Shown here: piece after piece, positions 1 through 64,000 of the stretch
How the letters are laid out: each line of letters starts with the position of its first letter
Position numbering within the stretch: position 1 is the first letter of the stretch
Assembly: GCA_052033375.1 (NCBI GenBank)
Contig: JBPOJQ010000013.1
Span: forward strand, 2,255-66,254
Source: Candidatus Magasanikiibacteriota bacterium
GTDB lineage: Bacteria > Patescibacteriota > Patescibacteriia > Magasanikbacterales > UBA922
Reading direction: 5' to 3'
Length of the DNA: 64,000 nucleotides
Made by a program: the position numbers and the translations under genes
Notes under the pieces: generated by a model
What the model was told of the DNA's origin: nothing
The model's database searches: none
What the model saw: the letters and a program-made list of their open reading frames with translations, nothing else

Positions 1-3000
1 ACAACCTCTACTCGATGCGAAAATGGAATTTGCACCTGTCCTAAATCCATCCCCACCACGACATTGGTATGGCACGCCAAAATTATAATCAGGGAATCCA
101 AATATTGGCGTCAACAAACTCTGCGTATTAGCCCCTAAAATCTCTGCATTTACGACACTCTGTGGAAGTGAACCATATGGTGCGATTCCGGTGGTCTGCC
201 CTTTGATTACTGAAAGAAGGCCATTTGCAGCCGGCTGATACACACTATGAGCCCACACTCGATCGGTCCACGCTTTATTATTATCCTCCATCAGACTTAC
301 TCGATTATCTACGACAGCACTATATTCGAGACATCGATCTTGCATCTTTGCGATTGTTGCGATTCTAATACCAGTCGCCTCTCCGCCACTATTTTCTGTT
401 GCCATACACCATCGTGCAATATACCCGAGAAATTCACCTTCTGCATTGAAATCCATTCCGATTGCGAGCCAGTTATTTTTTCCCCTCTGTTCACAGCGAA
501 CCTGGAATGGATCACTGAATGCGTCAATTGTATTTACTTCAGCATTCTGAAGTGCAGAAAATTCAACACTGTCGCTTCCAAAAACCACAGAAACATATCT
601 TCGCGCTATTTTATTTCTATCACGCATGTCTTCTGATTCGGGACGATTGTATAATTCCCAAATAAATCCTTCCGGACTAATTCCCGAAGAATCATAATCA
701 CAATATGATAACAATCCATTCACACCGCAACTTTCGCTATCACCTGTACGATTCAATACATACGAAATATTCGTCATGTTTGTCTCAGAATTGGTAACAT
801 TGTACGTATGCTGATCATCCGCTCCTCCGTCAGAGTAGGCTGGTACTGTATTTCGATATACCCGCTGATTTGCTGGGGCATTTTTTAATACACTAAATTC
901 AATCTTGACCTCTGCAGTGAGTAGAGCAGGATTCACCCCCTCTGCCCCATCCGTAAATGCAATTGGTACAAAATGAACACTCTCCAAATCATCCTCACGG
1001 AGCCCAGCTTCGACAACTCCATCTGCATGGATAAATGTATTTGAATCTCTAAAACCAGGGAGTAACCCTATTTCAGGCGAGAATGCCATGGTCCCAATTT
1101 TTCCAATCTCCTCACTCCCTGCGTTCATATAATATTCACCGATATGTGAATACCCACTCGAATTTTGTGTTGCACTAAATTTCCGTGGTGGATGCATCAA
1201 TACGCCCGTATCCTCTTCCAACAAATTACCACCACTACCCACAATCTCGGTAACCAGAGGCGCAAATGAATACACTTCTTTCCCCACCCCACCAAGATCT
1301 TCTGAATAATCTACTCGATCACCGCCCTTGGTATCCAGACGAAGCACACGCGCAGAAGGTCCAATATTTTTCCAACTCCATGCCTGGATTGCACGATACA
1401 CTTTCATTTTTTCAGTCGGGCCAGTACCAGTATCACTCATTAAATTACGGTAGACGCTCGTACCCCGATCGACTCGATAATTAGTCTGATTATCTATATC
1501 AAATACCTCACGATACTCAACACCACTATACAATGGTCGTGTAGATATCTGATCGATTGATGTCAGATTCGACCCAATAAATGTTCCCAAATTAACCAAG
1601 CTATTAAGTGATGTGTCATAATACCCTGCACCACGATTCGTGCTCTCCGTGCAATACGCATGTCCTCCACCAAGTGGTGAATCGTATGCCTGTACAGGAT
1701 AATACCCTGCCTGAGGATCAAGATTATTCAAATCCACTGCCGAAGCCGACACTTGAATTGGAAGCCACGTAAGACATGCAAATGCTTCATGCAGTCGAGC
1801 AGTCGCTTTTGAGGTGCCAAGTGGACGACTAAAATCATATTCAATACAAAGTCCTTTCTGTCCCACATATGTCCCACGCTGTTTTATCGTACTACATACA
1901 CCACCCACTCCACACTCAGTAGTGCTCGCGCATGGATTTCCATCACTGTCCCCACCAGTACAAATTCCTGGTGCAACCAATTCAGCGTCTGATGTCGCCC
2001 AATAGTCTACCACTCCATTCTTATATTCAACTTTGACATATTCACATGAACAATCTTCAGATGCACTGCCTGGCTGGCATACATTCGCTCGTTCATACAA
2101 TTCTTTTTTCTCAGTGAAATCTACTCGTGAAAATTCACCATTTTCTTTTACATCACTTTCATTTAGATCGCGTACGGCAATTTCAATCGAGAACGGACTT
2201 GTCTGTTCTGGATACGACTTACAAATTCCTGGCTGCAGCTGCTTCAACATATTCTGAATATTTGACGCAACTGCCGCATCGCTCGTCCCTGCTGCTGGAG
2301 TGAATGTGAATGTACCCTCAATCGGATAAATGCACCGCTCACGGTAGCATCGTCCACCATTATCAAATCCACACACAGCGCCATCGCTTTTTACATACGT
2401 CACACCTTCGCTAGTGTTTGTAGTTTCACGACATCCACGTGCCTCGTCTTCAGTAAAGAAACTATGGCTCATTTCATACCCCATGTATGCTTCCTTTCTA
2501 CCATCAAACAAAAGATATACAAAATTACTTGGATTGTACATGTTGAAGAATGAATAACCAGAATATTCCGTCGCGTTCCACCCTATATCGCGGGAAATAT
2601 ATTTTTCTTCCGTCATTCGAGAATTATCGAGTGTTGCATTTATCCGTTCAATACATTCTCCGGTTGGCCCAAATTTGCGACATCCCACATATTGCTGACA
2701 CAATACCTGTTTGTTTCCATTTTCATCAGTAACTGTAATCGAACTACCACATGCCAGCCATTCACTACACTGTCTATCACGATCTACTTTGAGCAGAATA
2801 TTCGCATCTAAATTCCCTGTAATTACAGGAGTGACCAGGCTATCTTGCGGATTCGCGCTTCGGCTCGCCTGATATGATGCTGACGTATTGTATACCTTAT
2901 CCAAATCTTCGGTCATGTCGAACAATACACATCCTTCTTTTTGACTCACTTTCCCCTGACACTGTGCAACACCCTCTGTCAGTCGATCATTCATGAGTAC

Positions 3001-6000
3001 GTAGTACGATTTGCCATTAGGTGTCGCTGGTGTAATTGCTGAACGATCTACCAATTCAGTACATCCATTATATGCACTTTCACACACACCCACCGCACCT
3101 TGATATTGCTGACTTCCTTGCGAATGAATACCATACTCATTTCCTGCATTAAGATACGTCGGATCACACGGAATAATACCAATATCAATACATTGGCCAT
3201 TACTGCCACACTCAGAATTGGTCCGACATTCCTGATTGCCCACGCTACACCGCCCAGTATCTCTAAACCATCCACTGTACGTCTGTGCCGAAGACCCTGA
3301 GCCGAGCGTCACCTTATCTTTGTATACACACTGTCCATTTCCGCTGTACTTAGGATCCTTGAAATACACCAGTGAATTATCATTTTTAAATGCCGCGCAC
3401 CCCACCTCATTACCTGTACACAATGTATCACCATAGATACGAGGATCATTCTTGATAAATACGTCTTGATAGCTATACGCATTCGCATTATCGGTATTTA
3501 CATTTTTTGTCTCAAGACCGACACGTGTACAAGCAAGATTTTCTTCCTGACATAAAAATTGATTTTGTGCTGCAAGATAAATCAAATCAGAGTCTTCCTT
3601 CACAACAACACTTGATTCATCAATAAATAGTTTATCTGAATTATCAACCGCACATGATCCATTAATCGAGATACACCTGCCGGACGTACCCGCAAAACTA
3701 CCCGATGTAATAGAGGCGTGTGTTGCCGCAGGTGGAATCACCACTGGATTTTGCACTCGGCATTCTCTTTCCCCTTTTGCAACCATACATGTATACGTTG
3801 CCGACACTCCAAGAGATTCAGTTAGAGTGACTGAGCACGGCGTCTGATTGGTGACAGTAGTCGATTTTCGACAAACCACACCATAGGCCTGCTTTTCTTC
3901 AGGTCGCACTCCAGATACAGTATTTTGCGTATCTACCAACGCACGACACCCCACGGCCTCCTCACGACACAATCGATCAAAACCAGTCAATGCAAAAGTT
4001 TGTCCATCGTTTCTTGTATATTCACGACATCCCAGATGTTCTCCAGGCAACCCATTATTCGGTGTGGAATCGCATGCGAGCGAAACCTCATACCCCTCTC
4101 CTGTACGCCATGAATTTTTTATGAGGAACACATGATCACTCGCGGTGCCACCAATTTGCACAAATTCGATATTGTCGAGAAAGAATACTTGATTCGATCC
4201 TTGTGTATTAAAATACAATTGTGTCTGCTTGGTACTATCCCCCGTAAACTGTACAGGTCCCACTCGGTATTCTTGCCACTGTGTTCCAATAGACACAGGC
4301 ACGTTGCTATTTGACGCAGGGTCGAATGTAAATGCATTTCCAATCTGTGCACCATCCTGACTAAATCCAATTGATAATTCAAAGGATGCATTACCCCGTG
4401 CCCAAAAACGAATCTCATACCAGGCACCTGGCTGCAATTTCCCTGATTCAAACGTATAATTCGTGCTTTGAGCATTTACCCGAAGTGAATGTAACCCTAC
4501 TTGCAAGGACTCTGCCTCAATTGACGTGTTTCCAAACCACCCAAGCTTTGCTTGATTGATTGCCCCAGCTGAGGTATCTGATGGTTCGAATCCAAAATTA
4601 GCAACTTCATACAAATTATTTCCCGTATTTCCAATATAAGATCTACATCCATTCGCACTCACAGGACAACTCGTTGCCTCTGCTTTAATCGATTGGTACA
4701 CACACGAGCCAATTCCTTCGGCGTTTAATTCATATCTTCCTCCGGATGCACATCTCTTACATTGACTATTTCCCCATACCCCACCTTTTGCTTCACATAG
4801 AGATGCGCCACCATTTTCTGCAGTAATATTAGTATCTACCACCAATTCTGAATTTGTTTTTCGAAGTGGCGAGCATGAATTTGATACTGTCACCGTATTT
4901 CTAAATACTCGATAAAAAATTTCTCCATTAGCATTATACAAAGCTCGACAATCAGGATCAGCAGCACGAGGATCATTTTGAGTATTATTTAATAAAATAT
5001 TATAAGATTCTTGATTACACTGATCATAATTACTCTGCATGACTGTTTTTACATCTTCCACATAGATTGGAGAGCCTACTGGAAATACAGTCGCAACTGA
5101 ATCACTCGTCTTGTAATTGAGCCCGAGTCCTGCAATATATTCAGCATCTGATTGAGTGATTGGTAATAACGTGTTTCGTCTCAATTGATACCCCTGACTC
5201 TCTGAACCTTCCCATGAGTAAAATACTCCGCTGTTGTTGCCATTCGGACGTTCACAGCGCTTGAGTGATGTGTAATATTCGAGTGACTCACCTCCCGCAT
5301 TTGCAGCATCAATATTCGTAAATTCATCACATCCTACCTGAAGCGCAGAACATGTTCTCCCACTCCCAGCAATGAAATGTAGCGGGAATTTGGTAGATTC
5401 AAACGCAGTCGCTTCTTGCTTGAATGTCTCATACCCCACACACTGTGTCGGACAGCTGTTGCCCCCAATAATACCAGCAACTGATGCACCACCACTCTTG
5501 GGTCGATACTCATCGCATCCCACTTCCTCTGCAGTACATGCACTTGCAAATTGCGAACATGATGCTGATTTTTGTTCTTCCAGTTTTACTATCTCTGCTT
5601 GTGTTTTTGGCCATTCAATGGTCTGCGGTGTTGTCACATCAGTATCGTAACACTGTAGATATTCAGGCGCTTTTTTCAAAAATACTTTTGCATCATCGCT
5701 TGAACTATCATTAACGAGTGGATCCATAAACAGAGAACATCCCTCAGCAGACGCAGGACATTGTGCGCTCAATGTGAAATGGATCGCCTGTGTGCGACCA
5801 GCAAATGCTAATACAGGATCCGCACTTGCAGAAGGAGTCCAGGTATTTCCTACCTTTTCCATACTATACGACCGGCAACCAATTGAATCTGCACTACATG
5901 ACTGTGTATCAAGCGTACGGGACAAATATGATCCTACCTGCCCACTCTCTACTGACACATACGTCTTACATGTATTAAACTGTGGTTCACAGGACTCTCC

Positions 6001-7644
6001 AGGCATGCTCCACATATTCTCTTCTTTGGTACAGTATCCAAATCCCGTACACTGACCATTTTCGTCAGTTTGTAGACAGGTAGAAAAATCTACACACTCC
6101 TCACGTCTATTTGCAGCAGATTCAGTCAGAAGTTCTGGGCCAGACACACGTGCCTCACAACGCGCTTCAGGTGACTTGAGTATCCAATTCGGATCGATCA
6201 ATTTGCAATATGGATACGCTGGACTCGGTTTACCACTAGGGTCGCACGCATTAAATCCGTCGACGACATCGCCAAGTGTCCATGGATTATCTGGACTTGA
6301 TTTTCGAACCGCAATTTCAAATCCGAGCGGTAAAATACGCGCTTTTCTTAATTTTTCCACATTCGAGATACAGTACGCTGAGCTATGACAATACTGTAAA
6401 TTAGTATTATCGGCAGTGCGCGCTTCTGGAATCAACGGCCAGTTTGGGTGGAGTAAATTCTGTTCCAGCGCTTCGGCAATAGTCATTGGTGTTTCTACTC
6501 GTGCGCGTTCAAGTGCCTGGACCAGTCCTGAATCCATGACACAATTATTCAATCCTGGATTATTTCCACACGTGCTAAATTCCGTCACCACGTCATACGC
6601 GGTCAATGGTCGCTGAGGGACGCTTGCAATTAAATAAGAAAATGCCTGTTCTGCAATCTGACGATTACTATTTACATTCGATGCATAAAAATCACCCACA
6701 GATGAAGGATCGCCTTTGCTCGGGAACAAGCCTTTTTCAACCACATTCTGAAGTAACGAATTTACTAATGTATTTGCAAAAACCGAGAGTGCCATCGGCA
6801 GAATTTGGACTGCACCTGCTCCATAAATTCCTGCGATTTGTTCAGTATTTAATTTGGTTTGAGCTGAAGCAGTCAATTGATTTTTTGTTTCAGTACTGAT
6901 TATTTGCGCAGGTGTTTTGATATCATCTGAAATCAATCCTGACACTGCTTTGAATCCTTCTCCTTCAAGTCGCTGTAGCTGAGCTGATAATTGTTTTTCA
7001 GCCACTAGCGTGTCTACTTTTCCCAAAATACCAAGCGCAACTCCAATATCTCCCTGAGATGTTTTGAGTGAGGCATTGAAATTTTCGAGTAAATTTCGAT
7101 CACCAATGACACTTTCTCTTGCGTTATCCCAATTTTCTTTAAACTGATTATATGTACAGTTGGGCGTAGGTCCCTCGACTGTGCGATTTAATTCATTTTC
7201 AAAAATATTTGAAATACTCACCTGTAGCCCAATCTGCATTCGGATATCTGGGGGTTTACAGATGTTCAAACCAAACGGTTTTCCCAATTCATCAAGCGCA
7301 TCAAATGCACTGTCTGCTGCAACAGTTCCCAAATATTCTCCGAAACCTTCCTGGAACGCTAGTGCCCCCTGTCCTTTTCCACCTGATGCGACATATTTTG
7401 CCGTATCATAGGCAACCTTACGCATAAAATAAGACACACCGTTGACCAGAGCACCCAATCCAGCCGCAAGCAGTGAATCTCCGATATTATCAGTGACATT
7501 TCTGATACCCTGATTGACATCAACCATACCCGCTCGTACAGGGGTCGGACGGAATATATTAAAGCCAAAGATACTCACTGACACCACAATTGCAAGTACT
7601 GTCAATGTGGAGTATTTACGTGTCTTTTGTGATAGGAAAAACAT
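1..7644 (-). CDS. Giant Cys-rich secreted/surface protein, N-terminal 2548 aa in window, C-terminus continues beyond position 1. It has an N-terminal signal/TM anchor, many Cys-rich modules and an internal jelly-roll/CBM-like domain.
   Basis: I translated the frame by hand from ATG (7644..7642) to position 1 and saw no in-frame stop. The N-terminus MFFLSQKTRKYSTLTVLAIVVSVSIF has a hydrophobic anchor. Cys content is high, with many CxC/CxxC spacings. The segment YEVANFGFEPSD...WYEIRFWARG...FLDNIEFVQIGG resembles CBM/laminin-G-like beta-sandwich domains. All listed ORFs in 1..7600 lie in other frames, as expected for shadow ORFs. Confidence 0.85.
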   Translation of the reverse strand, partial: MFFLSQKTRKYSTLTVLAIVVSVSIFGFNIFRPTPVRAGMVDVNQGIRNVTDNIGDSLLAAGLGALVNGVSYFMRKVAYDTAKYVASGGKGQGALAFQEGFGEYLGTVAADSAFDALDELGKPFGLNICKPPDIRMQIGLQVSISNIFENELNRTVEGPTPNCTYNQFKENWDNARESVIGDRNLLENFNASLKTSQGDIGVALGILGKVDTLVAEKQLSAQLQRLEGEGFKAVSGLISDDIKTPAQIISTETKNQLTASAQTKLNTEQIAGIYGAGAVQILPMALSVFANTLVNSLLQNVVEKGLFPSKGDPSSVGDFYASNVNSNRQIAEQAFSYLIASVPQRPLTAYDVVTEFSTCGNNPGLNNCVMDSGLVQALERARVETPMTIAEALEQNLLHPNWPLIPEARTADNTNLQYCHSSAYCISNVEKLRKARILPLGFEIAVRKSSPDNPWTLGDVVDGFNACDPSGKPSPAYPYCKLIDPNWILKSPEARCEARVSGPELLTESAANRREECVDFSTCLQTDENGQCTGFGYCTKEENMWSMPGESCEPQFNTCKTYVSVESGQVGSYLSRTLDTQSCSADSIGCRSYSMEKVGNTWTPSASADPVLAFAGRTQAIHFTLSAQCPASAEGCSLFMDPLVNDSSSDDAKVFLKKAPEYLQCYDTDVTTPQTIEWPKTQAEIVKLEEQKSASCSQFASACTAEEVGCDEYRPKSGGASVAGIIGGNSCPTQCVGYETFKQEATAFESTKFPLHFIAGSGRTCSALQVGCDEFTNIDAANAGGESLEYYTSLKRCERPNGNNSGVFYSWEGSESQGYQLRRNTLLPITQSDAEYIAGLGLNYKTSDSVATVFPVGSPIYVEDVKTVMQSNYDQCNQESYNILLNNTQNDPRAADPDCRALYNANGEIFYRVFRNTVTVSNSCSPLRKTNSELVVDTNITAENGGASLCEAKGGVWGNSQCKRCASGGRYELNAEGIGSCVYQSIKAEATSCPVSANGCRSYIGNTGNNLYEVANFGFEPSDTSAGAINQAKLGWFGNTSIEAESLQVGLHSLRVNAQSTNYTFESGKLQPGAWYEIRFWARGNASFELSIGFSQDGAQIGNAFTFDPASNSNVPVSIGTQWQEYRVGPVQFTGDSTKQTQLYFNTQGSNQVFFLDNIEFVQIGGTASDHVFLIKNSWRTGEGYEVSLACDSTPNNGLPGEHLGCREYTRNDGQTFALTGFDRLCREEAVGCRALVDTQNTVSGVRPEEKQAYGVVCRKSTTVTNQTPCSVTLTESLGVSATYTCMVAKGERECRVQNPVVIPPAATHASITSGSFAGTSGRCISINGSCAVDNSDKLFIDESSVVVKEDSDLIYLAAQNQFLCQEENLACTRVGLETKNVNTDNANAYSYQDVFIKNDPRIYGDTLCTGNEVGCAAFKNDNSLVYFKDPKYSGNGQCVYKDKVTLGSGSSAQTYSGWFRDTGRCSVGNQECRTNSECGSNGQCIDIGIIPCDPTYLNAGNEYGIHSQGSQQYQGAVGVCESAYNGCTELVDRSAITPATPNGKSYYVLMNDRLTEGVAQCQGKVSQKEGCVLFDMTEDLDKVYNTSASYQASRSANPQDSLVTPVITGNLDANILLKVDRDRQCSEWLACGSSITVTDENGNKQVLCQQYVGCRKFGPTGECIERINATLDNSRMTEEKYISRDIGWNATEYSGYSFFNMYNPSNFVYLLFDGRKEAYMGYEMSHSFFTEDEARGCRETTNTSEGVTYVKSDGAVCGFDNGGRCYRERCIYPIEGTFTFTPAAGTSDAAVASNIQNMLKQLQPGICKSYPEQTSPFSIEIAVRDLNESDVKENGEFSRVDFTEKKELYERANVCQPGSASEDCSCEYVKVEYKNGVVDYWATSDAELVAPGICTGGDSDGNPCASTTECGVGGVCSTIKQRGTYVGQKGLCIEYDFSRPLGTSKATARLHEAFACLTWLPIQVSASAVDLNNLDPQAGYYPVQAYDSPLGGGHAYCTESTNRGAGYYDTSLNSLVNLGTFIGSNLTSIDQISTRPLYSGVEYREVFDIDNQTNYRVDRGTSVYRNLMSDTGTGPTEKMKVYRAIQAWSWKNIGPSARVLRLDTKGGDRVDYSEDLGGVGKEVYSFAPLVTEIVGSGGNLLEEDTGVLMHPPRKFSATQNSSGYSHIGEYYMNAGSEEIGKIGTMAFSPEIGLLPGFRDSNTFIHADGVVEAGLREDDLESVHFVPIAFTDGAEGVNPALLTAEVKIEFSVLKNAPANQRVYRNTVPAYSDGGADDQHTYNVTNSETNMTNISYVLNRTGDSESCGVNGLLSYCDYDSSGISPEGFIWELYNRPESEDMRDRNKIARRYVSVVFGSDSVEFSALQNAEVNTIDAFSDPFQVRCEQRGKNNWLAIGMDFNAEGEFLGYIARWCMATENSGGEATGIRIATIAKMQDRCLEYSAVVDNRVSLMEDNNKAWTDRVWAHSVYQPAANGLLSVIKGQTTGIAPYGSLPQSVVNAEILGANTQSLLTPIFGFPDYNFGVPYQCRGGDGFRTGANSIFASSRGC

Positions 7645-7646
7645 AG

Positions 7647-8309
7647 TTATTGATCAGTCGTAGTCGCTGATTTATTTTGTAGCGCACTATATTCAGTTAT
7701 CATTTCTTCTGCCAATTGTTTGAGTGTGGCATCATCAATTTTTTCCAATTCTTCTTTTGAAATTTTTCCTGTATTCAGAATCAGCTGTCGTAGCTGCGCC
7801 GGATCTCTCAAAATCATTGCGACTGCTTCTGGATCGATTGCACCGCCACTCACATTTCCGAGCTGGCTTTGAAGTAAAATTTCACTTGGTGAAACAGCAC
7901 TCTCAAGCAAGGGAGATTCGGGCGAATTTTCTTCGCCTGTTCCTGCGCCAAATTCGTTTTCACACATCTGCCCTTCTGGACAGAGCGGATTAGTACCTTC
8001 TGATATCTCAGTCGCGTCAGTACGTTTATCACTATCTGTGTCAGGAAGATACGGACTCGTATTGAAATCGTAAATTTCTTCATAATCAGACAACGTGTCT
8101 TTATCCGTATCAATACTCTGGAGTCTGACCGTCTCGCTATATTCTCCTAGCTGTAAATCAGGCGTCTGCTGTCTCACGGTGAATCTCCCATATACAGTAT
8201 TTCTCAGATGCAAAAAACTAAACGAAAAAGTCACTAAAGCAAATATAAGCAAAGAAATAAATCCTGCTTTTTGCGCGGAATCGAGTTGTCGAGGCTCCGA
8301 CGAATTCAT
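7647..8309 (-). CDS. Small membrane-anchored acidic protein with Asp-rich, thrombospondin-type-3-like Ca-binding repeats, co-transcribed immediately upstream of the giant gene
   Basis: 220 aa ORF. It has an N-terminal TM (FISLLIFALVTFSFSFL) and the repeats DTDKDTLSDYEE and DTDSDKRTD. Its TAA stop is 2 nt from the giant gene's ATG. A TTGTGA-17-TATACT promoter-like sequence lies upstream at about 8325..8360 (minus strand). Confidence 0.75.
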   Translation of the reverse strand: MNSSEPRQLDSAQKAGFISLLIFALVTFSFSFLHLRNTVYGRFTVRQQTPDLQLGEYSETVRLQSIDTDKDTLSDYEEIYDFNTSPYLPDTDSDKRTDATEISEGTNPLCPEGQMCENEFGAGTGEENSPESPLLESAVSPSEILLQSQLGNVSGGAIDPEAVAMILRDPAQLRQLILNTGKISKEELEKIDDATLKQLAEEMITEYSALQNKSATTTDQ

Positions 8310-8370
8310 GAAATCAGAGCTTAAATATCTTTGTACTCAAGTATAGCAAAAAAACACGCTCCTCACAAAA

Positions 8371-9195
8371 TTATCTTGTGAGTAAGTCTGAAAATTTTTC
8401 CCATTGTTCGATTGACAATTCTTCTGCTCTGCTATTTTTATCAAGATTCAAATGTTCGTATATACCTTCAACCGTCTCTTTTGAAAGACCGTAGGCTTCA
8501 ATGACATTGTTGATTAATTTCTTTCTCTTATGATGAAAGCCCGCTTTTACCAACCTAAAAAATGTATCGCTTCCAGGACGTGGTCGGATGTTTTTAATTG
8601 CAATAATCGCTGAGTCTACCTTTGGACTAGGCCAAAACGATCCTCGATGCACCTTCCCGACCATCTGCGGTTTTCCAAAATACTGAATCGATACCGCAAG
8701 AATACTCATCTCCCCCGGTCCTTTGACTATGCGCTCAGCGACTTCTTTTTGTACCATGCAAACGACTTCTGTCGGCGGATTTTTTGACTCAAGAATAATC
8801 TGAAGTGCTTCAGAGGTGATCTGATACGGAAGATTGGCCAATACTTTATATGGGAGACGTTCGGAATCAGTATACTCGCCCCATTGTCGTAATACATTTC
8901 CCCAGACAATTTCTAGCGTAGGATACGCCGCCTCATACGTTTCCCAATATGGTTTGAGTTTCTGTTCAATTTCAAATGCTCGAACTCTCGCACCTGCTTT
9001 CAATAATTCAAATGTCAAAATACCAAACCCAGGACCAATCTCATAGACGACTTCATCAGGCACCACTGCCGCAGCCGTAATCATTTTTTGTATTGGAATT
9101 TCTGAAATCAAATAATTCTGTCCGTATTTTTTACTCGGGGTAAGAGAATACTTTTCGCACAATTGTTTGATTTTGGTTGGAGTCAACAGGCTCAT
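8371..9195 (-). CDS. rsmA: 16S rRNA (adenine1518/1519-N6)-dimethyltransferase
   Basis: 274 aa. The SAM-binding motif EIGPGFGILT and a KsgA-family C-terminal region are present, with length typical for KsgA. Confidence 0.9.
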   Translation of the reverse strand: MSLLTPTKIKQLCEKYSLTPSKKYGQNYLISEIPIQKMITAAAVVPDEVVYEIGPGFGILTFELLKAGARVRAFEIEQKLKPYWETYEAAYPTLEIVWGNVLRQWGEYTDSERLPYKVLANLPYQITSEALQIILESKNPPTEVVCMVQKEVAERIVKGPGEMSILAVSIQYFGKPQMVGKVHRGSFWPSPKVDSAIIAIKNIRPRPGSDTFFRLVKAGFHHKRKKLINNVIEAYGLSKETVEGIYEHLNLDKNSRAEELSIEQWEKFSDLLTR

Positions 9196-9358
9196 AGAAT
9201 GATGATTATACGATTATTTTTGTTTTTGAAGTCTGACAAATACATTTGATTTTTTACCTAATTGCGTATACTCACCTTTCCAAATTTCACGTTCATGAAG
9301 ACATGCATATTCCATACCCCTCCCTAATGTATAATGTAATCCCCGATCTTATTATCTT

Positions 9359-9982
9359 TCAATCGTTCAAAATTATCTCTCCTTGTCTCAAAATTATTTT
9401 TGATCCGTCTTCTCCGACTCGGACTACCGTAGACGGGCTATGATGGGCTAGATTCCCTGCGTCAATAATAAGATCAGGTACATGTTCCTGACCATCAAAC
9501 ATCTCGGTGATGTAGCGGATATCGTAGGGATTCGCATATGAACTGATGTTTGCTGAGGTGGAGACAAGCGGTGCGTTCAAATTTTTTGCACAGGCGACTG
9601 CGTAGGGATGATTGGTCACCCGAAATGCCAAGGTATCATCGCTTCCGATTACACCAGGGGCAAGCTCAGCACGATAACGTGGTTGTATGTTTGCAACAAT
9701 TGTCAAAGGTCCTGGCCAATAGGTGCGCGCCAATTCATCAATTGTTTCATTCCATTCTACATACCTCATAGCAACCGAGACATCATGTACCAATACCAAC
9801 ACAGGTTTACCTGACTCTCGGACCTTGATTTTGAACACATTCTCAACCGCCTTTGCACTTCTTGCATCGCACCCAAGCCCATAACAAGTCTCTGTCGGAT
9901 AGATAATAGTGCCCTCCTCTCTGAGGACGGTGAGGGCTTTTTCTATCGAAAGCGGGTCATGTATTGATACAATACGCAACAT
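9359..9982 (-). CDS. tsaC: L-threonylcarbamoyladenylate synthase (YrdC/TsaC family)
   Basis: 207 aa. YrdC-domain motifs are present (YPTETCYGLGCDA, SANISS). It is a single-domain TsaC rather than Sua5. Confidence 0.85.
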   Translation of the reverse strand: MLRIVSIHDPLSIEKALTVLREEGTIIYPTETCYGLGCDARSAKAVENVFKIKVRESGKPVLVLVHDVSVAMRYVEWNETIDELARTYWPGPLTIVANIQPRYRAELAPGVIGSDDTLAFRVTNHPYAVACAKNLNAPLVSTSANISSYANPYDIRYITEMFDGQEHVPDLIIDAGNLAHHSPSTVVRVGEDGSKIILRQGEIILND

Positions 9983-10121
9983 ATGCTGTAAGCATAGCGT
10001 AGTTGTATGGTATATGCAATATATAGAAAGGGCTTGATTTTTTTTCTTAATTATCGTATACTATAGCTATATTTCATCGAATTACCCGATGGTACTTATT
10101 TCTTAATATACTAACCTGTAT

Positions 10122-10337
10122 ATGGGACTTCCCTCAAAACGTCGCACCAAACGTTCACAACGAGAACGCCGAGCACACCACGCATTATCAAAAGTTCATG
10201 TAACATATGATGCTGATGGCAATCCTCAGCTCCCTCACCGTGCAAATAAAACGACTGGTGCATACAAAGGAAAAACTGTAGTTGACACTACCAAACGAAA
10301 AGCACGATACGCTCGCGCACACAAAGCCGCTAAATAA
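10122..10337 (+). CDS. rpmF: 50S ribosomal protein L32
   Basis: N-terminus [19 protein letters not shown] matches the L32 signature (KRRxSKSRRDxRRxHxAL), on a small basic protein. Confidence 0.85.
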
Positions 10338-10344
10338 TTACGGT

Positions 10345-10821
10345 ATGTCCAAACGCCACCTCGCCCGATCAATCGCCATGCAGACACTCTACCAATGGGA
10401 TTTTCGAGGCAACCCTTCTTCTGCTATCCCTGCAATCATCGCAGAAACAATGCATGAATTTGGCGTCGGACTCGAAGAGCATGGACAATTCGTAGAATCT
10501 CTTATTGATGGTGTCATTGAACACCAAAAAGAGATCGATCAATACATTGCAAAATACGCCATACATTGGTCAGTCGAACAGATGACACTCGTCGATCGTA
10601 ATATTTTGCGTATTGGTATTTATGAAATTCTTCATAGTACTGCTGATGTCCCACCCAAAGTGGCAATCAACGAAGCCATCGAACTTGCAAAAAATTATGG
10701 CGGACCATCTTCAGGAAAATTTGTTAATGGAATTCTCGGGGCTCTCTACAAAGATCTTGTTGCTGAAGGTATTGTCGTAGAAACCCCGCAAAATCCAGCT
10801 CAAACTGAACACAGTACCTAG
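10345..10821 (+). CDS. nusB: Transcription antitermination factor NusB
   Basis: [20 protein letters not shown] matches the NusB N-terminal motif (ARxxAxQxLYQ). I set the start at the ATG at 10345, after the rpmF stop. The track ORF starting at 10282 overlaps rpmF. Confidence 0.8.
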
Positions 10822-10937
10822 CGGGCATACTCCTCAATTCAATTACATTACACTAAATTATACTACTTTACCCAAGTATTCTGCACCGTAGCCGTTTAGA
10901 ATAATTAGGTCAATTAGAACAATTTCGACGCTCCCTT

Positions 10938-11699
10938 ATGACTTTTGCACTCTACGAAGAAAAAGGATTTCAGACAATTGAAGAAACGATCGGGATTGTC
11001 TTTACTGATAAAAAACTATTAGTGCAAGCACTCGTACACCGATCATATCTCAATGAAAATCGTGATTTTCCTCTCGGACATAATGAACGTCTTGAATTTC
11101 TCGGAGATGCAATTCTCGAACTTGCGGTGACTGAATTTTTGTTTGAAAATTATCTCAATCCTGAGGGAGAACTCACCAATTGGCGTGCCGCTCTCGTGAA
11201 TGGCACGATGTGTGCACGTGTTGCACGAGAATTAGACCTCGAGCAATTTTTATTTTTGAGTCATGGCGAATCAAAAGATACTAATGTCAAAGCCCGTGAC
11301 TACATCCTCGCAAATGCATTGGAAGCACTCATCGGTGCGATTTATCTGGATCATGGCTGGGAACTCGCAGAACAATTCGTCACTCGTTTTATTATTACCA
11401 AACTCCCCGAAGTACTTGAGCTCGGGCTTTGGATGGATGCAAAATCGCGTTTCCAGGAAGCTGCACAAGAAATCACCGGCATTACCCCCACATATAAAGT
11501 ATTACGTGAAGATGGCCCAGACCATGCAAAGAACTTTGTTGTCGGCATATTCCTTAATAAAGAAAAAATTGCGGAAGGTCTCGGTACAAGTAAACAAGAG
11601 GCGCAAACCGCTGCAGCCGAAGAAGCACTCAAGGTGAAGGGGTGGAAAGGACCTAAAGTATCAATCACTCCTCGCACGCCTGACGACCCTATTGGATAA
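10938..11699 (+). CDS. rnc: Ribonuclease III
   Basis: The RNase III signature ERLEFLGDAILEL and a C-terminal dsRBD (KSRFQEAAQE...GTSKQEAQTAAAEEAL) are present. Confidence 0.92.
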   Translation: MTFALYEEKGFQTIEETIGIVFTDKKLLVQALVHRSYLNENRDFPLGHNERLEFLGDAILELAVTEFLFENYLNPEGELTNWRAALVNGTMCARVARELDLEQFLFLSHGESKDTNVKARDYILANALEALIGAIYLDHGWELAEQFVTRFIITKLPEVLELGLWMDAKSRFQEAAQEITGITPTYKVLREDGPDHAKNFVVGIFLNKEKIAEGLGTSKQEAQTAAAEEALKVKGWKGPKVSITPRTPDDPIG

Positions 11700-11778
11700 A
11701 CGCTGGGTAGAGATTATCTGCAACTTGATTTTTTCTTCTACTTAGGCTATACTCGTGCTTACAAACTTTGTATGTTAT

Positions 11779-11851
11779 GGGCCGTTAGCTCAGCCGGTAG
11801 AGCAGTTGCCTCTTAAGCAAACGGTCGCAGGTTCGATCCCTGCACGGCCCA
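11779..11851 (+). tRNA. tRNA-Lys (anticodon CUU)
   Basis: Cloverleaf folded by hand. Acceptor GGGCCGT/ACGGCCC, anticodon loop CTCTTAA, T-arm GCAGG-TTCGATC-CCTGC. Confidence 0.85.
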
Positions 11852-11858
11852 CACCAAT

Positions 11859-11930
11859 GCCTCTATAGTTTAATGGATAAAACTACGGTCTTCGGAACCG
11901 TTGATGGGGGTTCGATTCCCTCTGGAGGCA
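11859..11930 (+). tRNA. tRNA-Arg (anticodon UCG)
   Basis: Acceptor GCCTCTA/TGGAGGC, anticodon stem ACGGT/ACCGT with loop CTTCGGA, T-loop TTCGATT. Confidence 0.8.
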
Positions 11931-11937
11931 CTAGTAT

Positions 11938-11967
11938 AAAACCACCCTTACCGGGTGGTTTTATTTT
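11938..11967 (+). terminator. Rho-independent terminator after the tRNA pair
   Basis: AAACCACCC-TTA-CCGGGTGGTTTTATTTT, a GC stem followed by a T-run. Confidence 0.75.
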
Positions 11968-12153
11968 GTATTGAGTTCAAAGGTACACACATCCGTTGTC
12001 GGAATACCCTCTAGATAACCATTGCAAAACTTTTCTGCTTCGTCATATGAATGTAATCTAGGGTATCCACTCACCCTACTGAATGGGAATATATAGATCG
12101 ACATTATACTACAAAAATTTTAAAAAAGAAAACAGAGAATGATATCTCTGTTT

Positions 12154-12429
12154 TTACTCTCCCGCATACTCAAATCTTTTCATTGTCTTTCCATCAACTT
12201 CCACATCACTTTCAAACATACTCTTTGGTCGTGCCCAGAGCTGATCGACTCCATTCTCATCAGGGTGAGAATACACGACCAATTCCTCGTCGGGATTTTC
12301 ACTATGTTTTGCGACACCGATCACTGTGCACATATGACCTTTGTAGTGCCGATATTTTCCAAGTTTAATCATACATGCATTTTTTTCCCTGCCTGCTGAC
12401 AGGTAGTGTGCGTTTTCATCGTTACTCAA
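12154..12429 (-). CDS. DUF1653 family protein
   Basis: The YRHYKG motif and a VVYSHPDENG...WARPKSMF region match the DUF1653 consensus. A minus-strand hairpin plus T-run overlaps the stop at about 12131..12160. Confidence 0.7.
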   Translation of the reverse strand: MSNDENAHYLSAGREKNACMIKLGKYRHYKGHMCTVIGVAKHSENPDEELVVYSHPDENGVDQLWARPKSMFESDVEVDGKTMKRFEYAGE

Positions 12430-14471
12430 CGAAGTTGAATCCCATCCCCCACTTTCTTTAGGGTTACCTGCGTGACCTGATCATCTGCGCTCATACGTAC
12501 TTTTGAGGTAAGATCTTTTTGCGTCGGATTATCTACGTTCAACACTACAGGAAATGTTGCTGAAAGAATATCGACGCTGGTGGGCATTTCAGGTATGGTC
12601 CAGGTGATTCGTTTACTCGTCTCATCATATGTCATTTCCCCTGCAGCAACCGTAAATTTGGATGGATCGACCACTACTTCACCATACACATCCATCTCCA
12701 ATTTGATATTTTTCAAACCATGAAAAGAATTTGATAACGCCCATGAAATATCATAGGTTCCAGCAGCACCACCAGTGCTGCCAAATTCATATTCTGTTTT
12801 GAGTGCAAAATCAGATACCAGCGTGAGATTAATCTGATTTGAAGAAATTGTCTTTCGATCATCTTTTTTTCCATGCGTAAAGCTCGACGTAAAGATAATA
12901 TTATTGGTAGTAAAATTACCCAAGGTAATCTGATCTCCTGACCGAATAGGAATTGATACATCCACCTGAACTTGTTCTCCCGGAGCAATTGATGCGAGCT
13001 CGGGCACATACGCCTTATTCCAACTGATTTTTCCTCGTCGAGTATCTGGTGTCAATTGTTCTCCATCTACCGCAGCATCACCTGTGATCACGAGATCCTG
13101 CCAACCGAGAATACTTCGATTACTGTATGACGGACCATCAATCACCGCGTCAATCACCACATCAGTCAGCACAGTTTCTCCTTTATTCTGGACAACAATA
13201 CTTGCTGATACTGTTTCACCCGGGGCAATTGTTGTATCACCCGCACCCCCATTGATGACTAAACTAATATTTGTCGTAGACTCAGTCAAAGACACTGATT
13301 GTGTGGCACGTCCGACGATATATCCGTCTCCTGTGCGCTGATCAGTCTCCCACCCCCGTAATTCGACCATAACATCACTGGTCGACGAAGGACTAGAAAA
13401 GGCGCCGGACAATTCGACTACTGTCTTTTCGGTTATATTATCAAAATCCCAGGTACATGGCATTCCTTCTTCAGAAGCAGGCGTACTCTTGATATCTGGT
13501 TGAAAATCCAGAGAAGTGCAGATGAGCCGTACGTGTGCAAGTACCACGCCAGATGCCGGAGTAATCGTGATTGTGATTGGAGTTTTTCCACCCCGAGGAA
13601 CTTCATTTGCGACACCAATCTCAATCACTGCTGCATCTGTATTCGCATGTATTTTTTTGACAGCTACAGCATGAAATGTGGAAGTAAAATTATCTGGTTT
13701 ATAGGAGAGTATTCCACGAATTGACTGCTCTGATCCGCTATCCCCGTACAAGATCCCTGTCACATCAATAAATCCACCGCTTCCAGGATCGAGGGTTCCC
13801 AATGTCCAACGATCATTTGATTCATCATCCCCTGCTTTAGTCGTTGTAGTTATCTTGAATCCTTCGGGAAAGCGCACCTCGAGTACTGACTCGTGCAGTG
13901 ACACACTCTGTGCATTCCGATAGCGTATCCGATATGTCACCTGACTTCCTGGAAGAACACTTTCCTCGCCTGTAATACCCAATGACACATCAGCTTCTGA
14001 AAAATGTGATTTCGGTTGTAGTAGAAATAATCCTGCCCAGGCTGCTCCGCCAAAAAAGATACATGAGATCAAAAAAATCACTAGCGCACGCACAAACGTA
14101 CTTGTTTTCCTACTTTCAAATGTCTTCATGTCTGGCATCGATCCATCACTATTTTCATAAATCTGAGATAATTGTTCGGCTATCACCTGCCCCCTCACAC
14201 TGTCTGTCGGAGCAGCATACGTCTCTTCCACATCAGCAATCTCTTCAGAGTCATCCTCGATATCTTTTTTTTCAGAGTCATGCGTCTGCTTTTTCTTTTT
14301 TTCATGCCCTATCTTTTTCTTTTCTTTTTTTTCTTTTTTTTCCCCTGTTTCCAAATCTTTTTCCACAAATGCACCGTGCTCATGTTCATCATGTGCCGGT
14401 GTTTCACCATTCCATTCCCGTTCCAACTCTTCTATATGTTCAGTGTCGTGTGATTTTTTTTCATGTGTCAT
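12426..14471 (-). CDS. Membrane-anchored surface protein. It has a K/E-rich low-complexity cytoplasmic N-terminus, one TM, then beta-rich repeated (DUF11/Ig-like) extracellular modules.
   Basis: 681 aa. The N-terminus HEKKSHDTEHIEELERE...KKEKKEKKK is encoded over poly-T/A tracts at 14276..14345. TM segment LVIFLISCIFFGGAAWAGLFLL. Repeats such as GSQVTYRIRYRNAQSVSL are DUF11-like. There is a 4-nt ATGA overlap with the downstream gene. Confidence 0.8.
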   Translation of the reverse strand: MTHEKKSHDTEHIEELEREWNGETPAHDEHEHGAFVEKDLETGEKKEKKEKKKIGHEKKKKQTHDSEKKDIEDDSEEIADVEETYAAPTDSVRGQVIAEQLSQIYENSDGSMPDMKTFESRKTSTFVRALVIFLISCIFFGGAAWAGLFLLQPKSHFSEADVSLGITGEESVLPGSQVTYRIRYRNAQSVSLHESVLEVRFPEGFKITTTTKAGDDESNDRWTLGTLDPGSGGFIDVTGILYGDSGSEQSIRGILSYKPDNFTSTFHAVAVKKIHANTDAAVIEIGVANEVPRGGKTPITITITPASGVVLAHVRLICTSLDFQPDIKSTPASEEGMPCTWDFDNITEKTVVELSGAFSSPSSTSDVMVELRGWETDQRTGDGYIVGRATQSVSLTESTTNISLVINGGAGDTTIAPGETVSASIVVQNKGETVLTDVVIDAVIDGPSYSNRSILGWQDLVITGDAAVDGEQLTPDTRRGKISWNKAYVPELASIAPGEQVQVDVSIPIRSGDQITLGNFTTNNIIFTSSFTHGKKDDRKTISSNQINLTLVSDFALKTEYEFGSTGGAAGTYDISWALSNSFHGLKNIKLEMDVYGEVVVDPSKFTVAAGEMTYDETSKRITWTIPEMPTSVDILSATFPVVLNVDNPTQKDLTSKVRMSADDQVTQVTLKKVGDGIQLR

Positions 14472-14481
14472 AGAAAAAAGA

Positions 14482-17151
14482 TTATTCTTGTTTCATTACA
14501 ATTCCAAACACTGCGTCCTCTGTCAGAATACCCTCGGTTGACGCTCCATTGAGGGAGAGTGAGATATCATCACTCGTTCTCCAAACCGGACGCCAGTGAT
14601 CAGGATAAATAACTGTATGTACAAACGCACTCGTCATACCAGACTGTTTTTGCATGACCATACTATATTTCGATGTATGCTCTACCGCCTGTGATAGTTT
14701 GGTAAGATATTCTTTAACCTTGTTCCCTTCTGTTTCTGCATGTTTATTTTCTTCATCGGAAAATGCACGAAAAGGTAGTCGATACGTGAAATATACTTTT
14801 GTCTCCGTATTAGGATACGTGACAATCCAATTTCCAAATGAAGTCTTACCAAATTCATTCACCATTCGAGTTCCTGATCCTTGATGAATACCTTTTTCGA
14901 TTTCATGTGTAGCAAGATCAGCGTCTTCGCGGTACCATTCAGGTGCCACGTGGAATGATGATTCATCAGGAAATACAAATCCACCAGCGTCGAGTAATTC
15001 TGCCCCCTCTGGCACATATACACGAATGTAGCTCGTATTTGGCTGACCAAAAAGTGTTGATTCATCACGCCCCTCATGTCTTCGTGTAATAATGACAGTG
15101 TCGATAATTGAACCATCAGCTTCAACTACGGCTTGATGTTCTACTGTCTGTGCAATATTCACATCACTCTTACCTCCGCCGATATTTGCATTGACGACCA
15201 TGAGATAATCCTGTGTGCGATCAGTCTGAATGATTTCTCCACTCCACCCATATGAACGAGCAAAATCCTGTACACGCGTATCAGTAAAATATGCCTGAAT
15301 TTCACGCTCACCCAGTGCGTCTGAGAGCTCGGTTACCAACGCAATCAATTGCTCCGGCTGAATCGTCTTCAGAATATCGGTAATCTGTCCAAACAGTACT
15401 GAGAGCACTGCCTTTGGTGTATTCAATCCATCCGCATTGTCATACGACTGAATTTCATAACTGAGATCTTTGATAGCTGACTCGCTCGTCAACATCACGT
15501 CATACTGTTCATTCTGCAATGGACCGATAATTTTTAATAGACGCTTGAGTACATCCGCATTAATTGCAATTACCCCATCGACAGTCGTATTTCTACTTTT
15601 TTGATAAAACCATGCAAGTTTTTCTCCTGTTGCTCTGAAATCAGGAAACCAATTCGCATCCTGAAATTCCCATCTATTATTAATTGACTGAAGTGGGACG
15701 GGAGGCTTCACAAATTCACTCAATTGCCCTTGCAAATCATAACTTCCGCCACCAGGAATATCGATGTTCAATATATTTCCATTCTGCACGTCGATTACCC
15801 CAAAACTTCCGATAAATCCTCCTGTCGGACGCAATTCATAGGGATTCTGGAATACGACTAGATACCGTTTGAATCCTTCTGAACCAAGCATGAGTTCAAT
15901 ACCAGAAATCACATCGGACACTTTTTGTACGTCTCCGACCAGTGTGTGAAATAACTCACGAAATTCACTAAATGATTCCTGATATTCAACGGGGAGCGAG
16001 GCAGGCGACACATGATCGAGACGTTCCAGTGCCTCGGTATATTGAGGCAGAGCTCCACGTATATGTACCCGGAGTGTTTTTAGGCGCTCAATATTTGAGA
16101 CATCAGTTGCCATGCGCACCTCATTGATACCCTTGATCAAATACGCATTCCCCAATGCGAGATAATGTCCTGCTTCCAATAATTCCTGTCTACTTTTGAT
16201 TTTTGTACCAACGACTGGTAATAGATCGAGTACATAGACCAATGCTTTATACTCTTTATCAACCATCGTCCGAGCGTTGCCAAAAGAGTTGAGCGCACTC
16301 GTCAAATCTAATTCTGCTTGTGGCAAATTCTGATTAAACGCAGCAACCGTCGAGGATTGGAGCGATAAAAATGCATTCGTACTCTCTGCAATGATTTCTT
16401 TGGTATTTTTTTCTACATCACGATAATACCCCAGTGCTTGGAATGGTGCTGCAGCAATGGTCACCAATATCAGGAGTGACAAAGCAAACTTTCGTATCTG
16501 AAATGAATGGTGTATTTTTTCTCGCGTACGCGCAATCGCGTCTTTCAGAGATACCCAGAACGAATGCCTCGTACGTGTCATGAGTACAGGGGTCAGTGGT
16601 ACTTCCACGTGATTATCGAGGGGTGACATGTTTTGTACAGTATTTTTCGGAGTGATTACATATGCCACGTCACGCACACCCTCGAGTCGTGCAATTTCTT
16701 TCAAAATATCAATGGCTGGTTTTTTGAGCGTATCTCTCGTCACCTGTGTTGCCGGTGCTGCATTTTTCTGATTTGCCAGACGCACCAACTGAGCAAAATC
16801 CACCGCCACCGGACGAGAATTTTTTTTTCTTGTGTCGGGACGATATACCTGAAGACTCTTCCATGCAGTGTCCAATTCTTCATTTTTGAGTGAAACCATG
16901 TGTGGAGATACCGGTGGTTCTCCTGGGGTGACATGTACCGTAATTGTTGGGGTTGTTTTTTTTGTTTTTGGACTGGTTACTATTGGTGTTTCTGGTTGTT
17001 TGTGAACCACGTTTATACCCAAAACAGGAGTTGATTTGTTCACTCCATTTTCGACACACGTACGCGCATTATGTCCCACTTTGTCGCATCGTGCACAGCG
17101 ACGCAGTGGTGCGCGTTTTTTGTTTGAGGATGTTTGAGAATAGTGCGGCAT
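14482..17151 (-). CDS. Large single-pass membrane protein with an N-terminal CCHC zinc knuckle and a large extracytoplasmic domain (possibly DUF4012-like), first gene of the polysaccharide cluster
   Basis: 889 aa. CARCDKVGHNARTC fits CX2CX4HX4C exactly. TM segment FALSLLILVTIAAAPF. C-terminal domain motifs RPTGGFIGSFG and NWFPDF are present. The DUF4012 assignment comes from memory and is uncertain. Confidence 0.8.
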   Translation of the reverse strand: MPHYSQTSSNKKRAPLRRCARCDKVGHNARTCVENGVNKSTPVLGINVVHKQPETPIVTSPKTKKTTPTITVHVTPGEPPVSPHMVSLKNEELDTAWKSLQVYRPDTRKKNSRPVAVDFAQLVRLANQKNAAPATQVTRDTLKKPAIDILKEIARLEGVRDVAYVITPKNTVQNMSPLDNHVEVPLTPVLMTRTRHSFWVSLKDAIARTREKIHHSFQIRKFALSLLILVTIAAAPFQALGYYRDVEKNTKEIIAESTNAFLSLQSSTVAAFNQNLPQAELDLTSALNSFGNARTMVDKEYKALVYVLDLLPVVGTKIKSRQELLEAGHYLALGNAYLIKGINEVRMATDVSNIERLKTLRVHIRGALPQYTEALERLDHVSPASLPVEYQESFSEFRELFHTLVGDVQKVSDVISGIELMLGSEGFKRYLVVFQNPYELRPTGGFIGSFGVIDVQNGNILNIDIPGGGSYDLQGQLSEFVKPPVPLQSINNRWEFQDANWFPDFRATGEKLAWFYQKSRNTTVDGVIAINADVLKRLLKIIGPLQNEQYDVMLTSESAIKDLSYEIQSYDNADGLNTPKAVLSVLFGQITDILKTIQPEQLIALVTELSDALGEREIQAYFTDTRVQDFARSYGWSGEIIQTDRTQDYLMVVNANIGGGKSDVNIAQTVEHQAVVEADGSIIDTVIITRRHEGRDESTLFGQPNTSYIRVYVPEGAELLDAGGFVFPDESSFHVAPEWYREDADLATHEIEKGIHQGSGTRMVNEFGKTSFGNWIVTYPNTETKVYFTYRLPFRAFSDEENKHAETEGNKVKEYLTKLSQAVEHTSKYSMVMQKQSGMTSAFVHTVIYPDHWRPVWRTSDDISLSLNGASTEGILTEDAVFGIVMKQE

Positions 17152-17245
17152 GGGTACACATCAAGCATATGTGTAGTATAGCATAGTTGCTCTCCCTATA
17201 TCTATGCTCACACATTCTTTTTGAATACCTGTTGTGTACAAGTAC

Positions 17246-18391
17246 TTACGGGACCATGTCCAGCGCCTTTTTATACACGTCACCTGTTTTTTGTATAAAC
17301 ACTGCTTCAGAGAAAAGCGCAGCCTGTTCACGCCCCTGTATCGAAAGTTCGCGACGCATTTCAGGGTCTCCCAATACTTGCGTCAATCCATATGCGATAT
17401 GATCCACACTCGTAGGATCAATATAGTACCCTGCGCCTCCTACTACTTCAGGTAGTGACCCCGCATGTGACACGATGACCGGTACCCCCCTACTCATTGC
17501 CTCTAATGCAGGGAGTCCAAATCCTTCGTGCAGACTTGGAAACACCACTGCCTCCGCACCGAGATATAATTCCGATAATTGAGCGTCTTCTACAAATCCG
17601 AGCATTCGCACACGACCAATTCCTTTGCGTATACATGATGCTTCCAATTGTTGATACCACTTATTTTTTCTTCCTACCAATATGAGCTCATGATTCGGAA
17701 AATTATGATATATCATCTTCCATGCGTCGAGCAGACGTTCCAAATTTTTATGCGGATATGCTGCGCCTACGTAGAGAAGATACGGATGATCGGGCAGTAA
17801 TTCGAGTCTGGACGCGTCCACGGTCGTTGATATCTTTGCATGCTGATACGGGGCCTGATACATCACTGATATACGTTCCTCAGGAGTACCACATGTACGC
17901 ATAATATCTTGCTTGGTATACTCACTCATTGCCATGATACTATCTGCATGTTTCAATGCGTGACGCACGACGAGACGGTGCACCATATCTTTGATCCAGA
18001 ACACCGGACGACTCCGCGTCGTCGCTTCATACCGAGAAAAATGAAACATGGTAAGATCGTGTATGGTCACGACATATTTTTTTCGATACAACAGTGGCAT
18101 ATTCCAATGTGGAAAATGCATCAACTCGTGAGATCCATTGTGTATGAGTGATAAAAATCTGGTCTGTTCATCCCATCCGTACCAATGCATCGGAGCCTCA
18201 ATGACATCAAAATTTCCGCCCGCCATGCGATAATTCCGTACTTCTTCTGGCTTGAGATATAGTGTATACGAAAAATCAGACTGATATTTCTGCAATCCGT
18301 GTACGAGTGATTCTACATACCGCGCAAGCCCAAATCCCTTTCCATACATCCGCGCGTCAATTGCAATTTTTTTTCCTGACATACTAGACAC
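17246..18391 (-). CDS. Glycosyltransferase family 4 (GT-B fold)
   Basis: The C-terminal GT1/GT4 signature is FPSLHEGFGLPALEAMSRGVPVIVS. Confidence 0.88.
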   Translation of the reverse strand: MSSMSGKKIAIDARMYGKGFGLARYVESLVHGLQKYQSDFSYTLYLKPEEVRNYRMAGGNFDVIEAPMHWYGWDEQTRFLSLIHNGSHELMHFPHWNMPLLYRKKYVVTIHDLTMFHFSRYEATTRSRPVFWIKDMVHRLVVRHALKHADSIMAMSEYTKQDIMRTCGTPEERISVMYQAPYQHAKISTTVDASRLELLPDHPYLLYVGAAYPHKNLERLLDAWKMIYHNFPNHELILVGRKNKWYQQLEASCIRKGIGRVRMLGFVEDAQLSELYLGAEAVVFPSLHEGFGLPALEAMSRGVPVIVSHAGSLPEVVGGAGYYIDPTSVDHIAYGLTQVLGDPEMRRELSIQGREQAALFSEAVFIQKTGDVYKKALDMVP

Positions 18392-18392
18392 A

Positions 18393-19520
18393 CTAAAAAT
18401 CTTGTAATAATTTCAATACACTCTGCGCCGCAGTACTCCATGAAAATTTCACTACACGTTTCCTGCCTTCGACACGATACCATTCTCGAAGTTCTGGACT
18501 ATATGCGAGATCACGCATGGCATGTGCGATATCTGAGGTAATATGCGGACGCACGAGATATGCTGCCCCGTCGCACACTTCAAGCAATGACGACCGATCC
18601 GAAGTGATGACTGGTACACCTGCACTAAATGCTTCAAGGATCGGAAGACCAAATCCCTCATAAAAACTCGGATATATCAATGCCAGAGCACCAGCAATCA
18701 ATCGTTGCTTCTCCGCATGATTCACATATCCGCGATATACCACTCCCGGAGTAGTCGTAAATTTTTTGACTACCTTCCGATATCGCCACCCTAGCCCACC
18801 GCAGATAATTAGCTGTATCCCATGTTTGTGCAATCCGCTCTCTTTGTATGCAGCGATGATTCCTTCAAAATTTTTGCGTGGTTCAATAGTCGATACTGCT
18901 ACAAAATAGGGCGTCGCAGAAGACGCTGTGTTTTCTCCTCCTGCTACATCTGATACATCTTCTGGCCGACCATGTGGTATCGTGCGCACACGTGTATGAT
19001 CAATGGTGTAGAGAAGTTTCAGATCTTCTGTAGTACTCCGCGAGGGAGTAATAATCGTATGTGCATGTGCAATCAGACGTTTGGGGCGCAGAATAGCATG
19101 CCACCAGATACGTTTGAGTGAATAATACTGCTTGAAACGTTCGAAGGTGAGATCATGCACCACAAGCATCATCTTGGTATGTTTGGATACAGAAATAAAC
19201 CCAAGATTGGGGAAGAAAAACCAATCCAACGCGGGAATTCCTGCTCGCGCGCATACAATACGATCGAGTGTGAATATCCGAAGAGAGAGTAAGAAATTGA
19301 ATATTTTATTCGGATATCGAGTAGAGACGAGATGGACGTGTGGTATATCGTGGCACAGATCGACAAGCGCTGGTGGTGCTATTTTTTTTCCCTGATTATA
19401 AAATACATACCACTCGATTGACGTATTCTGTATCAATTCGCCAACCAGTGAGTGCGTATATTGTCCGACTCCAGTCACTGTTTCCTCGACCAAACTTCTG
19501 ATGTCGATTGCAACTCGCAT
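18393..19520 (-). CDS. Glycosyltransferase family 4
   Basis: The signature YPSFYEGFGLPILEAFSAGVPVITS is present. The gene is adjacent (1-nt gap) to the upstream GT4. Confidence 0.88.
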   Translation of the reverse strand: MRVAIDIRSLVEETVTGVGQYTHSLVGELIQNTSIEWYVFYNQGKKIAPPALVDLCHDIPHVHLVSTRYPNKIFNFLLSLRIFTLDRIVCARAGIPALDWFFFPNLGFISVSKHTKMMLVVHDLTFERFKQYYSLKRIWWHAILRPKRLIAHAHTIITPSRSTTEDLKLLYTIDHTRVRTIPHGRPEDVSDVAGGENTASSATPYFVAVSTIEPRKNFEGIIAAYKESGLHKHGIQLIICGGLGWRYRKVVKKFTTTPGVVYRGYVNHAEKQRLIAGALALIYPSFYEGFGLPILEAFSAGVPVITSDRSSLLEVCDGAAYLVRPHITSDIAHAMRDLAYSPELREWYRVEGRKRVVKFSWSTAAQSVLKLLQDF

Positions 19521-19523
19521 ATC

Positions 19524-20651
19524 TTAGAGAGATAGAGTATCGTGTGCCTTGCGATATGTATGTTCTACCAATTCCCTCATACGTGTCTCAAATACTGTGC
19601 ACGAAAATGTTTCAGCATGCGCGCGGATTGTGGCTGGATTCCACGCCAGCGGATCAAAGGCGTTGACGGCATCGTAGAGCGCGTTCCATGATTGGGTCTT
19701 GAAAAATACTCCCGTGACTCCTTCGATAATGGTCTCCAATGCACCCCCGGCACCATAGGCAATGACCGGTCGTCCATTTGCCATTGATTCGATAGGTGTG
19801 ATACCAAAATCCTCAAGTTGCGGATGAATAAATGCTTTTGCTCGGGATAGTAATTTCATTTTTTCTTCTTCACGTATTCTTCCGGTAAATACAATATTTT
19901 CTTTTGCACGTTTTTTCAGTTCAATCATGCTTGGACCGTCACCAAAAATAATCAATTTGTGTGTGAGCCGGTTGAAGGCTTCGACAATCAAATCAAATCG
20001 TTTGTATGGCACCAATCGTCCTCCGGAAATAAAATACTCATCAATCGGAGTCGCAATCGTCGTGTGAGACATATCGACTGGCGGAAATATAATCTCACTC
20101 TCACGGCGGTAATATTTGAGAATGCGATCCTGTACTGTATGCGAATTCGCAACAAAGATATCGACTCTTCCTGCTCCAAGCTGATCGACTACCCGTAATC
20201 TATGTATCAATCGAGGTAAAAACATCTTCACGATCTGTGGATATTTCAAATCTGCGATATATTCCTGTGTATCAGTCCAGAGATAGCGGGTCGGTGTGTG
20301 ACAGTAGCAGATATGGAGTGTGCCCGGGGGTGTAATAATTCCTTTTGCAAAAGCACTCGTCGAAGAAATTACCACGTCAAACCCAGTAAAATCAAAAGAC
20401 TCGAATGCTTGTGGCATAAGTGGTAGATACCACTGATATTTCTTTCTGCCCCATGGCAGGCGCGCAATAAATGATTCACGAATATCCGCGCCATCAAAGC
20501 CACTCACTGTTCCTTTCTGGTGAAATAACGTAAAAATAGGGGCTTCAGGCCACATCCGATGCAAGGAACGGAGCACACGCTCTGCTCCCCCGTCTTGAGC
20601 CAAATAATCATGTACGAGGGCGATTTTCATATAGAGTCGTAAAGTCATCAA
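19524..20651 (-). CDS. Glycosyltransferase family 4
   Basis: The signature EDFGITPIESMANGRPVIAYGAGGALE is present. Confidence 0.85.
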   Translation of the reverse strand: MMTLRLYMKIALVHDYLAQDGGAERVLRSLHRMWPEAPIFTLFHQKGTVSGFDGADIRESFIARLPWGRKKYQWYLPLMPQAFESFDFTGFDVVISSTSAFAKGIITPPGTLHICYCHTPTRYLWTDTQEYIADLKYPQIVKMFLPRLIHRLRVVDQLGAGRVDIFVANSHTVQDRILKYYRRESEIIFPPVDMSHTTIATPIDEYFISGGRLVPYKRFDLIVEAFNRLTHKLIIFGDGPSMIELKKRAKENIVFTGRIREEEKMKLLSRAKAFIHPQLEDFGITPIESMANGRPVIAYGAGGALETIIEGVTGVFFKTQSWNALYDAVNAFDPLAWNPATIRAHAETFSCTVFETRMRELVEHTYRKAHDTLSL

Positions 20652-20681
20652 GTCACAAAGTCGAAAGTCAATACAAGTGAA

Positions 20682-21023
20682 CTAACGTAACGTTTTAATG
20701 AAACCGGAAAGGAGTTTTGAAATTTCGACTGACTGTTCATAGAGTTTACGGGTTTGTTCCTTGGAAGTAAAGCCCAGCTCACAGGATACATATAGCATCG
20801 ATCGAACTTCCCTGCACGAACCTTTAGTAATGTAGAGAAAATGAGAAAATTCTCTATCTCCTCGCCGTTCAAACCCTTCTGCAATATTATTCATGATCGA
20901 AAGCAATGCTCTTTGTATTTGGTCTCTAAACCCAAAATCCCGACATGATTTAAATACGGCATATACACCAAGAGTTAAGGATCGTGCCTTTTGCCACGTA
21001 ATAATATCCTCAAATTTTTCAAT
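20682..21023 (-). CDS. Four-helix-bundle protein (TIGR02436), probably with a non-canonical start codon
   Basis: My translation of the frame upstream of the TTG at 20906 continues to a stop at 21069 and reads ...IEKFEDIITWQKARSLTLGVYAVFKSCRDFGFRDQIQRALLSIMNNIAEGFERR..., a canonical four-helix-bundle family sequence. No ATG/GTG/TTG lies upstream in frame. An ATT sits 6 nt after an AAGGGGGG SD-like run. Confidence 0.6.
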   Translation of the reverse strand: MEKFEDIITWQKARSLTLGVYAVFKSCRDFGFRDQIQRALLSIMNNIAEGFERRGDREFSHFLYITKGSCREVRSMLYVSCELGFTSKEQTRKLYEQSVEISKLLSGFIKTLR

Positions 21024-21068
21024 ATATATATCCCCCCTTATGACTTTATGGACTTGTAACTTTTTGAC

Positions 21069-22559
21069 TTACTCTGCCTTTCTTTTTTTGAACAAAATAA
21101 ACGGAGTTTTGAGCATAATAATCAAATCAAGGAACAAGGTCCAGCGTTCGATATAGAGCACATCGAGTCTCATTTCTTCTTCGAATTCCAGATCTGACCT
21201 GCCTGAAATTTGTGAGAGTCCCGTGATTCCCGGCTTTACCGCAAACACGGTCGGATATGCATCTCGGTACAAATCTACTTCGCGCGGCTGATGCGGTCTG
21301 GGGCCCACGATACTCATAGTCCCAGCTAATACATTGAAAAACTGAGGTAATTCATCGATACTCCATTTTCTAATCCATCTCCCGACTGGCGTAATGCGTG
21401 GATCATTTCCAATTTTATAGATCGGGCCCGTGCGCGTGTTTTGTTTTTCTATCAATTGTTTTTCTCTTTTTTCAGCAAAGGTGCCTGCCCTACCAAATTG
21501 GGGACCGGTGCTATCTTTCTGATACATGGATCGGAATTTGTACGTAACAAAATCTTTTCCTTGATACCCTACCCGCTTATTTTTATACAAAATTGGACGT
21601 CCTGTCTCTATGAAAATAATCAATGCTACGAGAAGTAGTACAGGAGAAAACAGTATGATACACAGAAGACTAAAGACGATATCTGACACTCTCTTAATCA
21701 CCTTCCCCCATCCTTCGAGTGGAGTGCGTTTGAGCTCGACCATAGGCATTCCTGCGAGCGCGGTAATCGTTGTGTTCGCCGCGTACGCTGCGAACATATC
21801 TGCGCTATATTTGAACACAATATGATGACGAGTACAGTATTCAATAATTTTCAAAGCTTCTGCTTCGCGACCCCTCGGATGTGCAAATATGATTTCATCA
21901 ATTCCATGCTTCCCGAATTTTCGTGCATCAGTTTCAGTGAAATTTTTTGAAATCATGAGTACGCGATACCCCAGCTCTTTTCTGCGATCGAGCTCTTCGC
22001 CGATACGCTCAGCCACATGCTCATCCCCTACAATAATCACTTTTCGGAGACCCGCTCCCAGACGATACATCACCCCTCGAATAGCGCGCATGATAATTCT
22101 TCCGAACCCCACGTAGACAATCGTACACAGCCAGGTCACGACGAGGAGAAATCGGGATTCGAATTGTGTCGAGAAAAAAATAATCCCGAGTGCGACAAAT
22201 GCTAGCCCGACAGTCGACATCATGGCTACGCGCTTCAATATTTCGGCAAGCTTTCTATTCGGATCCGGAGTATAGAGCCCATCAAGTGCAAATATGACAA
22301 TCACCCCTATTCCGACTAGTGCTGTCCGCGCAAAAAATTCGGCGAGTGACAGATCGAATCGTATTGATCGCAAATCCACAAAAAATGGCAAAAAACGTAT
22401 GCCGTATGCTGTGACTGCCGCGAGTAAGATGAGGATGTAGTCGAGTGGTACCTGAAGCACCATGAGCATTCCTTCGGAGCGTTTCATAAGGAGAAAAATA
22501 TAGACATAGTATAGCAAAATATGGCTAAATTTCAAACTATCCAACTGTATAAAATACAT
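21069..22559 (-). CDS. Polyprenyl-phosphate glycosyl-1-phosphate transferase (WbaP/EpsB-type bacterial sugar transferase)
   Basis: 496 aa with N-terminal TM helices. The C-terminal domain carries KRVSDIVFSLL...GRPILYKNKRVGYQGKDFVTYKFRSM...SIDELPQFFNVLAGTMSIVGPRP. Confidence 0.9.
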   Translation of the reverse strand: MYFIQLDSLKFSHILLYYVYIFLLMKRSEGMLMVLQVPLDYILILLAAVTAYGIRFLPFFVDLRSIRFDLSLAEFFARTALVGIGVIVIFALDGLYTPDPNRKLAEILKRVAMMSTVGLAFVALGIIFFSTQFESRFLLVVTWLCTIVYVGFGRIIMRAIRGVMYRLGAGLRKVIIVGDEHVAERIGEELDRRKELGYRVLMISKNFTETDARKFGKHGIDEIIFAHPRGREAEALKIIEYCTRHHIVFKYSADMFAAYAANTTITALAGMPMVELKRTPLEGWGKVIKRVSDIVFSLLCIILFSPVLLLVALIIFIETGRPILYKNKRVGYQGKDFVTYKFRSMYQKDSTGPQFGRAGTFAEKREKQLIEKQNTRTGPIYKIGNDPRITPVGRWIRKWSIDELPQFFNVLAGTMSIVGPRPHQPREVDLYRDAYPTVFAVKPGITGLSQISGRSDLEFEEEMRLDVLYIERWTLFLDLIIMLKTPFILFKKRKAE

Positions 22560-22650
22560 ACTTTTACATTCCTCACTGTCCTATCTCATGCAATATCACT
22601 TATGTATTGACTTTTCTTATTCACTGTGGCATTCTATGTAAGCAAATTAA

Positions 22651-22732
22651 TGCTCAGGTGGCGAAATTGGTAGACGCACTACCTTGAGGTGGTAGCGCCG
22701 AAAGGCATGGAGGTTCGAGTCCTCTCCTGAGC
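22651..22732 (+). tRNA. tRNA-Leu (anticodon GAG)
   Basis: Acceptor GCTCAGG/CCTGAGC, anticodon stem CTACC/GGTAG with loop TTGAGGT, and a long variable arm. Confidence 0.85.
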
Positions 22733-22789
22733 ACGACCTTGAGAGACCCTGCTAGATGTCCGAGATGGATACTGCAGATGAGCTTAACA

Positions 22790-22818
22790 AAAAACACCCG
22801 AAATTGGGTGTTTTTTGT
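22790..22818 (+). terminator. Rho-independent terminator downstream of tRNA-Leu
   Basis: AAAAACACCC-GAAATT-GGGTGTTTTTTG. It lies inside the 5' end of the track ORF 22756..24336, so the real CDS start is probably downstream. Confidence 0.7.
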
Positions 22819-22869
22819 TTTACTCAAATAAATGATAATATCTATCTACGCACTATCTGTATTCCTCTT

Positions 22870-24336
22870 ATGAATGAAAAAGAAAAAACTATAAATCAAA
22901 AAATTATCATAAGTTCTGGATTAAATAAGTCAGAAAAGTATTTAGCTAAAATCTGCGGTAAAACTTTCTTATCTTTATGGAGTTATCCTAACCTATATCG
23001 CAATAAAGGAAAAGAATTATCGGATTTGCTTGTTGTTTTTGGTAATCATATTCTAATTTTTTCAGATAAATCATGTGCGTACCCAGTAAGTGAAAATCAT
23101 GAACTTAATTGGAGTCGATGGTTTAGAAGAGCTGTTGAAAAATCAGCAAAACAGTTGTGGCGGGCAGAACAATGGATTCGGCAGTACCCAAAGCAGATTT
23201 TTTTAGATCCAGAATGTACGCAACGTTTCCCATTTGATATAGATATACAAAAAACAAAAATCCACTTAATTTTAGTTGCACATGGAGTTTCTGCATCTTG
23301 CAAAAAGTATTTTAATGGTGGAAGTGGTAGTTTAATTATAAAAAACGATATTAAAAGTATTAATGAGCACACAGAGCCATTTGTTATTGGAGATCTCAAT
23401 CCTTCTAAAACTTTTATACACGTACTCGACGACATAACTCTCGATATAGTGATGAACGCACTTGATACCACATCTGATTTGGTTTCCTATTTTTCTAAAA
23501 AAGAAATTCTGCTTCGCTCAGATAAACATATAATGTATACAGGGGAAGAAGACTTACTTCCCTACTATATGACAAAAATTAAAAATGATGAACATGATTT
23601 TGTATTTCCTGAAGAATCAAATGGTATAGCGATTTTCGAAGGTGAATGGAAAAACTTTTGTAATAATCCACAAAGGAAAGCCCAATTAGAAGAAGATAAA
23701 ATAAGTTACTATTGGGATGCACTAATAGAACAATTCAATAAAAATGCTTTAAACGGCACGCAATATAATACTTCAGCAGGGGGTATAAAAGATTCTGAAA
23801 AAATAATGCGTTTCTTTGCAAGTGAAACTCGATTTCGTAGAAGAATTCTTTCAAAAACTGTTCTTGGTTTGATTGAAAAAACACCTAATGATATTTGTGG
23901 CAGAAGATTTAGTGTTCCTCTAACTAAAGATGGAACCTATTATGCTTTTATCACTTTTCCTAAAAAAAATCATCACACGGAACAACAATATCGAGCTTTT
24001 AGAAGCGAGTACTTAAAAATTTGTTGCATGGTTGTTCGCGCAGTATATCCTAATGCTAAAGATATAATTGGATTTGCAACAGAGTCTGGTAAAGAATTAA
24101 AAGGAAGATCAGAAGATGCTCTATATCTTGATGGAAGACATTGGAATGAAGGAATGCAAAAAGAAGCATTAGAGTTACAGAAGAAATTGGGAATTCTTAT
24201 GGAACCTAATTATTACAAAATGAGTGATACTGAATTTCCAGATGTTAATCCAACACAGATTCCTAAAGTTGGAAGAAATGAAAAATGCCCTTGTGGGTCA
24301 AGTAAAAAATATAAAAGATGTCACGGATTTAAATAA
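22870..24336 (+). CDS. Hypothetical protein with a C-terminal SEC-C metal-binding motif, in an AT-rich (about 28% GC) segment
   Basis: The C-terminus NEKCPCGSSKKYKRCHG is a SEC-C motif. I chose the ATG at 22870 (MNEKEK) because the annotated 22756 start would read through the tRNA terminator hairpin. GC content is clearly below neighbouring genes. Confidence 0.65.
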   Translation: MNEKEKTINQKIIISSGLNKSEKYLAKICGKTFLSLWSYPNLYRNKGKELSDLLVVFGNHILIFSDKSCAYPVSENHELNWSRWFRRAVEKSAKQLWRAEQWIRQYPKQIFLDPECTQRFPFDIDIQKTKIHLILVAHGVSASCKKYFNGGSGSLIIKNDIKSINEHTEPFVIGDLNPSKTFIHVLDDITLDIVMNALDTTSDLVSYFSKKEILLRSDKHIMYTGEEDLLPYYMTKIKNDEHDFVFPEESNGIAIFEGEWKNFCNNPQRKAQLEEDKISYYWDALIEQFNKNALNGTQYNTSAGGIKDSEKIMRFFASETRFRRRILSKTVLGLIEKTPNDICGRRFSVPLTKDGTYYAFITFPKKNHHTEQQYRAFRSEYLKICCMVVRAVYPNAKDIIGFATESGKELKGRSEDALYLDGRHWNEGMQKEALELQKKLGILMEPNYYKMSDTEFPDVNPTQIPKVGRNEKCPCGSSKKYKRCHGFK

Positions 24337-24364
24337 ATCTTTATCTTATTGCCAAAAATTTACT

Positions 24365-24787
24365 TTAAATTAAACATAATTTTTTATCTCTTAGTATTAG
24401 CCTATTTTTAACTACTTCTATAAGTTCTCTTTTCTCAAAGATCTTTCCTTCTTTCAAGATATATTTTGCATACTTCTTCATATCTAAATCTTTCTTTTTC
24501 TCTAATTCATCATTTTTTAAACCCAGAACTGCATACCTAAACTGACTATACCGATCTAGTTCTGCTTCTAATTTCTGTTTGATTCCCAGTTTATCTAGAC
24601 TCACCTTACCTATTATTTCTACTAGCTGCTTTATTACTTCGTTCTCATTCATACTCACTCCCCTGCAATTTTGATCCTTTGTTCTCGTGCACACATAGTA
24701 CACGTATCTATGAACATTCCCATTCTGCTGATGCTTGAATTTTTCATCTGCAGTAATACCTGAACCACAATTTCCACATGTCATCAT
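24365..24787 (-). pseudogene. Probable remnant of a large serine recombinase (recombinase zinc-beta-ribbon plus coiled-coil C-terminal region only)
   Basis: CGNCGSGI...YVYYVCTRTKDQNC followed by a K/E-rich helical tail matches the Zn-ribbon and coiled-coil region of large serine recombinases. No resolvase catalytic domain lies upstream. The 5' region is replaced by the 80-bp repeat. Confidence 0.45.
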
Positions 24788-24840
24788 TCTGGTGAACGCG
24801 AATTCTTTGTTCTTTTTCTTTTAGTACACGCTTCGCCTCT

Positions 24841-24919
24841 TTTACATTCAAAACCAAAGACGCTATACTTATTGACAATGCTATAAATTTGTGTAAATAT
24901 AGCGTAAAATCTTAACTTT
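24841..24919 (+). repeat. 80-bp direct repeat copy 1 (promoter plus 5' leader of secreted-protein paralog A)
   Basis: The two copies read tttacattcaaaaccaaagacgctatacttattgacaatgctataaatttgtgtaaatatagcNtaaaatcttaacttt. The only mismatch seen is G (copy 1) versus C (copy 2) at position N. It contains TTGACA and an extended -10-like TGtaaatat. Confidence 0.85.
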
Positions 24920-24920
24920 A

Positions 24921-26525
24921 TTGATTATGAACAGAAACACAAAAATATCTATTACGGCAGCAGTCGCCCTTGTACTCATTATTGGTGTTGGAATTGGATG
25001 CTACATACATAGTAAAAAAACTACTACAGTATCTACAGGACCAACAACCACCAGCACTCCAAATGTTGTGACAGATCCTACTCCAACCGCTAAAACACCA
25101 TATAACATCGGAGAATCCAGAACACTTAGCCCGATCGGCTATTCAGACTTTGATGAGTTTTTGAAAAAAGCTATTCAAAAAAAGACGGTGAAAAATACAC
25201 GCGATAATCTCAATTACACAGCATATCTCTTGAAACAAGAAGATGCAGATTTTCTTGGCTCATCACGTATTATTGTAAAAATTGATCTTGAACGAGATTA
25301 TGCACCACTTCCCTTTTTTGATACACAAATCAATGATGTAGATAGTATTGGTAATTTTCATGTAACCGACAGCGGTCTTGAACTTACGTCAAAAACACAG
25401 ACTTCTGAAGATGAACGCGCATATCTTCTTGAATTTTCACCTATCGTACTTGGAGATAATTATACTCCAGACTCACTGCGTGTAATGCGATTGGTTTCTG
25501 AATCAATCCGAAATAGCTATAAAAAAACTGTTGCTGATTTTTCTGCCGCACTTACGAAAAATGGTATTGCTAACGAATATAAAAATAATACGCTAGTGGG
25601 ATTTGATATTGGCACTATTTACCATATAACTCTTATAGATAATACAAACTATCAAATAAATGTAATGAGTCCTGATTTTAGTATTGGAATTGGCGAAGGA
25701 ATCCCTACATGGTTTACTCCTAATAAGGTAGATTTCACTGCGAGTACTGACATACTACATTCTCAATTTCTTTACCCTACTGACATCTTGTATTCTGATA
25801 AAATAACTATCGAGGGACAGCTGTCTTTTGTAATATTTACTTACTGCGGATATCCAGCATCAAATTATTGCGTACAGATTCGTACAAAAGACAGCCGAAA
25901 CATGGGATATGTAGTGAATATAGACGTTGATGATTCCTATAAAGAAAATCCTGAAATTGCGGTACAGAAAATTATAACCAGCCCATTGGTTAAAAATATA
26001 TTCTCATCAATCAATTCTCAAGAAAGTACTGCCCAGCCTACACGTGAACACGCTAAGAATGTTATTTCTGCACTTAGAAATGCTGATTTCTCACAACTCT
26101 CTACCTACACTCACCCCGAAAAAGGCATCCGTTTCTCACCATACATATATGTGCAGAAGGATTCACATCTGGTGTTTAAAGTAGATAGTATAAAAAATCT
26201 ACTGAATGATACAAAAGTATATACCTGGGGAACTTACGATGGTTCTGGATTCCCTATTGAACTAACCCCTAAAGAATATTATGATCAATTCGTATATTCT
26301 CGTGACTTTGCGAATGTAGCAAAGATTACCTATAATGATATATCCAATTATAATACCCAAAAAATACTTGAAACGTATCCACAGAGTACTATTGTGGAAT
26401 ATTATTATCCTGGCACCGATCCAAAATTCGAGGGCATGGATTGGCAAAGTTTGCGATTGGTATTTGAGGAATTTAATGGTACCTGGTATCTGGTAGGCAT
26501 TGTGCACGACGAATGGATGATCTAG
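24921..26525 (+). CDS. Membrane-anchored secreted protein, paralog A (N-terminal TM, Thr/Pro-rich linker, multi-domain ectodomain)
   Basis: 534 aa. TM segment ISITAAVALVLIIGVGIGCYI, then linker TTTVSTGPTTTSTPNVVTDPTPTAKTP. The central region NVMSPDFSIGIGEGIPTWFTPNKVDFTA is homologous to the 29310 gene. Confidence 0.8.
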   Translation: MIMNRNTKISITAAVALVLIIGVGIGCYIHSKKTTTVSTGPTTTSTPNVVTDPTPTAKTPYNIGESRTLSPIGYSDFDEFLKKAIQKKTVKNTRDNLNYTAYLLKQEDADFLGSSRIIVKIDLERDYAPLPFFDTQINDVDSIGNFHVTDSGLELTSKTQTSEDERAYLLEFSPIVLGDNYTPDSLRVMRLVSESIRNSYKKTVADFSAALTKNGIANEYKNNTLVGFDIGTIYHITLIDNTNYQINVMSPDFSIGIGEGIPTWFTPNKVDFTASTDILHSQFLYPTDILYSDKITIEGQLSFVIFTYCGYPASNYCVQIRTKDSRNMGYVVNIDVDDSYKENPEIAVQKIITSPLVKNIFSSINSQESTAQPTREHAKNVISALRNADFSQLSTYTHPEKGIRFSPYIYVQKDSHLVFKVDSIKNLLNDTKVYTWGTYDGSGFPIELTPKEYYDQFVYSRDFANVAKITYNDISNYNTQKILETYPQSTIVEYYYPGTDPKFEGMDWQSLRLVFEEFNGTWYLVGIVHDEWMI

Positions 26526-26535
26526 TATTTCCTAT

Positions 26536-27144
26536 ATGTCTACCACCCAACTCCATTTCCGTTACTCTCCCATCTACGACCGCTCTCTTGCAGCATTATC
26601 TTCTACAGAACTTTCTGACGATCAGATTTCAGAAGGTTTTTCTTTTGCCAATGATTTTGCTGCGTATTGGCAAGATAAAAACGACAAAATATTTAATTAC
26701 TATAGTGAACTAGGATTAGTGCTTGCAGATTTTTGGTTAGCATACCCGGTTCATGCACAAAAAAATATTGTTCCATTTAATGATCCTCTTACATTCTTCA
26801 TCAAAGATAATTTTGATGAATGTGCAGCAACAATTACTCATGAAATTTGTCACACGTTCTTTAGTTATTTTGCAAACAATGAACGTGCAGTAGAACTCTG
26901 GAAACCAATTGCAGAAAAATTCTCAGATGAACCAAATGACGTACAGGAACATATTTTAATTAATATGCTTGCATCTGGTGGATACTTCAGAATCTTTGAT
27001 AGTAATAAAGCTATTGAATTAATAAAAATGGAAACCGAATATTCTTCACTCGCTCGAAGCTGGAAGCTTATCTATGATGGTATTGGTGGAGATTTTGAGA
27101 AGCTTAAAGATCCTTTGGAAGCTCTCAAAATTCTTGCTACGTAA
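26536..27144 (+). CDS. Hypothetical protein with an HExxH motif (putative zinc metallopeptidase-like)
   Basis: 202 aa. ITHEICHTFF contains HExxH and is followed by an acidic helical region. Confidence 0.6.
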   Translation: MSTTQLHFRYSPIYDRSLAALSSTELSDDQISEGFSFANDFAAYWQDKNDKIFNYYSELGLVLADFWLAYPVHAQKNIVPFNDPLTFFIKDNFDECAATITHEICHTFFSYFANNERAVELWKPIAEKFSDEPNDVQEHILINMLASGGYFRIFDSNKAIELIKMETEYSSLARSWKLIYDGIGGDFEKLKDPLEALKILAT

Positions 27145-27148
27145 GACG

Positions 27149-27829
27149 TTAAATAGTTTTTCTCTTAAATTCAAAGACATAAAACATAAAAGACTTATTG
27201 TGGGCTGGTCTTTTATATACTTCTACAATTTCAAATCCATTATTTTCTGCCAAATGGAAAGGTAGGTAAATACTCAGATCAGCAAAATTTGCCCAACCGA
27301 AATAGATTCGACCACCAGGATTTAAGTATCTAGCTGCCTGGTTAAAAAACTTTTGTTTCATTAGATTATTTGGGTCCCAAAACATTTTATCGATAGCGTC
27401 CTTTGCACCATGATTGTTGTATGGTGGATTGCAGATAATAGCATCAAAGGTACCGGTAACATTTTCAAAAACATCAGACTGTAAAAACTGAATATTACTT
27501 ATTCCATTTTTCTCTGCATTCAATTTGCTGTTTTCTACCGCGCGTTCATTGATATCCACCCCTACCCCAGATTTTGCATACTGAGCAAGGTATAAACATA
27601 TTGTTCCAGTACCACATCCTATTTCTAAGAATGTTTGTCCTGGTTCCAGACATACCGATTGAGCCATAAGTTCGGTATCAACAGACGTTCTGTATACTCC
27701 ACTAAGCACTTGAATTGGAAGACCACAACACTCAATATCTAGTGGTTGCCCTGTTGTGTGTCTTTCTTGAAGTCTCTCTGTTTGAGACGGGACAGCTGGA
27801 ATATTGCTTTGCTCTAGAGTGAATTTCAT
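27149..27829 (-). CDS. Class I SAM-dependent methyltransferase with an NPPY motif (HemK/PrmC or TrmN6/methyltransferase-small-domain type)
   Basis: Motif I LEIGCGTGTICLYLAQ, acidic DIN, and NPPY (AIICNPPYNN) are present. Confidence 0.7.
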   Translation of the reverse strand: MKFTLEQSNIPAVPSQTERLQERHTTGQPLDIECCGLPIQVLSGVYRTSVDTELMAQSVCLEPGQTFLEIGCGTGTICLYLAQYAKSGVGVDINERAVENSKLNAEKNGISNIQFLQSDVFENVTGTFDAIICNPPYNNHGAKDAIDKMFWDPNNLMKQKFFNQAARYLNPGGRIYFGWANFADLSIYLPFHLAENNGFEIVEVYKRPAHNKSFMFYVFEFKRKTI

Positions 27830-27844
27830 AATTCAAAATAGTAT

Positions 27845-28078
27845 CTAAGACTTTCTCTTGAAAAAAAGGTTCTCAAGCTGCTCAAGTTCCTTTATTGGTT
27901 TTTCTTCAAAGAAACAGACGAATGATTCTTTGAGTGTTTCGTTTTCTAATACTATCTGGAATTTACCTTCATGACTAAAAATGCAATCAATTGGGAAAAA
28001 GTGATGATGCCACGGGATTCCGTTGATAGAATATGATTGGACGAGACGAATTATTTCTTCAAATTGAACAATCTTCAT
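27845..28078 (-). CDS. Small hypothetical protein
   Basis: 77 aa ORF, AT-rich, and co-directional with the neighbouring small gene. Confidence 0.4.
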   Translation of the reverse strand: MKIVQFEEIIRLVQSYSINGIPWHHHFFPIDCIFSHEGKFQIVLENETLKESFVCFFEEKPIKELEQLENLFFKRKS

Positions 28079-28087
28079 ATATTATAT

Positions 28088-28474
28088 CTATTTATTTTCC
28101 ATCACTTGTTTTAAATTTTCTAATATAGCTTGTGTAAATGGATTTTGTAACTCCCCAGTCTTTACCCATTCGTAATATTCTAATTCAGTCTGTGTATCTC
28201 CTATCACTGTATACGAATATCTAACATGATAATTCTCCGCCATATCTGAAAGAGTAAATACATCATATAGTTCATATTCTATTACTTTATAGGTATTCCA
28301 TTCAGTATCAGTGCCAGAATTTTTATACTGCGTACCAATATGCGGAGGATATTCCTCAGCAATTTCTTTTTGAATAGATGGAATCCATAAATGGGTATTC
28401 TCGGGATTGGTGGTAAATTCAAATACAACTGGGGCAGGCTTATCTATAATAATAGTTAGTTTATTTTCTTTCAT
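28088..28474 (-). CDS. Hypothetical protein (possibly SRPBCC/START-like fold)
   Basis: 128 aa. Alternating beta-strand-like hydrophobic patterns are visible. No definitive motif was found. Confidence 0.45.
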   Translation of the reverse strand: MKENKLTIIIDKPAPVVFEFTTNPENTHLWIPSIQKEIAEEYPPHIGTQYKNSGTDTEWNTYKVIEYELYDVFTLSDMAENYHVRYSYTVIGDTQTELEYYEWVKTGELQNPFTQAILENLKQVMENK

Positions 28475-28554
28475 AGATTGAAATCAGTATATCCCATAAA
28501 AAGCACGACCGTCCACAGATGTTCTGGGACGGTCGGCGAATGCGAGCGTAGTGC

Positions 28555-29034
28555 TCAGTAGCCTTTGGAAGGCGGGATGACCTCGTCTCCGACTCGGATG
28601 AGTCCGCACTGGAACACTTCGGCAACGAGACCGCCGCGATCGTAGAAGGCTTCCTTGAACCCCGGCTTGCCCGAGAGGTTGCTCGGACGATCACAAGGAT
28701 CGCAGTACTTCACGCCGAGGAACTTGGCGTCGTCAATCGAGAAGTACTTTCCGATGAGCCACATGAGCTCGACACCTTCGACGACGATGTTCCGTCGGCT
28801 ATCGACGTAGTCAAAGCCCGTCCCTGGGAAGAAGACCCCGTTGATGAACGTGACCTGTCGACGACCTTGGTTACCCTTGTTAAAGCTACCTTCACCCGTG
28901 CAGTAACGATCTCCTTCGAGACCCATACCTTCGAGCGCTCGGACTTCGTTGACCAGCTGCATGGGACCTCCAGCAGCCGGTGAGATGCAGATCGCTATGA
29001 CCTTGCCATTCGCCATACCCTGACTCCTTTTCAT
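28555..29034 (-). CDS. MOSC-domain protein (MoCo sulfurase C-terminal-like), in a high-GC patch
   Basis: 159 aa with conserved Cys and GDRY-type motifs (GLEGDRYCTGEG). Local GC is about 58% against about 39% in the flanks. Confidence 0.55.
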   Translation of the reverse strand: MKRSQGMANGKVIAICISPAAGGPMQLVNEVRALEGMGLEGDRYCTGEGSFNKGNQGRRQVTFINGVFFPGTGFDYVDSRRNIVVEGVELMWLIGKYFSIDDAKFLGVKYCDPCDRPSNLSGKPGFKEAFYDRGGLVAEVFQCGLIRVGDEVIPPSKGY

Positions 29035-29202
29035 GGGTTTGTGCCTATACTACCAGATATTTGAATAAGTTCAATAAGTGTCTTATTTACCACGGAAACA
29101 TGCTCCCCTGACCGAGAGGGTTTCCCCCATCCTTTCAAAAAGACCTTGAAAGAGCCCATGGTTGGCTGTAGATGTGATTATTTGGGCCGTGGTGGTGCAC
29201 AG

Positions 29203-29227
29203 AAAAACACCCGATGAGGGTGTTTTT
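29203..29227 (+). terminator. Hairpin terminator AAAAACACCC-GATGA-GGGTGTTTTT (bidirectional-capable)
   Basis: A GC stem flanked by A-run and T-run. It sits between MOSC (minus) and repeat copy 2. Confidence 0.65.
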
Positions 29228-29303
29228 ACATTCAAAACCAAAGACGCTATACTTATTGACAATGCTATAAATTTGTGTAAATATAGCCTAAAATCTTAAC
29301 TTT
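29225..29303 (+). repeat. 80-bp direct repeat copy 2 (promoter plus leader of paralog B)
   Basis: Near-identical to 24841..24919 (one G/C difference seen). It carries the same TTGACA and extended -10-like element. Confidence 0.85.
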
Positions 29304-29309
29304 TTACTT

Positions 29310-29999
29310 ATGAATAGAAATACTCAGATTGGTATACTCGTTGCAGTTGTTGTTCTTGTAGTGGGTGGATGGTTTGCATACGATATGTATACAACCAAAA
29401 ATACTCCTGTTGTAACTGATCCTAACGGTCAAACTCCTGTAGTTACTCCGACCAATACTGAACCTGGCGATGTTTTAGATTTCTCTAAAAAAATTGCAGA
29501 TATTAGTGCACAGCTGACTGCAAAAGGTGTTACTAATGAATATAAAGAAGTCACTGAATCATTGGATACTGGTAGACGTTTTATGTTTACCTTTGGAGAC
29601 CAGGCACCAGATTACCAGTTATATGTGATGAGTCCTGATTTCGCTCTTGGTGTTGGAGAAGGTGGCCCAACGTCGTTTACTCCTCGTGATATGGATTTTG
29701 CTGCACCTTGGTACGGTATGGTAGATCAATTACAAGAACTTGGATACTACCGCGAACAAAATATTCAAGATTCAAAAAAAGCTGAAATTAATGGAGTGTA
29801 TTTTTATTGGATCTTTGGAGATTTCGGATTTGTGGAACCAGACTTACATGTTCAAGCACTTGCAAATGACAAAGATACTATCGGATACCTACTTCATGTA
29901 AACACCTTTGATCTCGACTACACGGGCAAAGGCATGAAAGCGATTGAAGAAGTAGAGAATAATCCATTTGCACAAAAGATTTTTTCAGTCATCAAATAA
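29310..29999 (+). CDS. Membrane-anchored secreted protein, paralog B (short form)
   Basis: 229 aa. TM segment IGILVAVVVLVVGGWFAYDMY, then T/P linker TPVVTDPNGQTPVVTPTNTEPG. YVMSPDFALGVGEGGPTSFTPRDMDFAA is homologous to the central region of paralog A. Confidence 0.8.
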   Translation: MNRNTQIGILVAVVVLVVGGWFAYDMYTTKNTPVVTDPNGQTPVVTPTNTEPGDVLDFSKKIADISAQLTAKGVTNEYKEVTESLDTGRRFMFTFGDQAPDYQLYVMSPDFALGVGEGGPTSFTPRDMDFAAPWYGMVDQLQELGYYREQNIQDSKKAEINGVYFYWIFGDFGFVEPDLHVQALANDKDTIGYLLHVNTFDLDYTGKGMKAIEEVENNPFAQKIFSVIK

Positions 30000-30027
30000 T
30001 ACATTGCAATATAAAATGTGATCTTTT

Positions 30028-30603
30028 TTATTCTAACATTTTTCTTCGTACCAACAACAGCACCACAAAAGCTCCATTCATGATAATAAGAGAACTCGGG
30101 TATAGCCACGTGGCAAGAGAAAAGGAGTTAAGTGCGATAATTCCAAAAATCCATTTAACACTACTGAACGTATACATAATCGCTGTTTCTTCGTGTGGAT
30201 AGTGATAACCCTTTCGGAAGGTTGGCAAGAAGCCGATTGCGTCAGTAATCGTAATTAATACTACTGACCATGTAGGATCACTGGTAAATTTCCACAGTAA
30301 CATCGATACACATGCAGAGGCTAAACAAAGCCAATCAAACAAACTAAATGTTCGTTTTCCTTTAAATAACGCTAGAAAGAAAATAGTGAAACAAACTAAC
30401 GACGAAAATCCAGTTACCCATGCTCCAGCTCCTGCGTTTTCGGTAACTTGCGCAGCAAATGCGATACCGGTTAGTATTCCCCATACGAGCCAAGAAAATG
30501 CATGCGGTTTTGTCTGATTTTTAATAATATCCCGAAAATATGGAACATAGCCAATGAATGCAAGTATCGTAGCAATATATCCAAATGCAATTTTATAGTC
30601 CAT
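30028..30603 (-). CDS. Polytopic membrane protein with two PQ-loop/MtN3-like repeats (SWEET-like), paralog of 42056..42649
   Basis: 191 aa with 6-7 TM helices. The first repeat is GYVPYFRDIIKNQTKPHAFSWLVWG and the second is GFLPTFRKGYHYPHEETAIMY. Clear similarity to the 42056 gene. Confidence 0.55.
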   Translation of the reverse strand: MDYKIAFGYIATILAFIGYVPYFRDIIKNQTKPHAFSWLVWGILTGIAFAAQVTENAGAGAWVTGFSSLVCFTIFFLALFKGKRTFSLFDWLCLASACVSMLLWKFTSDPTWSVVLITITDAIGFLPTFRKGYHYPHEETAIMYTFSSVKWIFGIIALNSFSLATWLYPSSLIIMNGAFVVLLLVRRKMLE

Positions 30604-30739
30604 ATTGCCTTATTCTACACGAGATCAAAAAATTATGAAAACAAAAACAACCCAGTATCTGAGTTGTTTTTGATGGAACCGCGTTTGCACTCGACTCCAC
30701 CAGGCACACCGCGGTTGAATGTACCCGTTGTCTCAGATG

Positions 30740-31399
30740 TCAGGTTCGGCGACGAAAGATGAATAGACTGTCGACCACACCTCTCTTGGTCGGCAGGCTG
30801 GGCAGATGTGCGTTGCCTCTCGTTCTCACCGCGATCAGCGCCCGATAGGCTTCGAACACCGACTTGTACTGAGTGATGCCAGCTCTCGACAGGAGTAACT
30901 TCAAGAAACTGTACGACTTCGTCTGCTTCAGTTGCTCATCATTCTCCACGGTCTCCCATGCGAGCTGGAGATCAGACGTGTCGACGGTTGCACCACCACC
31001 CATGCCGTCCGAATCGACTCTCGCGACTTCCTCAAAATCTGAATCGTTGTGGAGCCTGGTAGCCACCTCCCACCAGTTGTTGCACACCACGAACCCCGGA
31101 GTGTTGAGGCAGTCGAGTGGACGAGAAGGCAGTGGTGAATTCCTGGCGAAAATCACGTCAGCGAGTTCGGGAAGGGTGAAGTTTTCGACATCTGACTCGT
31201 ACGCTTCATACCCTCGCTCCACCATATTCGACACCACTTTCGGATCAATGTCGAGATAGATGACACGTGCATCAGGGAACATATGCGTCGGCGCATCGTC
31301 ATCGCCACATCCGGGATAGTAGACGACCCGGACCGTGACGCTGATCGACGCGAAGTACGCCTGAATTGCCTTGACCTGGTTACTGTAATTGTCTTGCAT
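30740..31399 (-). CDS. Hypothetical cytoplasmic protein in a high-GC patch with a strong SD
   Basis: A GGAGG sits 7 nt upstream of the ATG at 31399 (MQDNYSNQ...). GC is well above the flanks. The track ORF start at 31447 lies upstream of the SD. Confidence 0.6.
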   Translation of the reverse strand: MQDNYSNQVKAIQAYFASISVTVRVVYYPGCGDDDAPTHMFPDARVIYLDIDPKVVSNMVERGYEAYESDVENFTLPELADVIFARNSPLPSRPLDCLNTPGFVVCNNWWEVATRLHNDSDFEEVARVDSDGMGGGATVDTSDLQLAWETVENDEQLKQTKSYSFLKLLLSRAGITQYKSVFEAYRALIAVRTRGNAHLPSLPTKRGVVDSLFIFRRRT

Positions 31400-31496
31400 G
31401 TTTTTTCCTCCGAAAGGGAAGGTACAGAAAAAAGAGATGCTCGTCAATGGCGTACGCCCACATGATATAGTTTTGATTTAAGTCAACGTTATGGAT

Positions 31497-31525
31497 TTAA
31501 AAACACCCGCTGGGGGTGTTTTTTT
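31497..31525 (+). terminator. Hairpin AAAAACACCC-GCTGGG-GGTGTTTTTTT (bidirectional)
   Basis: It sits between the convergent ends of the 30740 gene and the PEP-utilising enzyme gene. Confidence 0.6.
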
Positions 31526-31536
31526 ATTTATACACT

Positions 31537-33537
31537 CTACACCATCTCTATTTCTCCTGTCTTTCCATCTATTTGAACCATGGTACCAACCAATGTACTA
31601 TCAACTTCTGAATGGATGATGACCGGCATTTTTCTTTCTCGCGCGATGATTGCAAGATGCGACAGCATGCCCCCGCGCTTGGCACAAATTCCCTGTATAC
31701 GATCGAAATATTCAGTGAGTGACGGTGACAGTGTGTCTACCAATAATATGATGTTTTTTTCTGAAAATTTCTCTATAGAAGACATGTTGAGGAGAACTCC
31801 CTTTCCAATTCCTTCGGACACACCCATTCCTTTTTCAATATTCTTTTCAGCATATACTGAAGTGATAAGTGTATCTGTGTATTCAGGTAGATTATTGAAT
31901 ACTTTTTTTCTTTCTGCAATAACAGCATGATCAATAGCACCTGTAGCAAGTTCATCAAGTGTGACAAATAGATATTCATCTCGAGACAAATCTGCTCCTT
32001 TTGCAAGTTCTCGCAGTTTTGAAATATAGACTATAGTAATCCACCTTCCCATTTCACGTATACGTTCACCCTCTCTTGCAGCATTAATCTTACGTTCAAG
32101 ATATTTCTTTTTGCCGACTGAAAGTGTGTCGAGCCATGTCGCCACTACGTCATTTTTTGCATAATTCTTTAGCGGACCAATTGAAAATGTGGAAGTGTCT
32201 GAAATATCCAACCCATTTCCTGTGAGCCTCGGTAATTCCTTCTGTAATTCTGTATACTCTTCATCCAATTCAGAGCTACCTCTTAGCACGTCCAGCACAC
32301 TTACTGACTCTTTTTTCAATAAGATTTTCAGATACCCAAGAGACGTGCTCGCACACAAATTCGCATTGAATACATCCTGATACGCTACGGTAAATCGTTC
32401 TATCCATTCTTCAATAGTTGAGATATGTTCTACACGTCTCACATGTGTAGAAAAATTCTGTACAATTGGACGTGATTTTACATTAAGCACTGAAAGCTTC
32501 ACTAGATTTCGTATGGTTCGTATTACTCCTGATTGGAGTTTAAACGATTGTTTTCCTGTTTGTATGTTTACAATATAAGATGGTAGCAGTGTTTTAATTT
32601 CTTTTACATTATCAATATAGAGGGATTTTCCGAGTAAGGTAAAAAAATCTGTGTCCTTGTATTGTATTCTGTGTATTCTGTACGCTTGCGCAACTGGCCC
32701 CGTATCGCCGTAAATATACTCGAACAGGCTCATTGCTAAGGGATAGGGCACCCCAACAATATCTGTAATGTCATTTTTTACATATCGGTAGTCCGTGTCT
32801 CTTGGTAATGTTGATTCAAGCGAAATAATCTTTTCGTACTGGTCAGTGGTAATAGTCGTAATCGGACGAGACTGTACTACGTACCATACTCCATCTTTGA
32901 TACACCACTCAATATCCTGCGGATGTCCTGCCGTATCCTCCAATACCCTGAACGTCTTTTTCATGCCCTCCCAATTTGGTAGTTTGATTGGCGTGTGTTC
33001 CTGCCAATAAGCCTTGATGGTTTTTGGAGTGACCGCACCTGATACTAATAACTCCCCTGCTCCTTCATGATACTCTAGTACAAATTCTCTTCCTCCGTCT
33101 GGACTTCGGGTAAACAATACACCGGATATATCAGGATCAATATATTCTTGAATAATAATTGAAAATGATGATAATTTTCCGTTTAGATATGTTTTTGCAT
33201 GACGAATAACTTCTTGCAGTGCTTCTGCGATATTCGCTTCAAAAATATTACCCTTACTCATGAATTGACCTGCGTGCGATGATTCTTGTGCATCTTCAAT
33301 AAGCGCATTTGAGCGGATAATATAACGTTTTGCATGCAGAAGTTTTATCACTTCTTGTGCAACAGATTCATATATATCGTGTTTTGCAATGTCTACAATC
33401 TTTTTTGGGGGGATAACGACAAAAGCTGGAACGTTACACCAATTTGTTTGAAGCAATCGTAATCCTCTGGCTTTTCCTCCCCATTGTTTTGCAGGAATAC
33501 GATCCAGCTCTTCACTTACATAACAAAACTCATTCAT
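31537..33537 (-). CDS. PEP-utilising enzyme family phosphotransferase (PPDK-type N-terminal ATP-grasp domain plus C-terminal phosphohistidine swivel domain), similar in architecture to rifampin phosphotransferase
   Basis: The N-terminus WGGKARGLRLL matches the PEP synthase/PPDK nucleotide-binding domain. The C-terminus GICAKRGGMLSHLAIIARERKMPVI is the mobile His-domain signature. Confidence 0.75.
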   Translation of the reverse strand: MNEFCYVSEELDRIPAKQWGGKARGLRLLQTNWCNVPAFVVIPPKKIVDIAKHDIYESVAQEVIKLLHAKRYIIRSNALIEDAQESSHAGQFMSKGNIFEANIAEALQEVIRHAKTYLNGKLSSFSIIIQEYIDPDISGVLFTRSPDGGREFVLEYHEGAGELLVSGAVTPKTIKAYWQEHTPIKLPNWEGMKKTFRVLEDTAGHPQDIEWCIKDGVWYVVQSRPITTITTDQYEKIISLESTLPRDTDYRYVKNDITDIVGVPYPLAMSLFEYIYGDTGPVAQAYRIHRIQYKDTDFFTLLGKSLYIDNVKEIKTLLPSYIVNIQTGKQSFKLQSGVIRTIRNLVKLSVLNVKSRPIVQNFSTHVRRVEHISTIEEWIERFTVAYQDVFNANLCASTSLGYLKILLKKESVSVLDVLRGSSELDEEYTELQKELPRLTGNGLDISDTSTFSIGPLKNYAKNDVVATWLDTLSVGKKKYLERKINAAREGERIREMGRWITIVYISKLRELAKGADLSRDEYLFVTLDELATGAIDHAVIAERKKVFNNLPEYTDTLITSVYAEKNIEKGMGVSEGIGKGVLLNMSSIEKFSEKNIILLVDTLSPSLTEYFDRIQGICAKRGGMLSHLAIIARERKMPVIIHSEVDSTLVGTMVQIDGKTGEIEMV

Positions 33538-34883
33538 AATGATTCAGTGCCATCATAGAATGTTCTTCCCAAAAATGTATGTCCTTGTCTCTCAAGCTCG
33601 ATTCCCACCAACCGAGCATCAAAACAATCAACATAATTATCACACACCACAATAATTTTACTTTCAGGAGGAACTACAGATAGAATAGCATCCATTTGAC
33701 GTGTCGGCGTGTGCATAATCCTCAGTGGGATACCCCCTGCCAATGGTTTTTCTCGTGTTGTTGAAGGTTCTCGACTATCTATCAATACTACTCCCTCTTT
33801 TTTCAAATCAATTACTTGTTGTGAGGTAAATAGTTTTGAATACCGTTCTGCTTCATATACCGCACCAAACGATAACTCCCCTTCCCACCGCCCACCACTT
33901 TCAACCCATCCCTTTGCCCCATCTTTGAGGTAATACGCGTCAATACCTTTTGAACGAAGAAATGTAACCACCATGCTTCCACGAATCCCTGACCAACAAA
34001 AAACATACACAGGCACATCTTTCGGTAATTCTATCCATTGACCTCCTTCATCAAGATCCGCAAACTTTATATGCGTACTGCTCGGATAATGACCATACTC
34101 ATATTCTATTTGCTCACGCGCATCGAGTACAAATACTGTACTTGTTGTCTGTGTAATTTGTGCAAACAACTCATTAGTTATTTCGTGAGTTACTGTTGTG
34201 TCTATCGATGCTGTACCATTCCCCAGTTCTACAATATCTGCAGAATCCAGCGTGAGTGGATTTCCGCTTTGATCTAGAACAAGCGTCGTTAAGATTCCAT
34301 AGGTGGTCTCAGTTGAACCTTCGACCAGAACTACTCTCACTGAATACGTATATGGATCCATTTTTTCCACTTTCTCAACACGAGTATTTGTAACACTTGC
34401 ATACACAGATGCAAATTCTTCATATGTGCTTTGTTTTGCAGTCATCGCATATGCTGTAGTTAAATCTCCTATAGCAATATATTCGTAATACAGACGTATA
34501 AATGCACTCGCTGTAGCATCTTGTGCATCTTCTTTCTCTTTCTTTTCTTCCATTTTTTGAGTATATGTCTCCTGTTGAACTAAAATCTGTGCGTTTATTT
34601 TTTCCAATTGTTTGCGTTGAAAATGTAGATCAATTCCATATGCGACACCAAGGGAAATAGTGAAGATTCCCAAAATGCTAAAAATAATAATGATGTATTT
34701 ATGAGAAATCAGCCGACGGATAAACTGAAATGATACAGTAAAGCCAGTCACAAGAAATGCAAAAATCCAACCAAAAATAGGAACAATTTGAGATGTAATC
34801 TGCACAATAAATTCAGGCGGGGGTACTGCACGCGTAATTCCAGGAACGAAGAGTAAGACGAGTACCAAACAAAGGTAAATCAT
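33534..34883 (-). CDS. Membrane-anchored tandem rhodanese-domain protein (putative sulfurtransferase)
   Basis: Two N-terminal TMs. Rhodanese motifs YVFCWSGIRGSMVVTFLRSKG and IIVVCDNYVDCFDARLVGIELE are present. There is a 4-nt overlap with the upstream gene. Confidence 0.7.
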   Translation of the reverse strand: MIYLCLVLVLLFVPGITRAVPPPEFIVQITSQIVPIFGWIFAFLVTGFTVSFQFIRRLISHKYIIIIFSILGIFTISLGVAYGIDLHFQRKQLEKINAQILVQQETYTQKMEEKKEKEDAQDATASAFIRLYYEYIAIGDLTTAYAMTAKQSTYEEFASVYASVTNTRVEKVEKMDPYTYSVRVVLVEGSTETTYGILTTLVLDQSGNPLTLDSADIVELGNGTASIDTTVTHEITNELFAQITQTTSTVFVLDAREQIEYEYGHYPSSTHIKFADLDEGGQWIELPKDVPVYVFCWSGIRGSMVVTFLRSKGIDAYYLKDGAKGWVESGGRWEGELSFGAVYEAERYSKLFTSQQVIDLKKEGVVLIDSREPSTTREKPLAGGIPLRIMHTPTRQMDAILSVVPPESKIIVVCDNYVDCFDARLVGIELERQGHTFLGRTFYDGTESL

Positions 34884-35131
34884 GAAATTTTTGTAATTAT
34901 GTACTATATTTTAGCTTAAATTACTAAACATCGCAATTTATTGGGTTACCCACGACAGTCTCTCATTTCCCATAGAAACATACCCCCGACCGAGAGACGC
35001 CCACTCAGAAAACAGGCGATACGACTATTGAAAAAAACACCGTACTGTAGTACATTTCTCAATGTAGAGGTCAGTCTAGGAACAACTCTCCTGACCTACC
35101 AATTCACACACCTCAGAGGAGGTAACGCAAC

Positions 35132-35824
35132 ATGACGCGACGTGTTTTCCGCCTGTTCATTCTCATGGTATCACTCTTCTCCATGAGTGACTGCACGACT
35201 GACCGTCCAGGTCCCCAACCCGTGATCGTGAGCAATGCTTCGATCACGAAGATCAGCGAGCTCATCCAGGCTCGATGCTCCACGGGCGCCGACATCGTCA
35301 CACAGTCACTCAGAAACATCAATCTTCCGCAAGGACCTGATACATACGAAGTGTTCGCAAGTCACGAATTCACCAACTGCAAGAAAGGCAGGAAAGTCCG
35401 ATTCACGTCCCTCATCTACGAAATGCGCGCGGAACGTGTATTTCCCAATGGAAAGACCGTGCCCCTGGATCTCGTACAGAGCGACCAGATCATTCGGGTG
35501 AAGAAAATCATGAGCAATGACTTCAGCACAGGAATCGACATCACGCCGCAGCTGATGGATAGCCGAGCACACATCACTATCCGCGTGACGCCACACCCAC
35601 GTTCACCTGGAACAACAGTGGGTATTCCAATGGATCGCGACACCTGGACATTCAGTCTGCTCGGACGATTCAACCGCGAACAGTGCCAAACACCCTGTGC
35701 AGATATCTATGCCACCCGACTCACGTCTATCCAGGCAGTCGATGAGAATGGAAAGAATCTGCTATTCACGCCGATCGATGACACTGCGTTCACTCTGCAT
35801 ATTGCGGGTGACTACCGCAACTGA
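35132..35824 (+). CDS. Putative lipoprotein in a high-GC patch
   Basis: Signal peptide MTRRVFRLFILMVSLFSMSDC ends in Cys. A GGAGG SD sits 7 nt upstream. GC is about 55%. A terminator lies about 70 nt downstream. Confidence 0.65.
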   Translation: MTRRVFRLFILMVSLFSMSDCTTDRPGPQPVIVSNASITKISELIQARCSTGADIVTQSLRNINLPQGPDTYEVFASHEFTNCKKGRKVRFTSLIYEMRAERVFPNGKTVPLDLVQSDQIIRVKKIMSNDFSTGIDITPQLMDSRAHITIRVTPHPRSPGTTVGIPMDRDTWTFSLLGRFNREQCQTPCADIYATRLTSIQAVDENGKNLLFTPIDDTAFTLHIAGDYRN

Positions 35825-35889
35825 GGTTTCGAGCTCTTCTGTGGACTCACACCCACCGAGAGCTCGTACCTATTATATTCATAAACACC

Positions 35890-35915
35890 ACTCAAAAAAT
35901 GAGGGTGTTTTTGTT
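35890..35915 (+). terminator. Hairpin ACACCACTCA-A6-TGAGGGTGTTTTT
   Basis: An imperfect stem with a T-run. It shares the ACACC/GGTGT stem core with three other terminators in the window. Confidence 0.55.
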
Positions 35916-35923
35916 ATACTTAT

Positions 35924-36676
35924 TTATTCTGTAAATTTCCCTTCATCCAAGAAATGTACCACGGCATCCAATACTTCAGGAGCGTTCATAATCCAGGTAT
36001 GTTCTTTTGGGACAACCAAAAAATCCTGTACTCCATCGAGTTGCGCTTGTTCTGGTGATACCTTTTCATCATACGCACCCGCAATAATTCCCACTTCATA
36101 TGTCGGAATAGGCAATGTATTCACCAAACTCTTTTCGTCAGTGGTGAGTTCCTCAAGCGCAGGTCCCATCACACGACCGATCAGTGTACTCCCAATCCAT
36201 CGATCCGCGAGTTTACTTCCCTTGTTTGGCGGAGCGAGCATGACGAGTCGATGCATGCCTTCCAGTTCGTGGTGTGCCAAAAAATATCGAACCATGATTC
36301 CTCCCATTGAATGCGTCACAAAATTAATTCGTTTATTTGCATCCGTATATTGCTCTTCCACGAGTGGTTTCAATTTTTCCTCTACCAAATCTTCAATACT
36401 TCCACGAGTCCCCGGATAATTGATATTTATGACTCGATACCCCTCATGCGCAAGACGCACCCCCATCCGCTGCATTGAGAGCGAGGTCCTCCCAAGACCA
36501 TGTAACAAGACTACGTACTCACCTTCATTTTTGAGAGAGTGCCTAATTATGCTGTCATTACGCAACACATATATACCACACAGGAGTATGGTAATTGCAA
36601 TACCGATGCATATAACACTAATAATTTTCTTCATAAGATTTGATTGTACCATAGCCCGCACATATATGTTAAGCAT
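35924..36676 (-). CDS. Alpha/beta hydrolase (lipase/esterase, GxSxG) with an N-terminal TM anchor
   Basis: NFVTHSMGGIMVRYF contains the nucleophile elbow GHSMG. The N-terminal anchor is ISVICIGIAITILLCGIYVL. Confidence 0.75.
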   Translation of the reverse strand: MLNIYVRAMVQSNLMKKIISVICIGIAITILLCGIYVLRNDSIIRHSLKNEGEYVVLLHGLGRTSLSMQRMGVRLAHEGYRVININYPGTRGSIEDLVEEKLKPLVEEQYTDANKRINFVTHSMGGIMVRYFLAHHELEGMHRLVMLAPPNKGSKLADRWIGSTLIGRVMGPALEELTTDEKSLVNTLPIPTYEVGIIAGAYDEKVSPEQAQLDGVQDFLVVPKEHTWIMNAPEVLDAVVHFLDEGKFTE

Positions 36677-37302
36677 GAAGAATACCCATTGTTCTTCATT
36701 AGTAAGTATCTCATACTCTTATGCTCCTACAAAAAAATCCGTACCATTTCTGGTACAGATTTTTTTGTTTCATACTACTCCTATAAGCCGAATTTTGTAT
36801 CCCGACATAGTCGGGACGACGATCATTTCTCTAGTCTTACTGTTGCCAGTAAAATCATGAACGAGCTAACTTTTCGAATCCCAAATTGCTTTGGAAAACG
36901 CTGCTCTTTCTTCAGGTAGGGTTTGCCATCAATCTGTCTCGCGACAGAGGAAGTATCGTAGTATTGATACAGATGCATATGCGGACCGATCAATACACCA
37001 ATACACTTTTCACCTTTCATCGCATAGCGATTAGTATAGTCTCTGTGGCACTTTCCCGTCAGAACATTTTGCAATGCCTGAGGTGGGTGTTACCCACTAC
37101 CTTTTTTCTTATCTACTTGGTAGACAAGAGAAGTTCGGACTTTCCTCCCTTCTTCGCTCTTCACTGTGTTCAAGCTTCATACAGACCAGTACTCTCGTAT
37201 TCACAAACATATACGGTGTGTCTGGTGTGGCTCTAAACGTAATGAAGAACGAAGTCAGGCGATCATCCAGAGTAATACGAAACAGTGAGAGAATACCATA
37301 AA

Positions 37303-37330
37303 AAAACGGTCTTGTCAACCGTTTATCAAC
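37303..37330 (-). terminator. Rho-independent terminator downstream of the lipid kinase gene
   Basis: The minus strand reads AAACGGTTGACAAGACCGTTTTTTTATGG. Confidence 0.6.
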
Positions 37331-37407
37331 TACCAATGAACAAAAAACAAGAAGCAATAAATTCAATTCTTTACATTCCACTATGTGTATTTTCTATATA
37401 ATCAATA

Positions 37408-38169
37408 CTAAAACTTTCGCTCTTTTCCGACCACCATATCGATTCTACTCTTTGCGAGCCTGATCGTAATCTTCACCTCTTTCGTTATCTTTCCATCCGC
37501 TTCGACAGAGAATGGTTTTTTACTCGACACAATCATTTCTTCAAATGGAAAGATACTCGGTTCTTCAAATTGTTCTTTCTTAAAAAATCCCCCAGTCACT
37601 ACTGGCCGCAAAAAAGCTTCAAGTTTGTTATCTTGAGGATGTGCGATATAGCGTTTTCCTTTTCCCGTCCAGACAAAAGGTTTCAAATTACATACCACCA
37701 ACTCCATTTTTCCACTCGTGGTGGAAACATTAAAACGTTCATCGTATTGAATCGAAATATTACTTGGTGGAATGTGGAGTTGGGAAATAAAATACCGATT
37801 ATTAATCCAGCCTACATCCAAACGCAGCCGTCTACGGCGAGCAAGTGTATCGCAGGCATCAATTCCAATCGGAATACCCAATACTTCTGCAATGCTATTA
37901 TCTGGGCCTAACGGAATAAATGCAAAAGTAATATCATAAGAGGCCACATATGAAAGCACATGACCAAAGGTAGTATCATTTCCCACAATCACAATCGTCT
38001 TTGCCCCACGACGAATTTCTTCTTGAATCAGTAATTCAGAAGATGAATATTGTTGGAGACGAATAATTTTTCCTGCGATGCCGTAATCAGTGAGACGAGT
38101 TTCGAGTGCTTTAAGCACCGTCTCATATCGCCGGTGCCTCAAAAAGTTGTCGTAGAGATAGACATACAT
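37408..38169 (-). CDS. Diacylglycerol kinase catalytic-domain lipid kinase (YegS/BmrU-like)
   Basis: IVIVGNDTTFGHVLSYV corresponds to GGDGT, and PLGPDNSIAEVLGIP to PLGTGNDFAR. Confidence 0.75.
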   Translation of the reverse strand: MYVYLYDNFLRHRRYETVLKALETRLTDYGIAGKIIRLQQYSSSELLIQEEIRRGAKTIVIVGNDTTFGHVLSYVASYDITFAFIPLGPDNSIAEVLGIPIGIDACDTLARRRRLRLDVGWINNRYFISQLHIPPSNISIQYDERFNVSTTSGKMELVVCNLKPFVWTGKGKRYIAHPQDNKLEAFLRPVVTGGFFKKEQFEEPSIFPFEEMIVSSKKPFSVEADGKITKEVKITIRLAKSRIDMVVGKERKF

Positions 38170-38202
38170 ACCACCAAGTCAACAAGAGTAACTCCTAGTT
38201 TC

Positions 38203-38682
38203 TTACACCATCTCCTCGGTAGTTTCTTCAGGCATCAATTCTATTTTTGATTTGGTTCGAGTAGTCGTTCGTTTTCTTTCTGGACGAATATCTTCGATTT
38301 CAATATCAGTCATGGTCACTTTCCCATGTATAATAGCTCCTGACTCCACTTCGAGTACTCTGCAATAAATATCCCCGAGAACGCGCGCACTTTGTGTCAA
38401 TTCCAATTTTTCTTCTACTCGCATATTACCCTTTACTTCCCCGGCGACGAGGGCATCATTTGCTTTTACATTTGCCAATATTTTTGCGCCTTCTTCAACC
38501 GTCAAAAGTCTCCCTGTCTGCACATTTCCTGATACAGTACCTTTGACTAGGATATTCCCTTCTGAAGAGAAGTCCCCTTCGACTACTACTGACGGACCAA
38601 CGACGGTCTCGATTTCATCAGCTTGAGTACGTATAGTATTCATTGGTTGTGGTGTAGGCATATCTGAAGAACTTTTAAACAT
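38203..38682 (-). CDS. Bactofilin (polymer-forming cytoskeletal protein, DUF583)
   Basis: Repetitive beta-helix pattern VVGPSVVVEGDFSSEGNILVKGTVSGNV...ANDALVAGEVKGNMRVEEKLEL and a charged C-terminal tail are present. Confidence 0.85.
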   Translation of the reverse strand: MFKSSSDMPTPQPMNTIRTQADEIETVVGPSVVVEGDFSSEGNILVKGTVSGNVQTGRLLTVEEGAKILANVKANDALVAGEVKGNMRVEEKLELTQSARVLGDIYCRVLEVESGAIIHGKVTMTDIEIEDIRPERKRTTTRTKSKIELMPEETTEEMV

Positions 38683-38746
38683 AGGTGCACATTAGTGTTA
38701 AGGACGATTGGGGTAGTATATACAATTTTCTACCATTTCGCAAGAA

Positions 38747-40414
38747 TTATACATGTGCCTGCTTCTCAGGAACCCAAAAACCAAATTCACTTCCCTTGCC
38801 CAGACCTGCGCTTTGCGCCCATACATGCCCCCCATGTGCTTCAATAAACATACGACAAACGTAGATTCCAAGACCAGTGCCATTAACATTAGTTCCTTTC
38901 ACATTTTCTCCTCGATAAAATTTTTGGAAGAAATTTGCTTCATCCATATGCCCAAAGCCCACACCCTGATCTTTTACCCGTACATTCACCCCGCCATTTC
39001 CCATTTCTGTCGATACTACGATCTCTTTCCCATCTGTTCCGTATTTTATAGCGTTATCAATAAAGTTAAAAATCACATTTCTAATCTTTTCTGAATCCAT
39101 ATTTACTTTCTGAATCCGCGGTGAAGTATGCATTACAATCGTCAAACCTGCCTCTGCCGCACGTGGCTGCAATTCCTGTACCACATCCTCAACAATAGTA
39201 TTGATATCCATTTTTTCAAAAACATACTTTGTTCTCCCCTGCTCAATACGTGTAATATCTAAAAATTCATCAACCAACTTTACGAGTCGTTCATTACTCA
39301 CATCCATATCATGAAGGACACTTTCCAATTTTTTACTTGGCTTGCCATATGCACCATCCTCAATCAATTCAATATACCCTTTAATAATTGAAAGTGGGGT
39401 TCGCAACTGATGAGATGCGATTGAAAGAAACTCTGTTTTTTGCTGATCGAGTTCTTTTAATCTCACGTTTGCTTTTTCAAGTGAACGTGCGAGCTCAGTC
39501 ATTTCCTCACGACGCCTAACATCACGATGTACTCCAAAAACAAGGAGTATTCCCACAATCGTCGTAAATACTAGAGTAATAATGGTAATAAGTCTTGATA
39601 CTGTGTTTTGTTGTAAAAATATAAGTGCAAATTCGGCAAGCCAAAGTGCGCTTACCAACAATATCGATCCTGCAACCTTAATATTAAATGTTCGAAACCT
39701 TACAATTGTGTAGCCTAAAAACCCAATAAATACAGGCACTGAAAATAACCCAATTTGTGCAAAATTCCAATCTTCAGTAAAGCTACTTACGATATTGCCC
39801 CATGAAAAAGCAAGAAGGAAAAACACGATCCCCGTTGCAAGAAGTACTAATTCTCGACGCTTTTGTTTATCCAGGGTCTGTCTATGCCATTTGATAGCTA
39901 ATACTATCAGAAATATCGTATAAAATAACTCAACAGGATAAGTAGAATAAATAGAAACAGCGCCTTCTATACTAAGACAGCTATCTAAATCAAACCCTGG
40001 CAATGCAAGCGAGGTTGGCAACGTAAGGGCTATAAAAATACATGGTAAAAAGAATAGCAGCTTAGTTCTCAACCTAATCTCTTCTTTTTTAATTAACGTA
40101 TAAAATAAATATAGCCCACCAAGATGTACTAATGGCTCAAAAAGAATTTGTAGGGACCACACAAACATGATTGCATCGCTACTATTAGAAGCCCAAAATA
40201 TAGAATCAAGAAAAACCCAAATAAAGAAAAAAAATAGCGTCAAAAATAAAATAACATTTGGTCTGGAACGTCTATTAGCAAACAATACAAAAAGTCCAAC
40301 TATCAGTGCAACAGCTAGTACGGTGAAATGCGAGTAGTATACTAATGGCGGAACATTTTCAGAAAATAGTAAAAAACTAGGAGTTGGGTACTGACAAAAT
40401 GTTGGTGCTGCCAT
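38747..40414 (-). CDS. Sensor histidine kinase with a polytopic N-terminal membrane domain
   Basis: About 8 TM helices, then HisKA (SHQLRTPLSIIKGY) and HATPase_c (GTGLGIYVCRMFIEAHGG). No cognate response regulator is adjacent. Confidence 0.9.
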   Translation of the reverse strand: MAAPTFCQYPTPSFLLFSENVPPLVYYSHFTVLAVALIVGLFVLFANRRSRPNVILFLTLFFFFIWVFLDSIFWASNSSDAIMFVWSLQILFEPLVHLGGLYLFYTLIKKEEIRLRTKLLFFLPCIFIALTLPTSLALPGFDLDSCLSIEGAVSIYSTYPVELFYTIFLIVLAIKWHRQTLDKQKRRELVLLATGIVFFLLAFSWGNIVSSFTEDWNFAQIGLFSVPVFIGFLGYTIVRFRTFNIKVAGSILLVSALWLAEFALIFLQQNTVSRLITIITLVFTTIVGILLVFGVHRDVRRREEMTELARSLEKANVRLKELDQQKTEFLSIASHQLRTPLSIIKGYIELIEDGAYGKPSKKLESVLHDMDVSNERLVKLVDEFLDITRIEQGRTKYVFEKMDINTIVEDVVQELQPRAAEAGLTIVMHTSPRIQKVNMDSEKIRNVIFNFIDNAIKYGTDGKEIVVSTEMGNGGVNVRVKDQGVGFGHMDEANFFQKFYRGENVKGTNVNGTGLGIYVCRMFIEAHGGHVWAQSAGLGKGSEFGFWVPEKQAHV

Positions 40415-40417
40415 ATA

Positions 40418-40921
40418 TCACGTAAGTTTCTTGAGATATGATGATAGATAAGGAAAATATTTCTTTTTTTCTTTGCTTGTCAATTGTGAAAATGAAGGTA
40501 TTTTTCCACGACATTTTGCAGATCCACATTTGCATGGAATAGTAGCCTCAACCGCTTTTTCAGACCAAGTAAACTCGGTCATATAATATCCATACACTAT
40601 TTCCTCACCTGATTTGATCTCTCGTAAAGCGAACAGTGTTGGGAATCCATTCTCACGTGTCTTGACATAACAATTCGGTTCACATGAATGGTTCCAATAC
40701 TTTCCAGTCCATTTCGATGGAATGATGTGCGTTTTCAGTCCTATTTGTATTGAAAAATTTGAGGTTTGCTGATCAGATAACTTACCATACCCATGTGATA
40801 CCACTTCACCAGGCATTATATTTTTTAAAGCAAAAATAGCAAAACCATACCCTTTCGGACTTCGTCCACATCTAACTATTTTTTTATTTTCCCTGCTAAC
40901 GCTAGCCAACGCTTCTTTCAT
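40418..40921 (-). CDS. SET-domain protein (putative protein-lysine N-methyltransferase)
   Basis: NHSCEPNC and EIVYGY are SET motifs. The post-SET Cys cluster is CKCGSAKCRG. It ends 4 nt upstream of the histidine kinase gene. Confidence 0.8.
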   Translation of the reverse strand: MKEALASVSRENKKIVRCGRSPKGYGFAIFALKNIMPGEVVSHGYGKLSDQQTSNFSIQIGLKTHIIPSKWTGKYWNHSCEPNCYVKTRENGFPTLFALREIKSGEEIVYGYYMTEFTWSEKAVEATIPCKCGSAKCRGKIPSFSQLTSKEKKKYFPYLSSYLKKLT

Positions 40922-41212
40922 ATTTTTATTTATTTTTTGTTAAATCATCATTCCCTAGTCACTGTAACAACTACTTATCCGCCAGATTCTACCGCATTTG
41001 AACCCACCCCCTCACTAGAAGTCACATAATAGTCATGTCGAATATAGATTCTATAGTAGACTAAAGCTACAATAACAAACAAAAAAATAAACAAATATAA
41101 AATAAAATTTTTACTAGAAGACTCTTCGAATTTATTCTGTTCCATATACTATGCAAGGGATTATACATTTATTTTCTAAAAAATAAAAGTATTTAAACTT
41201 TCACACGTTCAC

Positions 41213-42046
41213 TTATTTTTCAAAATAAGCTTTAAAATTTTTATAACCTGTTCCAAATTTATATTTTACATGAATTCTGACTACATCATTTTTTTGAACA
41301 GAACGTTCCTCTAAAGGAATAATTACTGGTGCATTAAGCGCTTTAGTGTCTTCCACTGTCTTAGTACCTAGAATTGATTTACTCTCCAAAAGAATACTAT
41401 TAATTTTTCCTTTTTTTACTACCTTAAATTCAACAACCACATCACACTGTTCTTTATATGGATGTGAAAAATCAATCTTATTCAACAATTCTTTTTTTGC
41501 CATCTTACTTTTAATTGGATTATACTCCAGCCATTTCCATAAATGATTTACCATAGGAAATAAGTGCCCACAAACTTCAAAAGATGTGTCTACAGGTGTA
41601 ATGTATGTCTCTTGCACCCCTGGAATAAAAATTGTGCTTTTGTGTATATTCTTATGTCTATGTAGATTATTTATTGCCTGCACTTGATGTTCATCAACTA
41701 TTCCCGTGGTTAACATTTCAGAAATAACGATATCAAATTTTTCCTTTAAAGAAATTTTTTTTGCGTCATTTACAATCATTTTAATCTTATTCTTTAACCC
41801 ATTCACCTCAATATTCTTCTTCGCAATGCTCGCAATAAAAGGATCGTACTCTACGCAATACACTTGTTTTGCTCCAGCTTTAGCTGCAGCAATTGCCATA
41901 ATACCTGAACCAGTTCCTAAGTCTATTACCACACTTTCTTTCGTGACGACTTTATTAATAGCATCAACAAAGGCAGTGGTCCTCTTGCTATCTACAAGAC
42001 ATTGGAAAACAAAATCTACTGAACTAAATGCTTTATCTTCTGACAT
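41213..42046 (-). CDS. PRMT-like class I SAM-dependent methyltransferase (protein arginine N-methyltransferase fold)
   Basis: Motif I VVIDLGTGSGIMAIAAAKAGAKQVYCVE. FDIVISEMLTTGIVDE is a double-E loop. HLWKW is a THW-like loop. Order and spacing follow the PRMT core. Confidence 0.6.
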   Translation of the reverse strand: MSEDKAFSSVDFVFQCLVDSKRTTAFVDAINKVVTKESVVIDLGTGSGIMAIAAAKAGAKQVYCVEYDPFIASIAKKNIEVNGLKNKIKMIVNDAKKISLKEKFDIVISEMLTTGIVDEHQVQAINNLHRHKNIHKSTIFIPGVQETYITPVDTSFEVCGHLFPMVNHLWKWLEYNPIKSKMAKKELLNKIDFSHPYKEQCDVVVEFKVVKKGKINSILLESKSILGTKTVEDTKALNAPVIIPLEERSVQKNDVVRIHVKYKFGTGYKNFKAYFEK

Positions 42047-42055
42047 ACTGTTATT

Positions 42056-42649
42056 TTATTTTTTAATAAATGCTCTATTTTTATAAAACTTTCCCATTAC
42101 TAACGATAATAGTATAACTAGGTTTCCAAAAAACATATATATAGGGTAAACACTTAGTTCAAAGGACCATGACGCCAGTGCAAATATATTTATTAAACTA
42201 CCCAAAACTATAAGTAACCAAGATAATAAAAACTCTTCATGGGGCTTTTGAAGTGCATGTCGAACTGTAGGAAAAACACCACATACATCAATTAATAGAC
42301 TAAAGAGTAATGCGTTAACGGGGTTTTTTGTTACAAGCCATAAAATTATCCCTGCAACTGCGCCAATCATGCACATTTTATCTAACACATTCCATTTAAT
42401 ATATCCCGATCTTATTGAAAATGCCACAATCAACAAATCCTGTATTACATACACTAAAGGTACCCAAATCGTTGTTCGCGCTCCTGACTCATAGTAGCTT
42501 ACTAGAACTAGTGTATTTACAGAGGTCCAGATAATCCAAGACGCTATATTTGGTTTAATTTTTTTTTGAAAAACCAAATAAATATAAGGCAAAAATGCTA
42601 CTAATGAGACTAGTCCAGCAATTTGCCCTAAGATTATCTGTAAATTCAT
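42056..42649 (-). CDS. Polytopic membrane protein with two PQ-loop/MtN3-like repeats, paralog of 30028..30603
   Basis: AFLPYIYLVFQKKIKPNIASWIIW and GVFPTVRHALQKPHEEFLLSW align with the 30028 gene. Confidence 0.55.
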   Translation of the reverse strand: MNLQIILGQIAGLVSLVAFLPYIYLVFQKKIKPNIASWIIWTSVNTLVLVSYYESGARTTIWVPLVYVIQDLLIVAFSIRSGYIKWNVLDKMCMIGAVAGIILWLVTKNPVNALLFSLLIDVCGVFPTVRHALQKPHEEFLLSWLLIVLGSLINIFALASWSFELSVYPIYMFFGNLVILLSLVMGKFYKNRAFIKK

Positions 42650-42684
42650 AACTATTTTTTACAAAAAAATAACCATTGCATTGG

Positions 42685-43167
42685 TTATTTTTTTAGACGG
42701 TACCACACCACACTTCCAAACATGGTTGTCGACATTGCAGCCGAGAGCATACAATACGGGCAGACCGTGTATAGGATAAATAGTTGTAGGTAGACAAGAT
42801 AGAGACTGGTCAAAAATCCAAATGTAATGATTCCCTGCAATAGATGCCAGAGACGTATATTACGCACCCGATGAAGTTGGAATACAGTAATGCCGATAAC
42901 GGTATAGTACAATAATCCAAGATACGCGAGAGGAATACCCAATACTTCAGAATATATGCTCTGGAGAACAATATTACAGCTCCCCGGTGATCCTACGATG
43001 CAATTGATTGTACCATCCCCCCCAAACGTACCAATCATATGTTCAATTGAGAGATACAATGCGTCGAGGAATCCAATCCCAGCACATATGATGATTATAC
43101 GAAATAACCAGGTAGGTACTCGCGCCTCACGGACATCAGTAATTAATTGTTTTAGTATAGAAAACAT
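42685..43167 (-). CDS. Vitamin K epoxide reductase (VKOR) family protein
   Basis: Four TMs. Loop Cys pair CIVGSPGSC and active-site CPYC are present. Confidence 0.8.
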   Translation of the reverse strand: MFSILKQLITDVREARVPTWLFRIIIICAGIGFLDALYLSIEHMIGTFGGDGTINCIVGSPGSCNIVLQSIYSEVLGIPLAYLGLLYYTVIGITVFQLHRVRNIRLWHLLQGIITFGFLTSLYLVYLQLFILYTVCPYCMLSAAMSTTMFGSVVWYRLKK

Positions 43168-43175
43168 ATGATATA

Positions 43176-44894
43176 TTACATGTGTTCAACTGTTGTGATA
43201 CCTAAAAGGTCAAACCCACGCTCCATAGTATGAACCACTCTCTCGATAAGTGCAAGCCTGAATTCTTGTGTTGGTTCCGAAGCATTCAACACAGGACATT
43301 CATGATAAAAATGATTCGCGCTTTGTGATAATTCAAATAAATATTGGGCGATATACGACGGATCTCGTTTTTCCACAGCGAGACGTAGCGCAGCATCAAA
43401 TTCGCCGAGACACAATATGAGCTCACGTTCAGCTGATTCCATTACATCTGGAATATATAATTCTCGCCCATGCGATGCGGGTGCACGTTTGGACAAAATA
43501 CTTTTGAATCGAGCGACGATATAGAGAAGATACGGGCCACTGTCTCCTGAAGTGGAGATGGATTCTTGCATATCAAATACAATATCATTTACTCTCCCGG
43601 TTTTGAGAAATGCATATTTCACTGCACCCATAGAGACTCTTTCAACCGTTTCTGCTTTTTCTTCTTTCGACAATTTTGCTTTGATCTCACTTGTCTCCAT
43701 GTGTTCACGGATACTTTCTTTTACTTCTCCAATTAAATCCTCTGCAGTGACCACATTTCCAGTTCGCGAACTCATTTTTCCACCTTTAAGTGTGACCCAG
43801 CCATACGGTAAATGAAATTCTTTTCCCGTGCTTTCTGGAAGCGTTGATTCAAGTGCTTTAAATACTACTTTGAGATAATCTGCTTGTTCAGGACCAATTA
43901 CATGATAAATTGCATCTGGATTGAATTCAGAAAAATGTTTTTCAGCGAGCGCCAAATCTTTTGCTTCATATACCGGAAAACCTTTACTGTTCAAAAACAC
44001 CCGGTCATGCAAATCATGATCACTGCCTTTGAATATGACTGCTCCCTGACTTTTTTCAAATATCCCCTCTTTCAAACCGTCTCCTACGATTTCAACCGCT
44101 CTCTCAAACATTTCTGATTCAAAATAATATCGATCAAATGTGATATCGAGTGAGTTGTAAATACTCTCTAAGTATTCAAGACTCCATGAACGAGTGGTCT
44201 CATACACTTCTTTGATTGCATCATTTCTTTCATACACCATCTCATTGTATTTTTTTACTTCTTCTTGCACGCTTTCACTTTTTTCAAATTCAGTTGCTCC
44301 GTATGCATATACTTTGCCAATAAATTTCATTCGCTCTGACAATGGAGCTTCTTTAATTGCTTCATAATCACTCTTCATTTTTTCAATCCCCCAAAGACAT
44401 TTTGCAATATGCATTCCTACATCCCCTCCGTAGGTCGTACGGATGACTCGATAGCCCGCATATTCATGAAGACGGACTAGCGACTCACCAAGAATTGCAT
44501 TGCGAAGATGTCCGATATGAAAAGCCTTATGAGTATTGGCACAAATAAATTCAATAATAATTGTTCCTTTTGAATCAGAAACTGCCGGTTGTATATGGTT
44601 TTGAAGATTTAGAATAATCTGCGCCAATTCTTTGTCATTGAGAAAAAAATTGACATATGGACCAAATGCTTCTGCCCGTTCTACGAGCACATCTTCAGTT
44701 TCTATATTGAATTTTTCCGCGAGTAGTTTTGCCGCTTCTACGGGCGACATCTTATTCTCTTTTGCATACTGAAAAACAGGAAACGCCACATCTCCCATTT
44801 CTTTTTTTGGCGGAGTAGTAAGGATAATACCTGCTTCACCGATACCAATAGCTTCAAGAAGACCCCCAATGTGGTCTCGAACGTATCGAATCAT
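43176..44894 (-). CDS. argS: Arginine--tRNA ligase
   Basis: Class I HIGH-type motif AFHIGHLRNAILGE. The C-terminal DALR-type anticodon-binding region is present. Length 572 aa. Confidence 0.9.
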   Translation of the reverse strand: MIRYVRDHIGGLLEAIGIGEAGIILTTPPKKEMGDVAFPVFQYAKENKMSPVEAAKLLAEKFNIETEDVLVERAEAFGPYVNFFLNDKELAQIILNLQNHIQPAVSDSKGTIIIEFICANTHKAFHIGHLRNAILGESLVRLHEYAGYRVIRTTYGGDVGMHIAKCLWGIEKMKSDYEAIKEAPLSERMKFIGKVYAYGATEFEKSESVQEEVKKYNEMVYERNDAIKEVYETTRSWSLEYLESIYNSLDITFDRYYFESEMFERAVEIVGDGLKEGIFEKSQGAVIFKGSDHDLHDRVFLNSKGFPVYEAKDLALAEKHFSEFNPDAIYHVIGPEQADYLKVVFKALESTLPESTGKEFHLPYGWVTLKGGKMSSRTGNVVTAEDLIGEVKESIREHMETSEIKAKLSKEEKAETVERVSMGAVKYAFLKTGRVNDIVFDMQESISTSGDSGPYLLYIVARFKSILSKRAPASHGRELYIPDVMESAERELILCLGEFDAALRLAVEKRDPSYIAQYLFELSQSANHFYHECPVLNASEPTQEFRLALIERVVHTMERGFDLLGITTVEHM

Positions 44895-46072
44895 ACAATT
44901 TTCACAAAAAATCTTTTTCCTTTTTGAATTATATCTCCTGGACTGCAGACCTCTTCATAGGACGTTACTTTTTTATCATTAACTTTGACTCCCCCGCCCT
45001 CAATCGTTCTTCGCGCATCACTCGTGCTCGTTGCAAATTTTGCATCCTTAAGAACAGTGATAATATCGTAGGCGGTGGGTTTTAATTCTTCGATATCAGT
45101 TGGGATTTCTTTTTTTGCAAATGTCGCAATGAAGTATTCTTCTGCTTTTGTAGCCTCTTTTTGACCGTGATAAAAACGAACCAACTCAATTCCTAACTTC
45201 ACTTTAAAATCTCGTGGATTCCCGCCTTTTTTCATTTCTTGTGTAAACCCAATAACGGTTTCCATTGGCACCCGAGTCATGTAGGTAAAGTAAGGAATAA
45301 TGAGATCATCTGGAATACTCATGATTTTACCAAACATTTCGTTTGGTTCATCAGTGATATTGACCGTATTACCCCAGCTTGAACTCATTTTTCTCCCATC
45401 AGTACCCGCCACGAGTGGATTCATAATAATGTCTTGTGGCTCTTGTTTGTATGAAGCCTGGAGTGTGCGTCCAGCCAGAAGATTGAATCTCTGATCAGTT
45501 CCACCCAATTCCACGTCAGCTTTTACCGCAACAGAATCATACCCCTGCATAAGCGGATAGAGTACTTCCCGAAGTGATACACGGGTACCTGCATCAAGAC
45601 GACGACGTATATTGTCGCGTGCAATGAATTCAGCAAGTGAAAAAGCATTTGCCTGTTCGCCAAGCTCGTTGTAGTCAATTTTTGATAACCATTTACTATT
45701 GTACTGCACCTCTGCTTTTTTGATATCAATAATTTTTCCTGCCTGTTCTACATAACTTTTCATGTTCTTTTTCACTTGTTCTCGCTGAAGCATGGGTCGT
45801 TCACTGTCTTTGTCCGACGTGTCGCCGATAATACCAGTAAAATCGCCCACAATAAAGACAAGTTGGTGTCCGAGCTCCTGAAAATCTCGCATTTTGAGTA
45901 ATGGAATCGATCTACCTAGATGGAGATTCGGGCTTGTCGGATCAATACCTAATTTTACCCGAAGTTTTTCACCCGATTCGAGACGTTTTTTCAAATGATT
46001 TTTATCAATCACGCTCTCCACTCCTCGGGAGAGTAATTCTTCAATTTTTTTCTTGTCAGTTGAAACTTTCAT
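44891..46072 (-). CDS. tyrS: Tyrosine--tRNA ligase
   Basis: HIGH region PNLHLGR. KMSKS is seen as KMSSS. A C-terminal S4-like domain is present. 4-nt overlap with argS. Confidence 0.88.
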   Translation of the reverse strand: MKVSTDKKKIEELLSRGVESVIDKNHLKKRLESGEKLRVKLGIDPTSPNLHLGRSIPLLKMRDFQELGHQLVFIVGDFTGIIGDTSDKDSERPMLQREQVKKNMKSYVEQAGKIIDIKKAEVQYNSKWLSKIDYNELGEQANAFSLAEFIARDNIRRRLDAGTRVSLREVLYPLMQGYDSVAVKADVELGGTDQRFNLLAGRTLQASYKQEPQDIIMNPLVAGTDGRKMSSSWGNTVNITDEPNEMFGKIMSIPDDLIIPYFTYMTRVPMETVIGFTQEMKKGGNPRDFKVKLGIELVRFYHGQKEATKAEEYFIATFAKKEIPTDIEELKPTAYDIITVLKDAKFATSTSDARRTIEGGGVKVNDKKVTSYEEVCSPGDIIQKGKRFFVKIV

Positions 46073-46126
46073 AATACAGAAACTATAACAGTCACAAAAG
46101 TTAAAATCAAGCTACGTCGTGATCCA

Positions 46127-46507
46127 TTATGATGGAGCTTCACATTTTGTCTTCTCCGCAAGTTCAGCAAATGATTTTTCTCCTGTCACCATCGTCCCGT
46201 CGGAAAATTTCCAGGTAGGATATGATTGTACTCCTGCATCATTGCAGACCGGTAATTGTGATTTGCTCGGCGTCGAACATTCCACATAGGGAAGAAGTTT
46301 TGCTGATTTTCCAAATAGTGCTTTCTGTGACTGACAATGTGGGCACCAAAACGCACCATAAAATATAGCCCCGCTATCCTTGATACATGATGCAAATGCA
46401 TCAAATTCACCCGGCTGATTCTTCTTGTATACAGAAAGTCCAATAATGCCCCCAAGAATGAGAATTGCCGCAACCCACCATATAAGATTCTGCTTTTTTT
46501 TGTCCAT
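46127..46507 (-). CDS. Membrane-anchored thioredoxin-fold thiol-disulfide oxidoreductase (CPHC active site)
   Basis: N-terminal TM, then FWCPHCQ. Confidence 0.7.
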   Translation of the reverse strand: MDKKKQNLIWWVAAILILGGIIGLSVYKKNQPGEFDAFASCIKDSGAIFYGAFWCPHCQSQKALFGKSAKLLPYVECSTPSKSQLPVCNDAGVQSYPTWKFSDGTMVTGEKSFAELAEKTKCEAPS

Positions 46508-46522
46508 AGTATGTGAAATTAA

Positions 46523-49500
46523 TTACTCCGTTAATGATCCCAATTGATTGCGCAATGCCTCTAACTTTTGTCTGCTCTCCTCAAGTTTTTGTTGCTCTTT
46601 TTCCACCACTGCTCGCGGTGCATTTTTTACAAACTCTGTATTCGATAGTTTCTTTTCCATCTGAATCACATAAGGCTCTACGTTTGCAATCTCTTTTTCA
46701 ATTCTCACTTTTTCCTTTTTCATATCAACTGCACTACTCAAATCTATTTCTACTTCCACACCAGACTCAGTAAACGAAATTCCCTTTTCAAGTTTTTCGG
46801 CTGCAATTTTTTCGAGTCCTGCTAATCGAATTAACACTGGCGTATATTCTTTGAGTAATGTACTCATGCTCTCTACTCTTATGTTTGCAGTTATTTTCTT
46901 TGCTGGTTCCACTTTGTACTCAGTACGAATTGAACGAATTTTGGTAATAATATTTCGGAGCGTAGTATCAATGAATACAATATTATTATTCTCCTTCTTA
47001 CCTTTACCTAGCTTTGGATATTCTTCTACCATAAGTGGCGTGTCCCCGTATATCTCTTGCCATACTTGTTCTGTCACAAAGGGCATAAACGGATGCCAGA
47101 GTTTGAGAATCGTATTCAAAATATAATTCAAAATATTACTCTTCTCACCTTCTACTTTTGCAATTTCTAAATACCAATCAGCAAGTTCTCCCCAGGTAAA
47201 GTCTCGCAGTGTTTCACCTGCAATGGAAAATTGATATGAATCAAATGACTTACCCACCTGAGTAACTACGGTATGCAATTTCCATAAAATCCATTCATCT
47301 GCAGCAGTCTGTGCTTTTGGTTCTGTAATATCTTTCGCAGGTGTATCAATATTCAACAACATGAACCGGCTAATATTCCAAAGCTTATTGGTAAAATTAC
47401 GGAAACCTGCAATTTTTTCTTCTGACAATCGCATATCATTCCCTGGCGTCCCGCCAATGAGAAGCGATAGACGTGTCGCATCAGTCCCATATTTCTTGAT
47501 CATGTCCAACGGATCAATAATATTTCCGAGAGACTTACTCATCTTTCTTCCTTCTTCATCACGCACCAGTCCATGAAGATACACGGTTTTAAATGGAACT
47601 TCACCAAGGGCGTATGTACTCATAAGAATCATACGGGCAACCCAGAAAAAGAGAATATCGTATCCTGTTTCCAAAACTGAAGTGGGATGGAACACTTCTA
47701 TATCAGTCGATAATGAATTATCCGCAGCGTACACTCGAGTATCTGCCGTGGCCCTCTGTTGTATGGTGTCCCAGCTCTTTCCTGTAAGCGACGTACCGAA
47801 TTGTTTTAGAACTTCGAGCGTATCTCCATGAGATACAATTGCGATACGTTTTCCTCGATTTTTTTGCAATATTTCTAACAAAAAAGAATGTGTCCGTTCA
47901 CGCAAATCCACGTATGATTCCATCCCATAGGGTGTTTCAATCATCCATTCATGTTGGTCCCTCATTTTGTCAAACTCCTCTTCACTTCTACTATTGAACT
48001 CGCCCACACCCACTTCTCGAAGTCGAATATCTTCAATAACAGGAACTCCTAATTTTTTTGAGAGGATTTCGGCTGTCTCATGTGTACGCACAATTGGAGA
48101 TGCGTAGATAATATCCGGCTTTTTTTTCGATAATTTTTTGCTCAATTCCTCCACTTGTTTTCTCCCAACCTTGGTGAGGTGATATGAATTCGTATCTGAC
48201 ACATCGCTCACTACCCCTGCCACATTATTCTCTGCTTCTCCGTGACGAATAAACTGGATTTCAGTCGTAGGCCACCCAAGTGTAGAAAATGTCCACGAAC
48301 CTGAGGAAAACCAGGTATCGAGTGTATCTGAATCTTGAGTCCAACCTTTTCCTTCAGGTTTTGTTCCAACCACAGTCTCTTCACCTTTGTACCACACAGG
48401 AATTTGATGCCCATACCAAATCTGCCGACTGATATTCCAATCACGCAGATTATCAATCCAATGAAAGTATGTTTTATCGAATCGTTCAGGGATAATTTTA
48501 ATATCCCCAGTCTTGACTACGGTTTGCATCAATTGTTTCAAAGTAACCAATTGTCCTTTATTAATTGTCTTTAATCTTGAATCCTTAATCTTAAATTTTT
48601 TATTCACATCAATAAACCACTGGGTTTTTGGCAATGGCTCAACAATATCTCCAAACCGATCACTGGTCCCAACATTCTGAATTGTGTCTTCAGTTTTCTC
48701 AAGAAGTTTTTGCTTTTCAAGCCATGCAACTAACTTCTTTCGAGCTTCTTCAATCGTCAGCCCGGCAAAAGATTCACCTGCATTAGTAGTCATTTTTCCA
48801 TCCTCACCAATCACCTGAATCAGTCCAATATCTTTATTTTTCTGATAGATTTCAAAATCAGTCTGACTGTGTGCCGGAGTGACTCCGAGCGCTCCAGTAC
48901 CAAATGTGTCATCGACTCCAGCGTCTCCAATTACTTGCAATTTCAATGTATGTCCGGTTTGACCGAAGTTTTTTATAACAAAAGTTTTTCCAATATATTT
49001 TTTCCATTTTCCTTTTGGGTTGACTGCAATCGCTGTATCTCCGAGCTTGGTTTCTGGACGAGTCGTTGCGATAGTTATCGGACATTCTGGCCCGTATGTA
49101 AAATAATATAATTTTCCTGGACGCTCGACATACACGAGTTCATCATCACTGCACGTTGATTGACCTTTAACAGACCAATTAATCACGCGGTACCCTCGAT
49201 AAATAAGCCCGTCATCATACATCATTTTGAATATGGTGTTTACGGCCACATTTCGTGGATTATCTAGAGTAAATGCTTCACGCGACCAATCGAGCGATGC
49301 GCCCATTTTTTTCGCTTGATTTACAATCGTATCATGCGACTCACGTGCAAATTTTTCTACGTGTTTCAAAAATTTTTCACGCCCCAGCTCTGCTTTTGGT
49401 TTTTTCATTCCACCATCAATCAACATTTTTTCTACTTTTGACTCAGTTGCGACTGCTGCATGATCGGTTCCTGGAATCCAGAGGGTTTTGTCACCCTTCA

Positions 49501-49738
49501 TCCGATGATAGCGCGCCATCACATCCTGCACTGCGAGCATGACCGCATGACCCATATGGAGGGTTCCAGTCACATTTGGAGGAGGCAATACCATACTAAA
49601 AGACTCTCTCTTCGTATCATCCTTGATCCACTCTGGAGTGCTCTCAGGCGCAAAAAAACCGCCTTTTTCCCAGCGTTTGTAGATCTTATCCTCGTATATA
49701 TGAGGTTCGTAAGCTTTGGGTAATTCTCGAGGGGGCAT
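46523..49738 (-). CDS. valS: Valine--tRNA ligase carrying an inserted histidine-phosphatase (phosphoglycerate-mutase-like) domain
   Basis: HIGH (HMGHAV) and KMSKS are present. A C-terminal coiled-coil is present. A 192-aa insertion between ...FSTLGWP and FHPTSVLETGYDILFFW contains RHGEAENN and SHGDT. Confidence 0.9.
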   Translation of the reverse strand: MPPRELPKAYEPHIYEDKIYKRWEKGGFFAPESTPEWIKDDTKRESFSMVLPPPNVTGTLHMGHAVMLAVQDVMARYHRMKGDKTLWIPGTDHAAVATESKVEKMLIDGGMKKPKAELGREKFLKHVEKFARESHDTIVNQAKKMGASLDWSREAFTLDNPRNVAVNTIFKMMYDDGLIYRGYRVINWSVKGQSTCSDDELVYVERPGKLYYFTYGPECPITIATTRPETKLGDTAIAVNPKGKWKKYIGKTFVIKNFGQTGHTLKLQVIGDAGVDDTFGTGALGVTPAHSQTDFEIYQKNKDIGLIQVIGEDGKMTTNAGESFAGLTIEEARKKLVAWLEKQKLLEKTEDTIQNVGTSDRFGDIVEPLPKTQWFIDVNKKFKIKDSRLKTINKGQLVTLKQLMQTVVKTGDIKIIPERFDKTYFHWIDNLRDWNISRQIWYGHQIPVWYKGEETVVGTKPEGKGWTQDSDTLDTWFSSGSWTFSTLGWPTTEIQFIRHGEAENNVAGVVSDVSDTNSYHLTKVGRKQVEELSKKLSKKKPDIIYASPIVRTHETAEILSKKLGVPVIEDIRLREVGVGEFNSRSEEEFDKMRDQHEWMIETPYGMESYVDLRERTHSFLLEILQKNRGKRIAIVSHGDTLEVLKQFGTSLTGKSWDTIQQRATADTRVYAADNSLSTDIEVFHPTSVLETGYDILFFWVARMILMSTYALGEVPFKTVYLHGLVRDEEGRKMSKSLGNIIDPLDMIKKYGTDATRLSLLIGGTPGNDMRLSEEKIAGFRNFTNKLWNISRFMLLNIDTPAKDITEPKAQTAADEWILWKLHTVVTQVGKSFDSYQFSIAGETLRDFTWGELADWYLEIAKVEGEKSNILNYILNTILKLWHPFMPFVTEQVWQEIYGDTPLMVEEYPKLGKGKKENNNIVFIDTTLRNIITKIRSIRTEYKVEPAKKITANIRVESMSTLLKEYTPVLIRLAGLEKIAAEKLEKGISFTESGVEVEIDLSSAVDMKKEKVRIEKEIANVEPYVIQMEKKLSNTEFVKNAPRAVVEKEQQKLEESRQKLEALRNQLGSLTE

Positions 49739-49924
49739 AGGGTAAACAAATTCAACAATATACCTAAAATTCTATCCTAAACCTCAGAATTTAGCAAGAA
49801 TTAGGCTAATTTTCGCAAAAACATGGCATTTTTTGATCCCTATATATATCAAAAAGCCCATGGTTGACAATATTTTTGTGCTCTGGTATACTCCTCTATC
49901 CCCTTTTTACTTATACTAGAGGAT

Positions 49925-51070
49925 ATGGGATTGTATGTAATACAGCAAATAATCCGCACACTCGAAGACAAAAAGAATGTTCTGATTACATTTAAAAAAG
50001 ACTTTCATGGAGACGCTCTTGCAGCATCACTCGCATTGAAATTGTTCTTCGAGCAGCTCGGCAAAAAAATCCACCTCGCGTGTGATGGTTTTGTATTACC
50101 TGATCGTTTTTCTTTTCTTACCAATTCTCAATCTATCGCCTCTTCACTTGGTAGCCTCCACCAATTTGTGATTACTCTAGATATTTCAAAAAACGGGCTT
50201 TCCAATCTGAAATATGATATCAAAGATGATACACTCCGACTCTTCATCACCCCAAAAAATGGATACTATGGAAAAAATCTAATCCGCACCTCACAGACTG
50301 AATTCAAATATGACGCGGTCATTGTAGTCGATACGCCAGCACTCTCCGCACTCGGGGCAATTTATGCAAACAATGAAGAGTTCTTTTTCAAAACCCCAGT
50401 CGTCAATATTGACCATAAAAATTCAAATGAATATTTTGGACATATCAATCTCGTAGAACTTCCCGCGAGTACTTCATCTGAGGTGGTCTACGAATTATTG
50501 AATGCATACAAACCAGAGCTCATTACCCCAGAAATCGCACAAATCCTGCTTACAGGTATTATCGCAGGCACCAATAGCTTTAAAGATAAAAAGGTTCGTC
50601 CATATACGCTCACTGTCGCAAGCAAACTTGTAGAATTGGGAGCCGATCGTTCATTCATTATTGAACAACTTTTCCAAACCAAATCAATTTCCACCTTTAA
50701 ACTCTGGGGTGCCGCCCTCTCTCATATCACCTACGATGCCATACATGGCATTGTGTCGACCACACTTACACGCGATGACTTTATCCGTGCCAACGCACAC
50801 GCTGAAGATCTAAGTGCGATTATCGACGAGCTTATCTCTTTTTCACCTGACGCACGAATTATTCTAGTCTTATATGAGAATCCAGCTGATACGACTGGCG
50901 CGATACATGGCATGCTCAAGATTATCCCAAATTTCCATGCGACTGAAATCATGAAAAAATATGAAGCAGTGGGAGATGAAGATGATGCGACGTTCTCAAT
51001 TTCGGGTAAAGAATTAAAGGAAGTTGAGGAAGAGATAGTTACACATCTTAAAGAAAAAATTGCTGTATAA
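49925..51070 (+). CDS. DHH-family phosphoesterase (NrnA-like)
   Basis: The N-terminus FHGDALAASLALK is NrnA motif-like. The DHH-like motif is NIDHKN. A DHHA1-like C-terminal half is present. Confidence 0.6.
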   Translation: MGLYVIQQIIRTLEDKKNVLITFKKDFHGDALAASLALKLFFEQLGKKIHLACDGFVLPDRFSFLTNSQSIASSLGSLHQFVITLDISKNGLSNLKYDIKDDTLRLFITPKNGYYGKNLIRTSQTEFKYDAVIVVDTPALSALGAIYANNEEFFFKTPVVNIDHKNSNEYFGHINLVELPASTSSEVVYELLNAYKPELITPEIAQILLTGIIAGTNSFKDKKVRPYTLTVASKLVELGADRSFIIEQLFQTKSISTFKLWGAALSHITYDAIHGIVSTTLTRDDFIRANAHAEDLSAIIDELISFSPDARIILVLYENPADTTGAIHGMLKIIPNFHATEIMKKYEAVGDEDDATFSISGKELKEVEEEIVTHLKEKIAV

Positions 51071-51081
51071 TTTCAAATAAA

Positions 51082-51112
51082 TAAAAAAGACTTCCTACGA
51101 GGAAGTCTTTTT
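51082..51112 (+). terminator. Bidirectional hairpin terminator AAAAAGACTTCCTCGTAGGAAGTCTTTTTT
   Basis: A perfect palindrome flanked by A-run and T-run, between convergent genes. Confidence 0.75.
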
Positions 51113-51152
51113 TATTTTGTGTAACTTTAATTTTTGAATTCGAGATTTTCTC

Positions 51153-52730
51153 TTATATCAAACTTCTCCCCGTCATCTCAGGCGGTTGTTCGATGCCAAG
51201 AATGGAGAGCATCGTAGGGGCCACATCTGATAAAATTCCAACCGGATGCATCAAGCTCAAATCCCCTTCTGGAGGATCGCCTGTCGGACCTGCCTTACCT
51301 CGAAATTCATTACCAATAATCAGGAATGGTACAGGATTATTACTGTGCTCTTTATCCTGTTCACCTGTTTTCAAATTAATTACTTCTTCAGCATTTCCAT
51401 GATCGGCGGTAATCAATAACACCCCACCTTTTGCCTCTACGTATTCAGCTATTTTACCCAAACTACGATCAATCGTCTCACAGCCTACGATAGTCGCCTC
51501 AAGATTCCCCGTGTGTCCTACCATATCTGCATTCGCAAAATTGACCAAAATCACGTCATACGTATCAGACTCAATTGCAGCGATAACTTTCTTAGTCACT
51601 TCAGACGCGGACATTTCTGGTGCTTTATCATACGAGGACACATTGGGGGATGGAATGATTGCACGCTCTTCACCCTTAAACGGCTCCTCGACAGTACCAT
51701 TGAGAAAAAAAGTAATATGCGCATATTTTTCAGTTTCTGCTGCATGAAACTGCGTGAGTCCTGCTTTACTTATCACCTCAGCAAGACAATTATGCACCAC
51801 AATTGGCGGATATGCTACCACGACCGGAATTTCTTTTTCATATTCAGTCATAGTGACAAATAACAAATCGGTCACATACTCACGCTTAAATTTATCAAAT
51901 CCCGGCAATACAAATGCCTTGGTCAACTGTCGTGCACGATCAGGACGGAAATTAAAGAAAATTACGGCATCACCTTTTTCAATTTGTGCGGTAGGCTTGC
52001 CTTCTTTCCCAATCACAGTTGGAATAAACTCTTCATCATATACTTGTTTTTCATATGAGGCAGCAATTGCATCGACAGGATCCGTACTGTACGTTTCAGA
52101 AATTCCTTCAGCCATCGCTCGATATGCGCGTTCAATTCTATCCCATCGATTATCGCGATCCATCGCATAATATCGACCAGCGAGAGAAGCAATTTGTCCC
52201 ACTCCAATTTTCTTCATTTTTTCCTCAAGTTTGAGAACAAAATCTGTCGCACTATTGTAGAGCGTGTCTCGTCCATCGAGAATAACATGTACAAAGACTT
52301 TTTTTATTTTGTTTTTCTTTGCAAATTCTAACAGCGCGTACAAGTGATCTTGGCTTGCATGTACATTACCAGGACTTACCAATCCAATGAGGTGCAGTGC
52401 AGATTTGTGAGTCAAGACATGTTCTTTTGCAGAAAGAAATGCTTTGTTCTGAAAAAATGTACCGTCCACAATTGTTTTATTGATTCGAGGAAATGTCTGA
52501 TAATATACACGTCCTGCACCGATATTCAAATGCCCTACTTCGGAATTTCCCATTTCACCATACGAAAGTCCAACCTCATTTCCAGAAGCATATAACGACA
52601 TTGCAGGGTATTCTTCGATAAAACGATCCATGTGCGGAGTGTTTGCACGATAGACCGCATTCCCCTCACTCGGAGGCGCGACTCCCCACCCATCAAGAAT
52701 TGCGAGTACAACAGGTTTTGGCCTTGGCAT
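51153..52730 (-). CDS. gpmI: 2,3-bisphosphoglycerate-independent phosphoglycerate mutase (copy 1)
   Basis: N-terminus ILDGWG. SEVGHLNIGAGR matches the iPGM metal-binding and Ser-phosphatase motifs. Length 525 aa. Confidence 0.9.
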   Translation of the reverse strand: MPRPKPVVLAILDGWGVAPPSEGNAVYRANTPHMDRFIEEYPAMSLYASGNEVGLSYGEMGNSEVGHLNIGAGRVYYQTFPRINKTIVDGTFFQNKAFLSAKEHVLTHKSALHLIGLVSPGNVHASQDHLYALLEFAKKNKIKKVFVHVILDGRDTLYNSATDFVLKLEEKMKKIGVGQIASLAGRYYAMDRDNRWDRIERAYRAMAEGISETYSTDPVDAIAASYEKQVYDEEFIPTVIGKEGKPTAQIEKGDAVIFFNFRPDRARQLTKAFVLPGFDKFKREYVTDLLFVTMTEYEKEIPVVVAYPPIVVHNCLAEVISKAGLTQFHAAETEKYAHITFFLNGTVEEPFKGEERAIIPSPNVSSYDKAPEMSASEVTKKVIAAIESDTYDVILVNFANADMVGHTGNLEATIVGCETIDRSLGKIAEYVEAKGGVLLITADHGNAEEVINLKTGEQDKEHSNNPVPFLIIGNEFRGKAGPTGDPPEGDLSLMHPVGILSDVAPTMLSILGIEQPPEMTGRSLI

Positions 52731-52737
52731 AGTAAAA

Positions 52738-54348
52738 TTAAAACAAAGATTTCCCAGTCATATCTTTCGGCTGTGTACCACCTACCATCTTTATTATCGT
52801 AGGCGCAACATCAGCGAGTATACCATCTTTTAATCTAATCCCTTTGGTACTATTTCTAATCAATATACAGGGCACCGGATTCAAACTGTGTTCAGTATCA
52901 ACTTCCCCAGTCTCAATGTTTTTCATTTCTTCAGCATTTCCATGATCAGCGACAATCAACACTTGTCCATCACGCGAGAGCACCTCTTCAACAATTTTTT
53001 CCACACAGTCATCGACAACAGACACGGCAATTTTTGCTGCTTTGAAATTCCCGGTATGACCTACCATGTCCGCATTTGCAAAATTGATACAATAAAAATC
53101 ATACGCCTGTTTTTTTATCAATTTTATTACCGTATTCGTTATTTTCCCTGCAGCCATTTCGGGCTTGGTATCATGATGTGCGACAGTTGTTGATTCTATT
53201 TTCATTCGATCTTCCCCATTTACAGGATCAGAGTACCCGCCGTTGATAAAATACGTCACGTGGGCATATTTTTCTGACTCAGCAATATAGAGCTGGGTCA
53301 TATGTGCCAAGGTGAGTGGTAATGTATTGTATACATCGGGCGACGGAAATGCAGTCAAAATTTTTTCCAGATCGGGACCAAAATCAGTCAAAGCGACAAA
53401 CCTAATATTTTTGGGAACCTTGGTACGCCTAAAAGAACGTGGATTTTTCTGATTAAAATCATCCTGTACAAAAGCCTTGGTAATTTGTCTGGCGCGATCA
53501 GATCGAGCATTGAAAAAAATAATAACATCTGTATCTTCAATAGTGCCTACGGGTTTTCCATAATCGTCGACTATGACTGAAGGTGAGATAAATTCGTCAG
53601 TCTCTCCTCGATTATACGCCTGTTCAATCGCCTCTTCTGCATTTTTTACCTGATGTCCTCGCCCGAGAGTCATCGCTTCATATGCAGCTTGGGTTCGATC
53701 CCATATTTTATTTCGATCCATGCCATAGAGTCTCCCCATAATTGTGGCTATTTTTTCGGTATGGAGCATGTGTCCTCGCAGTTGGTGCAAGAACGTCGAT
53801 GCGGCATGCGGACCCGAATCTCGTCCATCAGTAAAGAGGTGCAGGTATACTTTATCAATACCCTCTCTCCGACATAATTCCAACAATGCATAGACATGTT
53901 CTGGATAGGAATGAGCGCTATTCTCATCAGTGAGCAACCCCATCAGATGTACGGCTGAATTGTATTTTTTTGTATGGAATAATGCTTGCCTAAATGCTTC
54001 ATTTTTGAAAAAAGTTCCATCATGAATAGTATCTGAAATAGAAACCAAATCTTGTTTTACAATTCTTCCAGCACCAATATTCAAATGTCCTGCTTCAGAA
54101 TTTCCAATTTGACCAGAGAATAACCCCACGTGTTCACCGTAGGTTTTGAGCTTTGACCATGGATATTTTTTGAGATATCCGAATATATGAGGTGCAGTAT
54201 GCGAAGTGATTGCATTACCCTCACGATCTTCGGGCGCCAAACCAAAGCCATCAAGAATAATAAGCGCCGTTGGAGCATGCATGTGCTGGGTAGATTGTTG
54301 TTTTCCTTTTGTTTTTTGCTTGAGTGACATACTACGTTCAAATTTCAA
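52738..54348 (-). CDS. gpmI: 2,3-bisphosphoglycerate-independent phosphoglycerate mutase (copy 2, tandem paralog)
   Basis: ILDGFG and SEAGHLNIGAGR are present, over a full-length 536 aa. Confidence 0.88.
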   Translation of the reverse strand: MKFERSMSLKQKTKGKQQSTQHMHAPTALIILDGFGLAPEDREGNAITSHTAPHIFGYLKKYPWSKLKTYGEHVGLFSGQIGNSEAGHLNIGAGRIVKQDLVSISDTIHDGTFFKNEAFRQALFHTKKYNSAVHLMGLLTDENSAHSYPEHVYALLELCRREGIDKVYLHLFTDGRDSGPHAASTFLHQLRGHMLHTEKIATIMGRLYGMDRNKIWDRTQAAYEAMTLGRGHQVKNAEEAIEQAYNRGETDEFISPSVIVDDYGKPVGTIEDTDVIIFFNARSDRARQITKAFVQDDFNQKNPRSFRRTKVPKNIRFVALTDFGPDLEKILTAFPSPDVYNTLPLTLAHMTQLYIAESEKYAHVTYFINGGYSDPVNGEDRMKIESTTVAHHDTKPEMAAGKITNTVIKLIKKQAYDFYCINFANADMVGHTGNFKAAKIAVSVVDDCVEKIVEEVLSRDGQVLIVADHGNAEEMKNIETGEVDTEHSLNPVPCILIRNSTKGIRLKDGILADVAPTIIKMVGGTQPKDMTGKSLF

Positions 54349-54460
54349 ATAAAAGTCTCATACGATATTCCACCATTCATGTCTGTGAGATGTCGAACAT
54401 ATCGAGAACAATCTTTTACAACTGAAAAGTAGATTGAGGGGATAATTCGCACGTACTGCG

Positions 54461-55738
<1,278 letters not shown>

Positions 55739-55754
55739 TCAGTATATCAAAAGA

Positions 55755-55785
55755 AAACGACCTTGAAAAGGCCGTTTTCGAAATT
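55755..55785 (-). terminator. Terminator downstream of the SIMPL gene
   Basis: The minus strand reads AAAACGGCCTTTTCAAGGTCGTTTTCTTTTG. Confidence 0.55.
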
Positions 55786-55799
55786 TATTTGTCGTATTT

Positions 55800-56693
55800 T
55801 TACCTCAATTCAAAGGTTACACCAACACGAATTACCACATCATTCGTACCAGCCTCAAGCGCAGGAGCTGATCCTCCACCGAGAGCCATATCATACATTT
55901 TTGCACCATAATATGACTCATTTGACGCTTCATATTCATCGTATGATACGATGCCTGAAAGTTTTAATCCGAGAAGATTTGATAATGTTTGCGCTTTTTC
56001 ACCCACTTTTTTCAACGCCTCTGATCGCGCCTCCTCGAGATATGCTTCCTTATCATCAATCGTGAAAGAGAGACCACTCACATTTGTAGCACCGACTTCA
56101 CCTGCAAGCGCTAAGACCTGATTTGCTTTACTCAAATCTCTAATCTTTATTGCAACATTCTGACTAATGGTATAGCCTCGAAGTTCAGGCGTTCCCACAT
56201 CAGCAGGATAATTATATACAGGATATACGCTGTAATCTCGTGTCTGCATATCAGCTGCGTCTATTCCCAATTCTTTGATCTTTGCGATCAATTTATTTAC
56301 TACCTCAGTATTTTTCTGCTGTGCTTCAGCTACAGTAGGCGACTCAGTAGTCACGCCCATAGTAGTCATTGCAATGTCAGGTTTCACACTTACTTTACCC
56401 TCACCTTCCACACGAATAGTGCGCTCTGGTTTATCTGCCATTCCAATAAAATCGTATTTACGTACTTCATTTCTAATCAATACACCCAAAAATACAATCA
56501 GGTATACAATCAAAATTCCAACAAATGTCGATAGGATTTTTTTTCCTACCCATCCACACCACCCTCGCTCTTCACACTTGTTATCTTTACAACAATTCAT
56601 CGAATGTTCTGGCTCGGTAGTCAGGGGAGATGTTACCACCGAAGCCATTGGCTCATCCATCATCGGACGAGCAAATGATTTTTTGACAGGCAT
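55800..56693 (-). CDS. SIMPL-domain (DUF541) membrane-anchored protein
   Basis: Cys-rich N-terminus plus TM, then TIRVEGEGKVSVKPDIA. Confidence 0.7.
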   Translation of the reverse strand: MPVKKSFARPMMDEPMASVVTSPLTTEPEHSMNCCKDNKCEERGWCGWVGKKILSTFVGILIVYLIVFLGVLIRNEVRKYDFIGMADKPERTIRVEGEGKVSVKPDIAMTTMGVTTESPTVAEAQQKNTEVVNKLIAKIKELGIDAADMQTRDYSVYPVYNYPADVGTPELRGYTISQNVAIKIRDLSKANQVLALAGEVGATNVSGLSFTIDDKEAYLEEARSEALKKVGEKAQTLSNLLGLKLSGIVSYDEYEASNESYYGAKMYDMALGGGSAPALEAGTNDVVIRVGVTFELR

Positions 56694-56934
56694 ATTTTAC
56701 AGAAGTAAAAAATAAAGAGTTAAAATAAAAAAATCAAATATTTTTCTATTGGAAGTATAGCACACAATGACTTTTTCTTCCGCAGCACTCTGTGGATAGA
56801 TGATACAAAATACAAAGGACACGCTACAAACAAATCATGCTGTTTAATTTCTTTTTTCTCTCCTATTTGCCGATTTGATTTGTTTGAGACTGTCCGATTG
56901 AGCACAGCCACATCGAGAAATATTCGACATGAAA

Positions 56935-58137
56935 TCAACTTGAGTGTTTTGTCACAATTTCCACTCCTGGAAGTTTTTTTCCGGATAAAAATTCCAACAT
57001 TGCTCCACCACCAGTCGAAATCATATCTACATATTCTGTCATACCTGTCTGATTCATAGCCTGAATTGTCTCTCCACCACCGATAACACCATATGCTCTC
57101 CCTTTCGATTGTGCTGCTACCAAGCGTGCGACTGAATATGTTCCGACTCCGTATGGTGTTTGTTCAAAATATCCCATTGCACCATTCCAAATAATAGATG
57201 TTGCCAATCTAATATCTTCTGCATACAGCCGAATGGTCGCTGGCCCAATATCAAAAATCGCTTCATCATCTGAACACAACACACATGGTTTTTTTGGAAC
57301 CGACACGACACGAACTCCTGAACCATCTTTTTTTCCGACCACCAAGTCGACTGGCCACTCAATGGAATGAATTGCTTTTAATTTTTTTGCCTCAGAAATC
57401 ATGCCTTCGTCTATGAGCGAAGCACCCACTCCAAAGCCCTGGGACTTGAGATACGTATTTACAATACCCCCTCCTACCAAAATAACCTCGACTTTATTTT
57501 TAAGATGAGTAATGACGGGAAGTTTTGTCTCTATCTTTGCCCCACCAATCAGTAGTACGCTTCCCTTTTTCTCCATTTCAAGCACATGTGTGAGTCCTGC
57601 CACTTCTTTTTCAAGCAACAACCCTGCGTATGATGGAATATAATTTGCGACACCTGTCACTGATGGACTCGATCGATGTGCCACCCCAAATCCATCAAGT
57701 ACAAAAATATCACCTAGCGATGCTAATTCTTTTGAAAAATACTCCTTATTATTCTCCTCCCCTTCAGCAAATCGAATATTATCAAACATTACAATGGTAC
57801 CTTCTTTTATTTTCGAAACTTCTTTCTCTATTTTTTTTACCTGTGACCAATCACCTGTTCTGATAATACGTATATTCTTGTGAATCAATTTTTCCAATTC
57901 TTTTGCAATAGGATCCACTTTTAGATCTTTCATCACCTTTCCGCCAGGCCTGCCACTATGTGTAATCAACACTACACATGCTTTTTTTTCAAGTAAAAAA
58001 TTAATCGTCTCAAGTGAGGCTGCAATACGGTATGGTTCCTCCACTTTTCCACGTTTGATTCCCACATTATAATCAACACGAACAAGTACTCTTTTTCCTG
58101 CGAGATCTTTTACGTGCTTGATAGAACGAAGATTCAT
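56935..58137 (-). CDS. pgk: Phosphoglycerate kinase
   Basis: RVDYNVG is at the N-terminus. GGGA is near the C-terminus. Length 400 aa. Confidence 0.92.
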   Translation of the reverse strand: MNLRSIKHVKDLAGKRVLVRVDYNVGIKRGKVEEPYRIAASLETINFLLEKKACVVLITHSGRPGGKVMKDLKVDPIAKELEKLIHKNIRIIRTGDWSQVKKIEKEVSKIKEGTIVMFDNIRFAEGEENNKEYFSKELASLGDIFVLDGFGVAHRSSPSVTGVANYIPSYAGLLLEKEVAGLTHVLEMEKKGSVLLIGGAKIETKLPVITHLKNKVEVILVGGGIVNTYLKSQGFGVGASLIDEGMISEAKKLKAIHSIEWPVDLVVGKKDGSGVRVVSVPKKPCVLCSDDEAIFDIGPATIRLYAEDIRLATSIIWNGAMGYFEQTPYGVGTYSVARLVAAQSKGRAYGVIGGGETIQAMNQTGMTEYVDMISTGGGAMLEFLSGKKLPGVEIVTKHSS

Positions 58138-58226
58138 AATACAGTATAGTTCATAATCAATAGCGAGACAGGCAATAGGAGATATACATTCGTATCACTA
58201 TGGACTACTGGCTCTGGACTTTCTTG

Positions 58227-59213
58227 TTATTTCTTCCCTGCAATTACCGCCATCTCCACTAATCGATTCGCATACCCCCATTCATTATCATACCACCCAA
58301 TTACCTTGACCAAATTCCCATCGACTACACGAGTAAGTTCAGCGTCCACAATCGCAGAATATGCATTGCCAATATAATCACTTGAAACTAAAGGTTCATG
58401 TGATACATCAAGAATTCCTTTCAAATAGGATTTTGAAGCTTTGATGTAGGCTTTGTTTATTTCTTCAACAGTTGTTGATTTTTTTAATAATACAGTGATA
58501 TCAGTAAGTGACACACTAATTGTCGGGACGCGAACTGAAAGACCGTCAAACTTTCCTCCAAGTTGTGGAATAGTTCGGGTCACCGCAATAGCAGCACCTG
58601 TTTTGGTAGGAACCATGTTTTGTGCAGCTGCACGAGCCTCACGCAAATCTTTTGAAGGTCCATCCTGGAGTACCTGAGAGGCGGTATATGAATGCACTGT
58701 GGTGAGCATTGCTTTTTCTATTCCAAATTCTTTTTCCAAGACCAGCATCATAGGTGCTGCACAATTGGTAGTACACGATGCATTGTCGAGAATCGCTTCA
58801 CCTGCGTACTCTTTGTCATTTACCCCACGGACATAGGTTTTCAATTCACCTTTTCCTGGCGCTGAAATGATTACTTTTTTTGCTCCTGCAGTAATATGTG
58901 CTTTTGCACTTTCCGCGTCAGTAAATCGTCCAGTTGATTCGATTACCACATCTACTTTGAGTTGTTTCCATGGCAATACCGTAGGATCTTTTTCCGCAAA
59001 TACTGGAATTTTCTTACCTTTTACAATAATATGTTTCTCATCAAAAGAAACCGGATATTCAAAATCATTGTATGCAGTATCATGTTTTAATAAATGAGCC
59101 AATGTCCTCGTATCAGTCAAATCATTGATACCTACAATATCTAGCTTTTTTTGAAATGCTATTTTGAATGCGTGTCGACCGATACGACCAAATCCATTGA
59201 TGGCAATTTTCAT
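58227..59213 (-). CDS. gap: Glyceraldehyde-3-phosphate dehydrogenase, type I
   Basis: NGFGRIGR is present. The active-site motif SCTTNC is present. Confidence 0.93.
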   Translation of the reverse strand: MKIAINGFGRIGRHAFKIAFQKKLDIVGINDLTDTRTLAHLLKHDTAYNDFEYPVSFDEKHIIVKGKKIPVFAEKDPTVLPWKQLKVDVVIESTGRFTDAESAKAHITAGAKKVIISAPGKGELKTYVRGVNDKEYAGEAILDNASCTTNCAAPMMLVLEKEFGIEKAMLTTVHSYTASQVLQDGPSKDLREARAAAQNMVPTKTGAAIAVTRTIPQLGGKFDGLSVRVPTISVSLTDITVLLKKSTTVEEINKAYIKASKSYLKGILDVSHEPLVSSDYIGNAYSAIVDAELTRVVDGNLVKVIGWYDNEWGYANRLVEMAVIAGKK

Positions 59214-59326
59214 ATTTTTGAAATAAATCTAATAGAATACAGATTACTAAGATTTCCGTGAAAATCTATGATTACATCCTAGGCAATCTGGGTAATCATG
59301 GCAATCTGTGTGCCATTATACCATAC

Positions 59327-59836
59327 TTATCTGGATACTTCCTCCATTTTTCTTGAAGCCGCACAGGTCAAGGCGATCGCCAGTGCATCAGCAGCATCGT
59401 CGGGAGTAATTTTTTTCTTTATTCCCAATAAAACTTTTACCATCATCTCAAGCTGAGTTTTGTCAGCCCTCCCGTATCCAGTGATACTTTGCTTTACTTC
59501 AAGCGGTGTATACTCGTGGACAGCAAGATGGGCTTTGGTAAGAGTCAATAGAATGACACCCCGCGCTTGCCCTACTTTGAGCGCAGTTGTGACGTTTTTA
59601 TAAAAAAATAATTCCTCGACTGCAGCACAATTGGGCTGATGTGTACGTATTATTTTTATCAACTCATCGGAAATATCCACCAATCGTTCAACGAACGTTC
59701 GTTTTGTATCCGTCTCAATACAACCATAGTCGACCACTCGAAACCGATCACCCGCAACGTCAATAATACCAAAACCTACTCGTCCAAAGCCTGGATCAAT
59801 GCCGAGAATGCGGATAGATTTTTGATGATGTTTCAT
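59327..59836 (-). CDS. ruvC: Crossover junction endodeoxyribonuclease RuvC
   Basis: ILGIDPGFGRVGFGI contains a catalytic Asp. Length 169 aa. Confidence 0.9.
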   Translation of the reverse strand: MKHHQKSIRILGIDPGFGRVGFGIIDVAGDRFRVVDYGCIETDTKRTFVERLVDISDELIKIIRTHQPNCAAVEELFFYKNVTTALKVGQARGVILLTLTKAHLAVHEYTPLEVKQSITGYGRADKTQLEMMVKVLLGIKKKITPDDAADALAIALTCAASRKMEEVSR

Positions 59837-59994
59837 AGGCTAACTCTAGTTTATCATGCTTCCCAAAATAAAGGCAGATTATTGACAAACATGATGAAAC
59901 TGGCTACATTGTACCGGGCTCTGGCTATGCAACCATCTCTTGGTTACACTGTCGGACACGCGTATATCTTACACCCAGCCAAAAGGATTCATCA

Positions 59995-60384
59995 ATGTGT
60001 ATCAGATGTGAGACACATGCTACTTACCTCGTTCGTTCCAAGCTCGCACATACCATCCTGCAATCGATGATGGCATCCTCCAACCCCTCTACTAACCCCG
60101 TCCTGATTCTGGGTGTCAGTATTCGGGCGATCCGCAATGCTCAAGTCACCTTCATCTGCATTCGGGATTCCTCTAGTCTGAGCGAGAACGGCACGCTGGA
60201 CAGCGACCGCTGGTCGGTCGTGCAAACTGGGACAAGAATTCTCGGAAGCAGTGAACGAGACAACCTGTGCGTCGAACGCCTCCGAAGGGCTGCAGAAGAA
60301 ATGTTCGGAGCAGGCCTCCGCATCTTCGCGGTCGATAATGACGAACCTGATCACAGCTGGCGAGTCGAGATACGTCAATTCTGA
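59995..60384 (+). CDS. Candidate small protein on the opposite strand, inside the GC-rich insert between ruvC and yebC. It has its own promoter-like and terminator-like elements. Function unknown.
   Basis: An AAGGA SD sits 9 nt before the ATG. A TTGACA-17-TACATT promoter-like element lies at 59881..59909. A hairpin terminator lies at 60438..60469. High GC yields ORFs in several frames, so the coding assignment is tentative. Confidence 0.3.
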   Translation: MCIRCETHATYLVRSKLAHTILQSMMASSNPSTNPVLILGVSIRAIRNAQVTFICIRDSSSLSENGTLDSDRWSVVQTGTRILGSSERDNLCVERLRRAAEEMFGAGLRIFAVDNDEPDHSWRVEIRQF

Positions 60385-60612
60385 CTCCAGCCGCCGTCGC
60401 AATGATACCTATACGGCCATCGCGACGGCACTACACAAAAACAGCCCTCTGAATAGAGAGCTGTTTTTGTGTAATCCTGCTAGGTCGTGCCATTCTGAGC
60501 GACCCCGAGCGTAGTCGAGGGGGAGTCGAAGGGAAGGATCCCCTGCACTATACAAGTCTTATTTTAAACAAGGGATTCCTCGACCCACCTGTAGGACTCG
60601 ATCGGAATGACA

Positions 60613-61344
60613 CTATCGAGCAGTCGTATATACCTCTTTGACATCATCAAGTTCATACAACGCTTCAACCAAAGCACCCAATACTTCTGATTGTTCGGGA
60701 GACAGCTCCATTGTTTCCTTTGCCATCCACTCAAGGCTCGCACTATCGGGACTAATCCCTGCCGTGTGAAGTACTTCTGACATTGCTTGAAATTTTTCTT
60801 TTGGCCCGACGAGCTCTACCCCATTCTCGCTTTCCCGAATATCATCAACTCCTGCGTCCATAAGCGCAAGTTCTAGCTCTTCCCAGTTTTTTATTTCTAC
60901 CTTTTTTTCAGCGCTAATACGAAGCACTGCTTTGTATTCAAATTGCCACGCAACCGCGCCTTTACTTCCCAATGATCCACCAATTTTGGTAAATGCATTT
61001 TTAATTTCGGTAAGTGCGCGATTGGTATTATCCGTGACTGATTCAATCAGCATTGCAACTCCGCCTGGTCCATATCCTTCATATACCAACTCTTGCAACG
61101 CAATACCATCTTTCAATTCTCCTGTTCCTTTCTTGATTGCTCGATCAATATTATCTTTCGGCATATTCACTTCCTTTGCCTTATCAATTGCGAGACGAAG
61201 TGAAAAATTCATTGCAGGATCCCCACCACCATTCTGTGCTGCAATGGTAATTGCCTTTGAGACTTTGGTAAATGCATGTGCCTTTGCCTTATCTGCTTTT
61301 CCCTTTTTCCCTTGTATATTGTGCCATTTTGAGTGACCGGACAT
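60613..61344 (-). CDS. yebC: YebC/PmpR-family DNA-binding transcriptional regulator
   Basis: The N-terminus is MSGHSKWHNIQGKKGKADKAKAHAFTK. Confidence 0.92.
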   Translation of the reverse strand: MSGHSKWHNIQGKKGKADKAKAHAFTKVSKAITIAAQNGGGDPAMNFSLRLAIDKAKEVNMPKDNIDRAIKKGTGELKDGIALQELVYEGYGPGGVAMLIESVTDNTNRALTEIKNAFTKIGGSLGSKGAVAWQFEYKAVLRISAEKKVEIKNWEELELALMDAGVDDIRESENGVELVGPKEKFQAMSEVLHTAGISPDSASLEWMAKETMELSPEQSEVLGALVEALYELDDVKEVYTTAR

Positions 61345-61467
61345 ATAAATTTATTCAAAAGTATATACACGATAACACGAAAATATAAGCTTTTCAAGCT
61401 TGTTGCCCGATATAATCTATAATGGTATACTCCCGCATATTAACGTACTATATACACATTATTATCT

Positions 61468-61731
61468 ATGGATAAAATAACACTGCTTGGACTTGTAGCT
61501 GCTATTTGTACCACGATCTCATACTTGCCTCAGGCGATAAAAACCATACAGACTAAAGAGGTAAAAAATATATCTCTTATCATGTATTCAATTCTTACTT
61601 TTGGTGTACTGTTATGGCTTATTTACGGCATTTTTATCAAGAATACTCCTGTAATTTTGGCGAATGGAATCACCTTTATTTTTGTTGCGACCACTCTTGT
61701 ATTGGTGATTAAGTACAAAAATAAGTCGTAA
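61468..61731 (+). CDS. SemiSWEET (single MtN3/PQ-loop triple-helix-bundle sugar transporter)
   Basis: 87 aa with three TMs. TTISYLPQAIKTIQTKEVKNISLIMY is the PQ motif. Confidence 0.8.
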   Translation: MDKITLLGLVAAICTTISYLPQAIKTIQTKEVKNISLIMYSILTFGVLLWLIYGIFIKNTPVILANGITFIFVATTLVLVIKYKNKS

Positions 61732-61797
61732 TTGTACCTCTTTACAAATTACCTACTCTGAGCTAGGATACTACCCATACCTAATGTATAAATTTTT

Positions 61798-62337
61798 ATG
61801 GAAAATCAAAACGCATGGCATTCAGTATCAATTGGAGAAAAATCTCCAGAAGTAGTCAACGCAATTATTGAAATCTCAAAAGGAAGTAAAGGAAAATTTG
61901 AACTCGACAAAGATTCAGGATTAATCAAACTTGATCGTGTTCTCTTCTCAGCAGTACACTACCCTACCAACTACGGATTCATCCCCCAAACTTATTGCGA
62001 TGATGGAGATCCATTGGACATTCTCGTTCTCACGACTGTCGATCTTCCATCTCTTTGTCTCGTAGAGGCGCGTGTAGTCGGTGTTATGGGAATGATTGAT
62101 GGTGGCGAGGGAGACGACAAAATCATCGCGGTTGCAAAGGATGACCCAAACATGAAACATATTAATGAATTGGAAGATCTGCCTCAGCATACACTCGATG
62201 AGATCAAACAGTTCTTCGAAGAATATAAGAAGCTCGAAAAGAAAACAGTCGAAGTAAAAGGATTTGAAGGAAAGAAACGAGCACTTGCGGTAGTAGAAGA
62301 AAGCATTGCACTCTATCAGAAGACATTCAAAAAATAA
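61798..62337 (+). CDS. ppa: Inorganic pyrophosphatase (family I)
   Basis: [10 protein letters not shown] and the KIIAV motif are present. Length 179 aa. Confidence 0.92.
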
Positions 62338-62349
62338 TACCACTCACAC

Positions 62350-62378
62350 AATACCCCCTGGCATCAGGGGGTATTTAT
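62350..62378 (+). terminator. Terminator of ppa
   Basis: ATACCCCCTG-GCAT-CAGGGGGTATTTAT. Confidence 0.75.
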
Positions 62379-62909
62379 ATAGTATCCGCTATAGACGTGA
62401 TTGCACTCCGACGAATATACAAAATAAAAAAAACTGCCAATTCAAAGACAGTTGTATACAGATGTGGCAGCGCCGGCCGTAGGAGTCCTACAGCCGGCGT
62501 CCGTCGCGTCTACCCGGCGACGACGTGCAAGATCAGGGCTACCAGGCCTGCGTACACCGCGAGGCCAAAGACACCCTTCGCACAGGTCTTCACCACCAGA
62601 CGCGCGAAATCGAACTGGTTCAGAAACATCCGCTCCCCCTCTCGTTGGTTGATCACCCAGTCCTCCCAACACAGTTGTTGGGACACAGCACAGTACCACA
62701 AAAAGGGTGTTTTGTCAATAGTTCTACTCACGGAAAAACAATAAAAAACGCTATAATTAGCTAAATTTTACAGACACTACCTATTTTCAAAATAGACAGA
62801 TATTAGAGTGGATCTCCTACTCTCTAGAGAAAAGCTCAGCACAATTCCAAAAGCTGTGCCTGTGCACATGCCGACCTATCTGATGCTGACAGTTTGACTG
62901 ATGAGTAAA

Positions 62910-62940
62910 AAAAGACCCCTACAATAGGGGTCTTTTAACA
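62910..62940 (-). terminator. Terminator of rpoC
   Basis: The minus strand reads AAAAGACCCCTATTGTAGGGGTCTTTTTTT. Confidence 0.75.
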
Positions 62941-62952
62941 CATGTAGCACTA

Positions 62953-64000
62953 CTAGTTCATCGCTTCTGCTTCTACTTCTTCTTTTTCTTGAACCAGTTG
63001 GATAGCTTGATCTACCGTGCCTGTCCCAGCAGGAATAAGGCGTCCGATAATCACATTCTCTTTCAATCCTTCCAAATGATCCATCTTTCCTGTAATTGCT
63101 GCATTTACCAAGACACGGGATGTTTCCTGGAAAGACGCACTAGAGAGGAAGCTCTGGGTGGTAAGTGAAATTTTACTAATACCCATGAGCATATCCCGCC
63201 CTCGAGCAATTTTCTGTTTATGTTTCAGTGCATCAGCATTTGCAATCATGAGCTGTGAACGCTCCACAATTTCTCCCGGAATCAATTCAGTATCACCAGT
63301 ATCTTCGATAAACACACGAGAGAACATCTGTTTGATGATAATTTCAATATGTTTATCATTCAAGCGCTGACCCTGTGAAGCATAGATTTCTTGAATTTCT
63401 TTTAAGATATATCGTTTTACCGCATCCTGACCTTTGAGATCGAATAATTCTTTCAAATCAATTGCTCCTTCAGTCAATTGGTCACCTTTTTCTACCGCAT
63501 CATTATTCTTCACCCACAATTTATATCCTAGCGGTACAATATATTCTTTGGTTGTCTTGCCATCATAAATATAGTGAAGTTTCATGCCATTGATAGACAC
63601 TTTTCCATCAAATTCAGCTTTGATTTCTTCACCTGAAGCTCCACGAATAATGAGTGTGTCACCTGCTGAAACTTTTTGTCCTTCTGCAAATTTTACATCA
63701 TCCTCACCATGAATATCATATACAATCTCATCAATTCCATCATGATGAATTTTGATAATCTTTTGTCCACGGCGACCTTCAAAGATTTTTCGTCCTGTTG
63801 GCCCCATCACCACTTTTCCGTCAGCATCTTCAATTTCAACAGTGCCTGCAACCTCTGAAAGCAATGCTTTTCGTTTTGGCATGCGGGCTTCAAATAATTC
63901 TTCTACCCGAGGAAGACCCTGTGTAATATCTCCACCAGCAACTCCACCAAGGTGGAATGTACGCATGGTGAGCTGTGTACCCGGTTCTCCGATAGACTGT
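62953..64000 (-). CDS. rpoC: DNA-directed RNA polymerase subunit beta-prime, C-terminal portion (gene continues beyond the window end)
   Basis: MRTFHLGGVAGGDITQGLPRVEELFEAR is a conserved rpoC segment. The frame stays open to position 64000. Confidence 0.9.
   Translation of the reverse strand, partial: QSIGEPGTQLTMRTFHLGGVAGGDITQGLPRVEELFEARMPKRKALLSEVAGTVEIEDADGKVVMGPTGRKIFEGRRGQKIIKIHHDGIDEIVYDIHGEDDVKFAEGQKVSAGDTLIIRGASGEEIKAEFDGKVSINGMKLHYIYDGKTTKEYIVPLGYKLWVKNNDAVEKGDQLTEGAIDLKELFDLKGQDAVKRYILKEIQEIYASQGQRLNDKHIEIIIKQMFSRVFIEDTGDTELIPGEIVERSQLMIANADALKHKQKIARGRDMLMGISKISLTTQSFLSSASFQETSRVLVNAAITGKMDHLEGLKENVIIGRLIPAGTGTVDQAIQLVQEKEEVEAEAMN

Follow-up and report, generated by a model that had tools for sequence, protein, structure and literature searches.

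In the 64,000-nucleotide stretch of DNA analysed here (the window), the gene for a small SET-domain methyltransferase lies immediately upstream of the gene for a membrane-bound sensor histidine kinase. The explanation that we favour, to which we give a probability of about 45%, is that both are parts of a module, conserved among CPR (Patescibacteria-type) bacteria, which methylates, transports and senses a cationic amine, with the SET enzyme methylating a small amine. The recurrent parts of this module are a PQ-loop-like 7-TM or EamA protein, one or two N-methyltransferases and a sensor kinase, often accompanied by a SpeD-like decarboxylase, an agmatinase or an agmatine deiminase. We favour the amine reading because (i) the pairing is conserved from the SET side and from the kinase side; (ii) small-molecule enzymes of the NNMT/PNMT type replace SET in its slot; (iii) SpeD-like, arginase-family and agmatine deiminase genes are linked to the module; (iv) SET is tied to the 7-TM protein, by a fusion, by a duplicated pair and by the cystinosin-like fold of its partner; (v) SpeD-SpeE-dehydrogenase-SET operons occur independently; (vi) BurB shows that a small SET enzyme of bacteria can act on a free metabolite; and (vii) the invariant residues on the outer side of the sensor suit ammonium-cation sites. 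No description of such a module was found in the published literature on bacterial SET proteins, CPR/Patescibacteria and polyamines.

The first-pass annotation of this DNA had proposed methylation-linked signalling. That proposal survives only in a looser form, as an amine-methylation module with its own sensor kinase. Pfam scans of the module and of the window found none of the CheR, CheB and MCP families of a chemotaxis-type methylation system.

The SET methyltransferase

The SET gene (40418..40921, minus strand) encodes a 167-aa, putatively cytoplasmic SET plus post-SET methyltransferase. The domain and its Cys cluster, first recognized from motifs in the sequence, were upheld by the profile search: PF00856 scores 45.2 bits in a Pfam scan (cut-off 22.4), NHSCEPNC occupies aa 77-84 and EIVYGY aa 107-112, and C130, C132 and C137 form the post-SET CxCx4C. 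In an alignment of 26 homologues N77, H78, C80, E107, Y112, C130 and C132 are invariant, C137 nearly so, and the motifs NHSC, EEI-x-Y and CxCx4C are likewise invariant in this set. The window protein is 100% identical to the cluster representative P0001. A minimal SET type of 131 aa has no sequence match in the PDB.

The nearest solved sequences to the family are KMT2/MLL SET domains (KMT2D, E 4e-14). BurB also matches the family profile (E 9e-7), less closely than KMT2D. The nearness of SET to KMT2-type protein lysine methyltransferases counts against the amine reading, as does the fact that PRMT and PrmA relatives also methylate proteins. However, because BurB, a small-molecule enzyme, falls among the same profile matches, the KMT2 likeness does not discriminate between a protein lysine and a small molecule as methyl acceptor.

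Bacterial SET proteins had been described as rare and mostly effector-like, a description not borne out by the 201 relatives that two peptide patterns were enough to recover from genomes of many free-living phyla; SET genes of bacteria should not be called effectors by default. SET effectors of pathogens are known, and the protein had accordingly been suggested to be a secreted effector that methylates host proteins and whose expression is tied to envelope sensing. We find this scarcely credible: a hydropathy scan detected no signal peptide, hydrophobic N-terminus or TM segment in the protein, Pfam scans revealed no secretion genes among the 40 window proteins scanned, and a SET homologue is fused to the cytoplasmic side of a membrane protein (P0060, see below). 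The gene is, moreover, conserved within a chromosomal metabolic and sensory module that includes a transporter-like protein and metabolic enzymes, which suggests that the module produces, transports and senses methylated amines and that SET is not a host-directed effector.

The sensor histidine kinase

The junction between the two genes reads TGA-tat-ATG, a gap of 3 nt and not of 4 nt as first given; no terminator-like site was seen between them, and co-transcription is plausible. The kinase gene (38747..40414, minus strand) encodes 555 aa, in which Pfam recognizes HisKA (61.5 bits) and HATPase_c (77.9 bits). As had been supposed from the sequence, the kinase is polytopic: the hydropathy scan and an AlphaFold2 model (pLDDT 92.4) concur on nine TM helices in the N-terminal sensor domain (nt 39503-40414, minus strand; aa 1 to about 300). 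The catalytic part (nt 38747-39502, minus strand) consists of a DHp followed by a CA domain, and in the model TM9 runs into DHp as a single unbroken helix (residues 271-352). The catalytic core resembles that of HK853 (30% identity; TM-score about 0.75 on target). Residues H335, N454 and G484 are invariant, and D482, G486, F496, G514 and G516 near-invariant, so the H, N, G1, F and G2 boxes are all present.

The sensor domain has no match in Pfam or NCBIfam. A word-index search returned only nine matches, and an exhaustive search was needed to recover the family of 636 representatives, nearly all of them 540-580 aa long. Across 86 sequences C7, C146 and W86 are invariant, and Y27, W66, E93, E150 and Y159 are likewise invariant in a sensor-only alignment of 20 sequences. 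According to the predicted topology, these residues (two Cys, Trp, Tyr and Glu) are on the outer side, within loops or close to the ends of the TM helices. Such a mixture of Cys, Trp, Tyr and Glu is typical of ammonium-cation binding sites.

The kinase had been called an orphan, correctly for the window: phmmer searches of every ORF in the 64 kb with 50 aa or more, using CheY, PhoB, Spo0F and NarL as queries (E≤10), and the Pfam scans of 40 window proteins found no response regulator. A response regulator lies within 3 kb of only five of the 95 kinase-family members examined; at locus L022 one is found directly 3' of a type-2 kinase. Two further ideas were abandoned. The first, that the kinase is a fusion involving the separate 275-aa membrane protein of type-2 modules, gained no support from a profile-profile comparison of that protein with the sensor domain, which gave a probability of only 0.3%. 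The second, that response regulators are tied to distant SET genes, was dropped since their frequency looked no higher than a rough estimate of chance.

Neighbouring genes in the window

The second methyltransferase of the module is a PRMT-like class I enzyme of 277 aa (41213..42046, minus strand; Pfam PrmA, 72 bits). Its best solved relatives are PRMT7, PRMT6 and CARM1 (E about 1e-15), the alignment covering the double-E loop, and its homologues immediately precede kinases of this family in L025, L097 and seven of 50 metagenome loci. The 290-nt gap upstream of SET holds a 56-aa ORF with one TM helix (40975..41145, minus strand), which possibly codes for a small membrane peptide; small ORFs in the corresponding position of L001, L012 and L053 resemble it weakly (E 2e-4 to 7e-4).

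Downstream, the kinase is directly followed by a bactofilin gene, as previously noted (38203..38682, minus strand; 159 aa; Pfam Bactofilin, 89.6 bits). Bactofilin also follows the kinase in L001, L014 and L015 and is absent from the other module contexts. Because the bactofilin, DAGK and VKOR neighbours are kept only inside the window's own clade, we take them as synteny, and bactofilin probably stands outside the module. The DAGK-type lipid kinase near the module in this clade would nevertheless fit a scheme in which the 7-TM protein keeps SET at the membrane, where SET N-methylates a lipid with an amine group (such as phosphatidylethanolamine, ornithine lipid or lysyl lipid), and in which the kinase monitors the envelope. 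Membrane tethering of SET in the fusion protein, a phosphatidylserine decarboxylase gene near SET in L009 and the predicted sensing in or at the membrane are all in line with a lipid substrate. Lipid genes, however, are not conserved neighbours beyond single clades, and the conserved companions are soluble amine-metabolism enzymes and solute-carrier-like proteins; we consider a lipid substrate very improbable.

The 7-TM protein and the question of a protein substrate

Upstream of the PRMT-like gene lies the gene for a 197-aa membrane protein of an unnamed family (42056..42649, minus strand). Its AlphaFold2 model (pLDDT 93.5) shows seven helices in a 3+1+3 fold of the PQ-loop/cystinosin type, and Foldseek ranks cystinosin and the KDEL receptor at the top of its matches (prob 0.99, TM 0.54-0.61, E only 0.14-0.4). 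Fold comparison alone was informative for this family: Pfam, searched with 17 members at a cut-off as loose as E≤10, gave no match to PQ-loop, MtN3 or any other family, and a sequence search of the PDB found nothing. We regard the protein as a putative transporter on the basis of the modelled fold; that this role depends on a fold with such weak E values was counted against the amine reading. The KDEL receptor, which has the same fold, works as a receptor and not as a carrier. At least 639 CPR and DPANN proteins belong to the family.

The 7-TM protein is the commonest neighbour of SET: of 21 close-family SET loci that could be assessed, 13 have the two side by side, and of 50 kinase loci 29 have the 7-TM gene no more than 3.5 kb upstream of the kinase. 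In P0060 the two are a single protein, with SET on the cytoplasmic C-terminus of a 7-TM homologue, and in L023 the 7TM-SET pair is duplicated. The TM1-TM2 loop of the family contains near-invariant K and P residues; the consensus of its conserved basic cytoplasmic loop is GKTKPSR, and the window version is KKIKPN.

These features bear on the main rival of the amine reading, namely that SET is a true protein lysine methyltransferase acting on a protein of the module (this 7-TM loop, or the kinase) and tuning transport or signalling, much as receptors are methylated in chemotaxis. The near-invariant K and P residues of the loop, the fusion in P0060, the KMT2-like sequence with its full post-SET cluster, the PRMT-like character of the partner enzyme and the tight spacing or overlap of SET and kinase (-32 to +11 nt in 13 loci) would all suit a protein substrate. 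We nevertheless judge it unlikely, if the most serious of the alternatives: small-molecule NNMT/PNMT-type enzymes occupy the SET slot, two methyltransferases per module together with the decarboxylase and agmatinase links suit a pathway better, neither a demethylase nor a CheB-like partner was seen, and the KMT2 similarity is shared by BurB.

Conservation and composition of the module

A gene-neighbourhood check, set beforehand, established that the pairing is conserved beyond one contig, since SET and kinase recur together at many loci with differing flanks. Starting from SET, 13 of 19 close-family loci that could be assessed have a kinase no further than three genes downstream, in at least four different flank contexts. 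Starting from the sensor-domain family, 50 non-redundant metagenome loci have SET just upstream in 30, some methyltransferase upstream in 36, a PQ-7TM or EamA transporter upstream in 38 (EamA in nine) and at least one module gene upstream in 47. Exceptions that were counted against the amine reading are the 20 of 50 kinase loci in which SET was not detected, and six close-family SET genes that are solitary or have no kinase partner (L006, L009, L016, L019, L020 and L024).

Three of these six (L016, L020 and L024) are close SET homologues standing alone in unrelated contexts, and small bacterial SET genes are widespread, with varied neighbours; chromatin-like proteins are the substrates of SET proteins in archaea and chlamydiae. 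Such observations would accord with a general cellular protein methyltransferase, acting for example on nucleoid-associated or ribosomal proteins, as other prokaryotic SET proteins are reported to do, whose position next to the kinase reflects nothing but common regulation or inherited gene order. This, too, appears improbable, because the association persists across several SET clades, with different flanks and in either gene orientation, and includes a fusion and a duplicated pair; inherited gene order does not account for this.

The methyltransferase slot is filled by SET proteins from at least three separate SET clades, by PRMT-like enzymes or, in five variants (L096, L113, L116, L117 and L121), by enzymes of the NNMT/PNMT/TEMT family, whose characterized members are small-molecule methyltransferases. 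Either PQ-7TM or EamA occupies the transporter slot. Modules often contain two methyltransferases, as in the window and in L025, L085, L096, L097, L103, L106, L110, L116, L117 and L121, which suggests a pathway more than a regulatory mark.

Links to polyamine pathways

A SpeD-like decarboxylase is encoded in 13 of the 50 kinase loci and in about eight of 22 SET loci. An arginase-family enzyme lies directly upstream of SET in L053 and of the kinase in L129, and the module of L096 includes an agmatine deiminase and a CN-hydrolase. No decarboxylase or ureohydrolase gene adjoins the module in the window, which was counted against the amine reading. Many SpeD homologues in CPR and DPANN are reported to have turned into ornithine or arginine decarboxylases (PMC10407285). 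The CPR decarboxylases considered here carry the motif HTFP..DVYTC, as against HTWPE..FTCG in SpeE-linked ones, and only on these motif differences are they candidate arginine or ornithine decarboxylases, which was likewise counted against the amine reading. Independently, a distant SET clade forms the last gene of operons of the type SpeD-SpeE-saccharopine-dehydrogenase-like in eight Omnitrophota-type loci.

A model of amine methylation, transport and sensing

From the observed domain identities, folds, topology and gene associations we infer a substrate, a direction of transport, a sensed ligand and a kinase output as follows. A SpeD-like pyruvoyl decarboxylase and ureohydrolases, encoded inside the module in many genomes, would supply the amine, either a basic amino acid or what its decarboxylation yields (agmatine, putrescine or a diamine like them). 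The amine would then be N-methylated, by SET on a primary amine chemically like the lysine side chain, and by the PRMT-like enzyme. The PQ-loop-like protein would move substrate or product through the membrane, with SET probably working at its cytoplasmic face. Finally, the nine-TM kinase would sense the amine, or the state of the transporter, on the external face of the membrane and signal via a response regulator encoded elsewhere.

A bolder version, which we put forward as speculation and think improbable, is that SET and the PRMT-like enzyme methylate opposite ends of one small molecule, and that the resulting N-methylated polyamine is exported by the PQ-loop-like protein and sensed outside by the kinase as a metabolite signal of ultra-small episymbiotic bacteria. 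The obvious candidate would be agmatine, with its lysine-like primary amine and arginine-like guanidinium; another diamine made by the decarboxylase is possible. If true, two classic 'histone-code' enzyme families would be small-molecule enzymes here, and two-ended methylation would also explain the SET-containing operons of Omnitrophota.

The module would provide a first functional context for both the sensor-kinase and the 7-TM family, and it hints at novel methylated polyamines in Omnitrophota as well as in CPR bacteria. It would also place in amine metabolism two kinds of enzyme, SET and PRMT, that are commonly taken to act on chromatin or as effectors, a step for which BurB is the only precedent.

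Comparison with known systems

A close known parallel is BurB/MSMT of Burkholderia thailandensis and Streptomyces mobaraensis, a stand-alone bacterial SET enzyme of about 170 aa in a small-molecule pathway, beside a decarboxylase step, which converts methionine to S-methylmethionine (PMC12542666). BurB differs in methylating a thioether sulfur. Its downstream partners BurI, BurD and BurE are homologues of SMM decarboxylase, aminotransferase and dehydrogenase (PMC12542666), whereas the CPR companions are a pyruvoyl SpeD-like decarboxylase, ureohydrolases, the 7-TM protein and the kinase, with no genes of the BurI/BurD/BurE type. In sequence, KMT2/MLL is the best match and shares NHSCxPN, EE(L/I)TYxY and the CxCx4C zinc cluster, but the 167-aa protein is without partner-binding domains and has a shorter SET-I insert and a conserved C-terminal extension of about 30 aa, in a bacterial, membrane-linked gene setting with no histone-type substrate evident.

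The kinase shares its DHp and CA core and all catalytic boxes with HK853 of the Thermotoga maritima pair HK853-RR468. Unlike HK853, it has a predicted nine-TM sensor without PAS or HAMP, its last TM helix leads straight into DHp in the model, and its family members seldom have a response regulator nearby. The 7-TM family has the seven helices and the arrangement of the PQ-loop carriers cystinosin and PQLC2 and of the KDEL receptor, and two internal repeats with P-x-I...K...P in cytoplasmic loops, but P-Y and P-T stand in place of PQ. PNMT, INMT and NNMT belong to the same Pfam family that occupies the SET slot in the five variants, and PNMT and INMT methylate amines derived from amino-acid decarboxylation; in contrast to SET they have a class I Rossmann fold, and they are absent from the window.

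In Escherichia coli, the CadC-LysP-CadBA and AdiAC systems encode a basic amino-acid decarboxylase, a cationic carrier and a membrane sensor together. By analogy, the CPR module may follow the same logic of decarboxylase, carrier and sensor, although all of the protein families differ, one or two N-methyltransferases are added, and a histidine kinase takes the place of the ToxR-like regulator.

Organization of the SET–kinase locus

The SET, kinase and bactofilin genes of the window are as the first-pass annotation described them. On the (-) strand, a 167-amino-acid SET protein (40418–40921) is followed by a 555-amino-acid histidine kinase (38747–40414) and a 159-amino-acid bactofilin (38203–38682), and the Pfam scores are 45.2 bits for SET (cut-off 22.4), 61.5 bits for HisKA, 77.9 bits for HATPase_c and 89.6 bits for Bactofilin. 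The SET protein contains the motifs NHSCEPNC and EIVYGY as well as the post-SET CxCx4C cluster, all of them invariant or nearly so across 26 homologues. The close spacing of the SET and kinase genes holds, but the gap is 3 nt (TGA-tat-ATG) rather than 4 nt; there is no terminator-like site between them. The N-terminal 300 residues of the kinase are polytopic, and its description as an orphan stands within the window: four diverse response-regulator queries gave no match to the window ORFs at E ≤ 10, and Pfam scans of 40 window proteins found no response regulator.

Upstream of SET on the same strand are a 277-amino-acid PRMT-like methyltransferase (41213–42046) and a membrane protein of ~195 amino acids with seven transmembrane (TM) helices (7-TM protein; 42056–42649). 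That SET is a secreted effector, as had been suggested, is very improbable, given the absence of an export signal and the cytoplasmic, membrane-linked setting of the gene. A 56-amino-acid single-TM ORF (40975–41145, (-) strand), lying in the gap before SET, shows weak similarity (E ~2e-4) to small ORFs that occupy the equivalent place in three homologous loci (L001, L012 and L053). The G+C content is 0.32–0.37 from the 7-TM gene through the kinase gene, compared with a window mean of 0.41.

Judged by its gene content, which includes aminoacyl-tRNA synthetases, glycolysis genes, RNA polymerase and a glycosyltransferase cluster, the window appears to be unremarkable chromosomal DNA from a CPR/Patescibacteria-type bacterium. 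Beside the enolase, PGK and GAPDH genes, cofactor-independent phosphoglycerate mutase is encoded by two tandem paralogues (51153–52730 and 52738–54348, (-) strand). Positions 22000–28000, which may be foreign DNA, have a G+C content of 0.34–0.37 (versus 0.41) and encode a 526-amino-acid protein whose sole recognized feature is a C-terminal SEC-C motif, and a 534-amino-acid protein without a Pfam match.

Conservation of the SET–kinase association

Scanning metagenomes with the alignment of the sensor domain yielded 80 loci, on whose ORFs family HMMs were run; removal of duplicates and of loci with <1.2 kb upstream left 50 kinase loci. In this set, for which ORF calling was mechanical and sampling biased toward a small number of groundwater projects, 47 loci carry one or more module genes upstream of the kinase: SET in 30, a PRMT-like methyltransferase in seven and an NNMT/PNMT/TEMT-family methyltransferase in four (any methyltransferase, 36); a PQ-like 7-TM protein in 29 and an EamA transporter in nine (either, 38); a SpeD-like decarboxylase in 13; and an arginase-family enzyme in three. 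Representative family calls were confirmed by Pfam. The recurrence of SET refutes the objection that the pairing is confined to the window's contig. Considering all loci together, SET is directly upstream of 48 of 95 kinase genes of this sensor-domain family, on the same strand in 36 (gaps of -32 to +189 nt) and on the opposite strand in 12, and a response regulator lies within 3 kb of the kinase in only five.

In a subgroup of this kinase family (L131, L133–L136, L139, L141, L142, L144, L145, L153, L167, L171 and L173), EamA directly upstream of the kinase replaces 7-TM plus SET, and the order EamA–SET–kinase occurs in L166 and L168. Kinases of the family also repeatedly have a PRMT-like homologue directly upstream.

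Approximately 30 SET homologues have 49–68% identity, all with ~167 amino acids, and genome records with close homologues include Kerfeld-, Nomura-, Vogel-, Zambryski- and Wildermuthbacteria and Saccharibacteria. SET neighborhoods were read from recorded gene calls and from phmmer searches on the ORFs of 93 loci. In 13 of the 22 close-family loci left after redundancy removal, a histidine kinase is encoded no more than three genes downstream of SET; three loci end before the kinase position and six have no kinase. Two architectures are recognized. In type 1 (the window, L001, L012, L014, L015 and L025, with the more distant L053 and L085), SET precedes a 555–578-amino-acid kinase sharing one polytopic sensor domain. 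In type 2 (with close-family SET in L002, L003, L005, L021, L022, L023 and L028), SET is followed by three genes, for a 275-amino-acid membrane protein, a ~93-amino-acid soluble protein and a kinase that is likewise soluble. The 275- (seven-to-eight-TM) and ~93-amino-acid proteins always co-occur between SET and the soluble kinase in type 2 modules (the pair is found in L002–L005, L017, L021–L023, L026–L028 and L096); neither has a Pfam family, and hhalign detected no homology of the 275-amino-acid protein to the fused sensor domain. Since flanking genes vary between groups, the pairing is not simply inherited gene order. That SET is a general protein methyltransferase merely co-located with the kinase is improbable, because the association spans multiple contexts and multiple clades.

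In L009 (900–7750), a close SET homologue without a kinase has a PotD-like solute-binding protein on one side and a MatE exporter on the other; an amine oxidase, an enzyme of the phosphatidylserine decarboxylase family and a faint DDAH-like match lie in the vicinity. The setting is again amine-related.

Structures of the kinase and the 7-TM protein

A sensor-domain-only search found 636 cluster representatives (E ≤ 1e-3), nearly all of 540–580 amino acids, so that the same architecture is shared. The full-length kinase model (pLDDT 92.4) has nine TM helices, a short outer-loop beta-hairpin (residues 140–149) and a ninth TM helix continuing unbroken (271–352) into the DHp helix, where H335 is located. 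There is neither a PAS nor a HAMP domain, and the catalytic core is HK853-like, with every box conserved. Among 86 family members, C7, W86 and C146 are invariant and W74, Y27, W66, E150 and Y159 near-invariant; Y27, W66, E93, E150 and Y159 are invariant in a 20-sequence sensor-only alignment. Under a positive-inside topology these residues are predicted to map to the outer side, within loops or close to TM helix ends, and C7 and C146 might be joined by an outer disulfide. A gene for the disulfide-forming protein VKOR (42685–43167 in the window) adjoins the module in the window's clade; its proximity to a kinase with two cysteines predicted at the outer face may be coincidence.

The 7-TM protein matches no Pfam family and no PDB sequence; its own family comprises at least 639 proteins of CPR bacteria and DPANN archaea. 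Its AlphaFold2 model (pLDDT 93.5) has seven helices and is closest to cystinosin and the KDEL receptor (probability 0.99, TM 0.54–0.61, weak E-values of 0.14–0.4). The predicted fold is thus the PQ-loop fold, consistent with two internal repeats bearing P-x-I...K...P motifs; loop charges and model helix bounds predict an outer N-terminus and an inner C-terminus. The 7-TM protein is tied to SET by protein P0060 (L094, 6001–6906), in which a PQ-like 7-TM domain is naturally fused to a minimal SET domain at the C-terminus, and by the two 7-TM–SET pairs of L023. The SET part of P0060 reads NHSDNPN, with the usual tyrosines replaced, and a second 7-TM paralogue follows it. The window has a second paralogue too (30028–30603, (-) strand, 191 amino acids) of the commoner GKTKPH-type, with no adjoining methyltransferase and neighbors without a clear Pfam family.

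The methyltransferase slot and amine-pathway genes

SET genes in the methyltransferase slot belong to at least three clades in a rough NJ tree. The PRMT-like protein of the window matches PRMT7, PRMT6 and CARM1, its best solved relatives, at E ~1e-15, in an alignment covering the double-E loop (double-E-loop-like ISEMLTTGIVDE); a bacterial PRMT-like gene adjoining a SET gene is unusual. NNMT/PNMT/TEMT enzymes, whose known substrates are small molecules including decarboxylated amino acids, occupy the slot in L096, L113, L116, L117 and L121, and many modules have two methyltransferases. A protein substrate for SET, namely a lysine of the kinase or of the 7-TM protein, would fit the KMT2- and PRMT-like sequences, the 7-TM–SET fusion and the tight gene spacing; we regard it as unlikely, because NNMT-type enzymes stand in for SET and the module has a pathway-like composition.

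The L096 module contains CN-hydrolase, agmatine deiminase, EamA, kinase and 7-TM genes, two NNMT-like genes and one SpeD-like gene, plus the 275- and 93-amino-acid proteins. An arginase-family gene lies 5 nt ahead of SET in L053 and directly ahead of the kinase in L129. Of 21 assessable loci, 13 have the ~195-amino-acid membrane protein directly upstream of SET; a SpeD-like (AdoMet_dc family) gene is near SET in approximately eight loci. SpeD-like proteins of CPR modules (L002, L003, L005, L012, L019, L022, L023, L025, L027, L053 and L097) have HTFP..DVYTC and a KDPGGW insertion, whereas SpeE-adjacent homologues have HTWPE..FTCG; no SpeE was found near the former. Many CPR and DPANN SpeD homologues are reported to have become ornithine or arginine decarboxylases (PMC10407285). 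Those of the modules are, from their sequences, candidate basic-amino-acid decarboxylases evolved from SpeD. L019 (7986–9609), on a contig binned as Chloracidobacterium, encodes both a SET protein (52% identity) and a SpeD-like protein of the CPR type, which could reflect horizontal transfer or a binning error.

A distant SET clade of small proteins (27–32% identity) ends SpeD–SpeE–saccharopine-dehydrogenase-like operons in eight Omnitrophota-type loci (L037, L038, L040, L054, L063, L075, L079 and L088; e.g. L054, 5683–8471), with SET at or near the end of the string. The complete string of SpeD (AdoMetDC), SpeE (spermidine synthase), saccharopine-dehydrogenase-like protein and SET occurs in L038, L040, L054, L063 (also with a BpsA-like gene), L079 and L088; we found no published description of it. 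A 172-amino-acid bacterial SET enzyme, BurB, methylates a free amino acid (PMC12542666).

A possible amine-methylation module and its relation to known systems

Gene context and structure prediction, on which every functional statement about the module rests, favor a small cationic amine over a protein substrate, because unrelated families fill the methyltransferase slot, many modules combine two methyltransferases, enzymes of amine pathways are encoded within the module and the distant SET clade ends SpeD–SpeE operons. What the analysis shows is which domains the proteins have, how the kinase and the 7-TM protein fold and lie in the membrane according to their models, and how the genes associate, fuse and substitute for one another; the functions below are inferred. 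SET, with the PRMT-like enzyme, would N-methylate an amine such as agmatine, putrescine or a similar compound; transport of the substrate or product would fall to the 7-TM protein; and the kinase would detect the amine, or the state of the carrier, at the outer membrane face, with its output passing through a response regulator encoded elsewhere. We give this scheme as a whole a probability of about 0.45; against it, decarboxylase and ureohydrolase genes are missing from the window itself. That SET instead methylates an amine lipid seems more improbable than a general protein methyltransferase.

No description of the combination of SET, kinase and 7-TM protein was found in the literature. All the parts can be assigned to known families (SET, the PQ-loop fold and class I histidine kinases), and the closest functional analogues of the module are BurB, PNMT/INMT-type amine methylation and decarboxylase–carrier–sensor modules such as Cad and Adi.

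Follow-up and report, generated by a model that had tools for sequence, protein, structure and literature searches.

A compact family of methyltransferases that, judged by its sequences and a structure model, has the protein arginine methyltransferase (PRMT) fold without the dimerization arm and appears to keep the guanidinium clamp is newly described here, and it is widespread in Patescibacteria and found also in Acidobacteriota. Physically, the family is tied to membrane proteins through gene fusions; genetically, it is coupled to a SET-domain enzyme and a sensor kinase. The member studied here is encoded on the minus strand at positions 41213 to 42046 of the window, the whole 64-kb stretch of DNA that was analyzed, and the open reading frame is unbroken over the 277 amino acids given for it in the original prediction. 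Its sequence, its homologs, and a structure model characterize the product as a predicted PRMT-fold, SAM-dependent N-methyltransferase (here MT) that lacks a dimerization arm. We propose, at a probability of roughly 0.4, that MT is a cytoplasmic, membrane-coupled N-methyltransferase of a small guanidino-amine.

Fold and conserved residues of the methyltransferase

The protein had been named a PRMT homolog, a claim to be tested against PrmA and generic methyltransferases; the comparison was run, and the best structural matches were PRMTs, in agreement with the catalytic motifs. The phmmer matches in the PDB included PRMT7 (E value of 1.6e-15), PRMT6 (1.9e-14), and CARM1 (1.8e-13), against 4.6e-8 for PrmA, and the best 60 matches of a profile of the MT family were all PRMTs, with E values from 1.3e-23 to 3e-12. 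The structure model of MT has a pLDDT of 92.9. Its best 50 matches in Foldseek were all PRMTs, aligned over the full length and headed by TbPRMT7 (E value of 9e-22, TMq of 0.80), and PrmA was absent from those 50. The Foldseek alignments with PRMT7, PRMT3, CARM1, and PRMT1 span about 300 columns with TMq values of 0.70 to 0.80, and the identity of MT to PRMTs in structural alignment is 17 to 19%. Nine strands beyond residue 144 make up a C-terminal β-barrel in the model, as in PRMTs.

That MT is an ordinary PrmA, or a methyltransferase (generic or RNA-directed) that resembles PRMTs in the Rossmann fold alone, is already largely refuted, and we give it very little weight. The best Pfam match of MT is indeed PrmA (7.6e-20), with TRM5/TYW2 at 3e-12, homologs are named "predicted RNA methylase" by JGI and L11 methyltransferase in one NCBI record, and aaRS genes lie close to MT. 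However, the Pfam match covers only residues 23 to 117 of MT and positions 148 to 240 of the 296 in the PrmA profile, and the NCBIfam prmA model TIGR00406 scored MT at 65.9 bits, far short of its cutoff of 183.15, with four other PrmA models also falling far under their cutoffs. The PDB E values given above argue in the same direction, as do the barrel and the N-terminal lid, both of which match PRMTs, and the acidic double-E pocket would be poorly suited to RNA. PrmA is not known to have a PRMT-type barrel or a double-E loop. The two enzymes have in common the class I Rossmann methyltransferase core, but the N-terminal L11-binding domain of PrmA is missing from MT. On the strength of the model, MT is best described as a PRMT-fold SAM methyltransferase and not as PrmA.

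Conservation among 42 homologs, together with alignment to PRMT7 and PRMT8, delimits a predicted N-terminal lid at residues 6 to 26 (positions 41969 to 42031, minus strand), made up of the motifs AFSSvD and CLvDskRTtaF. F7, S8, S9, C16, and D19 are invariant, and R22 and F26 are at least 90% conserved. PRMTs have an N-terminal helix with the motif (M/x)LxDxxRTxxY that covers SAM, and the second lid motif of MT is the counterpart of the PRMT sequence MLxDxxRTxxY; the segment CLVDSKRTTAF aligned with the PRMT7 and PRMT8 helix in phmmer and family-profile searches of the PDB. The SAM-binding motif I and the post-I acidic residue lie within residues 39 to 66 (VVIDLGTGSG...VYCVE; positions 41849 to 41932, minus strand), of which residues 40 to 66 read VIDLGTGSGIMAIAAAKAGAKQVYCVE. 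In the motif VIDLGTGSG, the residues G44, G46, and S47 are invariant, as is the post-I residue E66, and the region aligns with PRMT6, PRMT7, and PRMT8.

The double-E loop, FDIVISEMLTTGIVDE, occupies residues 104 to 119 (positions 41690 to 41737, minus strand). Its glutamates, E110 and E119, are invariant in the 42 homologs and aligned with the double-E residues in the SEwMg..l..E segment of PRMT6, PRMT7, and PRMT8. They are 9 residues apart, which we take to be the spacing of E144 and E153 in PRMT1, and the pair is also kept in a divergent sister subfamily (SENIYTGMFFEK). This region was modeled less surely, with a pLDDT of 69 at residues 111 to 120. Motif I and the double-E loop had both been claimed for this protein, and their invariance and alignment with PRMTs indicate that both are present.

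A further claim, that HLWKW forms a THW-like loop ordered and spaced as in PRMTs, did not stand. The THW loop of PRMT1 sits about 140 residues beyond its double-E loop, whereas HLWKW (residues 168 to 172; positions 41531 to 41545, minus strand) comes about 50 residues past that of MT. A profile alignment to TbPRMT7 places HLWKW directly after the first barrel strand, at the start of the dimerization arm, and with W170 invariant and H168 at least 90% conserved among the 42 homologs, it appears to be a family-specific motif within the short segment that takes the place of the arm. The THW tripeptide is absent from MT. At the expected position is the sequence DTKALNAP (residues 233 to 240; positions 41327 to 41350, minus strand), which in the model lies before the strand at residues 241 to 250, that is, in the loop ahead of the third-last strand. 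T234 and N238 are invariant in the 42 homologs, and D233, L237, and P240 are at least 90% conserved; the corresponding sequence is TxFLNN in the sister subfamily and SxWFNxP in a wHTH-fused subfamily. By its position in the model, DTKALNAP is the probable counterpart of the THW loop. A profile of the MT barrel (residues 176 to 277) gave no match in the PDB at E values up to 10, and the phmmer alignment of the wHTH-fused relative ended at the first barrel strand.

In canonical PRMTs, the dimerization arm, a helix-turn-helix in the barrel, is required for activity. The model of MT has no helix-turn-helix at residues 155 to 177, which means that the arm is missing. In the profile alignment, TbPRMT7 has about 20 residues more than MT at the arm position, and members of the MT family have a length of about 280 amino acids, whereas PRMT cores reach some 320 or more.

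Distribution of the family

The family contains at least 288 prokaryotic clusters at E values up to 1e-30, and its carriers are mostly Patescibacteria MAGs, with others among Blastocatellia MAGs and Acidobacteriota. MT is a member of this prokaryotic family and not a recent eukaryotic import. The original prediction had called the protein eukaryote-like and possibly host-mimicking, a description that does not survive the family-wide comparison. In its full form, the proposal would be that a eukaryote-derived pair of PRMT and SET enzymes is secreted by a symbiont and mimics the chromatin modifiers of its host. The two folds are known chiefly from eukaryotes, and intracellular pathogens do have SET effectors, such as Chlamydia NUE (PMC2904774). 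However, the MT family is large, prokaryotic, armless, and far from PRMTs in sequence, and its carriers are Patescibacteria and Blastocatellia MAGs. The N terminus of MT, as read from the sequence, has no hydrophobic stretch, in some genomes MT is fused to the predicted cytoplasmic C terminus of a membrane protein, and in the window it is embedded beside a kinase and housekeeping genes. Host mimicry was already unlikely and is the least probable of the explanations considered here.

Gene neighborhood

The two strongest partners of MT, a histidine kinase downstream and a 7-transmembrane (7-TM) protein upstream, were absent from the original prediction. The 7-TM gene (positions 42056 to 42649, minus strand) encodes 197 amino acids, and its stop codon lies 9 nucleotides ahead of the MT start. 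Its product is 40% identical (E value of 8e-42) to the N-terminal half of 465-amino-acid TM-MT fusions, which make up at least five clusters and were confirmed as single open reading frames in three genomes. In these fusions, the invariant FSS motif of MT begins about 5 residues past the last TM helix. The model of the 7-TM protein (pLDDT of 91.9) has seven helices in a 3+1+3 arrangement like that of PQ-loop, SWEET, and KDEL-receptor proteins, and the N- and C-terminal triplets align with each other as an internal 3-TM repeat (HHalign 93%, E value of 2.9e-7). The best folds in the PDB were cystinosin, the KDEL receptor, and SWEET13, with TMq values of 0.5 to 0.6 and weak E values (0.02 to 0.2). 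There was no Pfam match even at E values up to 10 and none in NCBIfam, the PQ-loop/MtN3 models were not matched, and the repeats read LPY.../FPT... and not Pro-Gln. The family is unnamed, and a word-indexed search with the 7-TM protein returned 28 unnamed proteins. At other loci, the 7-TM protein is replaced by EamA-like proteins.

The SET-domain methyltransferase gene that had been reported near MT is present at positions 40418 to 40921, minus strand. It encodes 167 amino acids that match PF00856 with an E value of 1.4e-11 and 45.2 bits (cutoff, 22.4), and the protein contains the motif NHSCEPN, a GEEIVYGY segment, and the post-SET pattern C-x-C-x4-C (CKCGSAKC). A functional link between the two genes was borne out by comparison with other genomes. 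Adjacency of MT and SET recurs across MT lineages that are only 41 to 50% identical to each other, as well as in Acidobacteriota, and there is one SET-MT fusion (P0213), the SET half of which is 27% identical (E value of 2e-12) to the SET protein of the window. The gap of 291 nucleotides between MT and SET contains a 56-amino-acid open reading frame of uncertain status (positions 40975 to 41145, minus strand), in which one hydrophobic helix can be read from the sequence; it had no Pfam match and a single weak tblastn match among 43 loci.

The sensor histidine kinase (positions 38747 to 40414, minus strand; 555 amino acids) starts 3 nucleotides past the SET stop codon. According to Pfam, it consists of an N-terminal multi-TM domain of about 300 amino acids, a weak match to HisKA_7TM, followed by HisKA and HATPase_c domains. 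A full-length homolog of the kinase is found downstream of MT in 33 of 43 related loci, and directly downstream in 27. When 45 loci were instead seeded with the kinase, the gene directly upstream of it was SET at 21 and MT at 6, and 11 loci had EamA without MT or SET; some minus-strand SET matches obtained with jackhmmer at these loci looked like spurious antisense open reading frames and were left out. Two divergent PRMT-like subfamilies each occur directly upstream of the kinase. Acidobacteriota and one further locus (L044) have MT, SET, and EamA without the kinase. The Patescibacteria cassette consists of a 7-TM PQ-loop-like or EamA-like protein with MT and/or SET, just upstream of a HisKA_7TM-type kinase, and the SET, PRMT-like, and EamA/7-TM genes can stand in for one another at a single slot. 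This cassette, which is found upstream of one particular kinase in many ultra-small (CPR) bacteria, was undescribed before, and our literature search turned up no publication that describes PRMT-like enzymes from Patescibacteria or a link of such enzymes to histidine kinases.

A tblastn search with E. coli CheY found no response regulator in the 64-kb window and one in the 43 loci, and there are no terminator-like sites within positions 38000 to 43400. The gaps between MT and the kinase are shorter than 30 nucleotides at most loci, which is weak evidence for an operon because CPR genomes are so compact. A precursor peptide or an Agr-like peptide system within the cassette was set aside because of these short gaps and because the 56-amino-acid open reading frame of the window is not conserved. 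A defense system was also considered and rejected: PADLOC gave generic matches only (Rossmann mad2, residues 34 to 131, and HATPase) and none for SET or the 7-TM protein.

Elsewhere in the MT family, there are neighbors that point to small guanidino compounds. A pyruvoyl arginine decarboxylase (PvlArgDC) is fused to MT in one case and adjoins it at a second locus, and in one CPR clade, a gene of the L-Arg:Gly amidinotransferase family (PDB 1jdw, E value of about 1e-101) lies directly upstream of MT. LPG_synthase_C, an MprF-type aminoacyl transferase domain, occurs with MT at Patescibacteria loci and on metagenome contigs of the PvlArgDC type. It adjoins MT at L001, L023, and L045, is about two genes off at L034 and L038, and is fused to MT in P0216/L046; the association is rare, being found at 4 of 43 MT-seeded loci and at none of 45 kinase-seeded ones. 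Genes of the AdoMetDC and deoxyhypusine synthase families flank the slot, which may reflect inherited synteny. No tblastn match to the AdoMetDC-, amidinotransferase-, LPG_synthase_C-, or deoxyhypusine-synthase-family neighbors was found in the 64-kb window, and there was no PvlArgDC among the window open reading frames put through Pfam.

Possible substrates

The double-E clamp of PRMTs holds the guanidinium group. We favor a small guanidino-amine as the substrate of MT, and rank the methylation of protein arginines within the kinase module behind it, because relatives have an MprF-like synthase domain or an enzyme acting on arginine (a decarboxylase or an amidinotransferase) as a fusion partner or neighbor. 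MT would bind the transporter-like 7-TM protein from the cytoplasmic side; in some genomes, the two are fused via a linker of a few residues. E110 and E119 would clamp the guanidinium of a small arginine-derived cation, such as free arginine, agmatine, or an amidinated amine, which MT would then methylate from SAM. SET, where present, may methylate that cation, or a compound related to it, at the amine end, the 7-TM protein would move the substrate or the product, and the kinase may be a co-located sensor. The analysis shows the fold, the conservation of the catalytic motifs, the fusions, and the statistics of gene neighborhoods, and from these we infer the class of substrate, the topology, which way transport runs, and what part, if any, the kinase plays. 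A transporter-type 3+1+3 fold in the 7-TM partner, with EamA-like substitutes, is consistent with such a pathway, as is the finding that no arginine or lysine position of the kinase covaries with the occurrence of MT or SET. Precedents are SznE/StzE, which acts on free L-arginine, and, for the SET partner, BurB, which acts on free methionine. Against a guanidino-amine substrate, all of the biochemically characterized matches to the whole model are protein arginine methyltransferases, the associations with decarboxylase, amidinotransferase, and LPG_synthase_C were seen either in a single CPR lineage or in other clades of the family, and the fold match of the 7-TM protein is statistically weak (E values of 0.02 to 0.2).

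A protein substrate offers the simpler account of the neighborhood, because the kinase is the most conserved neighbor (33 of 43 MT-seeded loci, directly downstream in 27) and because SET, normally a protein lysine methyltransferase, shares the slot (directly upstream of the kinase at 21 of 45 kinase-seeded loci, compared with 6 for MT). MT would then be a true protein arginine methyltransferase that acts, alone or with SET, on a protein of its own module, either the kinase or the 7-TM/EamA partner, so that signaling would be tuned by methylation with a CheR-like logic and PRMT/SET chemistry. The modeled PRMT fold is full length and includes the barrel that forms the peptide cleft, two divergent PRMT-like subfamilies stand directly upstream of the kinase, a SET-MT fusion exists, and there is neither a response regulator nearby nor a terminator-like site in positions 38000 to 43400. 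Methylation of a two-component protein also has a precedent in PhoP, modified by CheR (PMC8546571). However, an alignment of 66 nonredundant kinases, searched for columns with arginine where MT occurs and lysine where SET occurs, or with either residue conserved solely where the enzyme is present, gave no convincing candidate for a methyl acceptor, and the best column (window kinase position 78) is also arginine in kinases without either enzyme. Many such kinases have neither enzyme (EamA only, at 11 of 45 loci), Acidobacteriota and L044 have MT, SET, and EamA without the kinase, and the fusions of MT to arginine decarboxylase and LPG_synthase_C point elsewhere. The missing arm, needed for activity in canonical PRMTs, also argues against a protein substrate, which we regard as possible but doubtful. 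The more specific proposal that methylation of arginine and/or lysine controls a CPR kinase, with membrane-tethered MT and SET marking the kinase or a 7-TM co-sensor, is somewhat more doubtful again; if true, it would represent a CheR-like adaptation layer made of the two enzyme folds with which eukaryotes modify chromatin.

Lipid head groups at the inner membrane leaflet would be an improbable target. MT would act on arginyl-phosphatidylglycerol and SET on lysyl-phosphatidylglycerol, with the arginine and lysine side chains as their targets, or else phosphatidylethanolamine would be the substrate of both enzymes. The flippase would be the 7-TM/EamA protein, and the kinase would sense membrane charge. 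The occurrences of LPG_synthase_C, the MprF catalytic domain, adjacent to MT (L001, L023, L045), near it (L034, L038), or fused to it (P0216/L046) are consistent with this, as are the tethering of MT a few residues from a TM helix in the fusions and the presence of a DAGK-type lipid kinase and an LCAT-like hydrolase downstream in the window. However, the LPG_synthase_C link is rare (4 of 43 MT-seeded and 0 of 45 kinase-seeded loci), the window has no LPG_synthase_C gene, and we know of no precedent for a SET or PRMT-fold enzyme acting on lipids.

Comparison with known systems

PRMTs are treated as essentially eukaryotic enzymes, and to our knowledge, their bacterial relatives are mentioned solely in comparative-genomics surveys of secondary-metabolite operons. 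If the substrate of MT is a small guanidino-amine, the cassette would represent an unrecognized methylation pathway in organisms of very small metabolism, and if it is a protein, a new posttranslational control of two-component signaling by a bacterial PRMT and SET pair. In either case, MT offers a minimal, possibly monomeric PRMT scaffold on which the fold can be studied without the dimerization arm.

The cassette resembles the CheR-chemoreceptor, BceAB-BceS, and DctA-DcuS systems, in which a methyltransferase or transporter is encoded and works with a kinase-controlling membrane sensor; BceAB-BceS and DctA-DcuS are transporter/kinase co-sensing pairs. However, CheR is a glutamate O-methyltransferase of another architecture, and the MT module has no chemoreceptor, CheB, or response regulator.

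SznE, which presumably has the PRMT fold, and the bacterial peptide methylases are, like MT, prokaryotic relatives of PRMTs, with nonhistone substrates that are small molecules or peptides. A further likeness is arginine-derived chemistry, with amidinotransferase, decarboxylase, and acyl- or aminoacyl-transferase neighbors in parts of the MT family. The CPR subfamily of MT differs from both in that it belongs to a kinase-linked membrane cassette with no recognizable biosynthetic cluster. In streptozotocin biosynthesis, free L-arginine is N-methylated at its guanidino group by SznE/StzE (PMC11705231), and the PRMT-related peptide methylases were described in secondary-metabolite operons by Aravind and colleagues (PMC3417536).

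For the SET protein, a likeness is found in BurB (PDB 9l4t), which is also a small stand-alone bacterial SET protein; the match covers residues 23 to 147, nearly the full length. The resemblance to BurB is weak (E value of 2.9e-5), whereas that to the SET/post-SET region of MLL1, and so to the MLL type, is stronger (2e-10). As a SET-domain methionine S-methyltransferase, BurB takes free methionine as its substrate and thereby shows that free amino acids are within the reach of SET enzymes (PMC12542666).

The best matches of MT in both sequence and structure are the eukaryotic PRMTs, namely, PRMT7, PRMT1/8, PRMT6, CARM1, and PRMT3. Likenesses are the Rossmann domain and β-barrel, the lid xLxDxxRTxxF/Y, motif I, the post-I glutamate, and an identically spaced double-E pair. 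MT differs in being armless, about 40 to 60 residues shorter, and only 17 to 19% identical, and instead of a THW tripeptide it has the family-specific sequences DTxALNAP and HLWxW. Its setting, unlike theirs, is prokaryotic and linked to the membrane.

Sequence and fold of the methyltransferase

The methyltransferase, here called MT, is encoded by an uninterrupted open reading frame (ORF) of 277 amino acids at 41213..42046 on the minus strand, and it contains all three stretches quoted in the original prediction of a eukaryote-like protein arginine methyltransferase (PRMT), namely, motif I, the double-E loop, and HLWKW. A phmmer search against all PDB sequences was led by PRMT7 (1.6e-15), PRMT6 (1.9e-14), and CARM1 (1.8e-13), with PrmA represented by a single entry at 4.6e-8. 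When a profile of 42 homologues was compared with the PDB, PRMT scores reached 1.3e-23 to 3e-12, and the best 60 matches were PRMTs (60/60). Judged from these sequence comparisons, the PRMT likeness goes beyond a chance pattern match. The top Pfam name for MT is PrmA (7.6e-20). We rejected that identity, since the match is confined to the Rossmann core (residues 23 to 117 versus profile positions 148 to 240 of 296), the NCBIfam PrmA equivalog models gave 46 to 66 bits against cutoffs of 183 to 327, and PRMTs in the PDB score better.

An AlphaFold2 model built from a 42-sequence alignment was confident (mean pLDDT, 92.9; pTM, 0.89). The best 50 Foldseek matches of this model in the PDB were all PRMTs; a first place for PrmA or a generic small-molecule methyltransferase, which would have refuted the original prediction, was not seen. 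The best match was TbPRMT7 (E, 9e-22; TMq, 0.80), followed by PRMT3, CARM1, PRMT1, PRMT2, and metazoan PRMT7, and the alignments span ~300 columns, so that the Rossmann domain is covered along with the beta-barrel at the C terminus. Unlike eukaryotic PRMTs, MT lacks the dimerization arm, and the model has no helix-turn-helix at residues 155 to 177, where the alignment with TbPRMT7 needs ~20 extra target residues.

F7, S8, S9, C16, and D19 never vary in the family alignment, R22 hardly does, and the MT segment AFSSxD...CLxDxxRTxxF lines up with MLxDxxRTxxY, the lid helix of PRMTs. Also invariant are the motif I residues G44, G46, and S47, the post-I residue E66, and the pair E110 and E119. The latter two lie 9 residues apart, the spacing of E144 and E153 in PRMT1, and in alignments they fall on the double-E pair of PRMT6, PRMT7, and PRMT8; the predicted double-E loop is thus borne out. 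The reading of HLWKW as a THW-like loop in PRMT spacing did not hold, because this stretch (residues 168 to 172, with W170 invariant) lies in the segment replacing the dimerization arm, ~50 residues past the double-E loop, whereas the THW of PRMT1 lies ~140 residues past it. MT has no THW tripeptide, which, like the arm, is a PRMT hallmark. By position, we infer that its equivalent is the loop DTKALNAP (residues 233 to 240; T234 and N238 invariant), just before the third-last strand, with TxFLNN as its counterpart in a divergent sister subfamily and SxWFNxP in a wHTH-fused subfamily. Sequence methods applied across the barrel, family versus PRMTs, gave no bridging match for this equivalence.

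Distribution of the family and features of the window

A word-indexed search returned 142 homologues, most of 276 to 305 amino acids, the named ones being from Magasanikbacteria and Parcubacteria MAGs; in an exhaustive HMM search counted by representatives of 50% identity clusters, 288 passed E ≤ 1e-30 and 5963 passed E ≤ 1e-10. Scanning one genome per GTDB species yielded 43 MT loci. By record title, these are mostly from Patescibacteria (Paceibacterota, Magasanikbacteria, Nomurabacteria, Moranbacteria, and labelled Saccharibacteria), together with several from Acidobacteriota/Blastocatellia, including one 890-kb contig, and one MAG each labelled Bacillota and Coxiellaceae. The identity of MT to PRMTs in structural alignments is only 17 to 19%. 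The family is prokaryotic and not a recent eukaryotic acquisition, and the description of MT as eukaryote-like is dropped.

The window looks like part of a CPR genome, with compact, minus-strand genes that include aminoacyl-tRNA synthetases, glycolysis, RNase P RNA, and a giant ORF of >2500 amino acids. This ORF (>2547 amino acids; 1..7644, minus strand) runs past the low-coordinate end, and Pfam assigned it no domain at E ≤ 1e-5. The valyl-tRNA synthetase (1071 amino acids; 46523..49738, minus strand) carries a complete PGAM-like histidine-phosphatase domain (His_Phos_1; residues 496 to 669; E, 1.3e-35) as an insert in its class I catalytic domain. Cofactor-independent phosphoglycerate mutase is present as two tandem paralogues (51153..52730 and 52738..54348, both minus strand), which adjoin enolase, PGK, and GAPDH. 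The class A RNase P RNA (115.7 bits) occupies 36768..37192 on the minus strand, and plus-strand ORFs over that stretch are therefore spurious. Two proteins paralogous to each other (24921..26525 and 29310..29999, both plus strand), each of which begins with a TM or signal-like helix, have the block Y.I/L.VMSPDF..G.GEG.PT.FTP in common and lie in a low-GC stretch (34 to 37% GC at 22 to 28 kb).

Genomic context

The steadiest neighbor of MT in the 43 loci is a full-length homologue of a sensor histidine kinase, rather than the SET-domain methyltransferase. The window kinase (38747..40414, minus strand) has a multi-TM N-terminal domain of ~300 amino acids followed by HisKA and HATPase_c; HisKA_7TM is a weak match in 9 of 21 kinase family members. 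At 27 of the 43 loci (26 by ORF calling and L029 by tblastn), the kinase gene overlaps the MT stop or begins no more than 30 nt away from it; SET lies between the two at 2, as in the window, and one to three other genes do so at 4; the remaining 10 (Acidobacteriota, contig ends, or a distant match) are without the kinase. Across the kinase family (loci L005-L126), an N-terminal motif, CPWE..(x)..FSSNVPxLLYYSH, is conserved, with FCQYPTPSFLLFSENVPPLVYYSH as the window copy. Two cysteines, C7 and C146, are invariant, and the membrane domain has three acidic residues, of which E93 is invariant and E150 and E162 are nearly so.

With the kinase TM domain as the seed, 80 metagenomic loci were obtained, and the gene within 250 nt upstream of the kinase was counted in the 45 that had at least 2.5 kb upstream. 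This slot held SET at 21 loci, an EamA-like membrane protein at 11, a PRMT-like enzyme at 6, a deoxyhypusine-synthase-like gene at 2, a 7-TM protein at 1, and something else at 4. The six PRMT-like genes include a second, divergent subfamily (293 to 338 amino acids) that keeps motif I, CxxDxxRT, and the double-E pair. The picture is one of a conserved kinase behind a variable slot of membrane proteins (7-TM, EamA-like, or a 180-amino-acid TM family) and an optional SET and/or PRMT-like enzyme, often with AdoMetDC-family and deoxyhypusine-synthase-family genes further upstream. The window copies of the 7-TM and MT genes have 32% GC versus 39 to 42% for flanking genes (SET, 36.5%; kinase, 37.4%), a difference in keeping with a mobile cassette. 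The stretch 38000-43400 contains no terminator-like site, and a response regulator was found nowhere in the window and only once in the 43 loci.

The proposed link between MT and SET (40418..40921, minus strand) stands, with adjacency in the window, L012, L018, and three Acidobacteriota loci (L004, L006, and L010) and a single example of a SET-MT fusion (P0213; 472 amino acids). The MTs of the SET-adjacent loci are only 41 to 50% identical to one another, so the adjacency is no accident of one lineage. The SET half of P0213 aligns over its full length with the window SET (27%; E, 2e-12), itself a regular SET/post-SET domain, and the gene order on the P0213 contig is SET / SET-MT / EamA. The 291-nt, 28% GC spacer between MT and SET contains an ORF of 56 amino acids (40975..41145, minus strand) with one hydrophobic helix, not conserved in related loci.

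Upstream of MT, a membrane protein is usually found in the 43 loci. The window has a 7-TM protein of 197 amino acids (42056..42649, minus strand; gap to MT, 9 nt) with no Pfam match, and its family, including distant HMM-recovered members, occurs within two genes of MT in ~17 loci. A membrane protein of this kind is fused to the MT N terminus in at least five 90% clusters (465-amino-acid proteins); three fusions from separate genomes were confirmed as single ORFs, and the invariant FSS motif starts ~5 residues past the last TM helix. The confident model of the 7-TM protein (pLDDT, 91.9) has seven helices. Three TM helices are duplicated within the protein (HHalign, 93%; E, 2.9e-7), and its best PDB folds are cystinosin, the KDEL receptor, and SWEET13 (TMq, 0.5 to 0.6; E, only 0.02 to 0.2). 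By the positive-inside rule, the C terminus is probably cytoplasmic, in which case the fused enzyme would sit on the cytoplasmic side of the membrane. A second paralogue (191 amino acids; 30028..30603, minus strand) stands alone ~12 kb away, adjoining an unannotated 235-amino-acid gene and a PEP-utilising-enzyme-like gene.

Elsewhere in the family, an L-arginine:glycine amidinotransferase family gene (PDB 1jdw, E ~1e-101; SxtG and HsvA also matched) lies directly upstream of MT in one CPR clade (L013, L014, L026, and L033; 63 to 80% identical). LPG_synthase_C (Pfam, 7.9e-22) adjoins MT in L001 and L023 and lies no more than about two genes away from it in L034 and L038. Two metagenome contigs carry a different operon with different gene pairs fused: a fusion of pyruvoyl-dependent arginine decarboxylase (PvlArgDC) to MT and then LPG_synthase_C and, additionally, GNAT (P0231; L045, 6001..9242), or PvlArgDC, a 200-amino-acid gene, and then an MT-LPG_synthase_C fusion (P0216; L046, 4908..7911). 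This looks like an undescribed arginine/agmatine-derived pathway. MT also occurs with a radical-SAM-like region (P0167 and P0173), with CxxCxxCC (P0186), in tandem (P0176), and with wHTH (P0218, P0237, P0242, P0254, and P0264). The last subfamily has an N-terminal extension of ~100 to 150 residues and keeps the double-E pair, with SxWFNxP where a THW-like loop would lie. Three members were scanned with Pfam: the P0264 extension resembles winged-helix DNA-binding domains of the TrmB/RPC82 type (E ~6e-5), and no HTH match was listed for P0237 or P0254.

Candidate substrates

We favor, with a probability of about 40%, a reading in which MT would act on a small cationic guanidino-amine, coupled to membrane transport. 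Pointing to it, members of the family are fused to or behind membrane proteins of the transporter type, which fall into two unrelated families, are fused to an enzyme acting on free arginine, and neighbor an amidinotransferase, a producer of guanidino compounds. It is in clades other than that of the window MT that the links to the decarboxylase, the amidinotransferase, and LPG_synthase_C were seen; the AdoMetDC-, amidinotransferase-, LPG_synthase_C-, and deoxyhypusine-synthase-family neighbors gave no match as tblastn queries against the window, and no PvlArgDC was seen among the window ORFs that were searched with Pfam. Arguments from operons carry less weight in genomes as compact as those of CPR bacteria, and the AdoMetDC and deoxyhypusine synthase flanks may be plain synteny.

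Every characterized full-length structural match is a protein arginine methyltransferase, the kinase is the steadiest neighbor, and SET, normally a protein lysine methyltransferase, occupies the same slot, all of which would suit protein arginine methylation within the kinase module. However, no column of the kinase alignment has arginine or lysine only where MT or SET is present, many kinases of the family are without either enzyme, MT-SET-EamA cassettes without the kinase exist, and the arm needed by canonical PRMTs is missing, and we consider this reading somewhat unlikely. Methylation of a lipid head group by this membrane-linked enzyme is improbable. A PrmA or a generic or RNA methylase, to which the Pfam name would point and from which the PRMT matches lead away, is more improbable still, and host mimicry, as first suggested, is barely credible in a prokaryotic family.

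Comparison with known systems

Bacterial PRMT-like enzymes are known in outline (PMC3417536). The searchable literature held nothing on an arm-less PRMT-fold family in Patescibacteria, on PRMT-like enzymes fused to SET or a 7-TM protein, or on a cassette that is anchored by a kinase and has alternating SET and PRMT-like enzymes, and PADLOC did not recognize the module. The substrate question is cheaply testable, and the result would be informative whichever the answer. For the favored guanidino-amine substrate, there is precedent in SznE/StzE, which methylate the guanidino group of free arginine (PMC11705231), and a methylarginine origin has been proposed for the N-methylagmatine units of saskemycin (PMC12637814). 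Agmatine-type molecules have a lysine-like butylamine end and an arginine-like guanidinium end, and such a two-ended substrate would explain why SET and PRMT-like enzymes travel together. The window SET, for its part, resembles BurB, a SET enzyme that methylates free methionine (PMC12542666).

What the first reader, a model, noticed from the sequence alone, without database searches (positions are those of the whole stretch)
47693..48268. Complete histidine-phosphatase (PGM-like) domain inserted into the catalytic core of valyl-tRNA synthetase
ValRS normally reads ...WFSSxxWPFSTLGWP...[21 protein letters not shown] contiguously. Here 192 aa are inserted at that junction. The insert carries the branch-1 histidine phosphatase catalytic motifs RHGEAENN (phospho-acceptor His) and SHGDT. 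The flanking ValRS sequence is intact (HIGH, KMSKS, editing and anticodon-binding regions). The insert could be a moonlighting phosphatase fused into an essential aaRS or an intein-free domain insertion. To my knowledge this is not a described feature of ValRS.
Basis: seen in the sequence. Interest (0 to 1): 0.8.

Follow-up and report, generated by a model that had tools for sequence, protein, structure and literature searches.

The report
Phosphatase domain nested inside valyl-tRNA synthetase
The essential enzyme that loads valine onto tRNA here carries a complete, apparently active phosphatase inside its catalytic core, and the same phosphatase recurs inside or beside related synthetases across many ultra-small (CPR) bacteria, pointing to an undescribed link between phosphate removal and tRNA charging.

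Summary
The 1071-aa ValRS (46523-49738, minus strand) carries a complete branch-1 histidine-phosphatase domain (residues 491-682; Pfam E=1.3e-35) between STLGWP and FHPTSV. A syntenic orthologue has a clean in-frame gap there (net 184 aa).

It is not a chimera: at least 25 ValRS from independent assemblies share the junction. All five catalytic residues are kept in 35 of 35 domain copies. One pair gives dN/dS about 0.04. The isolated domain models confidently and matches small phosphomonoesterases, not mutases.

The finding is one case of a wider, apparently undescribed pattern in CPR bacteria. The same subfamily is nested at a second ValRS site (CP3) and in CP3 of IleRS, in one to four copies. 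Its closest free-standing relatives (6 of 6) lie just downstream of argS, and 4 of these also have an insert-less ileS adjacent or one gene away. On the ValRS tree the insert is patchy.

My best reading is an active phosphatase functionally tied to class-Ia synthetases. Its substrate is unknown. A phosphate-blocked tRNA 3' end is my leading guess, and it is only a guess.

The parts
46523..49738 (-). valS: one continuous 1071-aa ORF encoding ValRS with a nested phosphatase domain (stop codon 46523-46525)
   Evidence: ORF. NCBIfam valS equivalogs above cut-off. Pfam tRNA-synt_1 + His_Phos_1 + Anticodon_1 + Val_tRNA-synt_C. Exact protein match P0121 in an NCBI assembly.
48269..49738 (-). ValRS residues 1-490: first Rossmann half with HIGH (H61-H64, 49547-49558), CP1 editing domain, CP2, a short CP3 without a Zn knuckle, and the DTLDTWFSSGSWTFSTLGWP helix
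   Evidence: Aligns to T. thermophilus ValRS 1GAX residues 2-471. Invariant motifs.
47693..48268 (-). Insert, residues 491-682: complete histidine-phosphatase (branch 1) domain plus a short C-terminal linker (TDIEV) homologous to the linker of insert-less ValRS
   Evidence: Pfam His_Phos_1 at residues 496-669 (window 47732-48253), E=1.3e-35. Indel boundaries against the insert-less orthologue. AF2 model pLDDT 92.5 / pTM 0.90. Foldseek TM 0.76-0.86 to GpgP, PhoE, PSP, CobC.
48239..48247 (-). RHG motif (R498, H499, G500); H499 is the predicted phospho-acceptor histidine
   Evidence: Aligned to PhoE R9/H10. R and H kept in 35 of 35 class-A domain copies (25 distinct sequences).
47828..47830 (-). 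H637 (of SHGD), the second catalytic histidine. The other core residues are R551 (48086-48088) and E575 (48014-48016).
   Evidence: Aligned to PhoE H151, R59 and E83. Kept in 35 of 35 class-A domain copies.
46526..47692 (-). ValRS residues 683-1071: FHPTSVLETGYDILFFWVARM strand/helix (ribose-binding GYD), KMSKS (732-736, 47531-47545), anticodon-binding domain and C-terminal coiled-coil arm
   Evidence: Aligns to 1GAX residues 474-859. Pfam Anticodon_1 at 814-950 and Val_tRNA-synt_C at 1005-1069.
43176..46072 (-). tyrS (44891-46072) and argS (43176-44894) immediately downstream. This is the conserved valS-tyrS-argS cluster. argS is the gene next to which the free-standing form of this phosphatase is found in other CPR genomes.
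   Evidence: ORFs. Same order in the insert-less orthologue L043. tblastn synteny across class-A and class-B loci. argS-HP linkage.

Best explanation
This is the organism's housekeeping ValRS, from a Magasanikbacteria-like CPR bacterium. A complete histidine-phosphatase domain of the small PhoE/GpgP/PSP-like phosphomonoesterase type has been nested in frame into a loop of the second half of its Rossmann fold. The loop lies between the helix carrying DTWFSS (amino-acid pocket) and the strand carrying GYD (ATP ribose).

Shown:
- The domain is complete.
- It keeps the full catalytic set.
- It is under purifying selection.
- The ValRS motifs around it are intact.
- The same phosphatase subfamily is either encoded as a separate gene directly after argS, with ileS adjacent or one gene away in four of six loci, or nested in one to four copies inside IleRS or ValRS.
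- Presence or absence of the insert changes repeatedly between closely related ValRS.

Inferred:
- The protein is bifunctional. ValRS still charges tRNA-Val, and the phosphatase is catalytically active.
- The phosphatase works on a phosphomonoester connected with class-Ia aminoacylation, supplied in trans (operon form) or in cis (nested form).

Speculative: the substrate is unknown. My leading candidate is a phosphate-blocked tRNA 3' acceptor end, meaning a 3'-phosphate or a toxSAS-type pyrophosphate, which must be removed before charging. A nucleotide by-product such as AMP comes second.

Sub-probabilities:
- Real nested domain in a functional valS: about 0.97.
- Catalytically active phosphatase: about 0.75.
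- Functionally coupled to synthetase function: about 0.5.
- tRNA 3' end as the substrate: about 0.12.
For: Real, not an artefact: exact match P0121, about 30 PF00300-bearing ValRS among the top 120 hits, from NCBI, JGI, ENA and Logan, on contigs up to 914 kb. 25 distinct class-A domain sequences share the junction STLGWP|xTT..RHGEAEN. 12 GTDB species representatives carry it.

Orthology: L043 has the same gene order (iPGM-DHH-valS-126aa-tyrS-argS) but no insert.

Complete, active-looking domain: Pfam E=1.3e-35. PhoE E=8e-14 with R/H/R/E/H aligned. 35 of 35 conservation of R8, H9, R61, E85, H147. AF2 pLDDT 92.5 and full-length Foldseek matches at TM about 0.8.

Selection: L008 vs L009 insert dN 0.025, dS 0.60, omega 0.04, against core 0.11.

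Link to synthetases: about 65 of the top 150 50%-identity cluster representatives for the insert profile are IleRS or ValRS with embedded copies, up to 4 in tandem. The closest free-standing homologues are directly downstream of argS in 6 of 6 loci. An insert-less ileS is adjacent or one gene away in 4 of these. IleRS with the insert has argS immediately upstream and no free-standing copy between. ValRS inserts at both sites share cap residues R103 and W108, which are rare elsewhere.
Against: No biochemical data exist and no substrate can be read from the sequence. The nearest solved relatives are small-molecule phosphatases (glucosyl-3-phosphoglycerate, phosphoserine, a riboflavin-pathway intermediate, alpha-ribazole-P), not nucleic-acid enzymes. 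Close relatives at 86% core identity do without the insert, so it is not required for valine charging. Some site-B ValRS copies have lost catalytic residues, so catalysis is dispensable in some lineages. aaRS genes cluster in CPR genomes anyway, so the argS/ileS neighbourhood may be partly incidental. The full-length model was too poor (pTM 0.40) to show whether the phosphatase pocket faces the synthetic site or the tRNA.
Confidence: 0.5

Rival explanations
1. Passive fusion. The phosphatase is active but serves an ordinary small-molecule housekeeping role (phosphoserine, sugar-phosphate or cofactor-intermediate phosphatase) unrelated to aminoacylation. In streamlined CPR genomes it has simply ended up co-expressed with, or tolerated inside, highly expressed synthetase genes.
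For: The closest solved structures and NCBIfam families are all small-molecule phosphatases. The insert is dispensable for ValRS, given insert-less sisters at 86% identity. No other copy of the domain is present in the 64-kb window or the L043 locus, so the nested copy could be the genome's only one.
Against: It does not easily explain repeated nesting into two paralogous synthetases at two or more sites and in up to 4 tandem copies. It also does not explain the strict argS-HP(-ileS) neighbourhood of the free-standing form, or the host-specific cap signature of ValRS inserts. An internal insertion into a Rossmann fold is a far less likely accident than an end-to-end fusion.
Confidence: 0.3
2. 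Non-catalytic module. The domain is kept as a phosphate- or ligand-binding or structural element, for example gripping a tRNA phosphate or sensing a glycolytic metabolite to tune charging, and not as an enzyme.
For: Several site-B ValRS copies have lost catalytic residues yet keep the domain: VHS or AHG in place of RHG, SSG or QSE in place of HG. The His_Phos pocket is a ready-made phosphate-binding site.
Against: In class A, which includes this protein, all five catalytic residues are kept in 35 of 35 copies, together with G10, E11, N14 and D149. About 97% of IleRS inserts keep them. Omega is 0.04 in one pair. Binding alone would not need the proton-donor Glu and both His.
Confidence: 0.12
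3. Selfish or neutral passenger. The domain spreads between valS/ileS alleles by homologous recombination through the extremely conserved flanks. It persists because it is harmless, not because it is useful.
For: Patchy distribution, with bootstrap-100 clades mixing insert states. Host and insert identities are incongruent, e.g. host 83% / insert 51% against host 68% / insert 73%. valS is a recombination mosaic, with a divergence step near the 3' junction. The flanks are 100% identical at protein level.
Against: There is no endonuclease, Hint or other mobility machinery. Strong purifying selection and intact catalytic residues are not expected for a passenger. The 10-nt boundary repeat is most simply chance.
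Confidence: 0.06
4. Assembly or annotation artefact: a chimeric contig joining a phosphatase gene into valS.
For: None found. The window comes from a metagenome-type assembly, so this had to be considered.
Against: The junctions are the same in at least 25 distinct proteins from independent projects and assemblers, on contigs up to 914 kb. The reading frame is continuous. There is no compositional break. The insert co-evolves with its host in part (r=0.65).
Confidence: 0.01

Closest known systems
Bacterial valine-tRNA ligase (T. thermophilus ValRS, PDB 1GAX/1IVS; NCBIfam NF004349, TIGR00422)
   Same: Full set of domains and motifs: HIGH, KMSKS, CP1 editing domain, anticodon-binding domain, C-terminal coiled coil. 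Scores above the equivalog cut-offs. Syntenic with an ordinary valS.
   Different: 184 extra residues forming a foreign enzyme domain, inserted at the loop equivalent to T. thermophilus residues about 471-474. No solved or described ValRS has anything there.
Small histidine phosphatases of branch 1: PhoE (1EBB/1H2E), glucosyl-3-phosphoglycerate phosphatase Rv2419c (4QIH), His-type phosphoserine phosphatase (4IJ5), riboflavin-pathway HFP (9MMH), CobC (6NRU)
   Same: Same fold over the whole length (TM 0.76-0.86). Same catalytic Arg-His...Arg...Glu...His constellation. Same size of about 190-200 aa.
   Different: Only 21-26% identical. Below every NCBIfam equivalog cut-off (dPGM_arch, CobC, PspA, SixA). 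Has its own invariant cap residues (R103, W108, P113, E117, Y119). Nested in a synthetase instead of free-standing.
CP1 editing domain of class-Ia synthetases (IleRS, ValRS, LeuRS)
   Same: A hydrolytic domain nested into the Rossmann fold of the same enzymes. It is the textbook case that these folds tolerate and exploit internal domain insertions.
   Different: CP1 is universal and ancient and hydrolyses the aminoacyl ester. This insert is lineage-restricted and patchy, lies at a different site, and belongs to a phosphoryl-transfer superfamily.
IleRS with an N-acetyltransferase domain (NCBIfam NF040702, 'ileS_w_GNAT')
   Same: A curated precedent for a foreign enzyme domain carried within a class-Ia synthetase (seen only as a model name and length).
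   Different: Different enzyme family (GNAT vs histidine phosphatase). Our protein is not a member (132.9 bits vs cut-off 1999). I did not examine where the GNAT domain sits.
Inteins
   Same: In-frame insertions at highly conserved sites of essential genes, with a patchy distribution among close relatives.
   Different: No Hint domain, no N-terminal Cys/Ser nucleophile and no C-terminal His-Asn. The insert is a conserved enzyme that should remain in the mature protein.
toxSAS toxins and small alarmone hydrolase antitoxins (functional analogy only)
   Same: They establish that tRNA 3'-CCA ends can be (pyro)phosphorylated to block aminoacylation (10.1101/2021.04.30.441581; PMC11559606), which makes a phosphate-blocked 3' end a conceivable substrate.
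   Different: No sequence or fold relationship. Nothing here shows that the insert acts on tRNA. This is a hypothesis.

Membership tests
Valine-tRNA ligase (bacterial type) | Whole-protein score above curated equivalog cut-off | tested here: met
   NF004349 917.6 bits (cut-off 704); TIGR00422 834.9 (612.1).
Valine-tRNA ligase (bacterial type) | Class-I signature motifs HIGH and KMSKS, CP1 editing motifs, anticodon-binding domain and C-terminal arm | tested here: met
   H61-H64, K732-S736, TTRPET and GTG...H..D invariant. Pfam Anticodon_1 and Val_tRNA-synt_C. Aligns end to end with 1GAX except for the insert.
Valine-tRNA ligase (bacterial type) | Orthologous genomic position | tested here: met
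   Same iPGM-DHH-valS-126aa-tyrS-argS order as the insert-less L043.
Valine-tRNA ligase (bacterial type) | Valine-specific aminoacylation of tRNA-Val | not testable with these tools
   Needs an enzyme assay. No second valS is seen in the 64-kb window, but the whole genome was not available.
Histidine phosphatase superfamily, branch 1 (PF00300) | Profile match above gathering score over the whole domain | tested here: met
   123.2 bits vs 21.7, profile positions 3-179 of 194.
Histidine phosphatase superfamily, branch 1 (PF00300) | Catalytic core: RHG His nucleophile, two Arg, proton-donor Glu, second His | tested here: met
   R498, H499, R551, E575, H637 align to PhoE R9, H10, R59, E83, H151. 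Kept in 35 of 35 class-A copies.
Histidine phosphatase superfamily, branch 1 (PF00300) | Alpha/beta fold of the superfamily | tested here: met
   AF2 pLDDT 92.5, pTM 0.90. Foldseek E about 1e-14, TM 0.76-0.86 to GpgP, PhoE, PSP, CobC.
Histidine phosphatase superfamily, branch 1 (PF00300) | Phosphomonoesterase activity via a phospho-histidine intermediate | not testable with these tools
   Needs a biochemical assay with an H499A control.
Cofactor-dependent phosphoglycerate mutase (dPGM) | Equivalog-level score | tested here: not met
   dPGM_arch 103.8 vs 225; pgm_1 25.1 vs 81.7; other dPGM models 16-28 bits vs 316-421. Fold matches to dPGMs are partial (TMt 0.60-0.69). The genome has two iPGM genes next door.
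CobC / PspA / SixA (named small His phosphatases) | Equivalog-level score | tested here: not met
   ribazole_cobC 79.6 vs 162.9; PspA 74.7 vs 350; SixA 38.2 vs 74.5.
Intein | Hint domain; N-terminal Cys/Ser; C-terminal His-Asn followed by Cys/Ser/Thr | tested here: not met
   No Hint, intein or LAGLIDADG Pfam hit. The insert starts TTEIQ and ends ...TDIEV|F.
IleRS with GNAT domain (NF040702) | Score above cut-off | tested here: not met
   132.9 bits vs 1999. It serves only as a precedent.

The most novel reading that the evidence does not exclude
The nested phosphatase is a built-in tRNA acceptor-end repair or immunity module. It would sit beside the synthetic site of ValRS or IleRS and strip a 3'-phosphate or toxSAS-type pyrophosphate from the CCA end, so that the same enzyme can then charge the tRNA. 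This would give CPR bacteria, or their phages' targets, cis-acting protection against tRNA-end-modifying toxins. The argS-HP-ileS operon form would do the same in trans.
Probability: 0.12. Interest if true: 0.9.

Novelty: new variant of a known kind. Interest (0 to 1): 0.7.

Why it matters
Aminoacyl-tRNA synthetases are among the most conserved enzymes known, and their accreted domains have repeatedly revealed new biology, such as editing and signalling functions. Here a second, seemingly active catalytic centre of a different chemistry sits inside the Rossmann fold. The same module recurs in ValRS at two sites and in IleRS in one to four copies. It also occurs as an argS-linked gene, usually next to ileS, across many CPR lineages.

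That 'Rosetta-stone plus operon' pattern says that a phosphatase activity matters for class-Ia synthetase function in a huge, uncultivated part of the bacterial tree, and nobody seems to have asked what it does. The question can be tested directly with recombinant protein.

The clean natural with/without pairs (this window against L043) are ready-made controls. The two insertion sites also mark permissive loops that could be useful for engineering synthetases.

Tried and rejected
1. Full-length AlphaFold2 with a 32-sequence alignment gave pLDDT 68 and pTM 0.40, with the Rossmann segments below 50. It was unusable for domain geometry, and no coordinates or PAE were available.
2. An NJ tree of 267 His_Phos domains did not recover class A as a clade and had no bootstrap support. 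The donor lineage is therefore unresolved. The nearest non-A relatives (IleRS inserts, ValRS-B inserts, free forms) are all about 42-47% identical.
3. I first read the NG86 result (insert pS 0.79 vs core 0.46, window vs L001) as showing that the insert has a deeper history than its host. A four-fold-site scan showed the 5' half of valS is just as divergent (0.53 vs 0.61), with a step down only 3' of the insert (0.28). I withdrew the claim. What remains is that valS is a mosaic.
4. A 10-nt direct repeat lies at both insert boundaries (47700-47709 and 48258-48267), which could be a target-site duplication. I rejected this as probably chance. About 13 such pairs are expected in the region, the N-terminal copy is the native 'TTxxxxRHGE' start of the domain (compare PhoE), and it is not conserved in other class-A genes.
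5. Intein or intron: no supporting motifs.
6. A glycolytic dPGM role: equivalog cut-offs are not met and two iPGM genes are adjacent.
7. Looking up the exact protein's contig (P0121) found nothing on record.
8. My first homology search with the insert returned only proteins of 406 aa or less, apparently because of a length filter. It had to be repeated with the full-length protein.
9. Six literature searches plus the two papers read for this question found no description of a histidine phosphatase in any synthetase.
Full report
**1. The observation**

Window 46523-49738 (minus strand) is one uninterrupted ORF of 1071 aa. It scores well above NCBIfam's curated valS equivalog cut-offs (917.6 vs 704; 834.9 vs 612.1). 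Pfam finds tRNA-synt_1, Anticodon_1 and the ValRS C-terminal arm. Nested between two tRNA-synt_1 stretches it finds His_Phos_1 at residues 496-669 (E=1.3e-35, 123 bits against a cut-off of 21.7).

There is no compositional break across the junctions.

The insert's closest solved relative by sequence is the broad-specificity phosphatase PhoE (1EBB/1H2E, E=8e-14). In that alignment R498/H499 (RHG), R551, E575 and H637 (SHG) fall on PhoE's catalytic R9/H10, R59, E83 and H151.

**2. Not an artefact, and the exact boundaries**

A search with the full protein found an identical NCBI protein. Among the top 120 hits, about 30 ValRS of 1050-1094 aa carry PF00300, down to 53% identity. They come from NCBI, JGI, ENA and Logan assemblies, on contigs up to 914 kb. 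One JGI record is even named 'valyl-tRNA synthetase/broad specificity phosphatase PhoE'.

25 distinct domain sequences have the insert immediately after STLGWP. 12 GTDB species representatives carry it. The record titles that name a taxon say Candidatus Magasanikbacteria.

The nearest ValRS core to ours, P0128 (86% aa, 81% nt identity), has no insert. Its locus L043 has the same gene order as the window: iPGM-DHH-valS-126aa ORF-tyrS-argS. The codon alignment gives a clean in-frame difference. GWP-KETDDLKK-FHPT becomes GWP-[TTEIQ...NSLS]-TDIEV-FHPT, a net gain of 184 aa, with flanks 100% identical at protein level. This is the housekeeping valS with a precise domain insertion.

**3. Where it sits**

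Against T. thermophilus ValRS (1GAX) the insert falls between residues about 471 and 474. That is the loop joining the helix that carries DTWFSS to the strand-helix FYPxxVLVTGYDILFFW.

In the homologous IleRS structures, CP3 ends and the second half of the Rossmann fold begins just before the WFDSG motif. The following strand (Gly-x-Asp) binds the ribose of the adenylate. The WxISRxRxWG linker before CP3 lines the tRNA CCA pocket.

My full-length AlphaFold2 model was too poor (pTM 0.40) to say which way the phosphatase pocket faces.

**4. The domain itself**

Modelled alone with a 29-sequence alignment, the insert gives pLDDT 92.5 and pTM 0.90. Foldseek matches it over its whole length (TM 0.76-0.86, E about 1e-14) to the small, roughly 200-aa phosphomonoesterases of the superfamily. 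These are glucosyl-3-phosphoglycerate phosphatase Rv2419c, PhoE, histidine-type phosphoserine phosphatases, a riboflavin-pathway phosphatase and CobC. The longer dPGM mutases match less well.

It reaches no NCBIfam equivalog cut-off (dPGM_arch 104 vs 225; CobC 80 vs 163; PspA 75 vs 350; SixA 38 vs 74.5). It is therefore a member of the superfamily but of none of the named families.

Two cofactor-independent PGM genes lie next door (51153-52730 and 52738-54348), so a glycolytic mutase role is unnecessary. No Hint or intein signature is present.

**5. Selection**

Across 35 class-A domain copies (25 distinct), R8, H9, G10, R61, E85, H147 and G148 of the insert are kept in all 35. In a 15-sequence alignment spanning 41-61% identity to ours, 39 columns are invariant. 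These include cap residues R103, W108, P113, E117 and Y119.

For the one class-A pair close enough for unsaturated synonymous sites (L008 vs L009), the insert has dN 0.025, dS 0.60 and omega 0.04. That is lower than the ValRS core in the same pair (0.11).

Between the window and L001 the insert evolves faster at protein level (61% vs 90% identity). My rough estimate is omega about 0.27, from dN 0.34 and the four-fold divergence.

**6. The wider pattern: a second ValRS site**

Other CPR ValRS carry the same kind of domain about 35 residues upstream, between IPVWY and QDPDTLDTWFSS. Their record titles include Falkowbacteria and Kuenenbacteria. This position is the Cys-rich CP3 knuckle of T. thermophilus ValRS. 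Some of these site-B copies have lost catalytic residues: VHS or AHG in place of RHG, SSG or QSE in place of HG.

**7. The wider pattern: IleRS**

A GTDB-wide scan with the insert profile returned 42 loci, nearly all from CPR MAGs. Besides ValRS, many are IleRS of both the bacterial and the eukaryote-like type, with the domain in CP3. Peregrinibacteria IleRS of 1465-1551 aa carry two copies.

An exhaustive profile search of 1.84 billion cluster representatives gave 67 hits below 1e-30. About 65 of the best 150 are 500 aa or longer, and nearly all of those are IleRS or ValRS with one to four embedded copies. Pfam confirmed this for seven of them, including P0241 with four tandem copies. About 97% of IleRS inserts keep the catalytic residues. 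The sample is biased towards good matches.

**8. The wider pattern: the free-standing form**

The closest free-standing proteins of about 190 aa are not scattered. In 6 of 6 loci with usable context, the gene lies directly downstream of argS (L045/46, L049, L051/52, L053, L054, L056). A conserved 51-aa membrane ORF often lies between them.

An insert-less ileS lies adjacent or one gene away in four of the six. Conversely, IleRS genes that contain the domain have argS immediately upstream (gaps of 0-340 nt in four of six) and no free-standing copy.

More distant homologues behave differently: one is in a cobU-cobS operon and one lies after AbiEi/AbiEii.

The pattern is argS-HP-ileS against argS-ileS[HP], with valS-tyrS-argS for the ValRS forms. 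It is the classic signature of functional linkage, and it suggests local relocation of the gene into its neighbour. The direction is not established.

**9. Gain, loss and exchange**

I built an NJ tree of 119 ValRS cores with the insert removed. States A, B and 'none' are interspersed on it. Clades with bootstrap 100 mix states:
- {P0124[A], P0128[-], P0130[-]}
- {P0132[A], P0165[-], P0174[B], P0176[-], P0186[B]}
- {P0162[-], P0168[B]}
- {P0144[-], P0184[B]}

The bootstrap-100 clade of 12 that contains our protein has 8 with and 4 without the insert. The sample is enriched for insert-bearing proteins, but the sister relationships stand.

Host and insert identities correlate only moderately (r=0.65), with clear incongruences. 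P0121/P0126 have host 83% and insert 51%. P0126/P0137 have host 68% and insert 73%.

I initially thought synonymous sites showed a deeper history for the insert. A four-fold-site scan showed instead that valS as a whole is a mosaic. The N-terminal half is at 0.33-0.79, the insert at 0.61, the 100 aa to its right at 0.28, and residues about 777-1000 at 0.12-0.27. I withdrew that claim.

The mosaic does show that valS recombines between lineages. Together with the near-invariant flanks, that offers a simple route for insert-bearing and insert-less alleles to replace each other.

ValRS inserts at both sites share the cap signature R103/W108 (100%/94% in A, 73%/53% in B). It is rare in IleRS inserts (23%/8%) and in free forms (20%/11%). 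This points to a ValRS-associated sub-lineage of the domain that occupies two sites.

**10. Mechanism**

Shown:
- A complete domain with an intact catalytic set, under purifying selection.
- An intact host enzyme.
- Linkage to class-Ia synthetases both as a nested domain and as an operon neighbour.
- Dispensability for valine charging as such.

Inferred: a bifunctional protein whose phosphatase is active and serves something connected with class-Ia aminoacylation, in cis here and in trans in the operon form.

The substrate cannot be read from the sequence. The chemistry of the family (phosphomonoester hydrolysis through phospho-His) and the location suggest two candidates. One is a phosphate-blocked tRNA 3' end. 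toxSAS toxins do pyrophosphorylate CCA ends to stop charging (10.1101/2021.04.30.441581; PMC11559606), and an Exo_endo_phos gene sits beside the free-standing form in one locus. The other is a nucleotide by-product. Both are speculation. The nearest characterised relatives act on small metabolites, which keeps the 'unrelated housekeeping phosphatase' rival alive at about 0.3.

**11. Novelty**

Six literature searches plus the two papers read for this question found no description of a histidine phosphatase in any synthetase. NCBIfam's 'ileS_w_GNAT' model shows that foreign enzyme domains in class-Ia synthetases are a known kind.

I therefore rate this a new variant of a known kind. It is real, widespread in CPR, apparently undescribed, and directly testable.

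Noticed in passing
L013-L016, L018-L021, L023, L024, L031, L035; proteins P0150, P0160, P0167, P0168, P0174, P0180, P0184, P0186, P0214, P0217: A second insertion site in ValRS of other CPR lineages. The same kind of His_Phos domain sits between IPVWY and QDPDTLDTWFSS (the CP3 / Zn-knuckle position). Several of these copies have lost catalytic residues (VHS or AHG for RHG; SSG or QSE for HG), unlike the class-A copies.
   Followed up: partly
L017, L025-L030, L032-L034, L036-L040; P0241, P0242, P0245, P0250, P0252, P0365, P0368: IleRS of both the bacterial and the eukaryote-like type, and some ValRS, carry one to four tandem His_Phos domains in CP3. Peregrinibacteria IleRS of 1465-1551 aa have two, and P0241 has four.
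   Followed up: partly
L046:4837-4995, L053:2818-2973, L054:2741-2896, L056:1737-1892: A conserved ORF of about 51 aa lies between argS and the free-standing phosphatase gene in four loci. It has a basic N-terminus (RLPKKYRxKY) and a hydrophobic C-terminal helix. There is no Pfam annotation. It is absent from the window and from the loci with nested copies.
   Followed up: partly
window 51153-52730 and 52738-54348 (-); also L043:737-2317 and 2322-3899: Two tandem paralogous genes for cofactor-independent phosphoglycerate mutase (iPGM_N + Metalloenzyme) lie next to what appears to be enolase. The duplication is conserved in the related genome.
   Followed up: no
window 46523-49738 vs L001: valS is a recombination mosaic. 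Four-fold-site divergence is 0.33-0.79 in the N-terminal half. It drops to 0.28 in the 100 aa right of the insert, and to 0.12-0.27 over residues about 777-1000. The step lies near the 3' junction of the insert.
   Followed up: partly
window 47700-47709 and 48258-48267: A 10-nt direct repeat with one mismatch (ATATCAGTCG / ATTTCAGTCG) lies at the two boundaries of the insert. It encodes STDI and TTEI on the minus strand. It is probably chance or the native N-terminus of the domain, since it is not conserved in other class-A genes.
   Followed up: yes
L046:6337-6512 and L046:6541-9397: A T-box-like leader (55.7 bits, E=1.8e-11, below Rfam's gathering score of 93) precedes ileS in a Moraniibacteria genome. 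That ileS is called as four ORFs because of frameshifts, which are probably assembly indels. An Exo_endo_phos gene lies between the phosphatase and ileS.
   Followed up: partly
L049:2682-4346 and 4371-5609 (-): IleRS is encoded as two consecutive ORFs of 412 and 554 aa, split at about position 186 of the tRNA-synt_1 profile. This could be a genuinely split gene or a sequencing error.
   Followed up: no
P0131 (1184 aa), P0138 (971 aa), P0213: Some ValRS in this clade have further non-phosphatase insertions of about 85-110 aa in CP3. P0131 has one in addition to the class-A phosphatase. So CP3 is a general hot spot for insertions.
   Followed up: no
window 46127-46507 (-) and 42685-43167 (-): A 126-aa membrane-anchored protein with a CPHC motif (thioredoxin-like, no Pfam hit) lies between valS and tyrS. 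A VKOR-family protein lies just after argS. They may form a disulfide-bond-forming pair embedded in the synthetase cluster. The arrangement is conserved in L043.
   Followed up: no
L048:3797-5720: A more distant free-standing homologue (P0007, 239 aa) overlaps the end of an AbiEi/AbiEii toxin-antitoxin pair by 16 nt. This would be a different context for the same superfamily.
   Followed up: no
window 36768-37192 (-), 11779-11931 (+), 22652-22734 (+): RNase P RNA (class A, 115.7 bits) and three tRNA genes (Lys-CTT, Arg-TCG, Leu-GAG). These are ordinary features, recorded for completeness.
   Followed up: no
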